DNA from: Geosiphon pyriformis uo1 | Lineage: Eukaryota; Fungi; Glomeromycota | Length of the DNA stretch: 64,000 bases | Direction: 5' to 3' | Assembly (NCBI GenBank): GCA_016748015.1 | Contig: JAAOMT010000258.1 | Coordinates: forward strand, 684,173 to 748,172 | In this document: piece after piece, positions 1 to 64,000 of the stretch | How the letters are laid out: each line of letters begins with the position of its first letter | How positions within the stretch are numbered: position 1 is the stretch's first letter | Notes under the pieces: model-generated | What the model saw: only the letters and a program-made list of their open reading frames with translations | The model's database searches: none | What the model was told of the DNA's origin: nothing | Program-made: the position numbers and the translations under genes

Positions 1-3000
1 TTTATCTGGTGAATATTTTTTGAATTTTTTTATTGATCAGAATTATAGCTAATTTATAGATTATTTTCGTATTATGTAAGTAATAATACAGTTTATTAAG
101 AACACTATTATATGCTGTATTAAAAAAAGTTTTTTTTTTGACTTTTTTGGAAATTAATAAAGCATATTGACAAGTTTGGTCACATACTTCTCCTTTTATT
201 ACAATATTAATTCAGTTGTATTTCTTAAATAGTAATTTTTTACATATAAAACAGAATGTGTTATCTTATTTTATGCTTTATTTTGGGCTGCTAAATTGTT
301 CTCTGTGACAAGTTTTATAGTAATAGCAAATATAAGTTTCATATTTCTCTTTAAATAATATGCAAACTCTTATAGATAAAAGCTTTTTGTTGTAATTAAT
401 GCATTTAAATGAAATATAGAGTGGTTGTTTTTTGGTTCTAATTTTGAATATAAAACATATCAATTATTAACTGATTTGATTGTAAAGATGGATTGTTAGC
501 TGGTTTTTTTGGGCTATAATTATGTTAGTTATAATATAAATATTTCAAATAGCTGTTCTGTTTTCTTAGCCTAATTGAATGTTAATTCAAAAGCCATATA
601 AGTCTTAGTAATCACTTTTTTTTTTCTTCTCAAATTTAAACACTAAAACTTTTTTAAATTATTTGTTGAAAATACTATATATAATAAATATTCAAATATA
701 TTGTTTTTGGTATAAGATTTTAAATTCTTGGGTTTTCTAATTAAAATTTGCATTGGTTTTAAAAAGTCAATTGTTTTTGACTAAAACTTAATATTAAAGT
801 ATATCTATTATTAAAACTTTTATTAAAATAATAATTTTATTAATTATAAAAGAAAAATTGTCAATTTATTTTACTGAAAATTTTTTTCATACTATTGGCT
901 GTAACAATAACTGTTTAGACTGATCTATTTATGTTTCATTTGAATTGTTATATTAATTGGTATATAATAATATTTTTAGTAGATTTACTGTTTAAGATTA
1001 AGCAAATTTGTTTTTTTTTACTTTAGTTTTAATATATATATCAATAATTGTTTTTTGTTCTATAATAGCTGTATTATTAAACAAAAATAATGATTTGTTT
1101 GCTTTAAATTCAAATAGAAAGATATTAGAAAAATTGGCATTTTTAGCAATTTTGGCTAATAGAATAGTGCAATTATTGTTGGAAAAGATTTGTCTTGATG
1201 TTGCAGCTTTATTTTCAAAAAATGCAGTTTAATAAAAATCCGATTTTTTAGGCATTGTTAAATAGTTATGTTGTATGTAAAAATAATTGAGTTTTGTTAA
1301 ACTGTATTACAAAAAATTAATTGATTATTAAAATTAACTCTATTGTTGTTTGAAAATCGATTTTGTGATATAAATTGGTTTGTTAAACCAATTTTTGTGC
1401 AAATATTTGATATTATTAAATGAATGGTAATTAATATTGTTAAATTTGTAGTAGTTGCTGAAATTATTGTTATATTAATTGTGAAACAGATTAGTAACAG
1501 TTGTTTTGAAATTTTTATAAGTAATAAACTAGTGGTAATAGTTAATAATATAACTACTAGAGTTAAAAATAACATTAATTATTTTTTTGCTATTGGTTTT
1601 GTTGTATTTTTTGGTAGTTTTGTTTCTAATATTCTAAAATTCTACAATAATAACAGTTTTAAAATTAGTTATTTAATAACATATTGCTTTGGTTTTGTTA
1701 TTATAATAATTAATATTTTTGTTGTTGCTGCTATTGTTGATTTATAAAATAGTTTTTGACTTTCTTAGTAAGTTGATCAATCTTTTTTTCAACTATTGAG
1801 CTGGTTTTTTTAATAGCTAGATTAACAAACTTGATATAATTTGCTTTTTTTATAATTTTGTAGTTTTTTATATATTAAATAATTATAACTAAATTTGTTA
1901 AAGCATGAAAACAAACTTTTTTAATTAATTTACTTTTTAATTTAGTAATAAATTAATTCAAAATTTGAGTATTAAAATAGTATTTATTGGTTTTCAATTG
2001 GTAAATTCTTCTAAGAAGTTTATTAAACTTCTTAAAATAGATTATAACAGATTTAGAAAGTTCTTGTTTAATATTATAGAACTAATTTTAAAAAGTAATA
2101 AAGATGTTGTTATTAGTAAATTGTTCTAAAAAAGCATTTTTAAATGCTTGCCAGTTTTTAAAAAGTTTGTTTAAGTTCTTAAACCATTTTTTTGCTGTTT
2201 TCTAAAAAAAACAAGAAATCACTTTTAATATTTTTACTGTATTTCAACTATTTACATTTCCTGTTTTTGAGACTTTGTTTAATTATTCTTGAAAATTAGT
2301 GTTAGCAGCTTTTTTTGTAAATTTGGTGATTTTTGCAAGATAAATAGTTACCATTTTTTCTGTATTTTTGTTTTTAATAGTTTTATTTTTAATAAATTCA
2401 GAAATATTTTTATTGTTATTGAAATAATTACTCTGGTTTTTTGCTAAAAAATCAAGAAAATTTGTGTTGATAAAAATTTGTTCAGACTATTGTATTAAGT
2501 TTTTTGGTGATGTAAAGTCTTCTGGTCTTGAAATATAATTAAATAGTAAATTTGGTGTCTAAACTTGTGCAAAAAAAGCTGAGAAGAGTGTAATTAAAAG
2601 TGTTAGTTTTGAATTGGTTTTTTGTTCTGGTGTTTGTAAGTATTAAAAGATTGTCTTTAATAGATTAAGTATTGTATAAATTGGCTAAGTATTTTTCTGT
2701 TTGTATTTTTTGCTTGTTTCAAATTTAGATTCAAGTTCAAGTATAAAAAATTTAAATGGTTTTTGTTTAATGTTTTAAAAGTAGTTTTAAAGAGTAATTT
2801 AAGTATTATTGTTTGTAAACTGTTCAAAAAAGCAGTTTTAAAAGTTGTTTAATCTGCAAAAAAAATAACCAAGTTTTCAAACTATTTACTAGTTTCTTTA
2901 AAAAAATAAAAAATTATTCTTAATATTTTAATTGTATTCTATCTATTTGTATTTTTTGCTTTAATAACTTGATTAAATTATTTTTGAAGACTGGTTTTGG

Positions 3001-3799
3001 TATTTTTTCCAAAGAAATCAAGAATTTTTGTAATGTATAAAGTTATTTTTTTATTTTTTTTGTTTTCTTCTTTATTTTTTTTTAATTGGTTCAAAAATAT
3101 TTTCTTTATTAACTAATGTTTTTAAGTATTTGCTCTAATTTTTTGCTAAATAATTAAGAAAATTAATACTAATATAAATTAGTTTTGATTATTGAATTAA
3201 ATTTTTAATAAAGTTGTTAGGTTTTGAAAATTAATTAAATAGTAAATTTGATATTTGTGCTTAAGCAAATAAAGTTAGAAAAAATGTAATTAAAAGTAAT
3301 AATTTAGAATTAATTTTTTGTTTAAGTATTTGCAAATATTAAAAATTTATCTTTGGTGTATTATATATTATATAAATAAGTTGAATGTTTTTTTATTTTT
3401 GTTATTTGTTTTAAGTTTAAACTTAAGTTTAAGAACAAATTATAAGTTGGCAGAGTATTTTTTTCACAAAATTTGATAATATTATAATTAAGTTTTTTAA
3501 AATAAGTAGCATAAACATTAATATTAATAGATTTTGAATCTTTATTTGAATAATAAATTAAGTTTTCAAGAAGATTTTTTTGACTTTTGTAATATTGTAG
3601 TTTCCAAAAAAATAGTTATTAATTTAGTTTTTAATATATTAAAAAAAAATTTTTTTTAAAAACTATGATTTTATTTTGAATTCCAAATTATTGTTTACAA
3701 TAAATATAAATTAATTAATAATATTTTAGAGTTGTTATATCTAATACAGTTATCACTTTAATTTAATTATTGCTGTATTATTCTTGAAAGAACACCAAA
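1..3799 (-). mobile_element. Degenerate Ty3/gypsy LTR retrotransposon, 5' part (PBS, gag, aspartic protease); continues beyond window start
   Basis: Minus-strand translation ~1750-2160 gives NWQAFKNAFLEQFTNNN...FNKLLRRIYQL...IDQLTKKVKNYF (retrotransposon gag). ~880-1080 gives ICLILNSKSTKNII...TVIVTANSMKK (protease IxLILDSGSAGSII with D>N, G>K transitions). PBS-like TGGTGTTCTTTCAAG directly follows the LTR end at 3800. Many stops. Confidence 0.8.
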
Positions 3800-4787
3800 T
3801 ATTACTAAAAATTTTTTTTACCCTTTTTTTAATGTTGTTAATACTATCTTGCTGTTAATTTTGTTGTTAATAAAAGTTAGTAAATTTCTAATAAGCTAAT
3901 TTTTTATTCAAAATATCTTTTTATACTTTAGATTATGTATATTATTAAACTTATAATAAAATAGCCAATTTTGTGTCAATTATTTATATAGTTACTTTGT
4001 AGTAAAAGTTGATTCTTTTACAGAAAAATTTTGTTTGTAAGCTTTTAAAATATATCTAATTACTTTGTTGTAAAAGTCAACTTTTCTACAAAAAAGTTTG
4101 ACTATAAACTACATAATAATATATAAAATAAATTAAAAATAAAAATAAAAAAATGTGTCAAAAAAGTTGTTTTAGATTCAAGTCTAAAAATTACTAACAA
4201 TTACTAAAATTGATAGCTAATTAATTTTAAAATATTAGTATAAAATAGTTAATTTCACAATAAAAATAGTTAAAAAAAATTTTTATGTTTTTCAAAGTAA
4301 GTTTTATTGAAATTAATTTGTATAAAAAATACTAGGAGATATATTAATTTTAATTAAAATAAATTTTAACTAAGATATATTTTCTTAAAAAGAGAAGCTC
4401 TTTTTTTATACAACTTATTATAATACTATTTTATGATTTAACACTTTTTTTTTCTTAATATTTCGATAAACTAAAGATATATTTTATCAAACTACAAGTT
4501 ATTTCTGTAAACTATAAATTATTTTAGTAAACTGTTAACTATTTTGTTAAATTATTAAATATTTCAACAAATTTTGAATTTTACATAGTTTGGTATATTA
4601 TATGATCTAATTATTGCAATTTGGTTTTATTTGTGTTTTATATAAATCGAATATTAATTAAATAATTCAGATAATTTGATAAAATAATAAGTAATAAATT
4701 AAAATAATAATATATGTTAATTAATATTAAAAATTATAAAAATAATTTTATGCTAAATTATGTTTCAAATTTCTATTGGTAATAATA
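3800..4787 (-). repeat. LTR (~990 bp), 5' LTR of the gypsy element at 1-3799
   Basis: Aligns as reverse complement to 14896-15886 over its length. Ends are degenerate TGTTA...TAACA, it is followed by tt-TGG PBS, and it contains ~20-bp tandem subrepeats (tattttagtaaactgttaac-like). Confidence 0.75.
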
Positions 4788-4899
4788 TTATTAACTTTTT
4801 TTTCATATTTTGGTATTTATATATTTATTTTATATGATTTAAATTTTCATATGTAAGCTGTATTTTATAATAATGATTGATTTTAGATTTTAGATTTTT

Positions 4900-7800
4900 A
4901 AATCTAATTAATAAAATTTGTCTTCCTAATTAAGATATAAATAATGATAATTTTTATGTTGTATAATAAAGTTTTAAACGATTTTTATGTGTGGCTTTCT
5001 TTAAAATTCTGTTTTTTAATTATAGTTTGTAAGTTTTATTGTTTAAAACTTTATATATATAAAATAATTTGTTTTACTTTGGGTCAAATTTTTTATTTCA
5101 TTGTTTTTTAGTTTTAATATAATATAATAATACTTGGTTTTTAATCTTGAATTTAATTGGTTAATTGTATAAGTAATTATTATGTTTTTTTTGTTGCTTT
5201 TAAGAGCTATTAATATTGTTAATTACTGTTTTATGATTGTTTTTTTTGTTTTTATAAACTGATATGTTCTTTAATATGAAGTAACTTCAAAATCTTTTTT
5301 GGTAATTGTTTTTGTTAAGATAAAAAGTATTTTTAATTTAATAAATAATGTGGATTTTTTTTATAAATTAATTTGAATAGTATAAATTGAGTAATATTTT
5401 GCTTTAATGTTCTATATATAAATAATACTAAAGATATAAATAAGTTCTATTCTTGCATATTTTTATAACTTATTTTCACTAGCACTTTGTACAATGTTTA
5501 GTTAAATTGTTTTACCAATTTATTTATTTAAGAATAATATAGAGATAATAAGAGTTCTTTGATTAAATAATAGTTTTTTTAGACATTTATGTTTGCAGAT
5601 CAAATTTTAGTATATAAAATTAACTATTGTTTTGAAATTTACAATTGGAATAGCTCAGGCTTTTGGTTATTTTATAAAATAATCTACAATTACTACAATA
5701 TATTGATTTTTTTTGTAATAATTAAAAGAAGTCTAACCAAATTAATCTTAATTTTATTAAATAAATTTCCAATTAAAATAAGTTAAAGTAGTTTTGTTAT
5801 TTTGACTCCTTTTTTTCTTTAATAGAAGTTATAATTAAAGATATATTTAAAAATATTTTTATATATTATTGGCCAATAATATAGATTAATTATTTTTTTT
5901 AAAGTAGTATTTTTTTTAAAATATTTTACTATTAGATTAGAGTATATGTTAAACAAAACAATTTTTTTCTTATTATCTTTTGTAATTTATTATAGTATAG
6001 TATGATTTTATTATTCTTGGCAATATAATTAGTTATTATAAATAAGATAGTTTTAAACTTGTTTTATATAATGTTTTGTTTCTGTTAAAATAGTTTTTTC
6101 TTAAACTGAACTATTAACAGATATTGGTATAATTATTAATAGGTAGTTGTATTTATTAGTACAAGATTAGATTTGAATTATTCTTAATAAGTTATTAACA
6201 TTAGTGTTTTTAACTTTTTCTTTATAATATATATTATATAAGAATTACTGCAAATAAATATTTTATTTTATATATTTTTTTTAATTAAATTTTATTAAGT
6301 AGTTATATTAGTTTTTTATGATTAGTATATAAGTTAAAGAGATATTGAAAATAATATTTCCAATTTTGTACAGCTTAATAAATAGCAAAACATTTTAAAT
6401 CAATAATATTATATATTTTTTTAGTAGTACTGGTATTACAATTAGCATAAATAATAGAATATTCTTAATTATCAGATTTAATTTATGATAAAATAGCTCT
6501 TAATGCATTTTTTAATGTTTTTATAACTACTATAAAACGTTTATTAAAGTTTAAATAAATCAAAATTAGTGCTTTAATGAATTATTATTTAAGATAATTA
6601 AAAGCTTTTGTTGGTTAGTCTTCTATATATATAAAATATATTTTAATAGTAAGTAATAAAAAAATTTTGTGATGTTTAAAAAACCTTTGACAAATTAGTA
6701 GTAATATCTAATCAATTCTAAAAAAATTTTTAGCTTTTAAAAATTGGAAATTTTTAACTTTCTAAACTTTGTTAAAATTTAATTTTACTCAATTTTTGTT
6801 AATCATGTTTCAAAAATTTTAGTTTGATTTTTTCAAAAAATATTTATTAAAAATTAAGTTTTAATTTCATATTTTAGAGATAATTAATACTTGTTAGAAG
6901 TAGAGCAAATAGTTATCAAAGATTTCAGAAAATACATTAATATTATTTAAATATATTATAAATAATTTTCACAGAATTTTTTTATATATAACATCTATAA
7001 AATATTAAAAGACAACTGGAATATTATAGAGTTCAAAAAACATTACATTGAATTCGAAATTTTCATTTTTAGTGATAAATACTCTTTTTTTTTGTTGATA
7101 TAATCTATTTTAATTTGCTAATATATACTAAATTTAAAAATAAGAACTATTTTTTATTTTCTAAATTATCCAGAATTTTCTAAATAAGAGAAGTTAGATA
7201 ATTATTCTCTTAAGTAATATTGTTAAGTTTTTAATAATTCACACAAAAATAAATTTTTTTATTCTTTTTAGTAACCAAAACAACTGTTAAAAACCAGGAG
7301 CTTAGCAATTTTTTAATCAATTTATTATCTAACATTTATTGTATTTTTTGTTTAATTAAGTTGTTATTTAAAGTTACTTGATAGACTTATTATTTAATAG
7401 GTATAACATCTTCTGTATTAATCTTATAATTTATAATATCAATGTATCTAAATTCATTTTTGCTGGCAAAGATATTGACATATTTGTTTAGAAAATTTTT
7501 TAGTTGTATTTATTATAAAGTACTTAGATTTCTAAAACTGAGCTTGTCAATTTTTTCTGAAATAAACAAATAGCTTTTTTTTGGCAGATTTTATACTTAA
7601 AAAATGGTGTTATAAAATAAAAAAAATTAAGCAAAATCTGAAATAAATTGTAGTTTTTTTTTTTTATTTTTTTTATTTAATGAGTGAGATCCAAACACTA
7701 CCTAGTACAATACATCATACAAGTGATCTAAACTAGACGTGAATCATGCTCTTTTTACACGTGACCAGCCACTCAGACTAGTCAAGACAACACTAGGCAC

Positions 7801-10800
7801 TTATTTGCACCGAGACCAAGTTACCTACACCTGAAAAAAATAAACTAGATTTACGAAACTCAAAACCAATACTAATAACATCAGCGATACCCAATAATCT
7901 AATCACACTGGATGAGAGCACCGAAAGAAGACTAGAAACCAAGACAGGAATAAAACCATCATGTGGGATAAAGCCACCTTTCTCCATAACAGCTCTGTGT
8001 TTCACACGAACCAGCCAAATATTATCACGGAATGCAAGACAGAAATTATGCATGAATGCCACGATATTCTGAGCCGCCATTTTAGAGTCCTTGAAAACAG
8101 AAAAAGATTCACAATACCACTCATTGAAAACAAAGCCCTTACATATAGCCGCACCAACAACAGTATTAGAAGTGCAAGCAGAAAGTGACTGTGAAACACA
8201 TGAAGTCGAGTGAAATAAACCTGAGCACATTTTCCAAACAGATGCATAAGTGTTCATCAACTGAGCACGATTACCAGCATTGAATGGGCATGAAAACACA
8301 TGATCTGAAATTTCAACATTGCCGCAGAATAAACACATTACACTGGAGTACCCCTTATTGTAAAGTCACTTTCGCATAGCAACAGGAAGACGATGATACA
8401 ATGCCTTCATAAAATATGTCCGAGAACCAGCAGTATGAGCATTAGTGAAACCAGCGGCCAAATGAGAGTCCGGATGCCACACCGAACATAACTTGAACCA
8501 ATCAACATCAGCACGTAGGCTGTCTATCAATACTCAAGAACCAGAACTGACCTCCCAATGTGCACGGTAAATAGAGCAGAAAACATCATAAACAAAATGC
8601 CTAGAATTACCAGAAACCACAGTACCGCCAGCCTTGAGAAAATGTTCATTGATTCTGTGAGGAAGATGCACACTAGAAGATGCAGCAGCCCTAGCCAAAG
8701 TGTCAGCACACTTATTGCCCAAGACTTTAGAGTGACCTCTAACTTTAATCCAATTAACATCCAAATTTTTGCGACAAATGACATTAGAAATATGGTGGCA
8801 TTTGACCCAACACCGATTCCTGAAATCCGAACACCCCAACATTAACTCTGACCTGCATGCATCCAAAGTGGCCTGGCTGTCCAAAAACAGATTAACCAAA
8901 CGAGAAGGAGGAACACACTCGAGAGCCAAAGCAATGGCCTACAGCTCCGTCATAGTAGAAAAAACCAAACCAGAAACTTTCACACCTAAACCCAAATTAA
9001 TGTCCTCAAAAAAAACAGTAGCGCCAGCCTTCATACCAAGTAGTTTTTTAGGATTTTATATATCTAAAACTATAAAACCAATAAGAGTTTTTTTGAAAAT
9101 CTTGATAATATTTTTGGTAGAATTGTAGATAAGAATTTTAAAATGTTTGTAATTTTTAACAAGTATATACAAATTTGAAATATTGGCTAGAAAACAAATT
9201 TTTAAAGCTGTTTTAAACAATAAAACTTGGTCTTAAATTTTTTGATTAATTTTTATAATATACTATTAATAAAAAAAATAAAAATGACAGTATTAATATA
9301 AATAAGTTCTACTTAATTACTGAGTTTTTCCATATAATTAACTAGTATATTTCCTTTTTCACTAAACCTAAATCCTTAGATTTTTTCAATAGTTAGATCT
9401 AATTCTTTTTTGGTGTTTACCAAGATAAAATAAAATATTTTAACAAAAAATAAAAAGATAGTTTAAGTGATTTTTTTTAATATTTAATAATATAAAATCG
9501 ATCAGAATTATTTTAAAGTATTATAATAATATTTTCAATATATTTTGTATTTATTATTTCTTTTTTGACATCAATTTTTTTGTTAGTAAAACTAGACTAA
9601 AAGACAATTTGTACTATAGTATTAATAAAATTTCTAAAATTATCTTAAGATTTATATTTACAAAAAAATAGAGTATTATAATAATAAGAAATTATCCAAA
9701 GTATCTTAAATTGAATTTAATATTGCTAGAATGTACTTTTTCAAAGCATATTTTTTTGTTTTTATTATTGTACTATTTTAATTTTAGTTCTTTTAACAAG
9801 TTTAAATAGGCTAAGTATTAGGTAACTTTAATAGTCTTATTTAATTCTTAAAATCAAATATTTACTATGTTTAATTTATACTTTTTTTTAAGTTTTTTAA
9901 GTTTAATAATAGGATAAAGTATTTAAAGTGATAGATTAAACAAAAAATTATATTTATTACAATATTAAAAATAATAAAAAATCAAATAATAATTACATAA
10001 ATTTGTGTTAAAATTAGCCAATTTTTGTTTTTCTTCTTTTTAGATAAGAATACTGGTTTTAGAATGCTTTAAAATTATTAGTAAACAGATTATCTATTTT
10101 TTATGATTATTAGAATATTTTTTATGATATATATTTTTTTGATTATAATATTTTTTTATTTTGTAATGGCTATTTTCTAAATTTTTTTTATTATGAAAAT
10201 ATAAATTCAGTTAGTTTATTGTTTAATTGTAAACAGCAGTAAATAGAGTTTTTTTTTAGGTTTAGTTATTAATTAAAATAGTATACTAATAAGATTTGTT
10301 ATATTTTTTTTTATTAAAAATATTGTTTTATAGTTTTTTGTTGAACAAAATTTTGCTATAAACAAATCATGAAATAGAATTCTATTTGTTTTGTTATTTT
10401 GGTTGCTTAAATTATTTTAGTACACAAAAATAATAATAATATCTTGTAAAAGTTGAATATATTTTGTTATTTCTTATATATATATCTATTAAAAATAATT
10501 TTTTTTTACAATTAACACAAATTAATTTTGGGAATTAATATGATTAATTTCTTTGATTTAAGAATAGATTTTTAAAATTGATTGTAAAATAGTTTTTTTA
10601 AATTTTATTAGTAATTGTTTTAAGACCACTATTCTAAAATATTTGTATATAGCTAGTATTTTGGTATGTTATTCATTAAAAATAATTTGGAGTTTTTGTG
10701 TATTTTAGTTAAGTATAGTATAAACTTTAGTTAACCAATTATTTTTTATAAAAACTTAATACTAAATGGTTTTTATAACAAGAACTTTCATAAAATTTTG

Positions 10801-13200
10801 ATTTTATTGATTTTAAAAAAAAATAATCAATTTTTTCAATTAATGTTTTGGTATTTTTATCTATAGTAATTATTTTAGTAGTAGTAATACAATCTACTTG
10901 GTAATTTAATTAATTTATAAGTTGTCTTATAATTATGCTACCAGTTAATTTACTGTTAAGTATTAACTTAATATTTATTGGTTCTATTTTAACATTTGTA
11001 TATATTGCTATAATTAGTTTATTTTAATTATTAGCACTTTTACTAAAAAGATTAAAAATATTTAAAGTATTAATATTAAATAAAAATATGGCTATAAAAG
11101 TTTTATTTTTAATAATCGTAGCTAAAAAAATTATTTTAGTAGTAACTATATTATTAAGAAAAAAAAATTGGTAATATTAATTATAGTTTTATTTTTTAAA
11201 TGTACAGTATTACTAAAATTTTGAGTTTTAATAAAATCAAAGTATGAAACTTAATTAAGATATTTTGCTAATAATGTTTATAATAATAGACAATTTAGAT
11301 TTCAAGATAGTTCAAAAATTAACTGTATTGGATTTTTAACTGTATTTTTCTATTTTTAATTATGATTAATTACTTTAAATCTGAAATTTACTGTATTATA
11401 AAATCTAATATTGTAATTAAAATAAAACTGTGATTTGAAAGTTTGAATAATATTAATAAAGTGGTTGTAATATATATTGTAATTACTAATACTAAAATAA
11501 AAAATATTGGCTTTTATTTAATTGGAAGTATTGTAATTACTAGTATTAGTTTTTTTAATTTTGGTTAAATATTTTTTTGTGGCAATTTTATGCAATATAT
11601 TCAGATTTTTAACAATAGTAACAAATATAAGAGTTTTATTTTTAGAATTGTTGTTGTTGTTAATATCTTAAATTGTTGATATTTTTTTGGTATTATAATG
11701 GTTAATAAATTTCTAAACTTCTGGCAAAAATTTCTTTAATTTTCTAAGTTAAATTTTTACTTAATTATATGAGCTTTACATTAATGTTTGAGGTTTTATT
11801 TATGACTAAATTAATAGCTTAAATGTAAATTACTTTTTGTTTTGCTAATTTAAAGTTACAAATAAGTATTACTGTTTTCTGTAAAATACCAGAATATTAG
11901 AATCTAACAGATTAAAAGATACTGCTTCTTAATTTTTTAATAAATTAATTAAAAATTTGGACAGATATATAATAATTCTATTCAATAGTTTGAATTTAAC
12001 AAAGAATTTGATTAAATCAGCCAAAATAAGTAATAATTGCTTTATAGTTTTTTTGTTTTATAATGCTAAATTGATTTTGTAGTCAAATTAAAATATTAAA
12101 ATTGCAAAAGTACTGTAAAAAAACAAATTTGAAGGTGGCAAAGTTAATTGGCTTTTTATTAAAACTTTAATATTATGAGTTTGTAGTTCCAGTCAAAAAA
12201 AAAGATTGAGCTTAAATTGTTTAAACTTTATTTTATTTGTTAGTTATGATTGTTTTTTTAGTTTCTAAAATTTATATAGATATATTTTTTTTATTAAAAA
12301 AATTTTTTATTCTAATAATATTTTTGTAAATTATAATCAAAATAATAAAGAGTTGTTTATTTGTTAACAGAAAGAATATTAAAAAAGATATGTTTAGTTG
12401 TTTAATTGAACTTATGACTAGTTATTTTTTTTTGTTAATTGCTGCAATAAGTTGAAATAGTAATAATTTTTTTGAAAAAATAATTGTTAATTTAGCTAAT
12501 AGTTTTAATATTTTTTGTTTTTAAAAAAAGATATTTTGAAAAGTGGTTTTTGTTGTAAAGATAAGATTTTTGAATAGTGTTTTATATTTTCTTAATAATT
12601 TGGTTCAAAAATTTCTATTAAAGTCTTTAAAGTTTTAACTGTAAACTATTTGGTTGATTTAATAAAATTCTGTTTTTTGAAGTCTAATAGTAAAATAATG
12701 TTATTGATAAAAAAAATATTAACTTTTTGCTTATTATAAATTGGTACAGATTACTGTTGAGTATTGTTTTCTGTATTTGACTTAAATTTTTTAGAAAAAA
12801 CATTTATGCTGTAATTTTTTTTAAGTTGTAAGTAACAATTTTACATATATGTCTTAATTTTTTTGTTAATAAAAAAAAAGGTTTTCACAATTGTTTTTTT
12901 ATTAGTTAAAGTTAAATATAATAGCAAATTTTGGTAATTTTGTTTTCTAAATTTTCAATATCTGCTGTTTTATTTAGATAATAATTAATTTTAACATGTA
13001 TATAATAAAAAAAGTTACTTTTGGCTGTAAATGTTTTTTCTGGAATTCTTAAGTCTTTTTGAAAATATTAGTATAGTGTTCTTTTAAAAGATAAATAATT
13101 TTTTCTGATTGTTTCAATAGTTACTACTTTGTGAATATTCTGAATACTTTATTTTTATAGATTTTATAATTTTACAAAAAGCATTAAATATTATGAGTAA
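4900..13200 (-). mobile_element. Degenerate Ty3/gypsy element (gag-PR-dUTPase-RT-RNaseH-integrase), interrupted by a LINE at 7660-9040; boundaries approximate
   Basis: Minus-strand relics in gypsy order: gag ~11880-12240 (FLQYFCN...LQNQFSIIKQK), protease ~10850-11030 (IKLILNSKLTGSII), dUTPase ~9490-9790, RT/RNaseH ~6450-7640 (NIFASKNEF; AFNYLK..IKALILIYLNFNKRF), integrase ~5470-5780 (NQYIVVIVDYFIK*PKA*AIP...LVKQFN*TL). Confidence 0.8.
7660..9040 (-). mobile_element. Young 5'-truncated non-LTR retrotransposon (LINE): RNase H domain, C-terminal Cys/His region, 3' UTR and poly(A)
   Basis: GC-rich island. Minus frames give GMKAGATVFFEDINLGL...TEL*AIALALECVP...FLDSQATL...WIKVRGHSKVLGNKCADTLA (RNase H) and CLFCGNVEISDHVFSC (zinc-binding). 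Poly(T) on + at ~7654-7678 is the poly(A) tail. TAGTTTTTT is duplicated at 7651-7659 and 9041-9049 (TSD). A few stops/frameshifts. Confidence 0.9.
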
Positions 13201-14099
13201 ACTTAACAAAATAATAATTTAACTTTTAGTATTTGTAATTTGATAATAGAAGTCAATTAAGTATTAAGTTAATTATTTTCTGGGTTAAATTAGTTATTAA
13301 TCTTTAAAGATTTTTCTGTTTAAAATTATATTTATTGAGTTTTTTGGTAATAAGATACAGAAATATGTTTTTTAGCAGTTTGTAGTTATAAATATGAACT
13401 TTTTTTTTAAGTTAATTAAGTATAGTTACTAAGATTTAATATTGTTTTTTTATCTTTTTGATAAATTAACAAGATAAAATTAATAGCTAAAACTAAGAAA
13501 AGCTTTTTTTTTATTAGACTATTATAAAGTTTATTCTTAAATAATCAATTTCCAATATTATTACTTTGTAAGAGAAAAATAAAAATAAAATAAAATAAAA
13601 TAAAAAGAATAAAAGCAAAAAAAATGTCATAATCAAAAATAATTGGTTCAAGTTATTAGAATTTTGAAGCTGTTTATTTTAATAGTATTTGGTCTAAAAT
13701 AAAAACAATTAATTTGATTTTAATAATTAGAATATTAAAATTATGTATAAGTAATTTGAAATAAAACGATTTTATTGAACTGATTTATTAATAAATATAT
13801 GATAAAATTGATTTTTAAGCTAAAATTAAGATATTTTTAATATAAAAATGATTCTTGTTTCTTCTTTTTTTCTTTTTATTTATTAAAACTACTTGTTTTT
13901 ATTTATTCTATTAATTTTTCAAAGAGTTAAATTTGAGAAAAAAAGTTTTTTGTTTTGTTATTTACAATAATTTTATTACTATTTTACAAAAAATTAATCT
14001 TTTTATAGTGAATTTAACAATTGTTTTTGGTAATATTGTGTTAAAAAAATATTTAAAAAAATAATTTTTTCCAAAAAAAAATTTTATTAAACAATATTA

Positions 14100-17000
14100 A
14101 ACATTTTAATAATAATAAAAATGTTTTTTTAAACAAATTTTTATTTAATTTTAACATGTTTTTGAACATAAATAATAAATTTAATAATAGTAATAAAAAT
14201 TTCTTTAAATTAATAGCAAATATTTTTAAAATAAAAAATATTAATATTAATATAGTTAATAATTATTTTCCTAATTTTTTTAATTTTTATATAAATAAAA
14301 TTATAGTATTTTTTCTCTTTTTTCTTTTCTTAAACTTAGTATAAATATATTAATTAAAAATTTTTTTGTTTTAAATATTAATCTTTTAATTATTAATAAT
14401 AAATTATCTTAGAATAAATTAAAATCAATTAGGAATTTTTTTTAAGTATAAATAGTTTTAGAAAAACCTCTATTTTTTTAAAATTTAATAGAATTATTCA
14501 TGTAACTTTTATATCTAAAAAAGCTATATTAAAGATATTAAATTTGGCTAAAATAAGCAAAATTAATGTAAACAATAATCTTAAATACTTTATAAACAAT
14601 TATATAAATTAAGCTGTAATAATTAAAAAATTCCAATAAAAATATTTAAAGCAACTGTATATATAATGTTAACTAATTTATAGATATTATGTTAATTAAA
14701 TATAATTAATGAGTTTTTGGCAAAAAACATTAATAAAATTTGGTAATTAAAATTAAATTAATTTTTTAACATTTAAGTAATCTATTTTTATTAAAAAAAA
14801 TATAATTTAAATAACCAGAATTAATATTAATAAAACATTATAAAATTTTAAAAATATGTATAAAATTTTGTTTTATATTTTACAATAAGAATAACTGTTA
14901 TTATTAACAAAAATCTGAAATATTAATTAATATAAAATTATTTTTATAATTCTTATCATTAATTAACATATATTATTATTTTAATTTATTACTTATTATT
15001 TTATCAAATTACTCAAATTATTATTTAATTAATAATCTAATTTGTAAAGAACACAAATATAACCAAATTATAATAATTAGATTATATAATATATTAAATT
15101 ATATAATATTTAAATTTTGTGAAAATATTTAGTAATTTGATAAAATATTTAACAATTTACTGAAATAATTTATAGTTTGCAGAAATAATTTTTAGTTTAA
15201 CAAAATATATTTTTAGTTTATTGAAATATTAAAAAAAAAGTGTTAAATTATAAAATAATATTACAACAAATTATATAAAAGAAAAGTTTTTTACTTTAAA
15301 AAAATATTTTTTTTTTAGAAATTTAGTTTAAAATATCTTATTTTAGAATCAACAATTAATTACTACAAATTATTTCAATAAAATTACTTTGAAAACTCAA
15401 AAAATTCTTAATTATTACTACTTAAAATCACTTATTTAAAACTAATATTTTGAAATTGATTAGTTACTAATTTTAATAATTGTTAATAACTTTCAGGTTT
15501 GAATTCAAAATAATTTCTTTAAACATATTTTTAATTTATTTAATTTAATTTTATATATATATATATATATTTATATTATTAAGTAATTTACAGTCGAAAT
15601 TTCTTTTAAAAGCATTAACTTTTATAACAAAATAATTACACATTATTTGAAAAACTTATAAACAAAATTTTTTTGTAAAAAAGTTTATTGTAAAGTAACT
15701 ACACAAAGTAATTAGCATAAAATTGGCTATTTTATTATAAGCTTAACAGCATATATAATTTAAAATATAAAAAAATACTTTGAAAAAAAAATTAGTTATT
15801 AAGAGTTTATTAATTTTTATTAACAACAGAATTAACAATAAAATAGTATTAACAACAATAAAAAAATAAAAAAGTCTTTATTAATACTGTTTATAATTTG
15901 TAAAACTTTTTGGAATCTATTAGTAAAAGATTTATATAATTAATGATTATTTAGTTATATATATATAAGCCAATTGTATTATAATATGCTTTAAATTTAA
16001 AGTCAATATAATATTAGTTTTGGCTGCAATTTTGGTTTTTAAAAGTTTGTTTTTTTGTTTTATGTATAAAAAATTTAATTATATTTTTTTTATATTTTTT
16101 GTTAATACATTATTAATTTTTAAGACTAAGCCCAATTTTTATTTTTTGAAGTAAAATAAATATAAATTTGCAGTAATCTATGTCAAAAAAACAGCTTTAA
16201 TTGCTTGTTTAGTTTTTTTTGGTAAGTTTTTTTGGGCTTAAATTATTAATTATGATGGTTTTAGTTTTTTTTTTAAGTCTATATTTTAAGATATTGTTTT
16301 TTTTGGTCTAATAATTTTTTTTGTTTGTTTTATCTTTAAACACTTGGTTAAATATTTTTAAATATTTTTTAAAGTTTTTAACTAATTAAGTTTTTGCAAT
16401 TTTAGCTAAATTGAATTCAATTATAATAATTTTTTTTTCAAGTTCTTTAATTTTCATATTTGTTAATAATTGCATTAATAAAAATTGTTTCTAAAGATAA
16501 TATGAACATTTCAAGTTTGTTTTTTTCTCTGTTAATATTATTGATAATTCTCTATATTTGGATTTAAATAATAATAAAATTATTACTGCCAAGATTAATA
16601 ATTTAAAATTCAAAATATTAACATTAGAGAAATTTGTTAGTATTGTTTTGGCTTATTTAGACTTCTTGGTTTTTGGTATTAATTTTGTTTTTTTTTTAAT
16701 TTTTTAATAATCAATCTTATTTAAAGAGTTGCTATATGTAATATTTGAAAAATAAAAAATTTGGTATTAATAATCTTGAAAATAAAATTATATAATAAAA
16801 TTAAACTATAAATTATAAACAAATTTGAATAGATTAGAATTTTTATTTTAAGTGCTAATTTCAATTATTTGAATTGTAATATTGTAATTATTATAAACAA
16901 TAATTTAGCTAAATATATTTGTAAAGTTTTAAAAATAATTAATAGTTTTTGTTAATATAATTGCTATTTAAGAGTTTGTTTATCAATTATAATTCTTAGT

Positions 17001-17220
17001 TTATATATTGGTACTATTTTGAAAAAAAGATTGATACAAGCTTAAAATATTAATTTAATAGTAACTATAATTATAAATAATAATATATTCGTAATTCTAA
17101 ATAAAAATTTTAATAAAATAAAATAAAGAAATTTAAAAATTTTTTAATAGAAATTAAAAATTTTAACAGTTTGGGTTTTAATATTTTAAATTAGAATAAG
17201 AAAATCTTTTGATTATAAGA
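14100..17220 (+). mobile_element. Highly degenerate LINE (ORF1 and start of ORF2 endonuclease), split by a solo LTR; boundaries approximate
   Basis: Plus-strand relic translation KFNRIIHVTFISKKAI...VNNNLK...FWQKTL at ~14480-14740 continues after the LTR as TVYNL*NFLESISK at ~15890. APE-like start RVAICNI at ~16725. Confidence 0.55.
14896..15886 (+). repeat. Solo LTR (same family as 3800-4787) inserted in LINE ORF1
   Basis: Begins TGTTATTATTAACAAAAATCTGAAA, matching the reverse complement of 4787 inward. Same length (~990 bp). No internal gypsy coding sequence on either side. No clean TSD visible. Confidence 0.7.
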
Positions 17221-17987
17221 TTTGTTAATTGAAACAAATAATATTAAATTTTATTAATTGCTTATTTTTGAAGGTGATGCAAGCCGTTATTCGCTGTGGA
17301 AAACAAAACCTGAAATCTTTAAATGGTGTCATCATGTTTAGCGAATCATTACTTTATGCTTATGTGAAAAACCATGACCCAATTCTGCTCAGCGTACAAA
17401 AGAAATTGGATTTGTTTCTCAATTTCCAGTCTAACAGATCTCAATGCTGATTTTTAGTAAATAAAAATAATTTTTCTAATGAAAACGAGGTTATTTAAAT
17501 CCTCATTTGGGATTTCAAAATCGCCTTTTTTAGTGTAACGATTTAAGTCCTTATTATTTGATATCAGAAGATCAGGTAAAAAATTAAGGTGAAAAATATA
17601 TCTATTCTTCGCCTAAAAAGAATAGACGTAGTTGATGAAAAAGCACACAATAACTTACTTGGTCAATATCTTGAAGCGAGTGAAAGAAATTTATTTGGAG
17701 AAATGTTCATCTAACTGCTTAGGAAAAACTAGGAATCCGCGACATTTGCTCGAAAACAAACCAATTATAAACAGATAATGGGATTTGAACTGAAAAAAGA
17801 TGATGGTAATGAAGTTCAATTCCTTTTGACCACTCTAAGTATCTTACTCATTTGAAATTTTGAAAAAATGGCTCGTAGACCCTATAAACTTGTGATCAAG
17901 CAATAAGATTGCAAGAAAATTATTTTACATTCCTATTTTAAATGATTACAGACATAAATCTAACAGAATATTTTGGTAATTTATAGG

Positions 17988-20284
17988 TCATATATTTCCT
18001 ACCCTTTCTTCAAGCATACTCCTCCGTGTTCCTGAAACTTCCTTAATTTCCTCAGTATATAGTCTGTTGATTGCATTTATATAGGCCTTAGCACTGGCTG
18101 TCACTACATCAACATCTGTTCCATGTCCGTGATATGTGGGTTTAGTTAGTTTTGGTTCACCCTTTAGGTCTATTCCAGGGCGAACTTCACCATCTATGTT
18201 ATGTCCATTTGCGACTGATGTATCCTCTACTCCGGAACTATCCGTATCCTCGGTAATTTTCACCGCAACTTTACCTAAGGCGTCCATTCCTTCAGAGATT
18301 GCACGTACTTCATACTGCAACAAACGAATTTTACGTTGCACTAGGCGCTGGATGGCCCCAAAAGCAGCCATGATAGGTCCAGTACGTCCAATTGCTGCAT
18401 CGATCAGCTCTTGATTTTTCAGAGCATCGAATAATTTCACGGTTGCTGTCGACATTTCATGCACCCCTGAGACTACTTGGATTGATCTAAGCTGAAATCG
18501 GTTAGATTCTGGTGTGGATCCTGAAGATAATTGATCTGACATAAGAGCTAAAAGATCGTGATCCGTGATACGTTTCTTTGAGTCAGCAAGAGATTTAAAG
18601 TTTTCGAAAGCCTTTTGAAAATCTCCTTCATTTAAATCAGCATATCCAAGTTGTGTAAGACGAGAGCGAAATGCATTGCGCCCAGAGAGTTTTCCAAGAA
18701 CTAAATTGACGTTAAAAATGCCAACATCCTCTGGACGGATAATTTCATAAGTTAGCTTATTTTTTAAAACTCCATCCTGGTGAATACCAGATTCGTGTAG
18801 AAATGCATTAGTTCCTACAATTGCCTTATTAGGTTGTACCGGCATGCCTGAGAGAGACGAAACTACAGTCGAGGTGCGATAAATAAGTGGAGTATTTATC
18901 GTGTGATAGACAGGATATGTAGCAGGGTGTGTTTGAATATTCATCACAATTTCTTCCAATGCGGTGTTGCCTTTATTTGAAAAGATGGTCAGTTCCAATT
19001 CGAAATTTCAAAATAAATAGTGAAATGTAAATACCCGCACGTTCACCGATGCCGTTAATGGTGACTTCTACTTGTCTGGCCCCATTAACAATACCAGACA
19101 AAGTGTTGGCTGTTGCAAGACCCAAATCATTATGACAATGGGTGGACCATATAACCTGTGAATAGATTCGAATTTATGATTCATCTTAAAATTTGTAGAA
19201 AAAATTTTTTTCATACTAACTTTGTCACCGCCAGGTGTGTTTTTTACCAAGTACTTGATTAGGGCGCCATATTCTTCGGGTGTCGTATAGCCCACAGTGT
19301 CGGGAATATTTAAAGTTGTGGCACCAGCCTGGATAACTTCTCCTAAGACCTTGCACAGGAAATCCTTATCACTTCTACCAGAATCTTCTGTACTGAATTC
19401 AACGTCATTACACAGGCTCTTAGCGTATGCAACGGCATTGACAGCGCGCTTTATACATTCTTCACGTGATATTTGGAGTTTATACTTAAGATGAATGTCA
19501 GATGTCGCGAGAAAAGTGTGAATCCTATGCAATGGAGCGGAAGATACCGCCTCATAGCACCGTTTTATATCTTTCTCGGTGGCACGAGATAATCCTGCTA
19601 CCACCTACAAGCAATGTGGTATCAATTTTTTTGTAGTAAAAGAATACAAATATTGATCAACGGAACTTGCCACTGGTTTTCCAACTTTTTCTCTCCCGCT
19701 CATTAAGGTCCCAACTTCTTTGGCTATCCTAGCGACTGACTCGAAGTCTCCTTGAGATGCAATTGGAAACCCGGCTTCAATGACATCGACTCCCAAACTG
19801 GACAGGTGTCTTGCGATTTCTAGCTTTTCTTCTAACGTCAGAGTGACACCCGGAGACTAAGGATCATTTGAAAAAAGCAGCAGATTCATTAAACGAAATT
19901 CATAAACTTTAGGTGTTTAGAGGCAAGTAAAATGTTTGGAAGCGTTGGAAAGGGCAAAAAAAAACAAAGTGAGCGTCTTATGCAAAGTATTTGTAGTGAG
20001 AAACAAAGTGACGGAATATATTGGGCTAAATTGCCACTGTCAAATAACAAGCTTCAAATACAGAAATGCACCTGTTCCCCGTCGCGAAGAGTTGTATCGA
20101 AAATTATTAATTTCTCTTGGGTGGAAACGGTATTTATTTTACGCAAGTTGTACTTATGCAAAGATATAGTTTTCGAATAGAAATTTGGAAAAGAATTATT
20201 TTCAAAAGAAGCGAGTCCAGCATTACTGATAGTCGGAAATTTGCTTGCGAGGCGAGAAATGGTATAACTTGTACGTGAAAGCAT
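17988..20284 (-). CDS. leuA: 2-isopropylmalate synthase (bacterial/plant-type LeuA) with mitochondrial-type N-terminal presequence, ~628 aa, 5 exons
   Basis: Exons 20284-20072, 19856-19671, 19604-19221, 19155-19035, 18970-17988 splice in frame. Motifs [73 protein letters not shown], and the C-terminal regulatory domain ([13 protein letters not shown]). Confidence 0.97.
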
Positions 20285-20347
20285 GTTAGACCGTGTGGCA
20301 TATGATACCCCGAGGCGTAAAGTTAACTTTATACTTTTTTCAATTTA

Positions 20348-20356
20348 ATGACTCAT
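20348..20356. promoter_or_regulatory. Perfect Gcn4/CpcA (AP-1-like) site ATGACTCAT upstream of leuA
   Basis: Exact 9-bp consensus 64 bp upstream of the leuA ATG. A second imperfect site (AGAGTCAC) lies at ~20380-20387. Confidence 0.6.
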
Positions 20357-22992
20357 TTGGCATCAGATGTGGTTCATATAGAGTCACAAATCCGACTTCT
20401 ATAAAAAATCTTTGGCACTTTTAAGTCTTTGTATGGGAAATCTCCCGTGCCATATGTTATCAAAACAAGTTTTATATGACACGAATTTTTCTTTGGGAAA
20501 AATTGAGTATATTGATGTATTTGAACAAGAACCCAAATGCTAGTGTTCGAAGTACAGCTACAACATTTGTAACTGTTCTCGTTCTAACGTTGGGACTTCC
20601 GGACGACTGCATTTGAATACACTTGGCCGTCATTAACTCCTCAAATCCTGTTCGTGCTCGTCCAAACTTGGGAGTGATTTGGTGGAACTGAGGAATAAAG
20701 GTTCCAAAGGTTGCAAAAAAACTTTTAAAAGGCTTAAAAGTAAGTTTTTCGTTTCCTGTTTTTTGATTTTCTGGCCTGAGGGGTATACAGTTAGAAGAGT
20801 CATGTACCTTCTCTGTGTTTGATCTATTGTGACGCCCGTATTTGCTTCTTATGTTTCTACTTAGTTTATATGCTCGGTCGCTCATCAGATTGCCCTTGGA
20901 TAGGGCAAGTTTGCCGTTTAATGCCCCCCCTGACATCTTAAGCCTTTCGTCTATTCCAGTTCCTTCGCTTAGTTTGTGTTTCGCATAGATTCTGACCAGA
21001 TGGACGAAGACAATAAAAATCCTTCCATCAACACAGAGAATCAGGTGAAGTATTATCTTTAAAAGTTCTGCATGCAGTAACCTCGTAGACAATACTAATA
21101 GATTTTTTCTCAGCAGGCTTTCATACTGCATCCATATTTTGAAATTGAAAACCCTGACTAATGGGACGTTGTTAGTTTTCAGCGTTTCTGGTTGGAACAG
21201 AATAAAAGCAAACCGGAGGAGCTCATCTATTCGAAGGCTGCAGAACAGCTCTTGATGAATTTACAAAACATTCATAAAAAATTCTAATTTTTAACATGTT
21301 TAACTAATAAAATAAAATTCTTAATATAATTGTTTTTAAATAATATTATAATTTAGATAAATAAAATAAATAAATAAATAATATTTGAACTTGTTATACG
21401 ACAACAATTTTATATATTTAATTTTATATTATATTTGTAAATTTTATAATTAATAAATAGCTAAAAAATCAAAAAGTTAATACTTATTAATTATATATTA
21501 TAATACATATAATAGTTTTATTAAGTCATTTTAAGTTTATAAACTATTAATATATGTTTATGAAAATAATATTTTTTACTTTTTATTAATTTAAAAAGTT
21601 ATTTATATTATTTAAACTTTAACTTTCAAATACTTTATATTATATAATTTAATAGCTTATAATTATATTATAAATTCAGGCCTTTTGCTTTTTATATTCT
21701 ATTAAATTCATAATATAAATCCTAATTTATTAAATAAAAAATGCATAATAGAAGTGATTTATGTGGCAAAAGATTATAAATATTATCAAATAAAATAATT
21801 TACTTCATTTTAATATTTAACATAAATATTCAAGTTGTATTAATTAAATTTTGAATTATAATAATATTTAAATAAAAATTTTTAATTATAGAAAATTAAT
21901 AAACTTTCATTAAAAAATAATTAAAAAAAGTTAAATTACAAAATACAATAAAAACAGTAATATACTGTTTATGGCTAAAAATAGGTAATCTTTGCAAATA
22001 ATTGATTTTAAAAAACTTTATTTTTTTTAATATTTGATTTTACTATATCTATATATTTATTATTAATTATTAATTCATTAAAATAATATAAGAAAAAGTA
22101 GACAAAAGATTTTTTTTAAACATTTGTATTATTATTAAAGTAAAAGAATCGAAAATCAAAAACTTTTTATTTTAGAGAATTTAATGATTACAAAAATAAG
22201 TTTTTTATTCAAAATATGTAATAGCAAAAAAAAATTTAATTTATTAATTTATTAACTAAAAATAACAAATACAATTTTACATTAAATATATTAAATTAAC
22301 ATAATAATTGATTTTTTTTAACTTAAATATTTTTGAATATTAAAATAATTTCTTTATTATATAAAAATAATTTAAAAATTTCTATTTAAGAAATAGAAAA
22401 AATTGTTAAAACAATAATTAATTACACATTATATATATAATTACAAATTTTGTTTTATATATTAAATAAATTATTCATTTTATTTAACTATAATTAAACA
22501 AAATATTCAATTTTATAAATTTGATTTGTGTAATTATATTTTAATTATATGATTATTAAAACATATTAAAACACTTTAAATAGTTATTTGCTCAACTTTG
22601 AATGATTTAAAAATGTCTTCTTTGTTATTGCATACTTTGCAAATTTACTCAAGAAACAGAAAGTAATATCTTAAGCTAACTCTTTTTTGTACGATATTCT
22701 CTTTTTCACATATATAATTTTTTCGAATAACAATAATTCTTAATGTATTATATGTTTTTCAAGGTGATCAAAAAATAATCAGATTATTACATTTATCAGA
22801 CTTAAATTTAAATATAATCCATCATGGAAATTTTAATTTAATTTAATTTAATAAGTCTTTTGAGATATAAGGTAATTATAGGAATCAACAACAGCAGTTT
22901 ACAGAATCTTTTGTAATTCAAATGCCTGTCAAAAATGCCGATACCTATCAACCTAACATATAATGAGTTAATTGCATCTGTTCGCCTTTTGT

Positions 22993-24626
22993 TCATTTTC
23001 TGATACGCTTGGCAGGGGGTTGTGCAGAAGCAGAAGAACTAGGTGCGGAACGGATGCGGCCTGCAGAGGTTGGTGGGGTTCGAGGAGCTGAAGTTGGACG
23101 AGATGATACTAGAGATTGAGAAGTCTCATTTGACAGAGAGGACGACGCCACAGGACGAGTAGCTGCTATTTTTCGAGATCCAATTTCAACGGAACGAGGA
23201 GCCACAGTTTGACGAGAAGTGGTCGTCATAGATCGAAGCGCTTCCTGACGAGATGAGGTTCCCAAGGAACGAGGAGGCACTGCTTTAAACACTCCAGGCC
23301 GAGGGCTTATCTCCTGACGAGATATAGTCACAGCAGGGCGAGGAAGCACTGTTGGACGAGAAGGAGCGACTGAGGTACGAGTTGTTGTAGATCGGGTAGT
23401 GCCCATAGTTGAGGAGACCTGCGGGCGAACTGTGTGGGAACGAGTGGCCGCCGTGAAGCTGGATGATGCTCCAGCAACTGTTCCTCCATATGGAGAAAAC
23501 TGTGCTGACGAAGCGACATGTCTTTTCATTGGACTCCCATTAAACAAGTTTGAAGAGGTTGTTGTACGATGAGAGGACATTATTGGCGTCACAAATGTTC
23601 TCTTTGGCGTCGAATTCCAAAGCTTTTGAATGGTTGATTTAGGTTGTCGAACACGGGCTATCATTGTAATGAATAAGTTTTAAATTAATCAAAACTTGCC
23701 AGGATCTTATATTTTCAAACAAATAAACTTACTTTTCGCTGGGATGGCAGCAAATTTAAGAAGCTTTGTCTTTTTTCGGTCCTTCTCTTCTTGAATCTTG
23801 TCATAACTTGAGGACGAAATAAATTAGACAAAGTAATTAACACCAGTAAATGTGAAGTATTTACCGTGCTCGTACACGTTCACCGAGAAGACGTGCTTTT
23901 CGTTCGTGTTCCTGTTGTTCTTCCTCTCGCTCCCTGCACATTCGCTAAATGATACAAAACTCACAAGTATTAATCATTGAAAAGTTTCGTCTTAGAACAA
24001 GTTCAACCAATTTACATACTTCATAGACCTGTTGATGGCCAAATTTTCTGCCTTCGAATTCTGCTCGCCGATGATAAAAATCAGAATGACACAGATGCAG
24101 CCAGAATTCTAAATTGAGAAATGATGTGAATATTAAATATAATGCAATATACCCTCCAAGAAAATTGACCAAAGAAAGGCATACCATTTGATTGTTTGGC
24201 GAAGTTCTATAGGAAAAGAAACAATAAAATTACCCTCACCTTTTGACCAAAGCCATAGGAACTAATCGGGCAGCTAAGCAAAAAACATTAGTTCTCACCT
24301 TCGAATTACGCTGTAAAATCTTCAAACGTTTTGCGTCGGCACGTCGAAGTGCCGGCCTTAAAACATCAATTGGGACTTCTCCGATATCATCCAACACTTT
24401 AAAGATGGTAAAGCCCAATGGTGAATAATAAGCAGTTGTTCCCAAATTGCGGACGTAAATGGCGCACACAGCCTTGGTTATACTAACTATCTAGATTCTT
24501 CCCGATAGTTTCAACGCATATGTCTATCAAAGATTTAGGTTGACGAAAAAGGGTTTTCGCCCAACGCGGTGAAGTAAGGTCCCCCGGTAAGGGCTTGCGA
24601 TGGGTATTCGAAGCTTGATTTTCCAT
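22993..24626 (-). CDS. ELA1: Elongin A (RNA polymerase II elongation factor SIII subunit A)-like protein with long S/T/R-rich C-terminal tail; multi-exon
   Basis: Spliced product MENQASN...PKSLIDICVETIGKNLD|MLDDIGEVPIDVLRPAL...EFWLHLCHSDF...EREEEQQEHERKARLLGER...KTRVRQPKSTIQKLW has the BC-box, GxVP, and W..xC..DF signatures of Elongin A. GT-AG introns. The last exon is ORF 22993-23664. Confidence 0.8.
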
Positions 24627-24956
24627 GGTCTTCGTCGAAATTTGATTTTCTAAGTGTTTTACTATGAATGACTGTGGCTTAATTGCTGTGGTTGATTGAA
24701 AGTAGTATTTAAAAACAGCAACTAGTCAAATCGAAAGGTATTTCTTAAATAGAACAACTCTATAATAAACGATAGATTTGTGACTTTTTACGATTCATGT
24801 AATAGTCCTCAATCAGTTAGCTTGAATTACAAATGGTCGCTAATTTAAAACCAAAAATATTTTTCTCGGGAAAAATATATTTGAATGTTACTTGGTCTGC
24901 AAACTATTGGCCAATCAAAAAAATTAATTTTTTGGTAGAAATTCAATTTTATAATG

Positions 24957-26166
24957 TCAACGGTGCCGATCTCGAGATTTCGAACGTGATCGACCTCGAT
25001 AAATGGGTTTTCTTGGACGATCAATGGACCTCGAACGAGATCTACTTTGTATGTCCCTTGTAATCGACCTCGAACGACCTCGATAAGATCGTCTCAAATC
25101 ACGTGAGCGAGATCTCGACCTATTTCGAATGTCGTTTCCAGACCGCCTCCACTCTCTAGAACGAGATCGAGCTTTTCTTCGATCATTAGATCTTGATCGA
25201 CTTCTATATGGTGAAAATGAACGATCTCGTCGATATGGTGAGCTAGAACGGGAGGAACGGCGGCGAGAAATTCCTTGCCGCCCTTCACTTTTTACTTTCC
25301 ACCCATCGCTATCTGTTTTGAAACCAGAATTCTTTTCATCTTTTCCAATAATATCATCCCAAGTATTCCATCTATAATGAAACGAGACAATAAGTCAATA
25401 TTTTAAACATGAAGAAAGGCCCATTATAAAACAGAAAACTACCTATCATCATCATCGCCTTCCTCCTCTTCTTCCTCAATTTTATTTGTTGTTTTGCCTT
25501 TATGAAGAATTTCAGAATTACTTTCTTCCTTTGATAACATTTTAATTTCGTCCCCACTATTCTTACTGATGTTACTGCTATTACTACTCCAATTATTATT
25601 GTTAGTTCTACTTCCCTGCGTTTTCTTTTTCTTTTTTCGACCAAATTCATCCCATTCGTCATCTTTTTCAGCATCTCTGGATTTACGATATTCTACAACC
25701 TCATCTCTTTCTAAAAAACCACCACCACGCCCTTCTCGTGATCCGAGTGTAATTTCTAGTCCCGGTTTGGGGGTTTTGCACTGATTACACTCATTGCGAC
25801 GTGCCCAGTTAATATTAGAACAGCTAAAAAGCCATAATTTAGTAAGAGTGGGATTTATTGTTTTGCAAAAATGTGCTTTTTTGACAACTGAACTCACATC
25901 GAGCATTTCCAGTCCTTTTCTGAAAAAAGACCCTGAATAAAACATTTGTTAAGCCCAAATATATATAATAGATACGAACTCTATTTAAGGATCTTTTTTC
26001 CGTCTACACGTAACGAAAACGATACCCCATAACGGTTGGCGAATTCCCTCCCAACCTCCCCACTAGCCGGACTAGTCTCTTCGCGTAGACGCCTGGAAGA
26101 ACCACCCTCACGATCCCGATCTCTGTCTCTCCCGCGATCTCGATCATGCCGACTTCCACCGGCCAT
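24957..26166 (-). CDS. ZRANB2: ZRANB2-like splicing factor (RanBP2-type zinc finger plus RS domain), 4 exons
   Basis: Spliced EVGREFANRYG|GLFSEKDWKCSICSNINWARRNECNQCKTPK...GRGGGFLERDEVVEY...DEFGRKKKK matches the ZRANB2 second finger and downstream block. The last exon is an RS-repeat domain ending RSKSRDRHR* (stop 24957-24959). Confidence 0.9.
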
Positions 26167-27379
26167 TGGTTAGGTGCTTTAGGGTAGAAGGTGATGTATT
26201 AGCGAGGGGGCTTGCGTTGAGAAAGTTTAAGATTCAAAATTGAGGAATTGAGAAGTTTACCAATCGGTAACACATAAATTTAATGATGACATCATGTGAT
26301 CTGGCTAGTTTCCCCAAAGATTGGCGATGTGAGCGAAGATCTTTTCAGATTTTGAACATTTATAAGTTGTGTATTCTCTAACAAACAAAAATACGTCTCA
26401 ATGCTAATTTCAAGTAGTTTTAAAAACTCATCTCGGAAATTGCTAAAATCCAGAAATACTGAAATTTTAGCAAAATATTGTACAAAATAAATTTAATTTG
26501 GTTTTATTATACAAATGTTAATTGGTATTAAGTTTTGTTGAATAATTAATTGGTTTTTGAAATATTAACAAAATTTGCATAAATAAAATGTGTTAAATTT
26601 TTTATTAAAAGCATATTTGAATTAAGCTGAAGAAATTAAATTTTAAATATAAATAAATTCTTTAATATTAATTATAAAACTATTTTTATTTTGGTTAGTT
26701 TAAATAATCTCTTAAGTATTTAACTTGTTGTTTTACAAAAACAATAAATAAAAATAGATAGAAATACAATATTAAAGATACAAATATTAAAAAGTAGATT
26801 CATTTTAAGAATGTTTTTTTATTAGAAATAATTATTTTTTTTACAATTTTAAAAAAACTGTAAATTTGAAATTAATATAAACTTTTTTTTATAATATTAT
26901 ATGTAATTTAACTAATAAAATATTTAAAAAAAAACTTGGTTTTATGGTATTACAAATGGATGTTTGGGTTTTTATTGAGTTTTTATAACTTAGTGCTTTG
27001 ATTAGTTAATACTAAAATTTGAAATTTTTTTTTTTTATATAATAAATAAAAGTTTAATAAAATATTAGATAATACTTGGTGTTTAACTTTTTTAACATAA
27101 TAACTAGTTTATTCTGGTATTTACACTCTTTTAATAAGCAATTTTAGTTTTTATAATATTTTTTACCAAACAATCTTTGATATTATAATCTTAATACTTT
27201 TTTTTAATCAATTAGTAAAATAAAATAAATAATTAAAAAATATAATAATAGAAATATAAATTAGTATTCTATTAATAATATTAAAATCAAAAAATCATTT
27301 AAATTTTAAGTTAAAACTTTTGTCATTTAAAATTATTAAAATATTTAATTTAAATTCTTAAAACAAATTTTTTGTATTA

Positions 27380-28700
27380 TTAGAATATTAATTATATTTT
27401 AATATTATTATTATTTTGTTTATTGTATTTAAAGTCAAAAAAAGATACAAAATAGCTAAACATTATAAATTTAATTTGTTTTAAATTTGAAATTCAGTTG
27501 GCTATTTTTAAATATATAAAAAACTTTGTTATTAATAAAAATTAAATAATTTAAAATATATTAGAATATTTATTTTATTGTTTTAATTAAAATTACTAAA
27601 AATATTTTTAAAAAATTTTGTTTAAATATATATTAACTACTTATAATAAGTTTAATGTATTTTATGAAAATAATTTCTCAGTTTTAAAAATATTTTAACT
27701 TAATTTTTAATTTTTGTAGTAGAATTTATTATAAAAAATACATTAAAAAAAATTAAAAACTTTGATAATATTGCAAAATATATAAAAATTTTATGATTTT
27801 TGTTAATTAGTATTATTTACAAAAAATTTTGATTAGAATTAAAATATGTAAGAGATTTATTAAATTTTTTAAAAATTTTTACAATAATTATGTTAATTAA
27901 ATTTTTAATTTAATTAATAATTATATAATATATAATAATTTAAATTAAAATAAGAGTTTTTTTTTAAATGATTTTTTATGATTTTTTTTGTGTAAAATTA
28001 AAAAACATAAGCATTTATATAATTATAGAATAAACACTAAATTTGTTTTTAAAACTGGCAAAATTAAAACTATAACTGGTTTAATATTTTACTTGGATAT
28101 TAAAACTTTTATTAATAATACAATTTAAATTGAAAATAATTAAACTATTATTTAATATATTTTAAATATTATTAATAAGTTAATAATATTTTAATTAAAA
28201 AAAAATTAAGATCTAAAAGTTAATTTACTAAAAAACGTTTTTATTTAAAATCTTATATTATCTATTCTTTTATAATTTAAATTTTTTAAGCAAATTTAAT
28301 CTAAAAATAAAACGTTGTATTATATTAGATAGTAATTGGACTGTATTTATAAATAAAAAAATAAAAAAATTTAACCAAATTATTAATGTAGTTACTGATC
28401 TAATTATTAAATCTTTTTTAAGAGTATATAAATAAGATTTTTCAAAATTGTAGAAAGTAAAATTTAAAACAAGAATTCACATTCAGATTAATTTATATAA
28501 AACAAAAATTTTGTTAAGTATATTAAATAAATATTTACTAAAAAATACAATTAATATCTAATATTAAATTCTAAAAATGCTAATATAAAGTATAGAATTA
28601 TATTAATGTGTTATCTTTTGTTAACTGTATAAACTATTTTTCTACTTTCAGATTCTTTTGTTATTTTTTGAAAAGAATAATGACAGAAATATTTATAAGA
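27380..28700 (+). mobile_element. Highly degenerate LINE ORF2 (reverse transcriptase region) relic; boundaries approximate
   Basis: Plus-strand remnants such as KTGKIKTITGLIF and NILIKKKLRSKS.L..../LYYLFFYNL...KQI*SKNK resemble fungal LINE RT C-terminal blocks after G>A/C>T erosion. Confidence 0.4.
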
Positions 28701-31700
28701 CTGATTTTATATATTAAATTTTTATTAGTTTAATTCACTTATTAAAGTTGAATTATTTTTATTATTATATAATACAATTTTTTCTTGCTATTTGTTAGTG
28801 TGTTATTTTTGACCATAACAATATTTTTATTTATCTTATAATTAAAACTTTCTAAATTAATTTTTGTATTATATTATATTTTTGATTTTGTTTTTACTTA
28901 AACTTTTTTAATTTATCTTAATAAATCTTTTATTGAATAATATTATAGAACAAATCTTGATATTTACAATTAATTGTAATATAATTAAATATAATTTTTT
29001 TTATCTGTATTATAAAAAATAGCAACTTCATTAATAAAGCAACATTTAACAATATTTTTTAAAAAAAAAACAGAAAAACAATATAAAAATACTTCATAAT
29101 ACCAACTTTAATTTATTAGTAGACACAAAAATAATGGTTTTTAAAAAAATAAAACGAATTCAAAAAAAATGGTCAAATCAATTTCTTTAAACATTGATGG
29201 CTTAATTTTAAAATATTGTTTCAATTTATTATAAATTATTATAGAAGAATCGAAGGTTACTTTTTTCGGTTTTGAAATCAACATCATGTTTTAAAATTTA
29301 CTTGGTCAATATATTGCTAATACAATTTAAATTTACAAAAGTACTAACACAAAGCATTTTTTCAATTCCTTTAATATTTAAATGTTCTTGAATGAATTAG
29401 TTTTATTTCTATTAATAAATTTAATATTATTCTTAATAAATAGATAAATATAATGTCTTTGAATTGTTTTAATAAGGCATTAATTGCTCAAGAAATGATA
29501 GCTAATATATCAAACAAATTTTATTTAATTAACAATTCAATAATTATTTTATTAATTTTAAAACTTGGTTTACAAAGTCTTTTTCATATTAATAATAAAT
29601 AATATCATGCGTGTAATTGATGAAAATTATGAAATAAGTTGTTTAAAAGATTACATTAAAAATTGCAACATGCTGGTTATCATAAAACACATAAAGCTGT
29701 AAGTCATAATTTTATTTAATTTTAAATTTAAATATTATATATTAATATTTTAGGTTATTACTCAATATAATTGGGCATCCGAAGTTTTATTAAAAAAGTT
29801 TAATACTACATATAATATATGTACAAATTAGTAACATTATTAACATCAACATCTATAAAAGTGATAATTTTATTAGAATTTATGTTATGTTGCAAAAATA
29901 AGAAATTTATTAATTTATAGATCAATTTTAGATAGAAATATAAATGAATTGTACATCTAAAAAATTATTTTACAAGATACTTATAAATATTTTCATTTTT
30001 ATAAGAAACAAAATATCTTTTAATAAATAAAAAGTCACAAAAAGTAATTGGTTTACATAAATAGTAAACGCAAAAATCAAATTGAAGATGATTAGACTTT
30101 TCCTTCCGGTCCCGGCGATTTTTAAATCTATAAGATTTCTCATATTTAATATTTAATGTTGATACTTTGAATTGATACCATATTATAAAAGCTAATCCAT
30201 ATTTCGATTTCGTGCTGTGACATAACATTTACATGAGTGAAGGGTAAGACTAATTAGTTTGACAATCTTAGTTGCATTAAAGACTTCATAGTTCTAATTA
30301 AGAAATTAGAATACATTAGGCAAATGAAAAAATAGGTGGATAAACAAAATGAGTGGCGGCAGGAATAAATAAGACTTATATTTACATTATTGCTTTCACG
30401 CTTTGCAAAGAAAAGTAAATAAAGTTTTTGGCAATCAGCTTTTTAAATGAATATATTACTTCATTAGGCTATTTGCCATAGAAGACCACATTCTGTTTAA
30501 TGATAAAAATATTTTAGATTACACAAAATAAACAAGGAGATAGAAATAAATATACTTGAATATTTTTTAGTGCTAAATCTCAAAACTCCTTTCAAAAACC
30601 TATCTTTTAAATTAGTTCATCGTCGAGACTTAAGATTTTCTAATGAATCGTAAACCGCAAAAATTTTTGATCTCATTTTAAAATATCTTTAATTTATTCT
30701 TCAAATTCATATTGAATTTAATTAACAAAATAGGGAACCACTTTAACATATATTTTTGTTTCTTAATTTTCATCTCCACGATGGTAAGTCTCTATAAATT
30801 TTTTTATATTAAAAACGGCATAAATAATAAATATGATTTCAAAATTTAAAGGGGACATTCAATGGTACTCATAAGTAAACAAGTAAGAAATAAAAATTTA
30901 TGTGTACAATCCTTTTGGAATTAATAGAAAAAGATCAAAAAAGAGATGGATTGAAAATGGGAATTTCAACATTCTTTCTTATATATGTATGGAGGAAACA
31001 AAATCTCAGCCGATGGAACCTATTAGAGTACGCAACAAAGGAACTCTGGGCACTTGATATGTCAATACCTTTTCAGTAGATTCACCACACCTTAAATATT
31101 ATGCTACGATTAGAAAGTGTTTTAATTAAAACCTTTAAATCTCTAAAAACCTATTATTGACTTTTATCTTAAAATTATAGTGGAAAATAATCTTGAGATT
31201 TAAAAAAATACATTATATATAATTAATAAACTAATTACAATATTCCTAATTGTTTGTGCACATTTTTTAGCTTCGTAATTTAATATACATACATTATTGA
31301 ATTAATTTCAGTTAATAAACTTAATTCAACATTTTAGAAATTTATAAATAAGCATTAATTATAGTGCTTAAATACTTTTAATCATAAATAGAATAAATTT
31401 TGATAAGATATTAATACCTTTATTTACTATATTTTTTAATAATAATAATAATAATAATAAAGCCTTTTTAATTTAAATTGATTAAACATATTAGTATTTT
31501 TTATAAAAATTTTATTTATATATATTGTTTATATAATTTAATAAAATTAAATATGGTATTGAAATTTTACAATATAATTGATTTTGAATTAAATAAAAAG
31601 ATTTCCAAAATATAAATTTAAAAACTTGTATCAAATCATATTTAAGAATATAGATTTTTCTAATCAGAATAATTTCTAATTAAGTTCATTAATATTTTTT

Positions 31701-34372
31701 ATTGCTCATTCAAAAAATATAAATCTAGCATAATAATGCCTACTTTAACACTGACACAAATATATTTTGTTCATTCTAGTTTAAAGGTTTTCTGCTTTTT
31801 AAAGGCTTTTAAGTTCAAAATAGAAAGTATAGTTTAAATTCGAATAAAATCAAACATTCGATGGATTTGAAAAATTGCTTAGAATTGAATTTTCTTCAGA
31901 AGAGATATTAAGCACACAAAATTAATTGATTAAATTATTTAGCTTTCAGCAAATACAAAAAGAATTGGTGCAAAAAATTTTCTCTTTATCAGTAGATAAT
32001 TCGGTGAACTTAAGAGCTATTTAAATAAGGCCCTATAAAACTAAAAAACTAAAATTAATTTATTTTTAACATATTGAAACATATAAATAAATATTCCTAT
32101 TTTTTTTAAAAGAACTCTCTTTTCCAAATATATATTTTTTTTAACAAATAGATTTCATTAACTAGAGATTAAAATATTTTAACATTGCTTACTATACAAA
32201 TATTTTATATTTCTATTAATTTATGTACAATAATTCTTAAATATGAATAATAAAGAATGAATACTTTAAATACATTTCTTTAAATCTATATTGTTATTTG
32301 CATTATTCTACTATTCTCGCATAATCAAAATTTAGGGTAATGGTTTTTAACATTTTACGTGAACAAATAAATATTAGTGCATTTTTAAGAGGATTCTTTC
32401 AAAAGCTGAGATTTATCGCTTCTGCCAAAGGTTCTATTGAAGAACCTAGATGATTTAGTAGCACCAGTCAATGTTCAATTATGCAAAATTTGAAGATTAT
32501 TGCCATTTGAAATTCTCTTTCCTTGACTATTATCATTCTTTTCTGACATGGAACCGAAATTTGAAGAACCAAGGTCATTATCTTAATCAAGAAAAATTTA
32601 AACAAAGTTTCAATTCTTTAAATGATTATCTGAACCTCACAAATGAACACAATTGTAAAAGTTATTAAGATATTTTCTCTTTTAATTTGAATTGTTTTTT
32701 ATATAATGTAATTAATTTTACTAAATATCTAAGAAAATAGTTCTCATATTAAATTGGTAACCAAATATTACAAAAAAAGGTTAATTTCATTGGACTTTCG
32801 AATATGGCAGGAAAATATTATTAAATCGAAATTAAACTTTTATATTTTACAAAATTATATTTTGAATTAATTAAACAAACAATATACCAATTCGAAACAA
32901 TTTATGTTAAAAAAATTTAGGTATTTATTTTATTTAATTAGAAAAAACCTGAATCTAATGTTTCATATATATTCATAATTTCAATAGAATTTATTGTTTC
33001 ATGTTAAAGATGAATAAATTAAAAATGAGAATTACATAAATTTAAAATACAATTTTATATTAAAATAATTTATATTTTCAAAATTAAGTGTGGCACACTA
33101 AATAAATTATTTTTCAAAAATTAATTCTTAATATTTTTACATACAGATTTTTAATGTTATTAGTAAAATATTAACTATTTTGTAATTAATAAATTGTTAT
33201 CTAAGTGATTGTGATCAATATTTATACATTAATTATAGGGTGAAAAAATGAATTTTAGTTTCCCGCTAATAATAATTTTCGTGCAAAGATTAAATTCTAT
33301 CTTCTATCAATTCATGAAATGATTAAAAGCAAAGAATGAAAATGAATCAATGAATCATAAAAATTGCTATATGTTTTACTCGATTTAGAAAATCTGTTAA
33401 GAACTACGAAATAGTGATTTTAACATAAACTTCTAATAAAATTTAAGATTAAAGAATGTGCAGACTTTTTATGCATATTTTTCTTCAGTGAAAAAAGCTT
33501 ATTAAAATCAAATTTAAATAAACTCAAAATCTTTGGAGTTTTCTGCGGGAATCTGTTAATTTGTAATTTAAATAAATTTATAATTGTTTAAATATTTTGA
33601 ATCATGAAATTAAATATGAATTTGATACTAAAAAATACATATATATAATTGAAAATAATTATTAATAATAATATTAAAAATTATGAAACTTGTCATTATT
33701 AATTGTAAAATAAACTAAATTTCAATTTTTTATAATATTTGTTTTTTTACTAGGATTTTTAATATCTTTATTAAATTGAATAAATAAATAAAAGACTTGC
33801 ACAAGTATTCGTCAAATAGTTCAAGATTTTGGAGTTTGTTTCTATAATTATGTTAATTAGTCGATATTGATCCTTAAAACGGTTTGAACTTAAATCAAGG
33901 CAATATATAATAATAGGATTTTTTGATTAAAAGCAGTTTCTAAAAAATAATTAATTTGTTTTATAACTTTTTATTGAAATCCAAGCTAAAAAAATTATAT
34001 TAAACTTGTTATTAAGATACCTTATGAATTTATAAAAGTCTCAAAGAAATTTATTAATAAGTTATTAAAACTAGCAATCACCAATCAATGTGTAACTCAA
34101 TTTTACGTTTTCATTTAAACTGAAAATAGCAAAAAGACAATGCAAAGCATAGTTTCTTACGCCTTTATCATCATTTGAGTTCTACTTATTTAACCATTCT
34201 CAGAACTTTCTAACATTTCAGAATTCTTCAAGGTCTAGCCTTTTCGGGAATGTGATTTATTAAAATTACAGTTGAAATTCTTATTTATTGGCAAGATGAA
34301 CTCTTTAAAAATCTTTCTTTACCTTTCTAAAATATTAGAAATTTGATAATCTATTTTTTTTGCTTAAAAATC

Positions 34373-35253
34373 ATGGCTTCAACTTCATTAATTGAAAATG
34401 TAACTTCACTCTTTGATTGGCTTAAAGGAGCATTGATTGTTATAAAAGAAAATTTATCTATTTCCTAGCTAGAAAATATTCAAAAGTTGCTGACTTGGTA
34501 AAAAAATATCTTGTGCACAATCAGAAAAAACTTGAAGATTTATTTGATTGTTTGAATAATAAAAGTTCAAAGTGTTCGATAGATTATATTTTACTCGGTT
34601 TTTCTTTAGAACATAGGATTGGAACTATTCTTAATTCGACAAAAGCATTTTTAGAATTTCAGAGAGCAGCAAATCCAGAAGATCCTTTAGATCAATCTTT
34701 CTTATATCATTGTTACAGCATTGGAATTAGTACTTTACAAGATTGAGGAAAAGCATTTAAGCTCTATTCAAAAGTAGCAGAAGCAAAAGATTTAAAGGCA
34801 CAATACAATCTTGCACTTTGTTATGCTAATGGAGAAAGAACAATAAAAAATAAAGAAAAAGCATTTGAACTTTATTCAAAAGCAGCAGAGGCAGAATATT
34901 TAAATGCACAATACAATTTTGCAAATTGTTATGCTGAAAAGAAACAACAAAAATTTAGAAAAAGCATTTGAACTCTTTTCAAAAGCTGCAGAGGCAGGAC
35001 ATTTACTTGCACAAATTGCGCTTAGAGCATATCATCGAAATTGATTGGAAACAACAAAAATCTGGAAAAAGGGAGAAATCCAAGTCCACAAACCAGTATT
35101 GGAACATATTATCGAAATAAATGGAAAATAATAAAAAATCTAGAAAAAACATTTCAATTCTATTTAAAAACAGCAAAGACAAGAAATCAAAATACACAAT
35201 ATAACTTTGGATGGTATTATCAAAATGGATGGGAAATCACAAAAAACCTTTGA
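34373..35253 (+). pseudogene. Sel1-repeat (SLR) protein pseudogene
   Basis: Repeats KAFKLYSKVAEAKDLKAQYNLALCYANG, KAFELYSKAAEAEYLNAQYNFANCYAE and AFELFSKAAEAGHLLAQ, with an in-frame stop at 34744-34746 and frameshifts. Confidence 0.8.
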
Positions 35254-36095
35254 AAGCAAAAGAAGTAAATAATTTATGTTTTTCAAGTAATTTTCCTGAT
35301 TTGAATATCGATGACCTTACTTTAAAGGATCAAGACAATCTGGAATATGCCATATTACGATTCCAAAATCGAGGCTTTAAATACCCTAAATAATTTGAAA
35401 GGAAAATTTTTAAATTTTGAAGCCTTTTTTGAACCAGCTCTCAGATGAATTCAAGTGTTTTAAATGTGGCAACTTGGGTATAATCATTAATGGATCTCCT
35501 ATATGTCCATTTTATGATACCCGTATCTACCACTATTATCGTTAAAGCCTCCGTTAATAGTACCCTGGGAATTCTGGCTCTCCTTTTTAATTTTTTACAC
35601 TGATGATTTTCATTTGTTGGTTTAGGAGCTGTTGGTTAGGAAGTTTAGAGCAGTGCAGTTAAATGGCAAAGGTAAATTAGCCAAGATGAGTTTTATTTCC
35701 TTTTTGCAAAAAAGTCAAATACGGGAATGCTCCTAATCCCCAAAAAAATTTGGTTTCATATAATGAAATACATACCTGTGTCAATGACCTCACTTTTAAT
35801 GTCTCGACTAATATCTATTTGTGTTTATCAAATAACATGTGTTATTCAGCAATAGTTCCCAAAACTCTAAATCTGTGTATCGAGTCGCTTTTCTGTACAC
35901 GGTGATCTGGGTTACATGAAGATTTACACAGTAATTTTGAGTCCAGATTGTTTTTTAGCAAAAGAATGATATTTAGAAATGAGAAGTGCTCGAAATGATG
36001 CATCGTTAATTTTTATATTAATTAACCAAGTCTTGAATCGGAAAGGTAAAATTTTAAAAGAACAGATCCTAAGAATCAGGATTAATAAACCATTA

Positions 36096-37699
36096 TTACC
36101 ACCAGGCATCAACATTGTCAAGATCAGGACGACCACTTTTATTCATTGATTCTTAGAATGGCGTACAGATTGTTTAGCGGTTATTTTCTGATTATGATTA
36201 GTATCCCCGTTGGGCAAAAGATGAAGTAACTATCAGTTCGTCTTTATCATTGCTTCGTGGCGTCCAAAAAGTTCTTTGCGTTGAACACTACAACCGCGAG
36301 GTGGTTCATTATAGGAAGAGCCAGAGTTTGTGAATTGACTTAGCCATGGTCTAATTCCATCATCAGCTTCCCTTTTATTTCTCCATGGTATATCAGGGCA
36401 ATTTTCATTAATGTCGCTCCGTAGCCTATCTTTTTGGGATTCCCTTGCAGGCCATAGACTCCTGAGAAAAGGTTCGTTGATTAAATATCGGTTCAATGAC
36501 TTCCTGACTTCCTTTATTGAATAAAAGTTACCGCCACTTGGATAGTTCCCAGCTTTATTTTCTAGTCTAGTCTCTCACGGTTTATTATTATTATTATTAT
36601 TAAAATTCCAGTCTCCACCGAGGCATATTCGAGTTCCAATCACCTTTAGGACTTAATCGCTCTTTATTAGCCCTGGGCTTATGATTATTTCCCAGGGCAC
36701 ATTCTTACTCCAGTCGTCACTACTCAGGTTATGATTGGAGCCCATCCGTCACCAGAAGCATCATGGACTGATTTTGTTTCGTTTTTTGTTTTCCCAAGGT
36801 ACTTTATGTGAATTCCAACCGCTCCCATCACCAACATCATTTGCACAAGGCGCTTTTTCAGTTTCCCATGAAGCTTTCCAGGATTCCAATTATTATCACC
36901 ATCTCAAAAAGGATCACTACCTCTTTCAGAAGGACAATCTCTAATCGTATGTCCTTTATGCAAACTAGTAATTAGATTTTTACTCTGATTTGTATTATAA
37001 ATCGAAAAAATCAATAATTGAAATCTACCTTTGCCACTTTTAGTACAGATGATTGGACACCTTTCGAATCACATGTATGATTTTGAGAAAAGAGGCATTA
37101 GTTACTAGTATCCGAGAGAAGGACAAGATTATTGCTTTTGACCTATATTCAGCGTAATAGTCGGGCGCTCTTCTTAATTGGATTTTCAAGTGATCAGTTT
37201 AAGAGGAATTTTTCAAAGTTTTTTGTCTTACTTTGTCCAATGATCACAAGAACCATAATTTTGGTAAGTCAAGGGAGGTACTTCTAAAAGTTAATAATGA
37301 ATTTAAAAGATTTGGTTCAGGACAATCCCTAAAAGCGAGTATATAAAATAAATTAACATTGATAAATTAATCAAAAGAAACCATTTGATACATACTTTCC
37401 AAGATGGCCTTTGGCTTTACAATTGAAGCACATAGCTTCGTGATTATCTCTTAACGGGATCTGAGGCGCCAACACCGACAGTTCGGGGAAGCCAAGAATC
37501 GCCCATTACAAGGTTGGCAAGATATCTTTCCTTTCAAGCCGATATAGGTTATTATTAGAGCTGATGTTAATTATCACTGTACGTCTAATCCAAAAAAACT
37601 TCCCAAGGCCACAATGTGAGCAATACACTTCGAGTCTCTGATGAAAACACTATTTGTAAAATTTTTACCCTAAAAACCCACCTGCAGACCGATTTTCAT
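36096..37699 (-). pseudogene. Disrupted gene with CCHC zinc knuckles and a Trp/Gly/Asn-rich C-terminal region
   Basis: Spliced remnants CFNCKAKGHLGK|DCPE and ICTKSGKG|HTIRDCPS, with GT-AG introns splitting the knuckles, followed by GSGWNSHKVPWEN, DDWSKNVPWEN and GDWNSN. Stops and frameshifts throughout. Confidence 0.55.
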
Positions 37700-38068
37700 G
37701 GTCCAATTCTGGGAAAACGAAATATATAATTAATGCATTAGTACTTAAGAGAAATGTTCCAATAATCGTTTTCAATAACTATATAGCATTGAACCAGGAA
37801 CTATCCTTCAGACTAGCAGTCCCAGCTTGCATCAGCGTCGAACTAGCAGTTCATTACTGTTGGACTAAGTTCTTAACTCATTCAGGCATCAAATTAACAT
37901 TATATCCCTAATAAACAAATTCAGAGAACTCTTACCCTATCTTGTTAACAGCAAAATTATGATAGACACCTGACGCTCAATAAATTTTGGTGCCACAAAT
38001 GCATGTGAAAAGAAGATTTTTGTAAAAATTTTTCTAGTCTCATTTTTCACGGTTACGCGTCTTCAAAA

Positions 38069-40743
38069 ATGTCGAACGATAATGAACCTTACTCAGGTTA
38101 CTCCGGTAAGTTTTATATTAAATGACTCAACTTCCGATCCAAAATTTCTTTCTAATAGATCCTCTTCAGTTCTCGCCTCCTACTTAAAGGACCGTGAAGC
38201 TTGGTCATTCTATGGTTTCCTAAAGTCTCACCGTAATGTTATTGTAAATTCACCACCCTTTTCAGAAAAATGGGAAGGCCTTGAGAATGCATGGGCTACT
38301 CGTTTTTTGAGGGCCGTCCAAGAAATTATTCCAAATAACTATAAGGCTTTGGGAATAAAGGTTTTATCTTTCTATTTATAAAGATTCTTATTGCAAAATC
38401 AAATATAGCGAAAGGGGGCTCCTGAACGGTTGTCGGTCGTTCAGGGGTATTCGGTTGTCGGTCGACCCAAGTAATGATGGTTGCGCTCCTGGTCGGTTGT
38501 CGGTCGACCTTGGGTATCCGGTTGTCGGTCGGGCGCCATCATTGCGACTTGCTAAGATTTGCAAGATCGAGAAAATCTTTCATAATTTGGTGTTTGAAGT
38601 TTTTATGTTACAGTCACAAAACGTTGTCATTCTATTGTCTTCGCAATAGGTAAAGTCTGAATGCTTAAATCAAGGGTTAAAGCTTTATTGGGATGAAATA
38701 GTGCGTGAGCGAAAAGAAGTGAGTCAAATCTTAGATGTCATTTGATTGCTCTGATTATTATAACTAACGTAATCTATTATATAAAATAAGTTGTCGGTTG
38801 AGAACATACATGTTACTGGCAGTCTCGATCTGTTAGGTAAAGTCGGGAAGTATAATATTCAAAAATTAGGATCAAAATATCCTGAAAATCCGAAGCCAGG
38901 AGATGGTTGTCCAAAAAGGTAAGATTATTTGGGACTTATTAAATTTAAAGTTTATCCAAAGCTTTTTACTTACACTCTGGACATGATCTTATATTTTGAT
39001 GAAGCTTAGAACAACCCACATTGGGGAAAAGACGAAACACAAGCCATTGTGAGGAAGAGGTACAGATGCATATATTTTTAGCTACAATTATTTTGTCATT
39101 TATTTATAATGAAAACTACACTTTAGAATGATCAAACTGAGCAAAACATTCTGTCAGAGACAAAACGGACGAAAACTACAATTGTGGATGATCATAAAGG
39201 CAAGACAGATATTGTGGAGGACCATACAGATGAGATCGAAGACAATGAAAATATTGAATTTGATCTCGATTCACTTATCAGGAGTCTGCAACAAGAATTA
39301 ATATACGAAGTATTAAATTTTGGATTCCTTATTTTCCTGTTTTATTTTTATTAAGAGTTCTTCACATCAAAAGTTGCGGACGTATTTACACTTCGACTGC
39401 CAGTGTCATAGTTTTACTGGCGGCCCAAGCTATTGCCTTGGATATTAATCCCAATGACTTTTTTTGTGAATTAGTGGAAAGTTGGGAATATAAACGTTTC
39501 ACAAAAATTTCGTGAATATCAGCAAGAAGTTCTTAAAAAGCTTAAGACAACTAAATTAACTTGGCATAATACATATGAAATATTGTAAGTGTTGTGAAAT
39601 TTATAAGTTTGAAAATCACAATTATGCTCACATGTAAATGTAATTTCGCATTCACTTTAGGGCACTTTCATCCATTATTGTGCTTTGCCGAAGCTGTCCC
39701 TATCCAAATTATTTTACTAATGAAGAATGGCAGATGATAACTCAAACAAATCCACATACAATCCATGAACAAGTGATACCAGCCTCAGCATCAATTGCTT
39801 TACATGAGGCTGTGGTCAAACATTTGTCAGGCCAGGACAGTTATATGCATGCTGATGAAACTCCAATGAGCAGAGCAGTTGCACGAACTTTCAATGAGTT
39901 GTAGGTTGATGTTCTTTTTATTTTAATTTATTTAATAGAATTTAGTCAACAGAATTTATTTAACATATTCAGACGAGAAAATGTACCTGATCTTGCACCA
40001 CAAAAAACTTCAGAGGATGAACATTGTTGTCAATATTTGCATCCTTATATACGTCCAATTTTTCTGAAGAAATACAAGGATTATGAAGTGCAGTTGAATC
40101 GTGCTATCAAGGGCACAAGGCAAAGACCTGATCTTTCTTGTACCGTGGATACGGTACCTTTATTAAATTCTGAAGTTAAGCCATTAGGGTCGAGTACCCT
40201 AAAAAAGAAAAAGGATTTTGCAAAAGTTAATTTGCGAGCAAGGAAGACAATCAATCAGCTATTGACCTTGAAAGGTGGTCCAGGAAAAACAGCAATGCTC
40301 CTTAACTTTGGTCTGTTTTATTATATTGCTACCAGCTTGTTATCTTTTATTACTAAACAATTTATTGGAATTAAAGGTGATATCGTTCAAACATATTTTA
40401 TGGACCTACAATTTGATGGATTATATCGATCATGGCCTTTTCTCACAACAAAATTGGTAATTGACGAGCCCAGTTTACCTTTGATTGAGTCAAATATTGC
40501 TCATTTTGTGGCCTTGGAGGTATTTCATATTTTTCTTTATATATATATCATGTATTATTCTTTATATATATATATCATGTTTTTTTATTTTAAAATTTTC
40601 AATAAATATCTGCCCAGAGATGTGTAGGTGAACTTGCGAAAGATTATAAAAGTCGAAGGGTTCCATTCACACCACCTTTACAAATTCGGTATATGCGTAG
40701 TATTCCAGACTCTCCACAGATCCGTAACATGTTAGGTTTATAA
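38069..40743 (+). CDS. Intact ~539-aa protein with a C-terminal PD-(D/E)xK restriction-endonuclease-like domain (Crinkler/REase-type family), 11 exons
   Basis: Exons 38069-38105, 38170-38360, 38650-38718, 38791-38918, 39005-39059, 39127-39309, 39475-39584, 39661-39900, 39973-40310, 40377-40519, 40618-40743 join via GT-AG introns into one 1620-nt ORF. Motifs SEDEH...QRPDLSC...NSEVKP...KDFAKV. Basic NLS-like LGKRR and KRTK. Confidence 0.8.
38376..38585 (+). ncRNA. Putative structured intronic RNA: basal helix enclosing two three-way-junction modules with four GUUGUCGGU loops
   Basis: CGGTTGTCGGTCG at 38427, 38452, 38494 and 38519, each closed by a stem. Compensatory changes between modules. 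Basal pairings AAAGATT/AATCTTT, TTGCAAA/TTTGCAA, TAGCGA/TTGCTA. Confidence 0.7.
39361..39470 (+). ncRNA. Putative structured RNA element in intron 6 of the nuclease-fold gene
   Basis: Outer stem TTCACA/TGTGAA, AAAAGTTG/TGACTTTT and GGA/TCC encloses hairpins CTGCCAGT/ACTGGCGG and CCAAG/CTTGG. The 3' arm ends at 39470, just before the TTAG acceptor. Confidence 0.5.
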
Positions 40744-41348
40744 GGGATTGTATGAAGAATGTGGTTTTGATTTTTAACTATATGCCTATTTTATTGTGTT
40801 TAAAAAAATAAAATTTTTGGCAAATGGACTCATGTGTTGTACTGAATTGTGTGAAGTCAGTTTTTTGTTGAAATCAGATGTCGTCAATCTGGCTAATATA
40901 TTAAGCTATTATTAGTAAATTACAAAAATAAGGTCATTTTTAAGACATTTTGGTATGAATTAATTCTCATTAAATAACTAGTTATACGGAACAAGGCAAT
41001 AAAAGGCTTTAACCATTATTTAGTTTTAGACCTGTTCATTTTGAGTTCGTCTTGCTTTAATCAAAATTAACCAAAAGGTTTATTTTTAGACTAAAGGGAT
41101 AAGGGAAAATCCTTATTTTTCGATAAAAAAAAGGAGGGTCTTTGTCCCGAGGGATGTTCAAAGTTTTGGAGAGTATAGGTTTAAGATAGGATGGAATGGG
41201 AGCTATTCGGTCGTAAAGCTCAAATATATATATCGAGTTTAAAAACGATTAATTGTCGCTGTTTGGACTAGTATTTTCTAAATAAAAACTTTAAAATGTC
41301 TGGATTAATTAAATGAAATAAATTAGACCTAGCAGTTGAAATTCCTTT

Positions 41349-42996
<1,648 letters not shown>

Positions 42997-44117
42997 AGTT
43001 CCTAGAGGTTGTAAAAGGCAAAAGTAGAGGTGGAGAATTTATTGGAAGAGTAAAAGATGGAAAGAAAAGGGGATTATTGAAAGGATATAATTTTTTCTAC
43101 TCGAATTTCAACACTGGTTCCAATAATGCGACTACCAATCATATTCCTCTAGTCACACGATAAAACATGATATAAATAATAAATGATGGGGTTTTTATTA
43201 TTATTATTTCGGGGACCACTTACCATAACAAATCACTTTTTAATTCAAAAGAACATCGAATAAACCTTTGCCAAATTCAATTTTACCAAAAATTTCACCT
43301 TGAGTTTTTAATTATAATTATTTTCTTAACCTGAATTCCCAAAGGTTTGTTTTTCAACGATAAAATGGGCAAAATTTTTTTATATACCTTTTGTTTGAAA
43401 TATATCTTATCAAATTGTACACTTGACAATATTTAAATCACACGTGATAAAAACAGCTCCATTTGAATCTTTTTGCTAAACAAATATTCAAAATTTTATT
43501 GAAAGATTATTATCCGGCATAAATTATGAGAGTGACAATTAAAAAGTTATAATTATGAAATAAAGTGTCTTTCTTTGCATTTGATTAAGATGGCTAAACT
43601 TATTCAGAAAAACCTAGATGTTCCAAATTTTCTAGAATTATGAAAATGAGAAATATATTTACAGATAAATTTAACAATCAATTAATATAACATACATAAA
43701 ATTTACGAAATAGGAACACAATTCAAAATTCGTGTCGTTATATGATCAAGTCAATTGTTCTAATTTTCGACATCAATATGATGCGAATCGAAAACTTCGC
43801 TCTAATTAATCAAACTTTCTAATTCTCGAGCTATTTTTCTCTTATAGTCAAAGAATCGCTGAAATTTACATTTATTTAAAGAAAAATTCATAGATTAACA
43901 TCACTTGGGCTTCCATAAATTTTCTTTAATTTTGCCTCTCTCTGTCCCCAACTTTTTTAACTTTGCAATTTTTAAATCTAATCGGACTACTTTTGACGAA
44001 AATATTTAAATCTTTATATTTGTAAATAGTTTCTAAAATTTTTCACGAATTTTTTGTCTTTTCAAACCAAAATTTTCTCTCTATTATAAATTTAAATTTT
44101 AGATCATTATTCCCCTA

Positions 44118-45666
44118 ATGTTTTCAAATTATCCCAGATCTTTTATGATGACGAGGCAAAATGAACGTGACGAGCGGTTCTCAAATACTCAAGGATTCCC
44201 TGTTAAATATCAGCCGCAGCAAGGAACTTCAAGTTTCATGAACCAACCTATTCCTATATCACGTCCAAATCCACGTAAGTTGCATCAAATAGGTGACTAC
44301 TATTGAAAATTTCTACCTAAATTTAACGAGACTTTTACCGTATACAGCTTACGCTAAACTCTATCCAAATTACAAAAATTACAACAAACCAATCCAAGAT
44401 GGATCTTTCCAACAATCACTACCTCAAAAACAAATTTACCTTCCACCTCAACGCCGCCAATTCTTAAATTCTCATCATCTCAATTCACCTTTTCATTCGA
44501 ACCATCAAAGACTTTTTGTTCAACCAGACTGGAGGCTTATAGAACAAGATATTTTTGGCAATGAGTTGATCCCTGCAGCTGTCATGCCAATCAAACATGA
44601 GTACATCCCATTCAGACTGCAAGAAGTTAATTTAGGATCTCATGAAGTTTTGGGTCTTTCCAAGTACAAAGAAGATTATGCGAATTTCCAGTATCGCTAT
44701 TTAAATGGTATTATCGCTATTGAATTACCCCAGAAAACAGTAAAAATCTATATTCCATTGGAAGCGATCCAGGAGATTCATCAAATTGGACGAGATACTT
44801 TGGTGTTGTGCTTGCATGCTGATCGCAAGCATATGGTATTTTAATTGAATACATGTATTATGTAAATTTATGCCGTTTTTATTTTACTAACTCATTTTGC
44901 TTTTGCAGATTCAATACAAAATTTTAGATCAGAATCATGACCACCAAAAATTTCCAGTGATGATTGGTATTAGGGCTCGATTCTACGACATAATGGTTTG
45001 ATTTTCTTTTTACTATCCCCTAATATATTCATTCTTTAGACCATTCCTCTACCATTCGATTCGTAGCCGACCCAAATACCCCCCGGCAAAAGGTTGACCT
45101 TATCAGAATACATGTCAACTTTGAAATCCAAAAAAGTCGCGTCTTGAAAGTCCCATCCCTAGTTTGTGTAAAAGCTCATAAATTTCATCCTCCCGGTACC
45201 ATTTTTTCGGCGGGTGACGAAGTAAATTTTTCTCGAATTCTAAAATTATACTTCATCTTGTATTCTCTGCACACTAATCATTTTTCTTGATGGTTTTTTT
45301 TAGATGGCCAGCATCACGACTAATTCTACCACTGATGGCATTAATCCTAGTGGAAATCTTTTAATTAAGTTCCATTATAATGGTAAAGGTTCAGCAGCTA
45401 AGGGCGAGTCCGAAGCCGAGATTCAAGCACAAGAAGACGAAATTCGTTTATTTAGTTTCTCGCCGTCTATAAAATATGACAGTGTTAAAAAGATCATTCA
45501 ACAATCCTACGACATCCCTGAAATCAAAGAAATGGCTTGTCGCGTTAACCAGAATGATGGAGTTTCGCCCGAATTGTTCGTGATTCGTAGTGAGAATGAA
45601 TGGAATACAGCTCTTACACTTCATGTCCAACCTAATAAGAAATTTGAGTTGTGGTGGATTGAGTGA
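44118..45666 (+). CDS. Hypothetical multi-exon protein with Q/P-rich N-terminus and C-terminal PB1-like domain
   Basis: ORFs 44118-44306, 44293-44844 and 45304-45666 are linked by GT-AG introns and small exons. The C-terminus LLIKFHY...IRLFSF...YDSVKKIIQQSY...DGVSPELFVIRSENEWNTAL fits a PB1 pattern. Confidence 0.65.
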
Positions 45667-46844
45667 TTTTACTTCTTCCCTTTATAGATTTTATTAATTT
45701 TTAAGATTTTTGTTATTACTATTTTCTTATAGCGATATCATTTTCACTTTTAATTTTTTCCATAGCGTGAGAGAAAGGAGAGAGTAAAAAAGTAAACTGA
45801 ATTTATTATAAATTGTTAATTATAAGCTACAAAGATACAATAGGATAACTTATTGGTTTTTTCAAGTTTTGCTTAAGAATAAAAAATACTCCTTTAATCA
45901 GACATTTTTATATATTATTATCAGGCTTTGATTTCATATTATTATTTTTAAGAAAAAATAATTGCGACTTATTTTTGTATTTTTTTAATTGCAATTATCT
46001 ATATATTTAAGATAAACACCAATTTTTAATAGATTTCCTTGCCTTTTTCTTTTTTTAAACTTTACTTTTATTTAAAAAGTATTATCAAAAAACACTTATT
46101 AACAACATTTTCTACTGATTCAACTTTATTAAAAAAAAGTAGTCGGCCCTAAAAGACGTGGAAATATATTATTTGGATTTATGAAGTTTGACTGAAAAAT
46201 AAACTTAAAGTAAATTGAGAAAGGACTAATCAATCATATATTTATTCTTGAGAACACAATTTATAGCAATCCCCATATTAGAAATGTAGGAATGGTTTTG
46301 CTGTGAGGACTACATCCATGAGAGTCAAAATTGAATTAGATTTTTGATATTCAATAATGGTTAGTCATAATTATATTCTACTGATTAAATTAAAATATCC
46401 GTAATTAAGAAATTTGTAAAACCATTTTGACAAAAATAAAAAATCCTGTTTTTTATTAAAGTATTCCAACGATCAAAGTAAATTCTTATCAAAGAGAGAA
46501 GCAAATATCTACCTTCACCACTGGCCCTAAGAAATCGTCATATTAGATAACAATTATTTGGCCTTTGTACAAAAAACGCTCTAAAATTCTAGGTTGTGAG
46601 GTACAATTAATGTCAAGTAAAACTTTGAAACAGGCTGAATCTCACAGCTGTTTAATCCGAAAACTCTTCCCATCTCATATTTTAGTCCAGTGCTATAGAA
46701 AATTGTTGAAGGAAAGAGGTTTCGGTTGCATCGCTTTGACCATTGAAGAGTTTGTCAAACTGGATCAACATTTTTTTTCACTAAAGTATCAATTTACATG
46801 TATTTATTATAAAGAAATTTTGGCTGCATAAGATGAGTTATATT

Positions 46845-46926
46845 GACGGCGTGTCCGAGCGGTTAAGGAGTGTGACTAGAAATCACATGGGCTTTGCCCG
46901 CACAGGTTCAAATCCTGTCGCCGTCG
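46845..46926 (+). tRNA. tRNA-Ser (anticodon AGA), intronless
   Basis: Acceptor stem GACGGCG/CGCCGTC, D-arm GTCCGAGCGGTTAAGGAG, anticodon arm TGTGA-CT-AGA-AA-TCACA, long variable arm GGGCTTTGCCC, T-loop GGTTCAAATCC. Confidence 0.97.
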
Positions 46927-47329
46927 CGAAACTATTCTAATCCGAGAGACTATTACCTATTGGTAAAAATTTTTGACATATGATGGTTTGTAATTTAAAG
47001 TTTTAAAATTATTGAAAATCTTGATAAAAAATAATTTTATATTATTTTACTATTTATATTGAAATTTTTTGTTATTTGAATTTGAAATGTATTTTTATTT
47101 ATTATTTTATTTATTAAAAAATATAATTCTGATTTGCAAATTGTATAATTATAACTAATATAATTTACGAAAAATTAAAAGTTAAAAAATAAATATGTTC
47201 AAAAATAAATTTTTTAATTCTAAATTTTTTTATTTGGGGCCCAGGCCTTCTCGCAACACACATGACCAATCAAAAGTCATTTTTGGTAATAAATTACTTA
47301 AGTAGCTCTAATTTTTTATATTTAAAGTC

Positions 47330-47660
47330 ATGAACTTGGATTGGGGTTATGAATTTGGTCTTGCAGAAAATGCTGGCGTTAAGTCTGAAAATAAAAATAA
47401 AATGTCAAACTATTTATTTAAAGCGAAGAAAAACTTACGAGACATGTTACGATCACTTGATTACCTTCCTGATAGAGGCAATTCCTCAATTATTGATATG
47501 GCCAGAATGCAAAGCACTTCTAGCTTTTGTGTAAGTATTGTTTTTAAAAACAAGTTATGACAATGTTGTTATTAGATTCCACCCGGTGCGGGTAGGCTCC
47601 TTTACTATTCCGCTAACATTCACCGAGTTTCATCATTCTGCGCGTTCGGATAGGTCTTTT
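47330..47660 (+). pseudogene. Possible fragment of a second REase-fold/Crinkler-like gene
   Basis: WGYEFGLAENAG...KAKKNLRDMLRSL resembles the E-x-G-x-x-E ... K..K..KDML C-terminal pattern of fungal REase-like families. One GTAAGT...TTAG intron. No upstream exons found. Confidence 0.3.
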
Positions 47661-47910
47661 TTTTTACTGTATTTGCTACTTAGTTTCTGAAATAACTTCA
47701 ACTTTATTGGTCCCAACATCAAACCATAATCAATGGACGCCCTCAAAAGGCAAAACAAAACAGCAATCTATTTTACAATAAAATTTATAATAAAAATATA
47801 TATATATAACAACGCATTTATTTTTAATTTAAAAACTAATTTTTGCTTTATCTTATGAAATTTGAGCCATACAACTTAAAAATTCTCTCTAGTCAGCAAA
47901 AGTTTTAGAA

Positions 47911-48919
47911 ATGGTAAATTACAAGCTCAAAGAATTCTATCTTATTCTACTTTTCCTACTTTAAACTGACTCATCAATTTAACAGTCTCAGCTCCTAAGG
48001 CCTCTCTCTACTGTTCTATATAAGTGTGGGCAGTTCAGCTTGTCTAAAGTCATTTTGTAAGCTTCTGATTCCATCTGCCACGGTTCATGTCTTTGACATA
48101 GTGTCGCTATGTTCATAATGATTCTCGAGTTTTTATGGGAAAATCATTAGTTCAACTCTCTCATTTGTAGAGGAAGTTGTCCTTCCTTTCCTTTTGAGAA
48201 TTGTCAGTTTAAAATCGAGAAGCAATCGTATCATTACGCCACTGAAGCTATCGCAAAATCGAAAGAAAGGTTACCAACCCCAGGGTCACCTGTTGCTAAA
48301 ACTGGATCGAAAATCACGAAAATTGTTGATCAAATCGCTTCCTTGACCTTACTGGAGACGGCTGATCTTGTTCAAGAACTGAAGGCATTTAATCAAAATC
48401 TAAAATTATTTTCAAGTCATACTCTAATCCATTTTTATTATATTAGACCCGCCTCAATATTCAAGATATATTAATGCCAGTAGGCAACATTTCTAACGCA
48501 ACATCAGCTCCCACAACAGCTGCGCCTGTAGTCGAGGTTTGTGATTTTTAATTATTATCAACATAATGTTTTTTTGAGCAACTTATACAGAATATTATTA
48601 CTTGATAGGAAGAAAAAACCCCAGAGAAAACCGAGTTCAAAGTGAAATTAGAGAAGTATGATGCTGCTGCTAAAACTAAAATAATTCGAGAAATTAAAAA
48701 TATAATCACGGGAATGAATTTAGTAGAGGTAAGAAATAATATAATTTCTTACTAAAGAATGAATATATTTCACCGCATAAAATGATTGACATCGTCTTTT
48801 AGGCTAAGAAATTTGTAGAGGGAGCGCCAAAAGTAATCAAAGAAAGTGCAAGTAAAGAAGAAGCAGAAAAAATCAAAAAAACGATTGAGGCACTTGGTGG
48901 CTTTGTTGTATTAGAATGA
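47911..48919 (+). CDS. MRPL12: Mitochondrial ribosomal protein L7/L12 (bL12m), 6 exons
   Basis: M|[13 protein letters not shown] (presequence)...[22 protein letters not shown]|TRLNI...[25 protein letters not shown]...MNLVE|[38 protein letters not shown]. The 5' exon boundaries are less certain. Confidence 0.92.
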
Positions 48920-49063
48920 TTGGATGAAAAAAATTACAAGGTTCGTGATGACTTTAATTTTTTTCCAAGTGATAATTAACTAATTTAACAAAATTGAGAA
49001 TTAAATACAATTATGATTTCTTATTTTTTTCTTGGTTAGCAGTCAGAGTTGATTGTTCGAAAT

Positions 49064-50281
49064 TCAATCCCAATCTTTCTTGATATCAAAGGACTGGGAT
49101 AGACGGATAAATAAATAAATTCAAGGTAAGCCTGTGATATTAGTGATGAATTAAAGTAAAAATAATTATCAAGTTAATTAATCTTACCCAAGCCCATTCA
49201 ATATGGGTGACCCCATCATCATCAACGAATTTACTCTAAAACCACAAATGGATGATTAGTTCAGGTATAATAAAATGAAAAATATTTCCAAATTTCAAGG
49301 AATAGTTCTTTACCTTGGCATCATAATGACCACGAGCGAGCATACCACTGGGTGCCTCCTCAGGAATAAACTGTTTACGAATGCACAGGAAAATAAATCA
49401 TGACATGTATCTCAAGCAAAATCAATCTGTGCTAACTTCACCTTTTTTTCATAGGGATCTTCGCTAGGACCGTAACTGCCAATCATCTCTTCAGTTTTAT
49501 CGACTATTAAATTGCGAAAATAATTTCATGTATTTTTATTATGCGAGATCGAACGGAGAACAAGGTACCAAGTTTAGCTAATTGTATAATACCTCGGATT
49601 CCTTTTCTCTTCACGACTTGCAGATATTTAAGACCGGAAACTACATCATGTTGAATTCTTTAAAGAGACATAAGTCAAATTCATGAATCCCAGAGTGTTC
49701 CAAATTCAAACCCTTGGGTTTACTTACCTAAATTTGACTTTCATGCGGTATTCAACACCTTCTTTGATCACAAAAGGTTGATTTTTGAGAGATGCGAGGG
49801 CCTCTATTTATATTAAAATATGAGGTCATTTTATATTCGCAGTATCTATAAAGGGAATTGTCAGGAATGCTATTCACCTTTACTCGACAAATCCAAAGCA
49901 ACATCTGGTCTGCCTTTAACCTCCAAGGCAAGTTGCAAAATAACAACCTAGATTTTGTGAGATTAGGTTTGGTTTATGCATAAAGCGATTCACAGTTTCG
50001 ATAAGTCTTACCTTACGGTCATCATTCGAGGGTCCTGTAGTAGTGTTCGTCGAAGAGAAGGTTATCCACTTATTGTTTCAAAATGAACTTCTAAAGTGAG
50101 TCTAAAAAAATGATATATGCTTACCAGCGACTTGACCCAAACCAAGAGACGCTTTCCATTTATTAAGTGATTCGTCAGCAGCGTCCAAATCCTTATATTC
50201 ATCTATTGACTTCTTTTCACCGGGCCTATAGCCTGCAGTTGTAGTAGGAGCGAAATCATCATCTTCAACATGTTCTGACAT
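49064..50281 (-). CDS. RDI1: Rho GDP-dissociation inhibitor, multi-exon
   Basis: MSEHVEDDDFAPTTTAGYRPGEKKSIDEYKDLDAADESLNKWKASLG...FVIKEGVEYRMKVKF...VVSGLKYLQVVKRKGIR...EEMIGSYGP...EEAPSGMLARGHY...SKFVDDDGVTHIEWAWSFDIKKDWD*. Confidence 0.95.
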
Positions 50282-50574
50282 TGCGGCAGAGTTCTTAGGG
50301 CTCGGTATACGCAGATGAGAAAAGGTGCGGTTAAAAGTATTAAAGACCAGTAGTGCGAAAGACGTGCCCGCCGCTACAGTACTGGAACTAATAGCATCAA
50401 ATTATCTGTTATGGGAGATACAAGCCACCAAATGCATGCAGAAAAAGGTGCGCAACTATATCAGATGTTTTTAAGTTTTGTTTGTTGTACATTGTAAAAG
50501 CTGTTAACCAATTCGTTAAGTGTAAAATCGACTTTAATTGCGCACCCAGTTTTAGAAAACAAATTTTGTGAATA

Positions 50575-53500
50575 ATGAGCGGCAAAAATGTTGCTTCAAT
50601 TCATTATCCAAGTTGTCAAGTGAGCTGGTTAAATTTAGTTTATGCCGAAATCATTTCAGTTACAAGTGCCATGAGAAAGAATTCAAGGTGGTCGGGGGTG
50701 AGCATCAGTCGGCTAAACATGGGTGGACTTGGCATGAGCATGGGTTTACGAGGAAGAAGTGCGATCACAGAAGATTCTTATCAAAGCCAGGTATTAAACT
50801 AACTCATATAGAGGGCACACGAAACTCTCCATAACCTTTGAGCTTGCCTACCTCAAGTCAACAACCTTTACGTCTTTTAGGAGAGCCCTTTGATGACAGG
50901 TTTCTCTAACCTAAGAGTTCAATTATCTAATGTATCTGGTCTGTATAAGATAAATTAGTCGTATGATTGCATAAAAAAATTTATTGATCCCAGGTTTCTT
51001 TTTTCAGATGTTCGTGAAATTGATGCCCTTGCCTTACTGGAACCGTTTTTGGAGGTGATTCGTTCTGGAGATACAAATGGTCCAATAACAGCGACAGCCC
51101 TTAGTAGTGTAGAAAAATTTCTAACATATGAAATTATCAATATCAATTCGCCAAATATTTCAATTGCGATGTCTACCTTGTCATCCGCTGCTACACATTG
51201 TAAATTTGAACCAAGTGACTCGGTTTCGGATGAATTTGTACTTTTGAAGATTTTGCAAATATTACGATTGGCGTTGACCAGTGATGTTGGGCAGGTTTTG
51301 AGTGATGAAGCTTTATGCGAGATGATGGAAACAGGCTTGAGCATGTGCTGTCAAATGCGTTTAAGTGGTACGACCTCCGATTGTTGAATCGTTTACGGAA
51401 TCCTTTATTCTCCCATCCTTTTATTTGCTTAAAATCGATTTAGTTGAAACATCTCCCACCTATAAAGTGATCTGAATAAAATATTTTATATATATTTAGA
51501 GATGCTTCGTCGCTCTGCTGAACACACAATGATTGTCATGGTGCAATTCATGTTTCAAAGATATGATGATTATGAGAAGGGAAAAGATAAAGGTACAACT
51601 CTTGAAGCACTTTATAATCCCCATAAATTCCTCAAATGGGTAATTTTGAAGTGCTATTTTTAAGGTTTGCCTTGTTTAAATCTAATTTATATTCAGACAT
51701 AAAGACTTTCGGCCTTCCTTCAATAAAAGAATTGCTCCGCGTCCTAATTTCCTTACTTGATCCTCATAATCATAAGCATACCGATACTATGCGTCTAATG
51801 GCACTCAGCATTTTGAATGTGGCATTCGAAGTGGGTGGTCGAACTATGGGTCATTTTGAATCTTTGAGGAATCTTGTCGCAGATGAACTTTGTAAATTCT
51901 TATTTCAGGTGAAACATTGAGGGCTTAGCACTAAAATACCAAATATTTCTGTATTTTTGCGCTAATTTATACTAATACCATTCAAATGCTCTAGCTTGCA
52001 CGAACAGATAACATATTACTACTATTGCTCACTCTTCGTGTAATATCAACGGTTTTTGATACACTTCGCCCATACCTCAAACTTCAACAAGAATTATATT
52101 TATCTTTTCTTATTGAAAGATTGTGCCCGCCCACAAACAATTTTCGTAACTTAGAGATCAGCTTAGAATTTAACGGTTCTCTAGTCAGCATTGATTCCCC
52201 GCTTTCGTCAGGAATGTCGACCCCACTTCATGATAGAAATTTGCGTTCTAGTGGAGATTCTTCGATAGCGACGGGAGAAGCTCGAGAACTCTTATTAGAG
52301 TCTTTAGGGCAATTGGCTCGAATGTCCACTTTTATGGTTGATTTATGGGTGAATTATGATTGTAATTTATATTGTGGGGATTTATTTGAAGAAGTAGTCA
52401 AATTCTTAAGCTGGGTGAGTTTGATCTTCTGCAAGAACTTTTATCATTCATTTTCTAAATGCCATTATCGTTGATGTTTTAGAACTCCTTCCCTGATTCA
52501 ACAGGGTATTCCGCTAGCAACTCGCATATTCTTTGTCTTGATGCTCTCCTACTTTATGTAAACTATATGGCTGACCGCTTACAAACTGAGGTATTATCAG
52601 GCTCATCTACATTTCTATGAAAGATAAGTTTTTATAATGAGATTTCATTAATAGAAAATAGGGGAAGATTTCCTGACCTCTGAATTATCGTGGGATCCAT
52701 CATCTGCAACGGATTATAAATCTGAGTCCTCGGTAAGTAATTATTAACTGAATTTGATAGGCCTAAAGAAAAATTCTTTTCTAGAATTACCGTCGCCTTT
52801 TTTTTTTGGTTCGATTGACTTCTCATGGATCTCAATATTGACCACTTGCTCACACTTTAACTTTATTGGCTCTTACTTTTATTCACATATTGGATAATAA
52901 GAAATACCCTTCCCCCGTCGATCTTTTGGAGAAAAAGAAGAAAAAGCGAATTTTGATAGAGGGTGCTGCCAAATTTAACGAAAATCCTAAAGTTGGTCTG
53001 GAATTTCTCGAAGGTAAATGACGTGAAGAAATGAATCCTTTTGGTTTGTATCTTTGTCCCCTCTCTAACATGTGATTGGAAGTAGAATTTATTGAAACTT
53101 ACCGTGAATAATATCTAAACAGCAAACAAGATTATCTACAACGATCCTTCTATGGACAAAAGTACTAGTCTTGCATCCTTTCTTAAGGTCACTCCCCGCC
53201 TAAATAAAAACCTTTTAGGTGATTTTCTTTCGAAGCCTTCAAACATCGACATTCTCAAAGCCTTTGTGAAGCTTTTTAATTTCAATGGGGTATGTAACAC
53301 GGCTCAATCATCAAAAATTGTTACTTCAAATCAATTAAAATTCGAAGATCTTGTAGAAAAGAATTGATGAAGCTATGAGGGAAATGCTCGAATCATTTCG
53401 ATTGCCCGGCGAATCACAACAGATATCGAGGATAATGGAAAATTTTGCCGAGATCTATTTCGCATCTGGGCCACGTAAGTCTGATATTGAGAATTTTTTC

Positions 53501-56500
53501 GTATTGATTATTAAATTTCCTAATACTTTCAATATTTCACATCTAATTTAGCTGAGATCGCGACTCAAGATGCCACTTTCGTTTTGTCTTATTCTGTCAT
53601 TATGTTAAATACAGATCTACATAATCCTCAAGTCCGGGTAATAATTACATGATTATAATATTAATTCGCTTCTTTTCAAAACTAAAAAGTTTTGCATTAC
53701 TTAAAACAAGTTGTTTTGCAGCGTCGAATGACAATACAAGATTACATGAATAATCTTCGTAATGTAAATAATGGGGAAAACTTTGCTCCCGAATATTTGG
53801 TGCGTTAATATTAGTGGGACAAATATTTAAAGCAAAAGTTTTGTGCTTTTCTGTATTTGCTGATTTCCTGAAAATTCTTTTAGCAAGCCATATATGATGC
53901 TATTCGACAAAAAGAGATCGTGATGCCAGAAGAGCATGAAGGACAATTAGGTTTCAATTATGCTTGGAAGGAGCTCTTGCGTAGAGCCGAAACTTCCGGT
54001 AATTAGGTTTCATAGTTGGACTTATGGCCATGTATATCTCACAGCTCTATAATTACGCTAATCCCAAAATCTCTGAAATATAAGGTCCATTGGTCATCTG
54101 TAATGTTTCATTGTATGACAAAGACATGTTCACTGTTGTCTGGAAACCTTTAATTGCCGCTATCGCTTATGGTATCTTTAAAATTTTAGTTTGTTTTAAG
54201 GCAAATAACGTTGGTCTTGACAATATTCTTCGAATATATGCAGCATTCAACTCCGCTCCTGATGACACCATTCTTCAAAAAGCCATTACCGGATTCCACC
54301 AATGTGCTCTTATATCGGCACATTATAATTTACTAAATGTTTTCGATTATATCATTATGTCTCTTGGTAAAATGACTGGTTTACTTGATAGCCGATATTC
54401 GATTGAAACTGCAAATATTCCGGTTAAAGTTCAGGATATTGAGCTACCGGTTAGCAATCTAGCAATACAATTTGGAAGAAATTATAAAGGGCAACTCGCA
54501 GCTGTTGTATTGTTTGCTGTTGCTAATGAACATGGAAGTGTTCTTAGGGATGGCTGGAAATATGTATGTTTTTTTTTTAATGAGTTCTTTATATCTTTCA
54601 AATCACTGCTAACCCTTTATAATTCAGCTTTTGGAAATCATCAAAAATCTCTTCCTCAATTCTCTTCTGCCAAGTTCTATGTTGCAAGTAGAAGATTTTT
54701 TGGCTGGTACAACTACAATTCCCCTCAAGCCAAAAAGCGCGTCACTTCCAAAGCAGGAAAGAGCCAATGATAATTCTTTACTATCAACACTTTCTTCATA
54801 TCTGCTATCTCCTTATTCAAGCAATTATGAGTCTACCCGAAGTGACCCCACCGAGGAGGAGATTGAGTCAACATTATGCACAGTTGACTGTGTTGCAGTT
54901 TGTCGCTTAGAAGAATTATTTGCCGATATCAGGTCAGTATTCCAAATATTTTAACGTTCTAACCCTTCTTCATGCTGATATTAATCTTTAAATTTCAAAA
55001 AGGGTATTGGAACAAGAGTCTCTGGAAAATCTTATGAACTCACTTAAATTTATTGCCGATGGAAATTTAACCGGAGATGCTAAAACAACTCCACGTTCTT
55101 CAAGTCCCGTCTCTATAACTCAACCCAACGCTTCACAACCTTCATCTCATAGTAGCGCGATGATACCCTATGATCCTGCGGCCATCTTTTTCCTTGAACT
55201 AATGATTAATGTTACCTTGCAGAATCGGGATCGTATTCAAACCTTATGGTATTTCTCCATTCTTATAATTTAATTCTTCAAATTTCCAAATTTCAGGGAC
55301 CCTATTAACAAAATATTTGTTAATGCTACTTTTAAGGCCCATACTTTTTGAGCATATCTCACAGATATTAAAAGAATCCCAAAATCACAGCATTTTGTTG
55401 GTAGAAAGAACAGTGGTCGCCCTTTTGAGATTGTGTATTCGACTAACACACAAGGTAAGAAATGTAAGTTGATTGAAACTTGGTTTTCTTTCTTTGATCC
55501 GTTCTATCCTCTAGGATGAAATGGCTTCAGATGTTCTTAAATCATTGGAGCTTTTGAAAGCTTTGCCACTTGAAGTAATCAATTCAGTAGGGGAACAAAT
55601 GATGGCTGGAATATTAAACCTCATAAAAGCGGATGCCTCTTATATCAGGTAAAAGAATTTATTGATTAATAATTATAAATATTTTTTATTAACGGCAACT
55701 GAAATTTTATTAGAGGAAAAGCACTTTCGGAAACTATCTTTGCTCTCCTTAGTTCTACATCAAATCATCCTCAAGCATGTAAATATTCTTTTGATGCAGT
55801 CGCTTCTTTGGTGATCGAATACAAGAACATCAGTACTCATAATTTTAGTGAGTGCGTTGAGCTTCTGACAGATTTTGCCTCGGCGGCAACTTTAGTCGCA
55901 CAACGTGACAATTACCAAGATAATATAAAAAATCCGAGGATTCGTATAACAAAGACGTAAATAGCATTGAATTTTTTTTAACTATTATCCAAAACCAGGT
56001 GATTAATTAAATTGGAAATTTAGCCAATCCGCAGTGATTGAAAGGGCTCGTAAAGCTGTCGAGCTACTATACCATCTTTATAAGGAAATACCCAAATTGC
56101 TCAACGAGACTGAAACCTCATCACGTGAAGGTGAGTCCCGAGGAAACATTTTAACAGTATTGAAAATAGTCATTAAATTTTGATATTGGTAGCTTGGTCA
56201 ACATATTGGCTTCCGATTTTAACTGGCCTCAGTCAACAATCTTACAATCCTTGCCGTGAAGTCCGGCAATATGCCATAACTTATCTCCAGCGAGCACTCT
56301 TAGATCCAGAACTGGTATCACATGGCGTATCTGAATGGGTAGTCATATTCGACGTTGTTCTATTCCCCTTACTCGATCAACTTTTGAAGCCAGAAATTTT
56401 TGAAGCAGACCCTGTTGGTATGGAGGAAACTCGGATGAGAGCTTCGGCTTTATTATGCAGAATATTTCTGCATTATTTGAACAAACTGATCGAATGGGGT

Positions 56501-57095
56501 GGATTATTGTCATTATGGTGTCAAATATTAGATGTCATGGAACGGTATATGGATACGGGGGAAAATGATTCATTGGTAAATGAAGAATTTTGATCGTTTT
56601 CCTTTCTTATTTCTGCTTTATCTTAACTTCCTCTTCAAACGTTAGGCTGAGGCGATCTCAGAATCTCTCAAAAATATGCTTTTGGTGATGTCTACTTCGG
56701 GCGTTCTCAATCTTCCAGCTCCACCAACATCACCCTTGCCGGAAATATCTGACGAGGTCAAGGGCATTGGCCGTACACCTATTGATTTGTGGGATATAAC
56801 ATGGACTAAAATAGGAAAATTTCTTCCTAAGCTTAAAGAAGAATTATTCCCAACAGTTTCCTCATCGATGACATCAGCTGAGGCAATCCCCAACGAATCA
56901 GCGTCTGGTTCTCAAGCTCAGTCAGGGTTTGAAATTATTGATCGGGATGCGTCTGAAAACTCTAATAATGCCTTGACCCTTCCCCTTCAACCAGTCAATA
57001 TTGTGGCTAAATTCGAAAACTCGACTGCAGGACAATTGCATGATGGTGGTTCTAGTACGAGCACTAGTGTATCAGATGATGTAATCATCGTTTAG
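50575..57095 (+). CDS. GBF1: Large Sec7-domain ARF guanine-nucleotide exchange factor, GBF1/Gea1/2 subfamily; many exons
   Basis: DCB region ([46 protein letters not shown]), HUS box (VDLWVNYDC), Sec7 ([38 protein letters not shown]), and C-terminal HDS blocks ([49 protein letters not shown]). Confidence 0.95.
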
Positions 57096-57659
57096 TTCTA
57101 CCTTACTATGCTAATGCCCAATATAAAATTTTCATGCAAATTTTCTATGCTGAAAATATTCTTGTGATTATGTTTATTAATTTCAGGAGGTATTGGTTAA
57201 ATTCTGTATCTTGTAGAAAATTTTGAAATATTTCTCATTATCTACGAAAATGTTGTTATTTAGTTTCTTATTAATTTATTAATTGTATTAGTTTATCTTT
57301 TTTTTGACAAACAAAAATATGTAAAATTTAAATTTAAAATATTAAAACCCAAATTGTTAAAACTTTTCAATTTTAATTAAAATATAATTTGATATTTTTA
57401 AATTCTTAATTATTTTGTTTTATTCACGTTTGTGGATCTAAATCTTATTATCTTGAGCAAATCTAGTTGACATTTATATTATACACTTGTCGCCCTCATT
57501 TACATAGTAGAAACTATTATTTCCCACAGTATGCCAAAAGCAAAATATATAGAACCACACAGAAGCTCGCTTATTTGTCATTAATTGAACCTCGAATGTT
57601 ACAATATTTCCCTTTGTAATTGATAAATACTTAGATTAAAAGTGATAGAATCTATATTT

Positions 57660-57952
57660 CTACGTATTAAAAGAATCGTGATTCCACCAGTTCTTCAAGT
57701 TTTCAGACTTCAGCGCCTTCACTCCATTAGCCTCATAAGATAATATCCCTAAATGTGCACATAGTTAGAAAATTGTCGAGATCGAATCATACGGATAAAA
57801 CGAACATACCACATAGGACGATACCAACTCGAAAACGCCCATATAATCTCCTATGGAAGATAAAGCGAAAGGAAAAAAGGCGCTTCGTACGTCGACTATC
57901 TTACATATTTGCGGCCTGAAGAGTGACGTTTCTAATAATGTAAGCCGATCTT
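57660..57952 (-). other. Small spliced orphan ORF or 3' remnant of a gene
   Basis: GC-normal patch with two canonical-looking introns (GTAAGA...ATAG; GTATGT...CTAAC...TTAG). The pieces join in frame as ...AANMRLYGRFRVGIVLCGILSYEANGVKALKSENLKNWWNHDSFNT*. Confidence 0.3.
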
Positions 57953-58099
57953 CTAAAAAAATAAAAAATTTATTAATTTTCAAAATAGATTTTATTTTGT
58001 TGATTTGTAATAATTAATTAATTAATATTATAAATCTAAGATAAGATTTGATTTTTTAAGCGATATATTTTTCAAAAAAAAGTTCTTTTTTATATAATT

Positions 58100-58410
58100 T
58101 GTTGTAACATCTAACTTTTTTTCTTTTTTTCTATTATTTTGACAAATTAAATATATGTTTTAGCAAACTACAAGTTATTTTAGCAAACTATTAAATATTT
58201 TGGTAGACTGTTAAACATTTTGGCAAATTTCTAAATATTATATAATTTAAAATATTGTTTAATCTAATTATTACATTTAGATATATTTATGTATTATAAA
58301 AATTAGATGATTAATTAAATAATAATAATTGATAATTTGACTAAATAATAAATAATAAAATAAAAACAATATTATATGCTAATTAATAATAGGAGTTAGA
58401 AGAATAATTT
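58100..58410 (-). repeat. Partial copy of the ~990-bp LTR family
   Basis: ttagcaaactacaagttattttagcaaacta...gataatttgactaaataata...ttatatgctaattaat aligns with 4480-4750 in the same orientation. Confidence 0.6.
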
Positions 58411-59959
58411 TATACTAATTAATAATTCTATTTTTGTTTAATAATATAATTTTTTCTTTAAGATTAAAATCCAAGTACTGTCTGTAATTTCTAAATAATA
58501 ATTCAAAATTATTGAAGTATTTATTTGAAAATTGTTAAAATTTCAGTTTTATAAGCTTTTTAATATATTAAATCTTCAATAGTTATAGTACTGAATTTTG
58601 TAAAATATTTTTACAAATATTAAAGAAGTCATAAAATTCAAAAACTGCTTTAATTTTATAATGAGTATTTATTAATCCAATTGCTGTTTTAAATTCATTT
58701 TATCCGTAAATAAGAATATATTCATTATTTTATTTACTAAAACACTATTAAAGTTTCTATTAAATTGTAATATTCGATAAAATATTAATAGAAAAAAACA
58801 TTTGTCTTTTTTTAAAACTTGCTTCAAAAATTATGTTAAGTAAATTTCAGAATAACTTTTTGTGTTTTTTTTAAACGTAATAATTTACTATTAGAGTTGT
58901 TGTTTTTTTGAATATAATTAGTTTAACATTCAATAATTGTTATAAATAAGTTAAAGAGTATTTTTAATACTAACATTAATTTTTGAAATATTTGTTAAAT
59001 CTTTTGAAAAATAATTATTAAAAAAATTTTAAAAGAAATAACAAAAATTATTTTTAATATGTGTAAGTTTTATATATTTTTATTTCAAGAATTTTTTTGA
59101 TTATTTGATTATTTTTGTTTAAGGTTTCAATTATTTTTTGTTAAATAAATAAAAAATAATATAAATTATAATTAAGTATTAAGATTTGAGTACAATTTAT
59201 TAACAATTATTGGTTTAAAGTTTTAAAAAATATTTTTGGAATTAATTAAAAAAAATTGTATTTCAATTTATAAAATTAATAATTTAAGATTGGTTTTTAA
59301 ATAATAGTATTTTAGTTTATTATTATAAAGTCTTAACTTGTATATTCTATTGCTTAAAACATAGTATATATAAAATAATTTTTTATATTTATAATTTTTT
59401 ATTATATTGTTTTTTAGTTTTAGTTTTATATAAAAAACTTTATTTTTAACTTTAATTTTTAAATAACTAATTAATAAATAAGATTTATCTATTATTTAGT
59501 ATAATATAATAATAAAATATTTTAAATTAAATACAAATTATGTATTTGTTGTATATAATCTGCTACTTGAATCAATTAAAACAACATTATAAATTTATTA
59601 AAACTCTTATACTATTGCTTATATTAGAATAAAATAAACACAATAAACATGTACTAAAAATAATTTTATATATTTTATAAATACCAAGCATACAAATAAT
59701 TTTATCTAACAACAAAATAAACAAACCAGAAATTAGGAAAAAAACAGAGCTATTTAATACCAAAATTTTTTTTTTAAGTATTATTTTATGTTTAAATCTA
59801 ATTAATTATAATTATTACAATAATCAGCAATTATATTATAAACAAAATTAATTATTCTGATTATAATCATCTTATTACTATTAAAAATCAAACATATTTT
59901 AATTAACCAATTTTTAAAACCAACTTTTTTATAAATAGCCTATATATAATATTTTAAAT

Positions 59960-60520
59960 TATGTAATATTTAAAAATTCGCCAAATATTTAATAATTTAC
60001 TAAAATAATTTATAGTTTGTTAAAATATTAACAAAAAAAATATTAAATTATAAAATAAAACTATAATGAGTTGTATAAAAAAATATTTTAACTTAAATTT
60101 ATTACAAAAATTAATTAATTATAACAAATTAACAAAATAAAATTTATGTTTTGAAGAACCAAATTTTTTATAATTATTATTGCTTTAAAATTCACAAATT
60201 TTAACTAAAATTTAAAATTAATTAGCAACAAATTTCAGTAATTATTTAGTTAATTCCAAATTTAAACCAAACACATTTTTTTAGCATTTTTTTATTATTT
60301 ATTATTTTTTATATTATTAAATAACTTATAGTTAAGATTATTTGTAAAAAAGTTAACTTTATTATAAAATAATTATAAACATTAAAATAGTTTATAATTA
60401 AAAATTTTTGTAAAAAGTTTACTCCTATTGCAAAGTAACTATATAAATAATTGATATAAAATTGGCTATTTTATTTTAAATCTAATAACACAAATTATTT
60501 AAAGTATAAAATAATACTTT
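59960..60520 (+). repeat. Partial copy of the ~990-bp LTR family
   Basis: aataatttactaaaataatttatagtttg...aaagtaactatataaataattgatataaaattggctattttatt aligns with 15150-15780. Confidence 0.65.
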
Positions 60521-63500
60521 AAAAATATATTTTTTAAAATTAATTTTATGTTTTAGTTTTATATCTTTTATTAAATTTTTTAATATTGTAATTTTAATAT
60601 TAATTTACAATTAGTTAATTTAATAATAAAATAATAACAAAAATAAAAAAATAAAATAAAATAAATAAATAAATAAATTAGTATATTAATAATAATTATA
60701 ATTAAAAGCTTTTAATTTAATATATTAAAATTATAAATTTCTGTTTTTGGCATTGATTGTTTTAAATAAATAGTATAAATAAATTAAATAATTTAATAAT
60801 AATAAAAATAATTTATAAATTTGTTTTAATTTAATTAATAAATTTTTATTTTGGTAATTATATATTTAAGTTTTAAAAATATTAAGTAAAATCTAAAAAC
60901 ATGAGTCACACTTAATGTAAAATCTTGTACAATTTTATAATTTTTGGTAGTGGTTGGACTGCATTCATAAAACATGTAAAAAAAAATCTAAGTTAAGTTA
61001 ATTAGTTTATATATATATTATTATTAACTATTTTATATTTAAAATTAATTATTAATATAATTATTAATTTATTTGTTTATTAGCTTAATTATTAACTTAA
61101 TTATTGACTTTTTTTATTAAGTTTTAATAAAATATATCAAAACTTTATTTAATACAATATGTCATAAGATATAATTTAAATTAGATATGTTTTATATATT
61201 TTATATACATAATTAATTATTTGAATTAGTTAAAACATTAATTAAGCTGAATCAAAAAAAATCAAAAATAAATTTAATCTATTAAGTTTCTTAATAATAT
61301 TATTTAAATTTTAAGTATTAAAAATAAAATTATTAAAAAATAATTTAATTTTCTTAATATTATTTTTAATATCGAAATCACATATTTATTATAAAGCAAC
61401 TATATAATTATATTTTTTTTTATTCAAAATAAGTGTTTTGACAATATTAAGTTTATTTTATTTATATTATTAAACTCAATTTTAGTTTTAAAATAAATAA
61501 AGTTCTTAAACATGCTAATTAAAAAAATAATAAGTTTTTGAAAATATTAACTATAATAAGCAAGTTTTTTTTTACTTTGTAACTTTTGTATATATTTTTA
61601 GATAAAAAAAATAACCAAATAACTAAAAAACTAATATGTTTAATAATAAATTTTATTAAATCAGTTAATTTCTTAATTTATAACTCCAAAAAAATCAATT
61701 TAAAATTAAATTTGGAATTAACAACAGAAGTGGTTAAAAAAATTACATAAAAACAAATCAAAAAAACAGAAGTTTTAACATAAAATTTCCTACTAATAAC
61801 AAATAAAAGTAATTGCTATTATTTTTTTGAGTTTTTAATTTTTTTGGCTATTTATAAAGTAATAATAATATTAATAATAAGAGCAAAAAAAATTAATTTA
61901 TTTAATGGCTAGTTATTAAAAACTTTAAGACTTTTAAAAAATATAAAATTAATTCTAAAATTAATTTGAATATGTTTTTTAAAAAACTTTGATTAAAGAA
62001 AAATTACCAATTAAAAATGAAAAAATATTTTAAAAGCTATCAAAAACAGCTTTTTACTATTAGTATTTAAAAAAATATAGCCAAAATATTTTGCTTAACT
62101 GTTTTAAAAAAAAAATCTTCTTTTATTGAAACTTTATTAGTTATTATAAGAAAAGTAATTAATTAAAACATAAAATTATATTAGTATATTATTTTTTTAT
62201 TTTTAAATTATTTTTTATTTTTTAAAAAAAATAATAACTAAAATATTTATAAGATTAATTTTACATATTAAATTTTTATTAATTTGATTTATTTATTTAG
62301 GTTAAATTATTCTTTAATTGTTTTTCTGTTTTTTATTAGTGTATTATTTTAAATATATATATAATTAAATATTAAGGTTGAATTATATAAATAAAATAAA
62401 TAAATAATATAATATAATATTAATTTAAAAATACTTATGTAATTTTTTATAAAAAATAATAATTTTAATAATATAATTTAATTTTTAAAAATTAATTGTT
62501 AAAAATATGTATTATAATAAAAAATTAACTTTTATATTAATAATTTATATATTATATATATTTAATTTTTTTGTTGTTTTAATATTAAATTAAGTATATA
62601 TTTGCAATTTTGTTGTAATAAACTATTTTATAATTTTATAATTAAAATTTTTGTATTATTTTTTTAAAATTATATTTAATTATTAAATAATTATAAACAA
62701 AAACAACATTAAAATTTAAAAAAAAACTTAAAATATAAAATAGTGATAATACAAATAAATAATTAAAATTTTTTTAATGTTGTTTTAAATATAATATATA
62801 GTTTTTTATCTTAATTAATTAAATAGTTTTTTTGTAATAATTATAAATCTTAAAACAATATCTTAAAATTAAATAATTAAAACAATAAATAATAATATTA
62901 GTTATATATATTAATTTTACTATAAACAAATATACAAATACTTATTAAAAAAGTTTTTTATAGTCAATTTATAAAAAGCTTTTTTAAATTAAGCAAAATT
63001 TTTTACTGTTGTTTACAGAATTTAATTTTATATACAATATTTAAAAAATTATTAATCCAAAAATAAAGTATTTTATAATTTTTTTTAAATTATATATATT
63101 TTTATATTTAATTTATTTAAATTATCTAAATTTTTACTTAAATTTATTTATTTATTAATTTAAACTATTTAAAAATTACATAAATTTAATAAAATTTTAA
63201 ATTTTTATAACTTAAAAACTAATATATTAAATAATTTTTTTTTAATTATTAATGTTATTATAAGTGCTAAAATTTAAAATACTTAACTTTAATTTATAAA
63301 CCCATTTTTTTGGACTTTTTAAATTATTTTTTAAAATGTTTAACTTAAAAAATATTAATTTAAATTAATTTTGTTATATATATGTATATTACTAATAAAT
63401 TTATTGTATTATTTATAGTTATTAATAAATATAATACAAAGACAAAAAAGATTTTTGTTTTTAATTATAACTAATTTGGTTAACTTTATAATATAGTTTA

Positions 63501-63900
63501 TACAAAAATTAATACAATTACATATTAAACTTATAAAATTATAATTATAATTGGCCAAATTTATAATTATTATTTTTAAATTCAAAACTTTGAAAAATTA
63601 TTATATATTAATAAAAAACTTGTGATAATAAGTACTGTTTTAAGTATTAAAAATTTAAATTACTTTTTTTGGTTTAAATAAAAGTTTTATTTAGTTTATT
63701 GTATCTTGTTCAAATGTGTTCAAGCCTAATAAAAAAATTAATTTTTAGAAAAACAAATTCAAGGTATGGTTTTGGTTGCAATTGACTAATCATTTAAAAA
63801 AATCTGTAAAATTGTAACAAATTACAAAATTTAATCATCTTATGTATCTTTTAGCAAATTTTTTTTTTGCTACAAATCATTTTGGCAGAAGCAAATTAAT
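60520..63900. mobile_element. Extremely AT-rich decayed retroelement sequence, not resolved to families
   Basis: Very low GC, almost no CpG, no ORFs >60 aa. Same texture as the identified relics and adjacent to an LTR copy. Confidence 0.4.
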
Positions 63901-64000
63901 TACTTAGTTTGTTAAAACAAGGTCTTTATAATGTTTCGTTGGAGGTTCAAATCGGATAGCAGTGATTATCCTTGCCTTGGGATTATGTTTACGCTGTTCG

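Follow-up and report, generated by a model that had tools for sequence, protein, structure and literature searches.

Background

Why does one intron of a nuclease-like gene in Geosiphon pyriformis carry a folded RNA block, and what could such a block do for the gene? The window (the whole stretch of DNA analysed, 64,000 nt) contains this gene at 38069..40743 on the plus strand. It has 11 exons, supported by splice joints and by the deposited product G9A89_010082 (P0118, 539 aa). A sequence-only reading of the locus had placed intron 2 at 38361-38649 with a length of 289 nt. This is right: the intron runs from GT to AG, and P0118 joins the flanking exons across it. The same reading gave 64-98 nt for the other introns. 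That range holds, except that intron 6 is also long at 165 nt. The structured element is at 38406-38554 (+), inside intron 2.

The host gene and its protein

The gene is intact. A search with exon 9 and then a follow-up search recovered a Glomeromycotina/Endogonales family, in which P0118 is the window gene. Genes of this type are multicopy and do not share neighbours. The protein is laid out as a helical header, an acidic linker and a REase-fold domain. Pfam and PDB sequence searches gave no match.

The header is the N-terminal 130 residues, which are variable and apparently helical. It has no family name: Pfam returned nothing, and the Atlas returned only unnamed Mucoromycota clusters below 0.8. 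Its single-sequence model (pLDDT 45) is too poor for a structure search. Exon 2 (38170..38360, +) encodes the first part of the header, and exons 3-4 with intron 3 (38650..38918, +) encode the rest. Exon 2 has a pN of 0.17-0.37 against a pS of 0.50-0.55, and exons 3-4 show in-frame conservation with exon 2 only after splicing. The exons on both sides of intron 2 are under purifying selection, so splicing must occur at times. A paralogous copy of exon 2 (window 38165-38312) with other upstream sequence is present in X1, X2 and X3, and the same header may occur elsewhere in the Geosiphon genome.

The C-terminal 335 residues were modelled with a pLDDT of 86. This model matches the REase folds of BpuSI (Z 8.1) and DrdV (Z 7.9). 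It must be noted that its top structural matches are mitoribosomal proteins (Z 9.2-9.7), and that Foldseek gave no significant match with it. The E...PD...ExK residues are present in the domain, and the PD-(D/E)xK core in exon 9 (39973..40310, +) reads E...PD...SEVK. Going by the model, the C-terminal domain has the REase fold expected of Crinkler/CR proteins. Nuclease activity is predicted from the residues.

Architecture of the element

The four copies of a 13-mer on which the sequence-only reading was built are at 38427, 38452, 38494 and 38519, where 0.06 would be expected by chance. They are carried by two three-way-junction modules, and these are present as claimed, together with the helix P4 under module 2. 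All coordinates that follow are on the plus strand. Module 1 (38415..38468) consists of P1 (38415-17/38466-68), P2 (38418-29/38437-48, loop 38430-36), an AU linker (38449-50) and P3 (38451-54/38462-65, loop 38455-61). P4 (38471..38545, with 38471-82 paired to 38535-45) carries module 2 (38483..38534). This module repeats the plan with P1 (38483-84/38533-34), P2 (38485-96/38504-15, loop 38497-503), an AU linker (38516-17) and P3 (38518-21/38529-32, loop 38522-28). Everything is closed by a basal helix P0, in which 38406-38411 pairs with 38549-38554. A much longer basal helix (38376-38411 with 38549-38585) had been drawn, but only about 6 bp of it has counterparts in homologues. Since the long helix is not conserved, the related claim that removing the block leaves a normal intron of about 80 nt does not generalise.

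Most pairs of module 1 P2 and of P4 have a pair probability of 0.9-1.0. Folding against shuffled controls favours the element moderately (z -2.5 to -2.7), so it is the comparative data that carry the case. The z-scores do not pick the strand either, since the minus strand is even lower than the plus. The preference for the sense strand that had been read from G-U pairs is nevertheless correct, and is shown by conserved G.U pairs and by splice joints.

Conservation in orthologous introns

Four further loci have this intron with the element in it: L009 of Ambispora gerdemannii, L010 of A. leptoticha, L016 of Acaulospora morrowiae, and L011, a metagenome contig similar to a Rhizophagus locus in its exons 3-4. 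The window, L009 and L011 share 84-85% identity over the element, compared with 62-75% over the exons, about 45% at four-fold sites and 51-60% over the remainder of the intron. In a four-sequence alignment 98.8% of stem cells are paired, with 7 compensatory pairs, and 0/500 shuffles equal this (the shuffles ignore relatedness, and two of the four sequences are close). The Acaulospora element is below blastn detection. With it included, 130/130 cells are paired over 13 pair columns and ten modules, a count that leans towards structure given that the columns were anchored with our own pattern. The tandem three-way junctions have invariant G.U pairs and a fixed junction linker. What is conserved, across species that are only distantly related, is a covarying structure at a fixed site of the pre-mRNA.

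The Rfam 15 covariance models gave nothing at the gathering threshold in this region, and the best hit (E 2.6) lies off the element. A match to a described family would have counted against the sequence-only reading, as would a homologous intron without the motif or its covariation. Orthologous conservation, covariation and the empty Rfam search agree with that reading in calling this a selected RNA structure. The covariation supports a real, undescribed structured RNA family in Glomeromycotina.

One can imagine a neutral origin, where the block is a MITE, a minisatellite or a palindromic duplication, or else a hidden coding exon. The element is internally duplicated, and the genes that hold it are multicopy without shared neighbours, which is what an insertion might look like. 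However, there is one copy per locus and always in the orthologous intron, and neither the window nor the fetched loci contain any other. Terminal repeats or a target duplication were not seen. A neutral insertion also does not explain conservation above that of the exons with compensatory changes. For a hidden exon one could point to a frame that is open for 95 codons through the Geosiphon intron, and to the deposited models P0163, P0164 and P0132, which take part of the element as exon. One-base indels in the element shift this frame between species, and it is closed in the homologues. Both versions were already disfavoured, and we regard them as extremely improbable. The element itself would account for the recurrent gene-model errors at intron 2.

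A coding frame through the intron by frameshift or readthrough was rejected for the same closed frames. Decayed loci of Rhizophagus type (L012 at 2900-3200, L013 and L014) keep exons 3-4 and have lost exon 2 and the element. A DNA-pattern scan of metagenomes had no match, and three viral matches to the pattern were discarded, as they reach at most 16 bits and do not fit the covariance model.

Intron 2 is retained

Splicing was followed in transcript assemblies X2 and X3, two runs with uncertain labels that come from two studies. They hold spliced contigs from which rare isoforms are dropped, and give no isoform ratio and no RNA ends. Introns 3-9 are spliced out in both, intron 10 is spliced out in X2, and the intron-1 joint is in X3. 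No contig of X2 or X3 has a joint across 38361-38649. In X2, record 9 continues without a break from exon 2 across intron 2 into exon 3. In X3, record 13 extends over 38374-38718 ahead of its first joint, and its start at 38374 is not readable as an RNA end. Intron retention, one of the fates that the sequence-only reading had allowed for, is what the contigs of both assemblies have. The assembled Geosiphon transcript retains intron 2, and a minor spliced form is compatible with the contig data.

The retained intron (38361..38649, +) is 3n+1 long. It brings an in-frame stop at 38379..38381 (+), which leaves an 82-codon frame without the nuclease domain. Retention of the element-bearing intron would give an early stop in all five genes. 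Retention itself was seen in one species, Geosiphon, where an unproductive splice isoform is associated with the RNA structure.

The splice signals must be considered here. The 5' donor GTTTTA (38361..38366, +) agrees with GTRAGT at 2/6 positions and is the poorest of the ten introns. Donors at the element intron are weak GT sites in general, and GC in a sister subfamily described below. The branch word YTRAY is absent from Geosiphon intron 2 and present in the Ambispora and metagenome copies, but four spliced introns of the host gene likewise have no YTRAY. Retention in Geosiphon may stem from weak splice signals alone. As a separate observation, a donor-like GTAA or GTGA opens the 5' strand of P4 (window 38469-38476). 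In each of the five genes the helix buries this word, and none of the transcript contigs showed it in use.

The sequence-only reading had likened the element to sponge RNAs. The transcripts give no support to an excised sponge: in them the element sits inside an intron-retaining but otherwise spliced transcript. We argue that this points to a gate on splicing that acts in cis. One can still imagine a functional RNA of antitoxin or sponge type, either the excised intron or the transcript that retains it, which binds the header and neutralises, stores or scaffolds the nuclease. The retained form was assembled in both studies despite its early stop. The loops are repeated and gene-specific. There are 2 modules here and 3-4 units in the sister genes, a variation that fits a tunable valency. 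Yet the element always occupies one intron position with a weak donor, and no free RNA was seen in contigs that cannot reveal RNA ends. We consider a functional RNA of this kind unlikely.

Loops, headers and sister subfamilies

The Geosiphon loop is UUGUCGG. It had been read as a 9-nt loop GUUGUCGGU, but the loop-proximal pairs covary (G-C to U-A, and G.U to A-U in Acaulospora), and the loops across homologues are therefore 7-8 nt long. The four loops were also said to be identical and invariant. They are identical in Geosiphon only; homologues read Y(U/G)GUYR plus 1-2 nt. The 9-mer also occurs a fifth time, at the junction of intron 3 and exon 4 (38790). This occurrence was considered as a target and rejected, since neither Ambispora nor the metagenome copy conserves it, and Leu-Ser-Val codons explain the sequence there.

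What does the element travel with? The Ambispora genes have the same header and the element with a different C-terminal domain. Loci L001, L002, L004 and L005 have a nuclease 77-80% identical to that of the window, with another header and other loops. By these comparisons the element appears to follow the header and not the nuclease. Since header and loops are physically linked, their shared inheritance proves nothing by itself.

The four loci belong to a sister header subfamily and carry arrays of 3-4 two-hairpin units (L001:3660-3920, L002:1380-1620, L004:3320-3600, L005:2780-3000). The intron that holds the arrays is of GC-AG type and interrupts the header at a similar point. Each unit is a long hairpin, a short linker and a short hairpin ending in GUCGA. 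The homology to the window RNA is architectural, as covariance model R1 does not detect the sister units. The loops of these units are specific to the gene and recur on the two hairpins of every unit. For unit-1 stems, identity is 0.80 between genes and 0.48 when they are set against the other units of their own gene. The loops do the opposite, at 0.43 between genes against 0.88 within a gene, a result from three sister genes whose permutation p treats non-independent loops as independent. Selection for a gene-specific partner would give this pattern, whereas homogenisation of whole units would not. The display of one motif by several loops, a feature of the sponge and antitoxin type, is present. 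Of the multivalent display first proposed, the invariant identical loops have to be given up, and the concerted change of the sister loops supports the rest indirectly. In a third subfamily, from Funneliformis (L015:554-797), a hairpin motif like GG(U/A)UCGUCCCU occurs twice in the header intron.

Loops that kiss one another, and so fold or multimerise the RNA, would on their own require concerted change among the loops of a gene. A central CG/CG between the P2 and P3 loops can pair in 19/20 cells, with one C-G to U-A change, and the sister loops offer UA or UUAA. This amounts to 2 bp only, and one Acaulospora module has a C.A mismatch. Concerted change also affects loop positions outside the pairing core, and P2 and P3 differ much in length. 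Kissing is very unlikely to be the explanation.

A splicing switch could also answer to a small ligand or to a factor of the host instead of the gene's own product, either like a riboswitch or by mimicry of the tRNA-Asp anticodon loop. The tandem three-way junctions, with their invariant G.U pairs and fixed linker, would suit such a switch. The P3 loops Y-U-GUC-R are ones we take to resemble the tRNA-Asp anticodon loop, and the Geosiphon loops fit its form (7-nt loop, conserved U, 5-bp stem). Among the homologues, P3 loops are mostly of 8 nt and the conserved U is missing from many P2 loops. Any loop would match YUNNNR about 1 time in 16. The Rfam search gave no riboswitch or tRNA match, and loops that differ between paralogous subfamilies disfavour a single common ligand. 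We think a switch of this sort quite unlikely.

Comparison with known systems

CsrB/RsmZ sponges and the type III antitoxin ToxI are multi-hairpin RNAs that bind proteins, and ToxI is cognate to the toxin encoded next to it. They share with the element the repeated structured units presenting one motif. They differ in being bacterial and independently transcribed or processed, with other folds and motifs, while the element has no Rfam match. The fungal intronic TPP riboswitch is a three-way-junction RNA that controls splicing from within an intron. The element is also a three-way-junction RNA within an intron, but it is without a match in Rfam and its host gene is not metabolic.

Two structured pre-mRNA elements are closer in kind. 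Plant 45ABC in RBP45 genes (PMC13485355) autoregulates splicing with the gene's own product as its demonstrated ligand, and for the fungal rpl30 motif (PMC5640933) the own product is the proposed ligand. Like these, the element combines a conserved covarying structure at a regulated splice event with an unproductive isoform. Their hosts encode RNA-binding or ribosomal proteins, whereas the host here is a modular REase-fold gene, with a repeated three-way-junction unit, gene-specific loops and a putative self-ligand. The Drosophila P element (PMC7776569) retains its third intron. There too one retained intron removes the catalytic part, leaves an N-terminal product and restricts a DNA-cutting enzyme. 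Control in the P element is by an exonic silencer, host proteins and piRNAs and not by a conserved intronic fold, and the host gene here is a REase-fold gene and not an established transposase.

The host protein resembles Crinkler/CR proteins, in which a header is followed by a REase domain (PMC5289972). Both have a variable alpha-helical N-terminal header and a REase-fold C-terminus with parts swapped. This is a comparison of domain layout that does not establish membership. The ubiquitin-like LXLFLAK header, an NTPase or kinase domain and a Pfam match are not seen in the host protein. No intronic RNA for Crinkler/CR proteins was found described in the literature. The element family was not found described either, in a search outside which most subscription journals fall. 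A survey of fungal structured RNAs (PMC5640933) does not mention Glomeromycotina, and another (PMC8216456) covers Ascomycota only, so Glomeromycotina lie outside its coverage. By these comparisons the RNA family appears to be new, and its functional kind, an autoregulatory pre-mRNA structure, would be one that is already known.

A proposed splicing gate

We argue that the intronic structure probably acts as a switch that limits nuclease output. It would work in cis from its place in the header-splitting intron, with the weak donor on one side and the acceptor on the other. In the default state the weak donor and the folded block would hold the intron in, the message would stop after 82 codons, and no nuclease would be made. 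Full-length protein would require splicing of intron 2. With its repeated two-hairpin junctions the RNA would offer one short loop in several copies. Each gene would have a different partner for this loop, and the simplest candidate would be the gene's own header domain. If the header binds, the result may be negative feedback on a potentially self-harming nuclease, the output of which would be self-limited. That the RNA gates splicing and is read by a partner specific to the header, probably the protein of the gene itself, seems to us to have an even chance of being right. Such a gate suggests how Glomeromycotina keep an expanded header-plus-nuclease family quiet.

The splicing gate could be part of a system of self-recognition. 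The nucleases would then be a polymorphic family in which the loop code of each header-intron RNA matches its header, gates splicing and neutralises the cognate nuclease. We consider this possible but doubtful. If it is true, a fungus would have an RNA antitoxin. Should loops and headers prove cognate, they would form a natural diversified RNA-protein code that could be addressed with short RNAs and a 130-residue domain.

Other features of the window

Intron 6 of the host gene (39310-39474, +, 165 nt) has a 3' part that folds well (z -3.55), but it is spliced. No counterpart was found in the fetched loci. Upstream of the gene there is a divergent spliced transcript at 37396-37917 (-), with a minus-strand intron at about 37530-37680 in X2 and X3 and no long reading frame. 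A short segment at 37790-37880 contains a repeated ACTAGCAGT word, could form hairpins on either strand and has several relatives among the X1 contigs; it is possibly a small multicopy element. A decayed Sel1-like repeat coding sequence with a 108-nt period lies at 34300-35250 (+). At 46845-46926 (+) there is a tRNA gene, with the anticodon AGA (Ser) as read by eye.

Follow-up and report, generated by a model that had tools for sequence, protein, structure and literature searches.

Does this locus encode a nuclease together with its own intronic RNA partner, or a nuclease-like protein whose introns have no part in its action? The initial annotation favored the former and proposed that structured RNAs in the two largest introns, produced 1:1 with the mRNA, could act on the enzyme or switch its splicing. 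From our analysis, we think it probable that the gene is an expressed member of a Glomeromycotina-restricted family with a nuclease-like C-terminal half and that neither of its large introns acts as a partner of the enzyme. Positions are those of the 64-kb stretch of DNA that was analyzed (the window), and the features are collected in Table 1.

Table 1. Features of the nuclease-like gene and its transcript
Feature	Position	Strand	Remarks
Gene of 11 exons, 539 codons	38069..40743	+	frame and GT..AG splice sites computed
Exons 1-6	38069-38105, 38170-38360, 38650-38718, 38791-38918, 39005-39059, 39127-39309	+	
Exons 7-11	39475-39584, 39661-39900, 39973-40310, 40377-40519, 40618-40743	+	
5' module, exons 1-6	38069..39309	+	partial copies in genome; no relatives of exons 1-5 detected outside own genome
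Intron 2 of the model, 289 nt, donor GTTTTA	38361..38649	+	present in assembled transcript
Two modules of ~47 nt, 67 nt apart, forming a GC-rich (60%) repeat element	38409..38546	+	in intron 2
Intron 6, 165 nt, spliced, conserved position	39310..39474	+	165-nt GT..AG skip in RNA
Conserved C-terminal module, exons 7-11	39475..40743	+	helical region, then predicted PD-(D/E)xK nuclease-fold core
Putative active-site residues, exon 9	40013..40180	+	near-invariant family columns
Transcript contig of 1496 nt, run X1	38374..40473	+	intron 2 sequence and exon 3 unspliced, then exons 4-10 joined

Gene model and C-terminal module

The frame is open from the ATG at 38069 to the TAA at 40741-40743, through all 539 codons and 11 exons of the GT..AG model. 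In RNA-derived contigs from run X1, introns 1 and 3-9, 8 of the 10, are each marked by an exact GT..AG joint. Intron 10 and exon 11 were placed by homology only, and the RNA contigs end before both. Exons 6-11 have matches in homologues and orthologous loci, and exons 7-11 can be matched exon by exon to homologues and in-genome paralogs. As first annotated, introns 2 (43% GC) and 6 (35% GC) are the largest of the gene; the remaining eight measure 64 to 98 nt, with 15 to 30% GC. The gene had also been described as adjoining pseudogenes, but we found no other piece of its family within the window, and the degraded copies lie on other contigs. There are six family loci in the genome, at least three of which are truncated or broken.

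An exhaustive search for the family yielded 114 cluster representatives, and every named one came from Glomeromycotina (Racocetra, Cetraspora, Entrophospora, Ambispora, Dentiscutata, Gigaspora, Diversispora, and Rhizophagus clarus). An earlier search for homologues of exon 9, restricted by a length window, had returned three short fragments only. Protein identity of the C-terminal module to orthologs in other genera is 75-94%.

We modeled the fold on a natural homologue, P0009, and aligned the exon peptides of the window to it as separate rows. The AF2 model of P0009:113-428 (pLDDT 85.1, pTM 0.87) shows the order alpha-beta-beta-beta-alpha-beta (H130-146, E154-157, E170-174, E177-185, H191-216, and E221-228). 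With VIA-align, chains of the REase fold matched this model at Z 10.2 to 4.4 over residues ~113-290. The best match was BpuSI (Z 10.2, 147 aligned, rmsd 3.9), with further matches to DrdV (8.3), HsdR (8.2 and 6.5), a putative REase-domain protein (7.9), and TT1808 (6.7); SgrAI, EcoRI, Vsr, Hjc, NucC, and Can2 were also matched. In the fold check that had been proposed at the outset, Foldseek of the same model against the PDB returned nothing at E <= 0.001, and the wide VIA-align was needed for the fold to be recognized. A profile search of PDB sequences with the family alignment produced no match at E <= 10.

The hallmark of PD-(D/E)xK enzymes is D...(D/E)xK on strands 2 and 3 together with an acidic residue in the first helix. 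The core fold was found in the homologue model and the E/D/ExK set in exon 9 of the window. The latter consists of the Glu of SEDEH (40013-40015), the Asp of RPD (40130-40132), and the Glu (40172-40174) and Lys (40178-40180) of SEVK. These residues are near-invariant in the family and align with E130, D169, E183, and K185 of the modeled homologue; there they occupy the beginning of helix 130-146 and strands 170-174 and 177-185. Taken together, the C-terminal module is predicted to be a PD-(D/E)xK fold of the HsdR-N/type IIG kind with its E/D/ExK set intact, in agreement with the nuclease domain proposed initially. None of the putative metal-binding and catalytic residues is missing, so the domain most likely cuts nucleic acid.

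No Pfam model exists for the family; HSDR_N (PF04313) was found below threshold in 10/30 and 12/83 members (best E, 4.6e-5), with P0014 scoring 16.9 bits against a gathering threshold of 25.1 bits, and it did not match exon 9 of the window alone. An ESM Atlas neighbour carries PDDEXK_12. The N-terminal nuclease domains of HsdR and type IIG/IIL enzymes (BpuSI 3s1s, DrdV 7lo5, and HsdR 3h1t and 2w00) were the best structural matches, at Z 10.2 to 6.5. They share the core fold and element order with the modeled module, including the Glu in the first helix, the Asp at the start of strand 2, and the ExK on strand 3, and the subthreshold HSDR_N matches run over the PD...ExK stretch. In contrast to these enzymes, the fungal gene is eukaryotic and intron-rich, has no helicase or methylase partner domain, carries a helical region of ~110 residues before the nuclease core, and has no sequence match to Pfam threshold or to any PDB chain.

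A link to Crinkler/RHS-type effectors had been suggested as well, and it holds as a resemblance only. Among the structural neighbours in the ESM Atlas, the Crinkler Pfam domain is present in 17% of the members of one cluster (TM 0.54). In Rhizophagus irregularis, REase domains form the C terminus of Crinkler (CR) effectors (PMC6131194, citing Zhang et al. 2016). The gene is similar to these in its PD-(D/E)xK-type C-terminal module behind a variable N-terminal part and in belonging to a multi-copy family of arbuscular mycorrhizal fungi with many broken copies. In contrast to CR effectors, the Crinkler header (PF20147) was found neither in the window exons nor in any of 83 family members.

Distribution of the intron elements

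The nuclease module is preceded by a lineage-specific 5' module. The 5' module has no Pfam match and, by inspection, no signal peptide at its N terminus. Contigs C404 and C520 carry degraded duplicates of parts of it, with a stop in exon 2 of the C520 copy, and the orthologous loci lack exons 1-5. Atlas look-alikes of exon 2 among Csm6 HEPN clusters (0.89) were treated as noise, with recognition below the reliable range.

About 90 nt of intron 6 (roughly 39327-39460) are a lineage-specific, single-copy insert that is unique in the genome and missing from five paralogs and three orthologous loci (L022, L131, and L132). At these three loci, the equivalent intron is ~76 nt long, and DNA similarity resumes at 39461. 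The core of intron 6 has 47% GC versus 38% in the exons and forms one 9-bp hairpin (z -2.95). Intron 6 is an ordinary intron that gained ~90 nt of unique sequence, and it is cleanly spliced out of the RNA. A 51-codon open frame at 39357-39509 looks protein-like. We rejected intron 6 as coding there: the frame had no paralog or ortholog match and a subthreshold Atlas score (0.81), and the stretch is spliced out.

The element of intron 2 contains four identical 12-mers, GGTTGTCGGTCG, at 38428, 38453, 38495, and 38520. They are spaced by 25, 42, and 25 nt within two diverged 47-nt modules; their expected count in the window is 0, and they are the only ones in the 128-Mb genome. TRF found no tandem array at 38300-38700. 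Both introns had been annotated as holding GC-rich folded elements. The intron 2 repeats are real and GC-rich, but the fold of the intron (-59.4 kcal/mol) reached only z -1.9 against shuffles, of which 9/200 were as stable, and intron 6 is barely GC-rich. The antisense strand of the intron 2 element scored better than the sense strand (z -3.4), which suggests the symmetry of a DNA-level repeat and not a strand-specific RNA. Rfam 15 gave no match for intron 2 or intron 6 (E <= 10, 37900-40900).

Three copies of the element were found in the genome, every one within a copy of intron 2. Because of this low number and placement, we rejected a dispersed MITE-like repeat as its identity. The other two copies lie in the degraded 5'-module fragments on C404 and C520, which lack the nuclease domain. 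These paralog copies are a degenerate three-unit version that is 25 nt shorter, and the 25-nt difference falls between direct repeats. Identity to the C520 copy is 91% in the element, 96% and 88% in the flanking intron, and 92% in exon 2; by this comparison, the element is conserved no better than the intron around it. It is missing from the five in-genome paralogs and from the same three orthologous loci that lack the intron 6 insert. In these sequences, the element travels with the 5' module and not with the nuclease. We envisage a low-copy, hairpin-forming repeat that would have grown by local duplication or slippage and would be evolving like the surrounding intron. The 12-mers are perfect here and degenerate in the two dead copies, which could stem from selection acting on the live gene instead of a recent duplication.

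Paired copies of GGTTGTCGGTCG within 8-35 nt also occurred at 56 loci of a metagenome collection and 52 loci of a prokaryote-genome collection, mostly from high-GC bacteria (median GC, 0.65). Two such arrays were inspected and proved to be microsatellite-like repeats of 7, 14, 21, or 35 nt. As these arrays are unrelated to the element, the paired loci were rejected as its origin or homologues.

These distributions bear directly on the proposed nuclease-RNA system. In bacterial type III toxin-antitoxin (ToxIN-like) systems, an antitoxin RNA of tandem direct repeats lies upstream of an endoribonuclease of the ToxN/AbiQ/CptN type. The present gene is similar in that a nuclease-fold ORF and a hairpin-forming repeat RNA share one transcription unit. 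A fifth 9-mer, GTTGTCGGT, at the very start of exon 4 might count in favor of such a system, but it is coding sequence common to the C404 copy. Unlike the type III arrangement, the element is intronic in a eukaryotic gene and not a series of tandem whole units upstream, the predicted enzyme fold is PD-(D/E)xK and not a ToxN-type RNase, and processing is unsupported. The RNA element and the enzyme also do not co-occur across the family: the nuclease is found without either element in the five paralogs and three orthologs, and outside this gene the intron 2 element occurs in nuclease-free fragments only. The system reading fails by a refutation that the initial annotation itself had named: the RNA elements do not codistribute with the nuclease family. 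Its weakness extends to intron 6, whose insert is unique, unconserved, and spliced out, and to intron 2, whose fold is not strand-specific and which, like intron 6, has no Rfam family. In our view it is therefore extremely improbable that intron RNAs, produced 1:1 with the mRNA, serve as an antitoxin or decoy for the nuclease or as its scaffold or guide, and neither of the large introns is an RNA partner of the enzyme. Such a system would be remarkable for a fungus, if true, but the distribution data speak against it.

Intron 2 in the assembled transcript

Two contigs describe the 5' half of the gene. A short one joins exon 1 to exon 2 (38104/38169). The long one is colinear with the DNA over 38374-38718 with 0 gaps and is the sole contig entering exon 3; it keeps intron 2, while introns 3-9, all seven downstream, are removed. 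RNA containing intron 2 is thus present. The joint of exons 2 and 3 (38360/38650) was not seen in the run X1 contigs, and 38217-38373 has no contig cover, although holes of this kind in contig cover prove nothing. Since the joint was not seen, the intact 539-codon ORF is established from the DNA and not from RNA. The uninterrupted 11-exon frame of the initial annotation therefore stands as genomic sequence, but at the RNA level the contig with exon 3 retains the intron. Exon 3 (69 nt) exceeds the assembly word, so the contig could merge k-mers from two molecules, those spanning intron 2 and exon 3 from pre-mRNA and those spanning exons 3 and 4 from mature mRNA. A form with exons 2 and 3 spliced may exist, even as the main mRNA.

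Reading through from exon 2 into intron 2 leads to a TAA stop at 38379-38381, and an in-frame TAG (38647-38649) directly precedes exon 3. Once intron 2 is retained, the frame closes six codons past exon 2, and the nuclease ORF has its next in-frame AUG only in exon 8. We believe that intron 2 is most likely a poorly spliced, repeat-laden intron. The conserved nuclease module sits behind a 5' extension that was copied piecemeal to two other places. On this account, the length of intron 2, its weak donor, and its self-pairing core of 60% GC would have a visible effect on splicing. The repeat would then be the cause of retention, and retention would lower protein output. A regulatory role for retention is possible.

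Retained or "detained" introns of eukaryotes cause unproductive mRNA isoforms. Intron 2 resembles them in persisting in an otherwise fully spliced RNA, in bringing an early stop, and in being the longest and most structured intron, with a weak donor; the likeness rests on a single assembled contig. We examined the idea that intron 2 is detained in a regulated manner and that its hairpin array gates the amount of full-length nuclease mRNA, perhaps in response to conditions or to the nuclease protein itself. Only where the element is joined to an intact nuclease gene do all four 12-mers agree, and the sense strand of the element is 16 kcal/mol more stable than the antisense strand, both of which would fit, as would the stop and the selective retention. 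However, the evidence for retention consists of assembled contigs from one run, the element shows no better conservation than its flanking intron, and three copies are too few for covariation. Its lack in all other family members and orthologs also means that the family does not need it. Regulated detention is unlikely on this balance. Of the three roles suggested initially, only an effect on splicing gained any support, through the retained intron in the assembled transcript; an autoregulatory switch would go beyond this. Bolder still, the hairpin array might be a functional cis-element that delays splicing and so meters a potentially self-damaging nuclease, with the protein itself perhaps recognizing the GUUGUCGGU hairpins. 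We hold this to be very unlikely; if true, a nuclease restrained by RNA from its own locus would here have a eukaryotic counterpart that works through splicing.

The same long contig could also be taken for a transcript that begins inside what we call intron 2. The GC-rich repeat would then be a structured 5' leader, exons 1-2 would form a separate or minor upstream unit, and the protein would start at the first in-frame Met (exon 8) and be essentially the nuclease module. The contig does start at 38374, 13 nt inside the intron, close to a TATA-like TATTTATAAA at about 38373-38382; its mean depth is 228 versus 57 for the exon 1-2 contig, and the orthologous genes are wholly without exons 1-5. 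However, contigs give no levels, transcript starts, ends, or local depth. The TATA-like stretch is itself inside the contig, which places the start of the RNA farther upstream. Poor translation would be expected from a leader of >1 kb that has many upstream AUGs, and exons 3-7 are open in a frame continuous with exons 1-2. We judge an internal start to be quite unlikely.

Finally, the gene could be a decaying chimera in which the 5' module was recently joined to a family member, the intron-2-retaining RNA is nonfunctional, and the gene is turning into a pseudogene. At least half of the family loci in this genome are truncated or broken, as noted above, neither of the other two copies of the 5' module has escaped degradation, exons 1-5 are without relatives elsewhere, and the exon 2-exon 3 joint is missing from the contigs. 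Set against this, all codons are open, all catalytic and near-invariant family residues are kept, eight introns are precisely spliced, and the C-terminal module is 75-94% identical in protein sequence to orthologs in other genera. Decay therefore seems improbable to us, and we retain the reading of an expressed gene with a poorly spliced intron 2. A modest question remains, namely whether a structured, repeat-bearing intron limits the expression of this gene through retention.

The family to which the gene belongs has no Pfam model or characterized member and is restricted to arbuscular mycorrhizal fungi. Given this restriction, it is a reasonable candidate for a lineage-specific nuclease, either related to selfish elements or effector-like, and the predicted fold of the C-terminal module provides a concrete basis for an enzymatic assay.

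Gene model and a conserved nuclease-fold module

The initial annotation described an uninterrupted 11-exon frame with oversized introns 2 and 6, and this description was confirmed in the rebuilt model. Once ten GT..AG introns are removed, 539 codons are open, and introns 2 and 6 are the largest, with the remaining eight measuring 64 to 98 nt at 15 to 30% GC. The gene lies within a gene island at 35 to 57 kb of the window, where islands of 32 to 45% GC alternate with extreme AT-rich blocks of 8 to 17% GC (1-7000, 9000-17000, 27000-30000, and 58000-64000). An open-frame series at 51000-57100 (+), with a match to the HUS domain PF12783 at 52025-52471 (E 7e-12), belongs to a large multi-exon Sec7/BIG1/Mon2-type gene and looks like an ordinary housekeeping ARF-GEF.

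Gene model and intron features (window positions; exons rebuilt from sequence)
Feature	Positions	Strand	Size and GC
Exons 1-4	38069-38105, 38170-38360, 38650-38718, 38791-38918	+	
Exons 5-8	39005-39059, 39127-39309, 39475-39584, 39661-39900	+	
Exons 9-11	39973-40310, 40377-40519, 40618-40743	+	
Intron 2	38361-38649	+	289 nt, 43%
Repeat element in intron 2	38409-38546	+	
Intron 6	39310-39474	+	165 nt, 35%

Homology searches used single exons as queries, one by one. Exon 9 (112 aa), searched against 1.84 billion representatives, gave 114 clusters at E <= 0.001 and 12 at E <= 1e-30. All named relatives that we looked up were Glomeromycotina (Racocetra, Cetraspora, Entrophospora, Ambispora, Dentiscutata, Gigaspora, Diversispora, and Rhizophagus clarus). 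Exon-by-exon comparison defined exons 7-11, together with the last part of exon 6, as the conserved unit and found no match for exons 1-5 outside their own genome. Homologous gene models run without a break across the exon 6-exon 7 junction, and paralogs preserve the exon order. Introns 7-10 align alongside the exons, at ~76% DNA identity over 39461-40738, to one Cetraspora (L022) and two Racocetra (L131 and L132) loci, so that the source organism is probably a near relation of the Gigasporaceae, even with an assembly of only 128 Mb. At least three of the six family loci in the genome look truncated or broken. On contig C718, two members lie ~60 kb apart (2317695-2317898 and 2377794-2378117), one of which aligns with residues 3-71 of exon 9 only.

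Pfam gave nothing at threshold for the family, and the Crinkler header was absent from all 83 members searched. HSDR_N, which is the type I restriction enzyme nuclease domain, covered the PD...ExK stretch in 12 of the 83 at sub-threshold scores (best E, 4.6e-5). We modeled a natural homologue, P0009:113-428, rather than the window protein, using an alignment of 24 relatives to which five exon peptides from the window were added, each in a row of its own. The model (mean pLDDT, 85.1; pTM, 0.87) has a helix at 130-146, strands at 154-157, 170-174, and 177-185, a helix at 191-216, and then more strands. Foldseek found no match to it in the PDB. VIA-align against 48,161 chains returned a consistent run of restriction-endonuclease-fold domains over residues ~113-290: BpuSI (Z 10.2; 147 aligned, rmsd 3.9), DrdV (Z 8.3), an HsdR fragment (3h1t; Z 8.2), a putative REase-domain protein (Z 7.9), TT1808 (Z 6.7), and EcoR124I HsdR (Z 6.5), with SgrAI, EcoRI, BsaWI, Vsr, Hjc, NucC, and Can2 further down. 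Since Z 7-8 is a common best score even for models without a relative, the fold call leans on three things: the matches agree with one another, the best of them scores above 10, and the motif is present. In the alignment, the window's E (SEDEH), D (RPD), and E and K (SEVK) occupy near-invariant family columns, and these residues fall at the canonical places of the PD-(D/E)xK fold. An Atlas neighbor carries PDDEXK_12. Taken together, these data support the nuclease fold and motifs first read from the sequence; nuclease activity is an inference. The enzyme would work like members of the PD-(D/E)xK superfamily, of which it is probably a distant one, with HsdR-N and type IIG nuclease domains nearest.

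Distribution of the intron elements

The intron 2 element contains four identical copies of GGTTGTCGGTCG (0 expected), the sole occurrences in the 128 Mb genome. The copies sit in two modules of 47 nt, spaced 67 nt apart, and the core that contains them is 60% GC. A compact structured RNA had been proposed here. The repeat element is real, but given its base composition the sense fold is unexceptional (z -1.9, equalled by 9 of 200 shuffles). The antisense strand does better against its own shuffles (z -3.4), which is what DNA-level repeat symmetry would give. Rfam had no match to the element, and nothing pointed to a structure under selection.

A dispersed repeat was ruled out, as the element recurs at just two other loci, each a copy of the same intron. 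On contig C404 the copied parts are the upstream region, some of exon 1, intron 2, and exons 3-6; the copy stops 65 nt into intron 6, beyond which lies AT-rich sequence without ORFs. On contig C520 the copy runs from exon 2, which holds a stop, through intron 2 into the beginning of exon 3. The nuclease module is absent from both. In both, the element is degenerate, with three units, and is short of 25 nt that direct repeats flank in the window, as is typical of slippage. Compared to the C520 copy, the element is 91% identical, versus 96% and 88% for the flanking intron and 92% for exon 2, and thus has no extra conservation.

Two further observations concern these copies. Identity to C404 is 88 to 98% over a stretch of ~240 nt at 37654-37894, upstream of the start codon, and lower, at 75%, across exons 3-6, which suggests uneven divergence or gene conversion between the copies. 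On C520, a 48-aa open frame (L018:4973-5116) lies ~1 kb downstream of the degraded copy. Its match to the Cas12f1-like TNB domain (PF07282; E 4e-8) is above threshold, and it looks like a TnpB/Fanzor-type fragment; this hints that the 5' module (exons 1-6) may have travelled with, or been moved by, a mobile element.

The initial annotation considered the intronic RNA as an antitoxin, decoy, or guide for the nuclease, with co-distribution across the family as the check. The 9-mer GTTGTCGGT and the 5' module are both absent from five paralogs and three orthologous loci. A fifth GTTGTCGGT at 38790, common to the C404 copy, is the last base of intron 3 plus the first eight of exon 4. Two-copy scans for the 12-mer in metagenome and prokaryote collections gave 108 loci, mostly in high-GC bacteria; the two arrays inspected were microsatellite-like repeats of 7, 14, 21, or 35 nt with no further likeness, and these loci were treated as unrelated. 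Given the lack of co-distribution among both paralogs and orthologs, the antitoxin, decoy, and guide readings are very unlikely. The enzyme is not an analogue of type III toxin-antitoxin systems.

Intron 6 likewise lost its proposed role as an RNA partner. It is spliced out of RNA in a contig of the public run X1. At all three orthologous loci, DNA similarity reaches 39326-39333 and picks up again at 39461, the equivalent intron being ~76 nt; in three in-genome paralogs it is ~100 to 135 nt and without similarity to intron 6. The extra ~90 nt, single copy in the genome with a 9-bp hairpin (fold z -2.95), is a lineage-specific insert within an ordinary intron.

Retention of intron 2 in assembled RNA

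Run X1 contains 46% of the sampled words of the stretch, and its contigs were mapped to 37900-40900. A tool classed X1 as probably DNA, yet eight exact GT..AG skips on this gene imply that the contigs come from spliced RNA. Exons 3-10 are joined as modeled in a contig of 1496 nt, which confirms introns 3, 4, 5, 6, 7, 8, and 9. Another, short contig does the same for intron 1, and coverage stops short of intron 10 and exon 11. Such contigs are evidence of presence, never of absence, and carry no levels, starts, or ends; the hole at 38217-38373 proves nothing. The 1496-nt contig is colinear with the genome at 38374-38718, that is, intron 2 minus its first 13 nt running unspliced into exon 3, although exon 3 (69 nt) is long enough for the assembler to fuse pre-mRNA words with mRNA words. 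No 38360/38650 joint (exon 2-exon 3) was listed among the contigs over 37900-40900. If intron 2 stays in, the frame that begins at the ATG ends at TAA 38379-38381, six codons beyond exon 2; an in-frame TAG (38647-38649) directly precedes exon 3, and exon 8 holds the next in-frame Met. The frame is open in the spliced model, but the assembled RNA keeps intron 2 with its early stop.

Because intron 2 is the sole intron still in the assembled RNA, the idea of a splicing switch, with retention used for regulation, keeps some life. The simplest account is poor splicing of intron 2, which is long, has a weak donor (GTTTTA), and pairs strongly with itself in its core. On the contigs of one run, retention may serve regulation or may simply be a flaw in a gene put together only recently.

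REase-bearing Crinkler effectors have been reported in Rhizophagus irregularis (PMC6131194). Those effectors have a header, whereas the gene under study does not, but in both the nuclease module is attached to an N-terminus that varies, and the family is multicopy.
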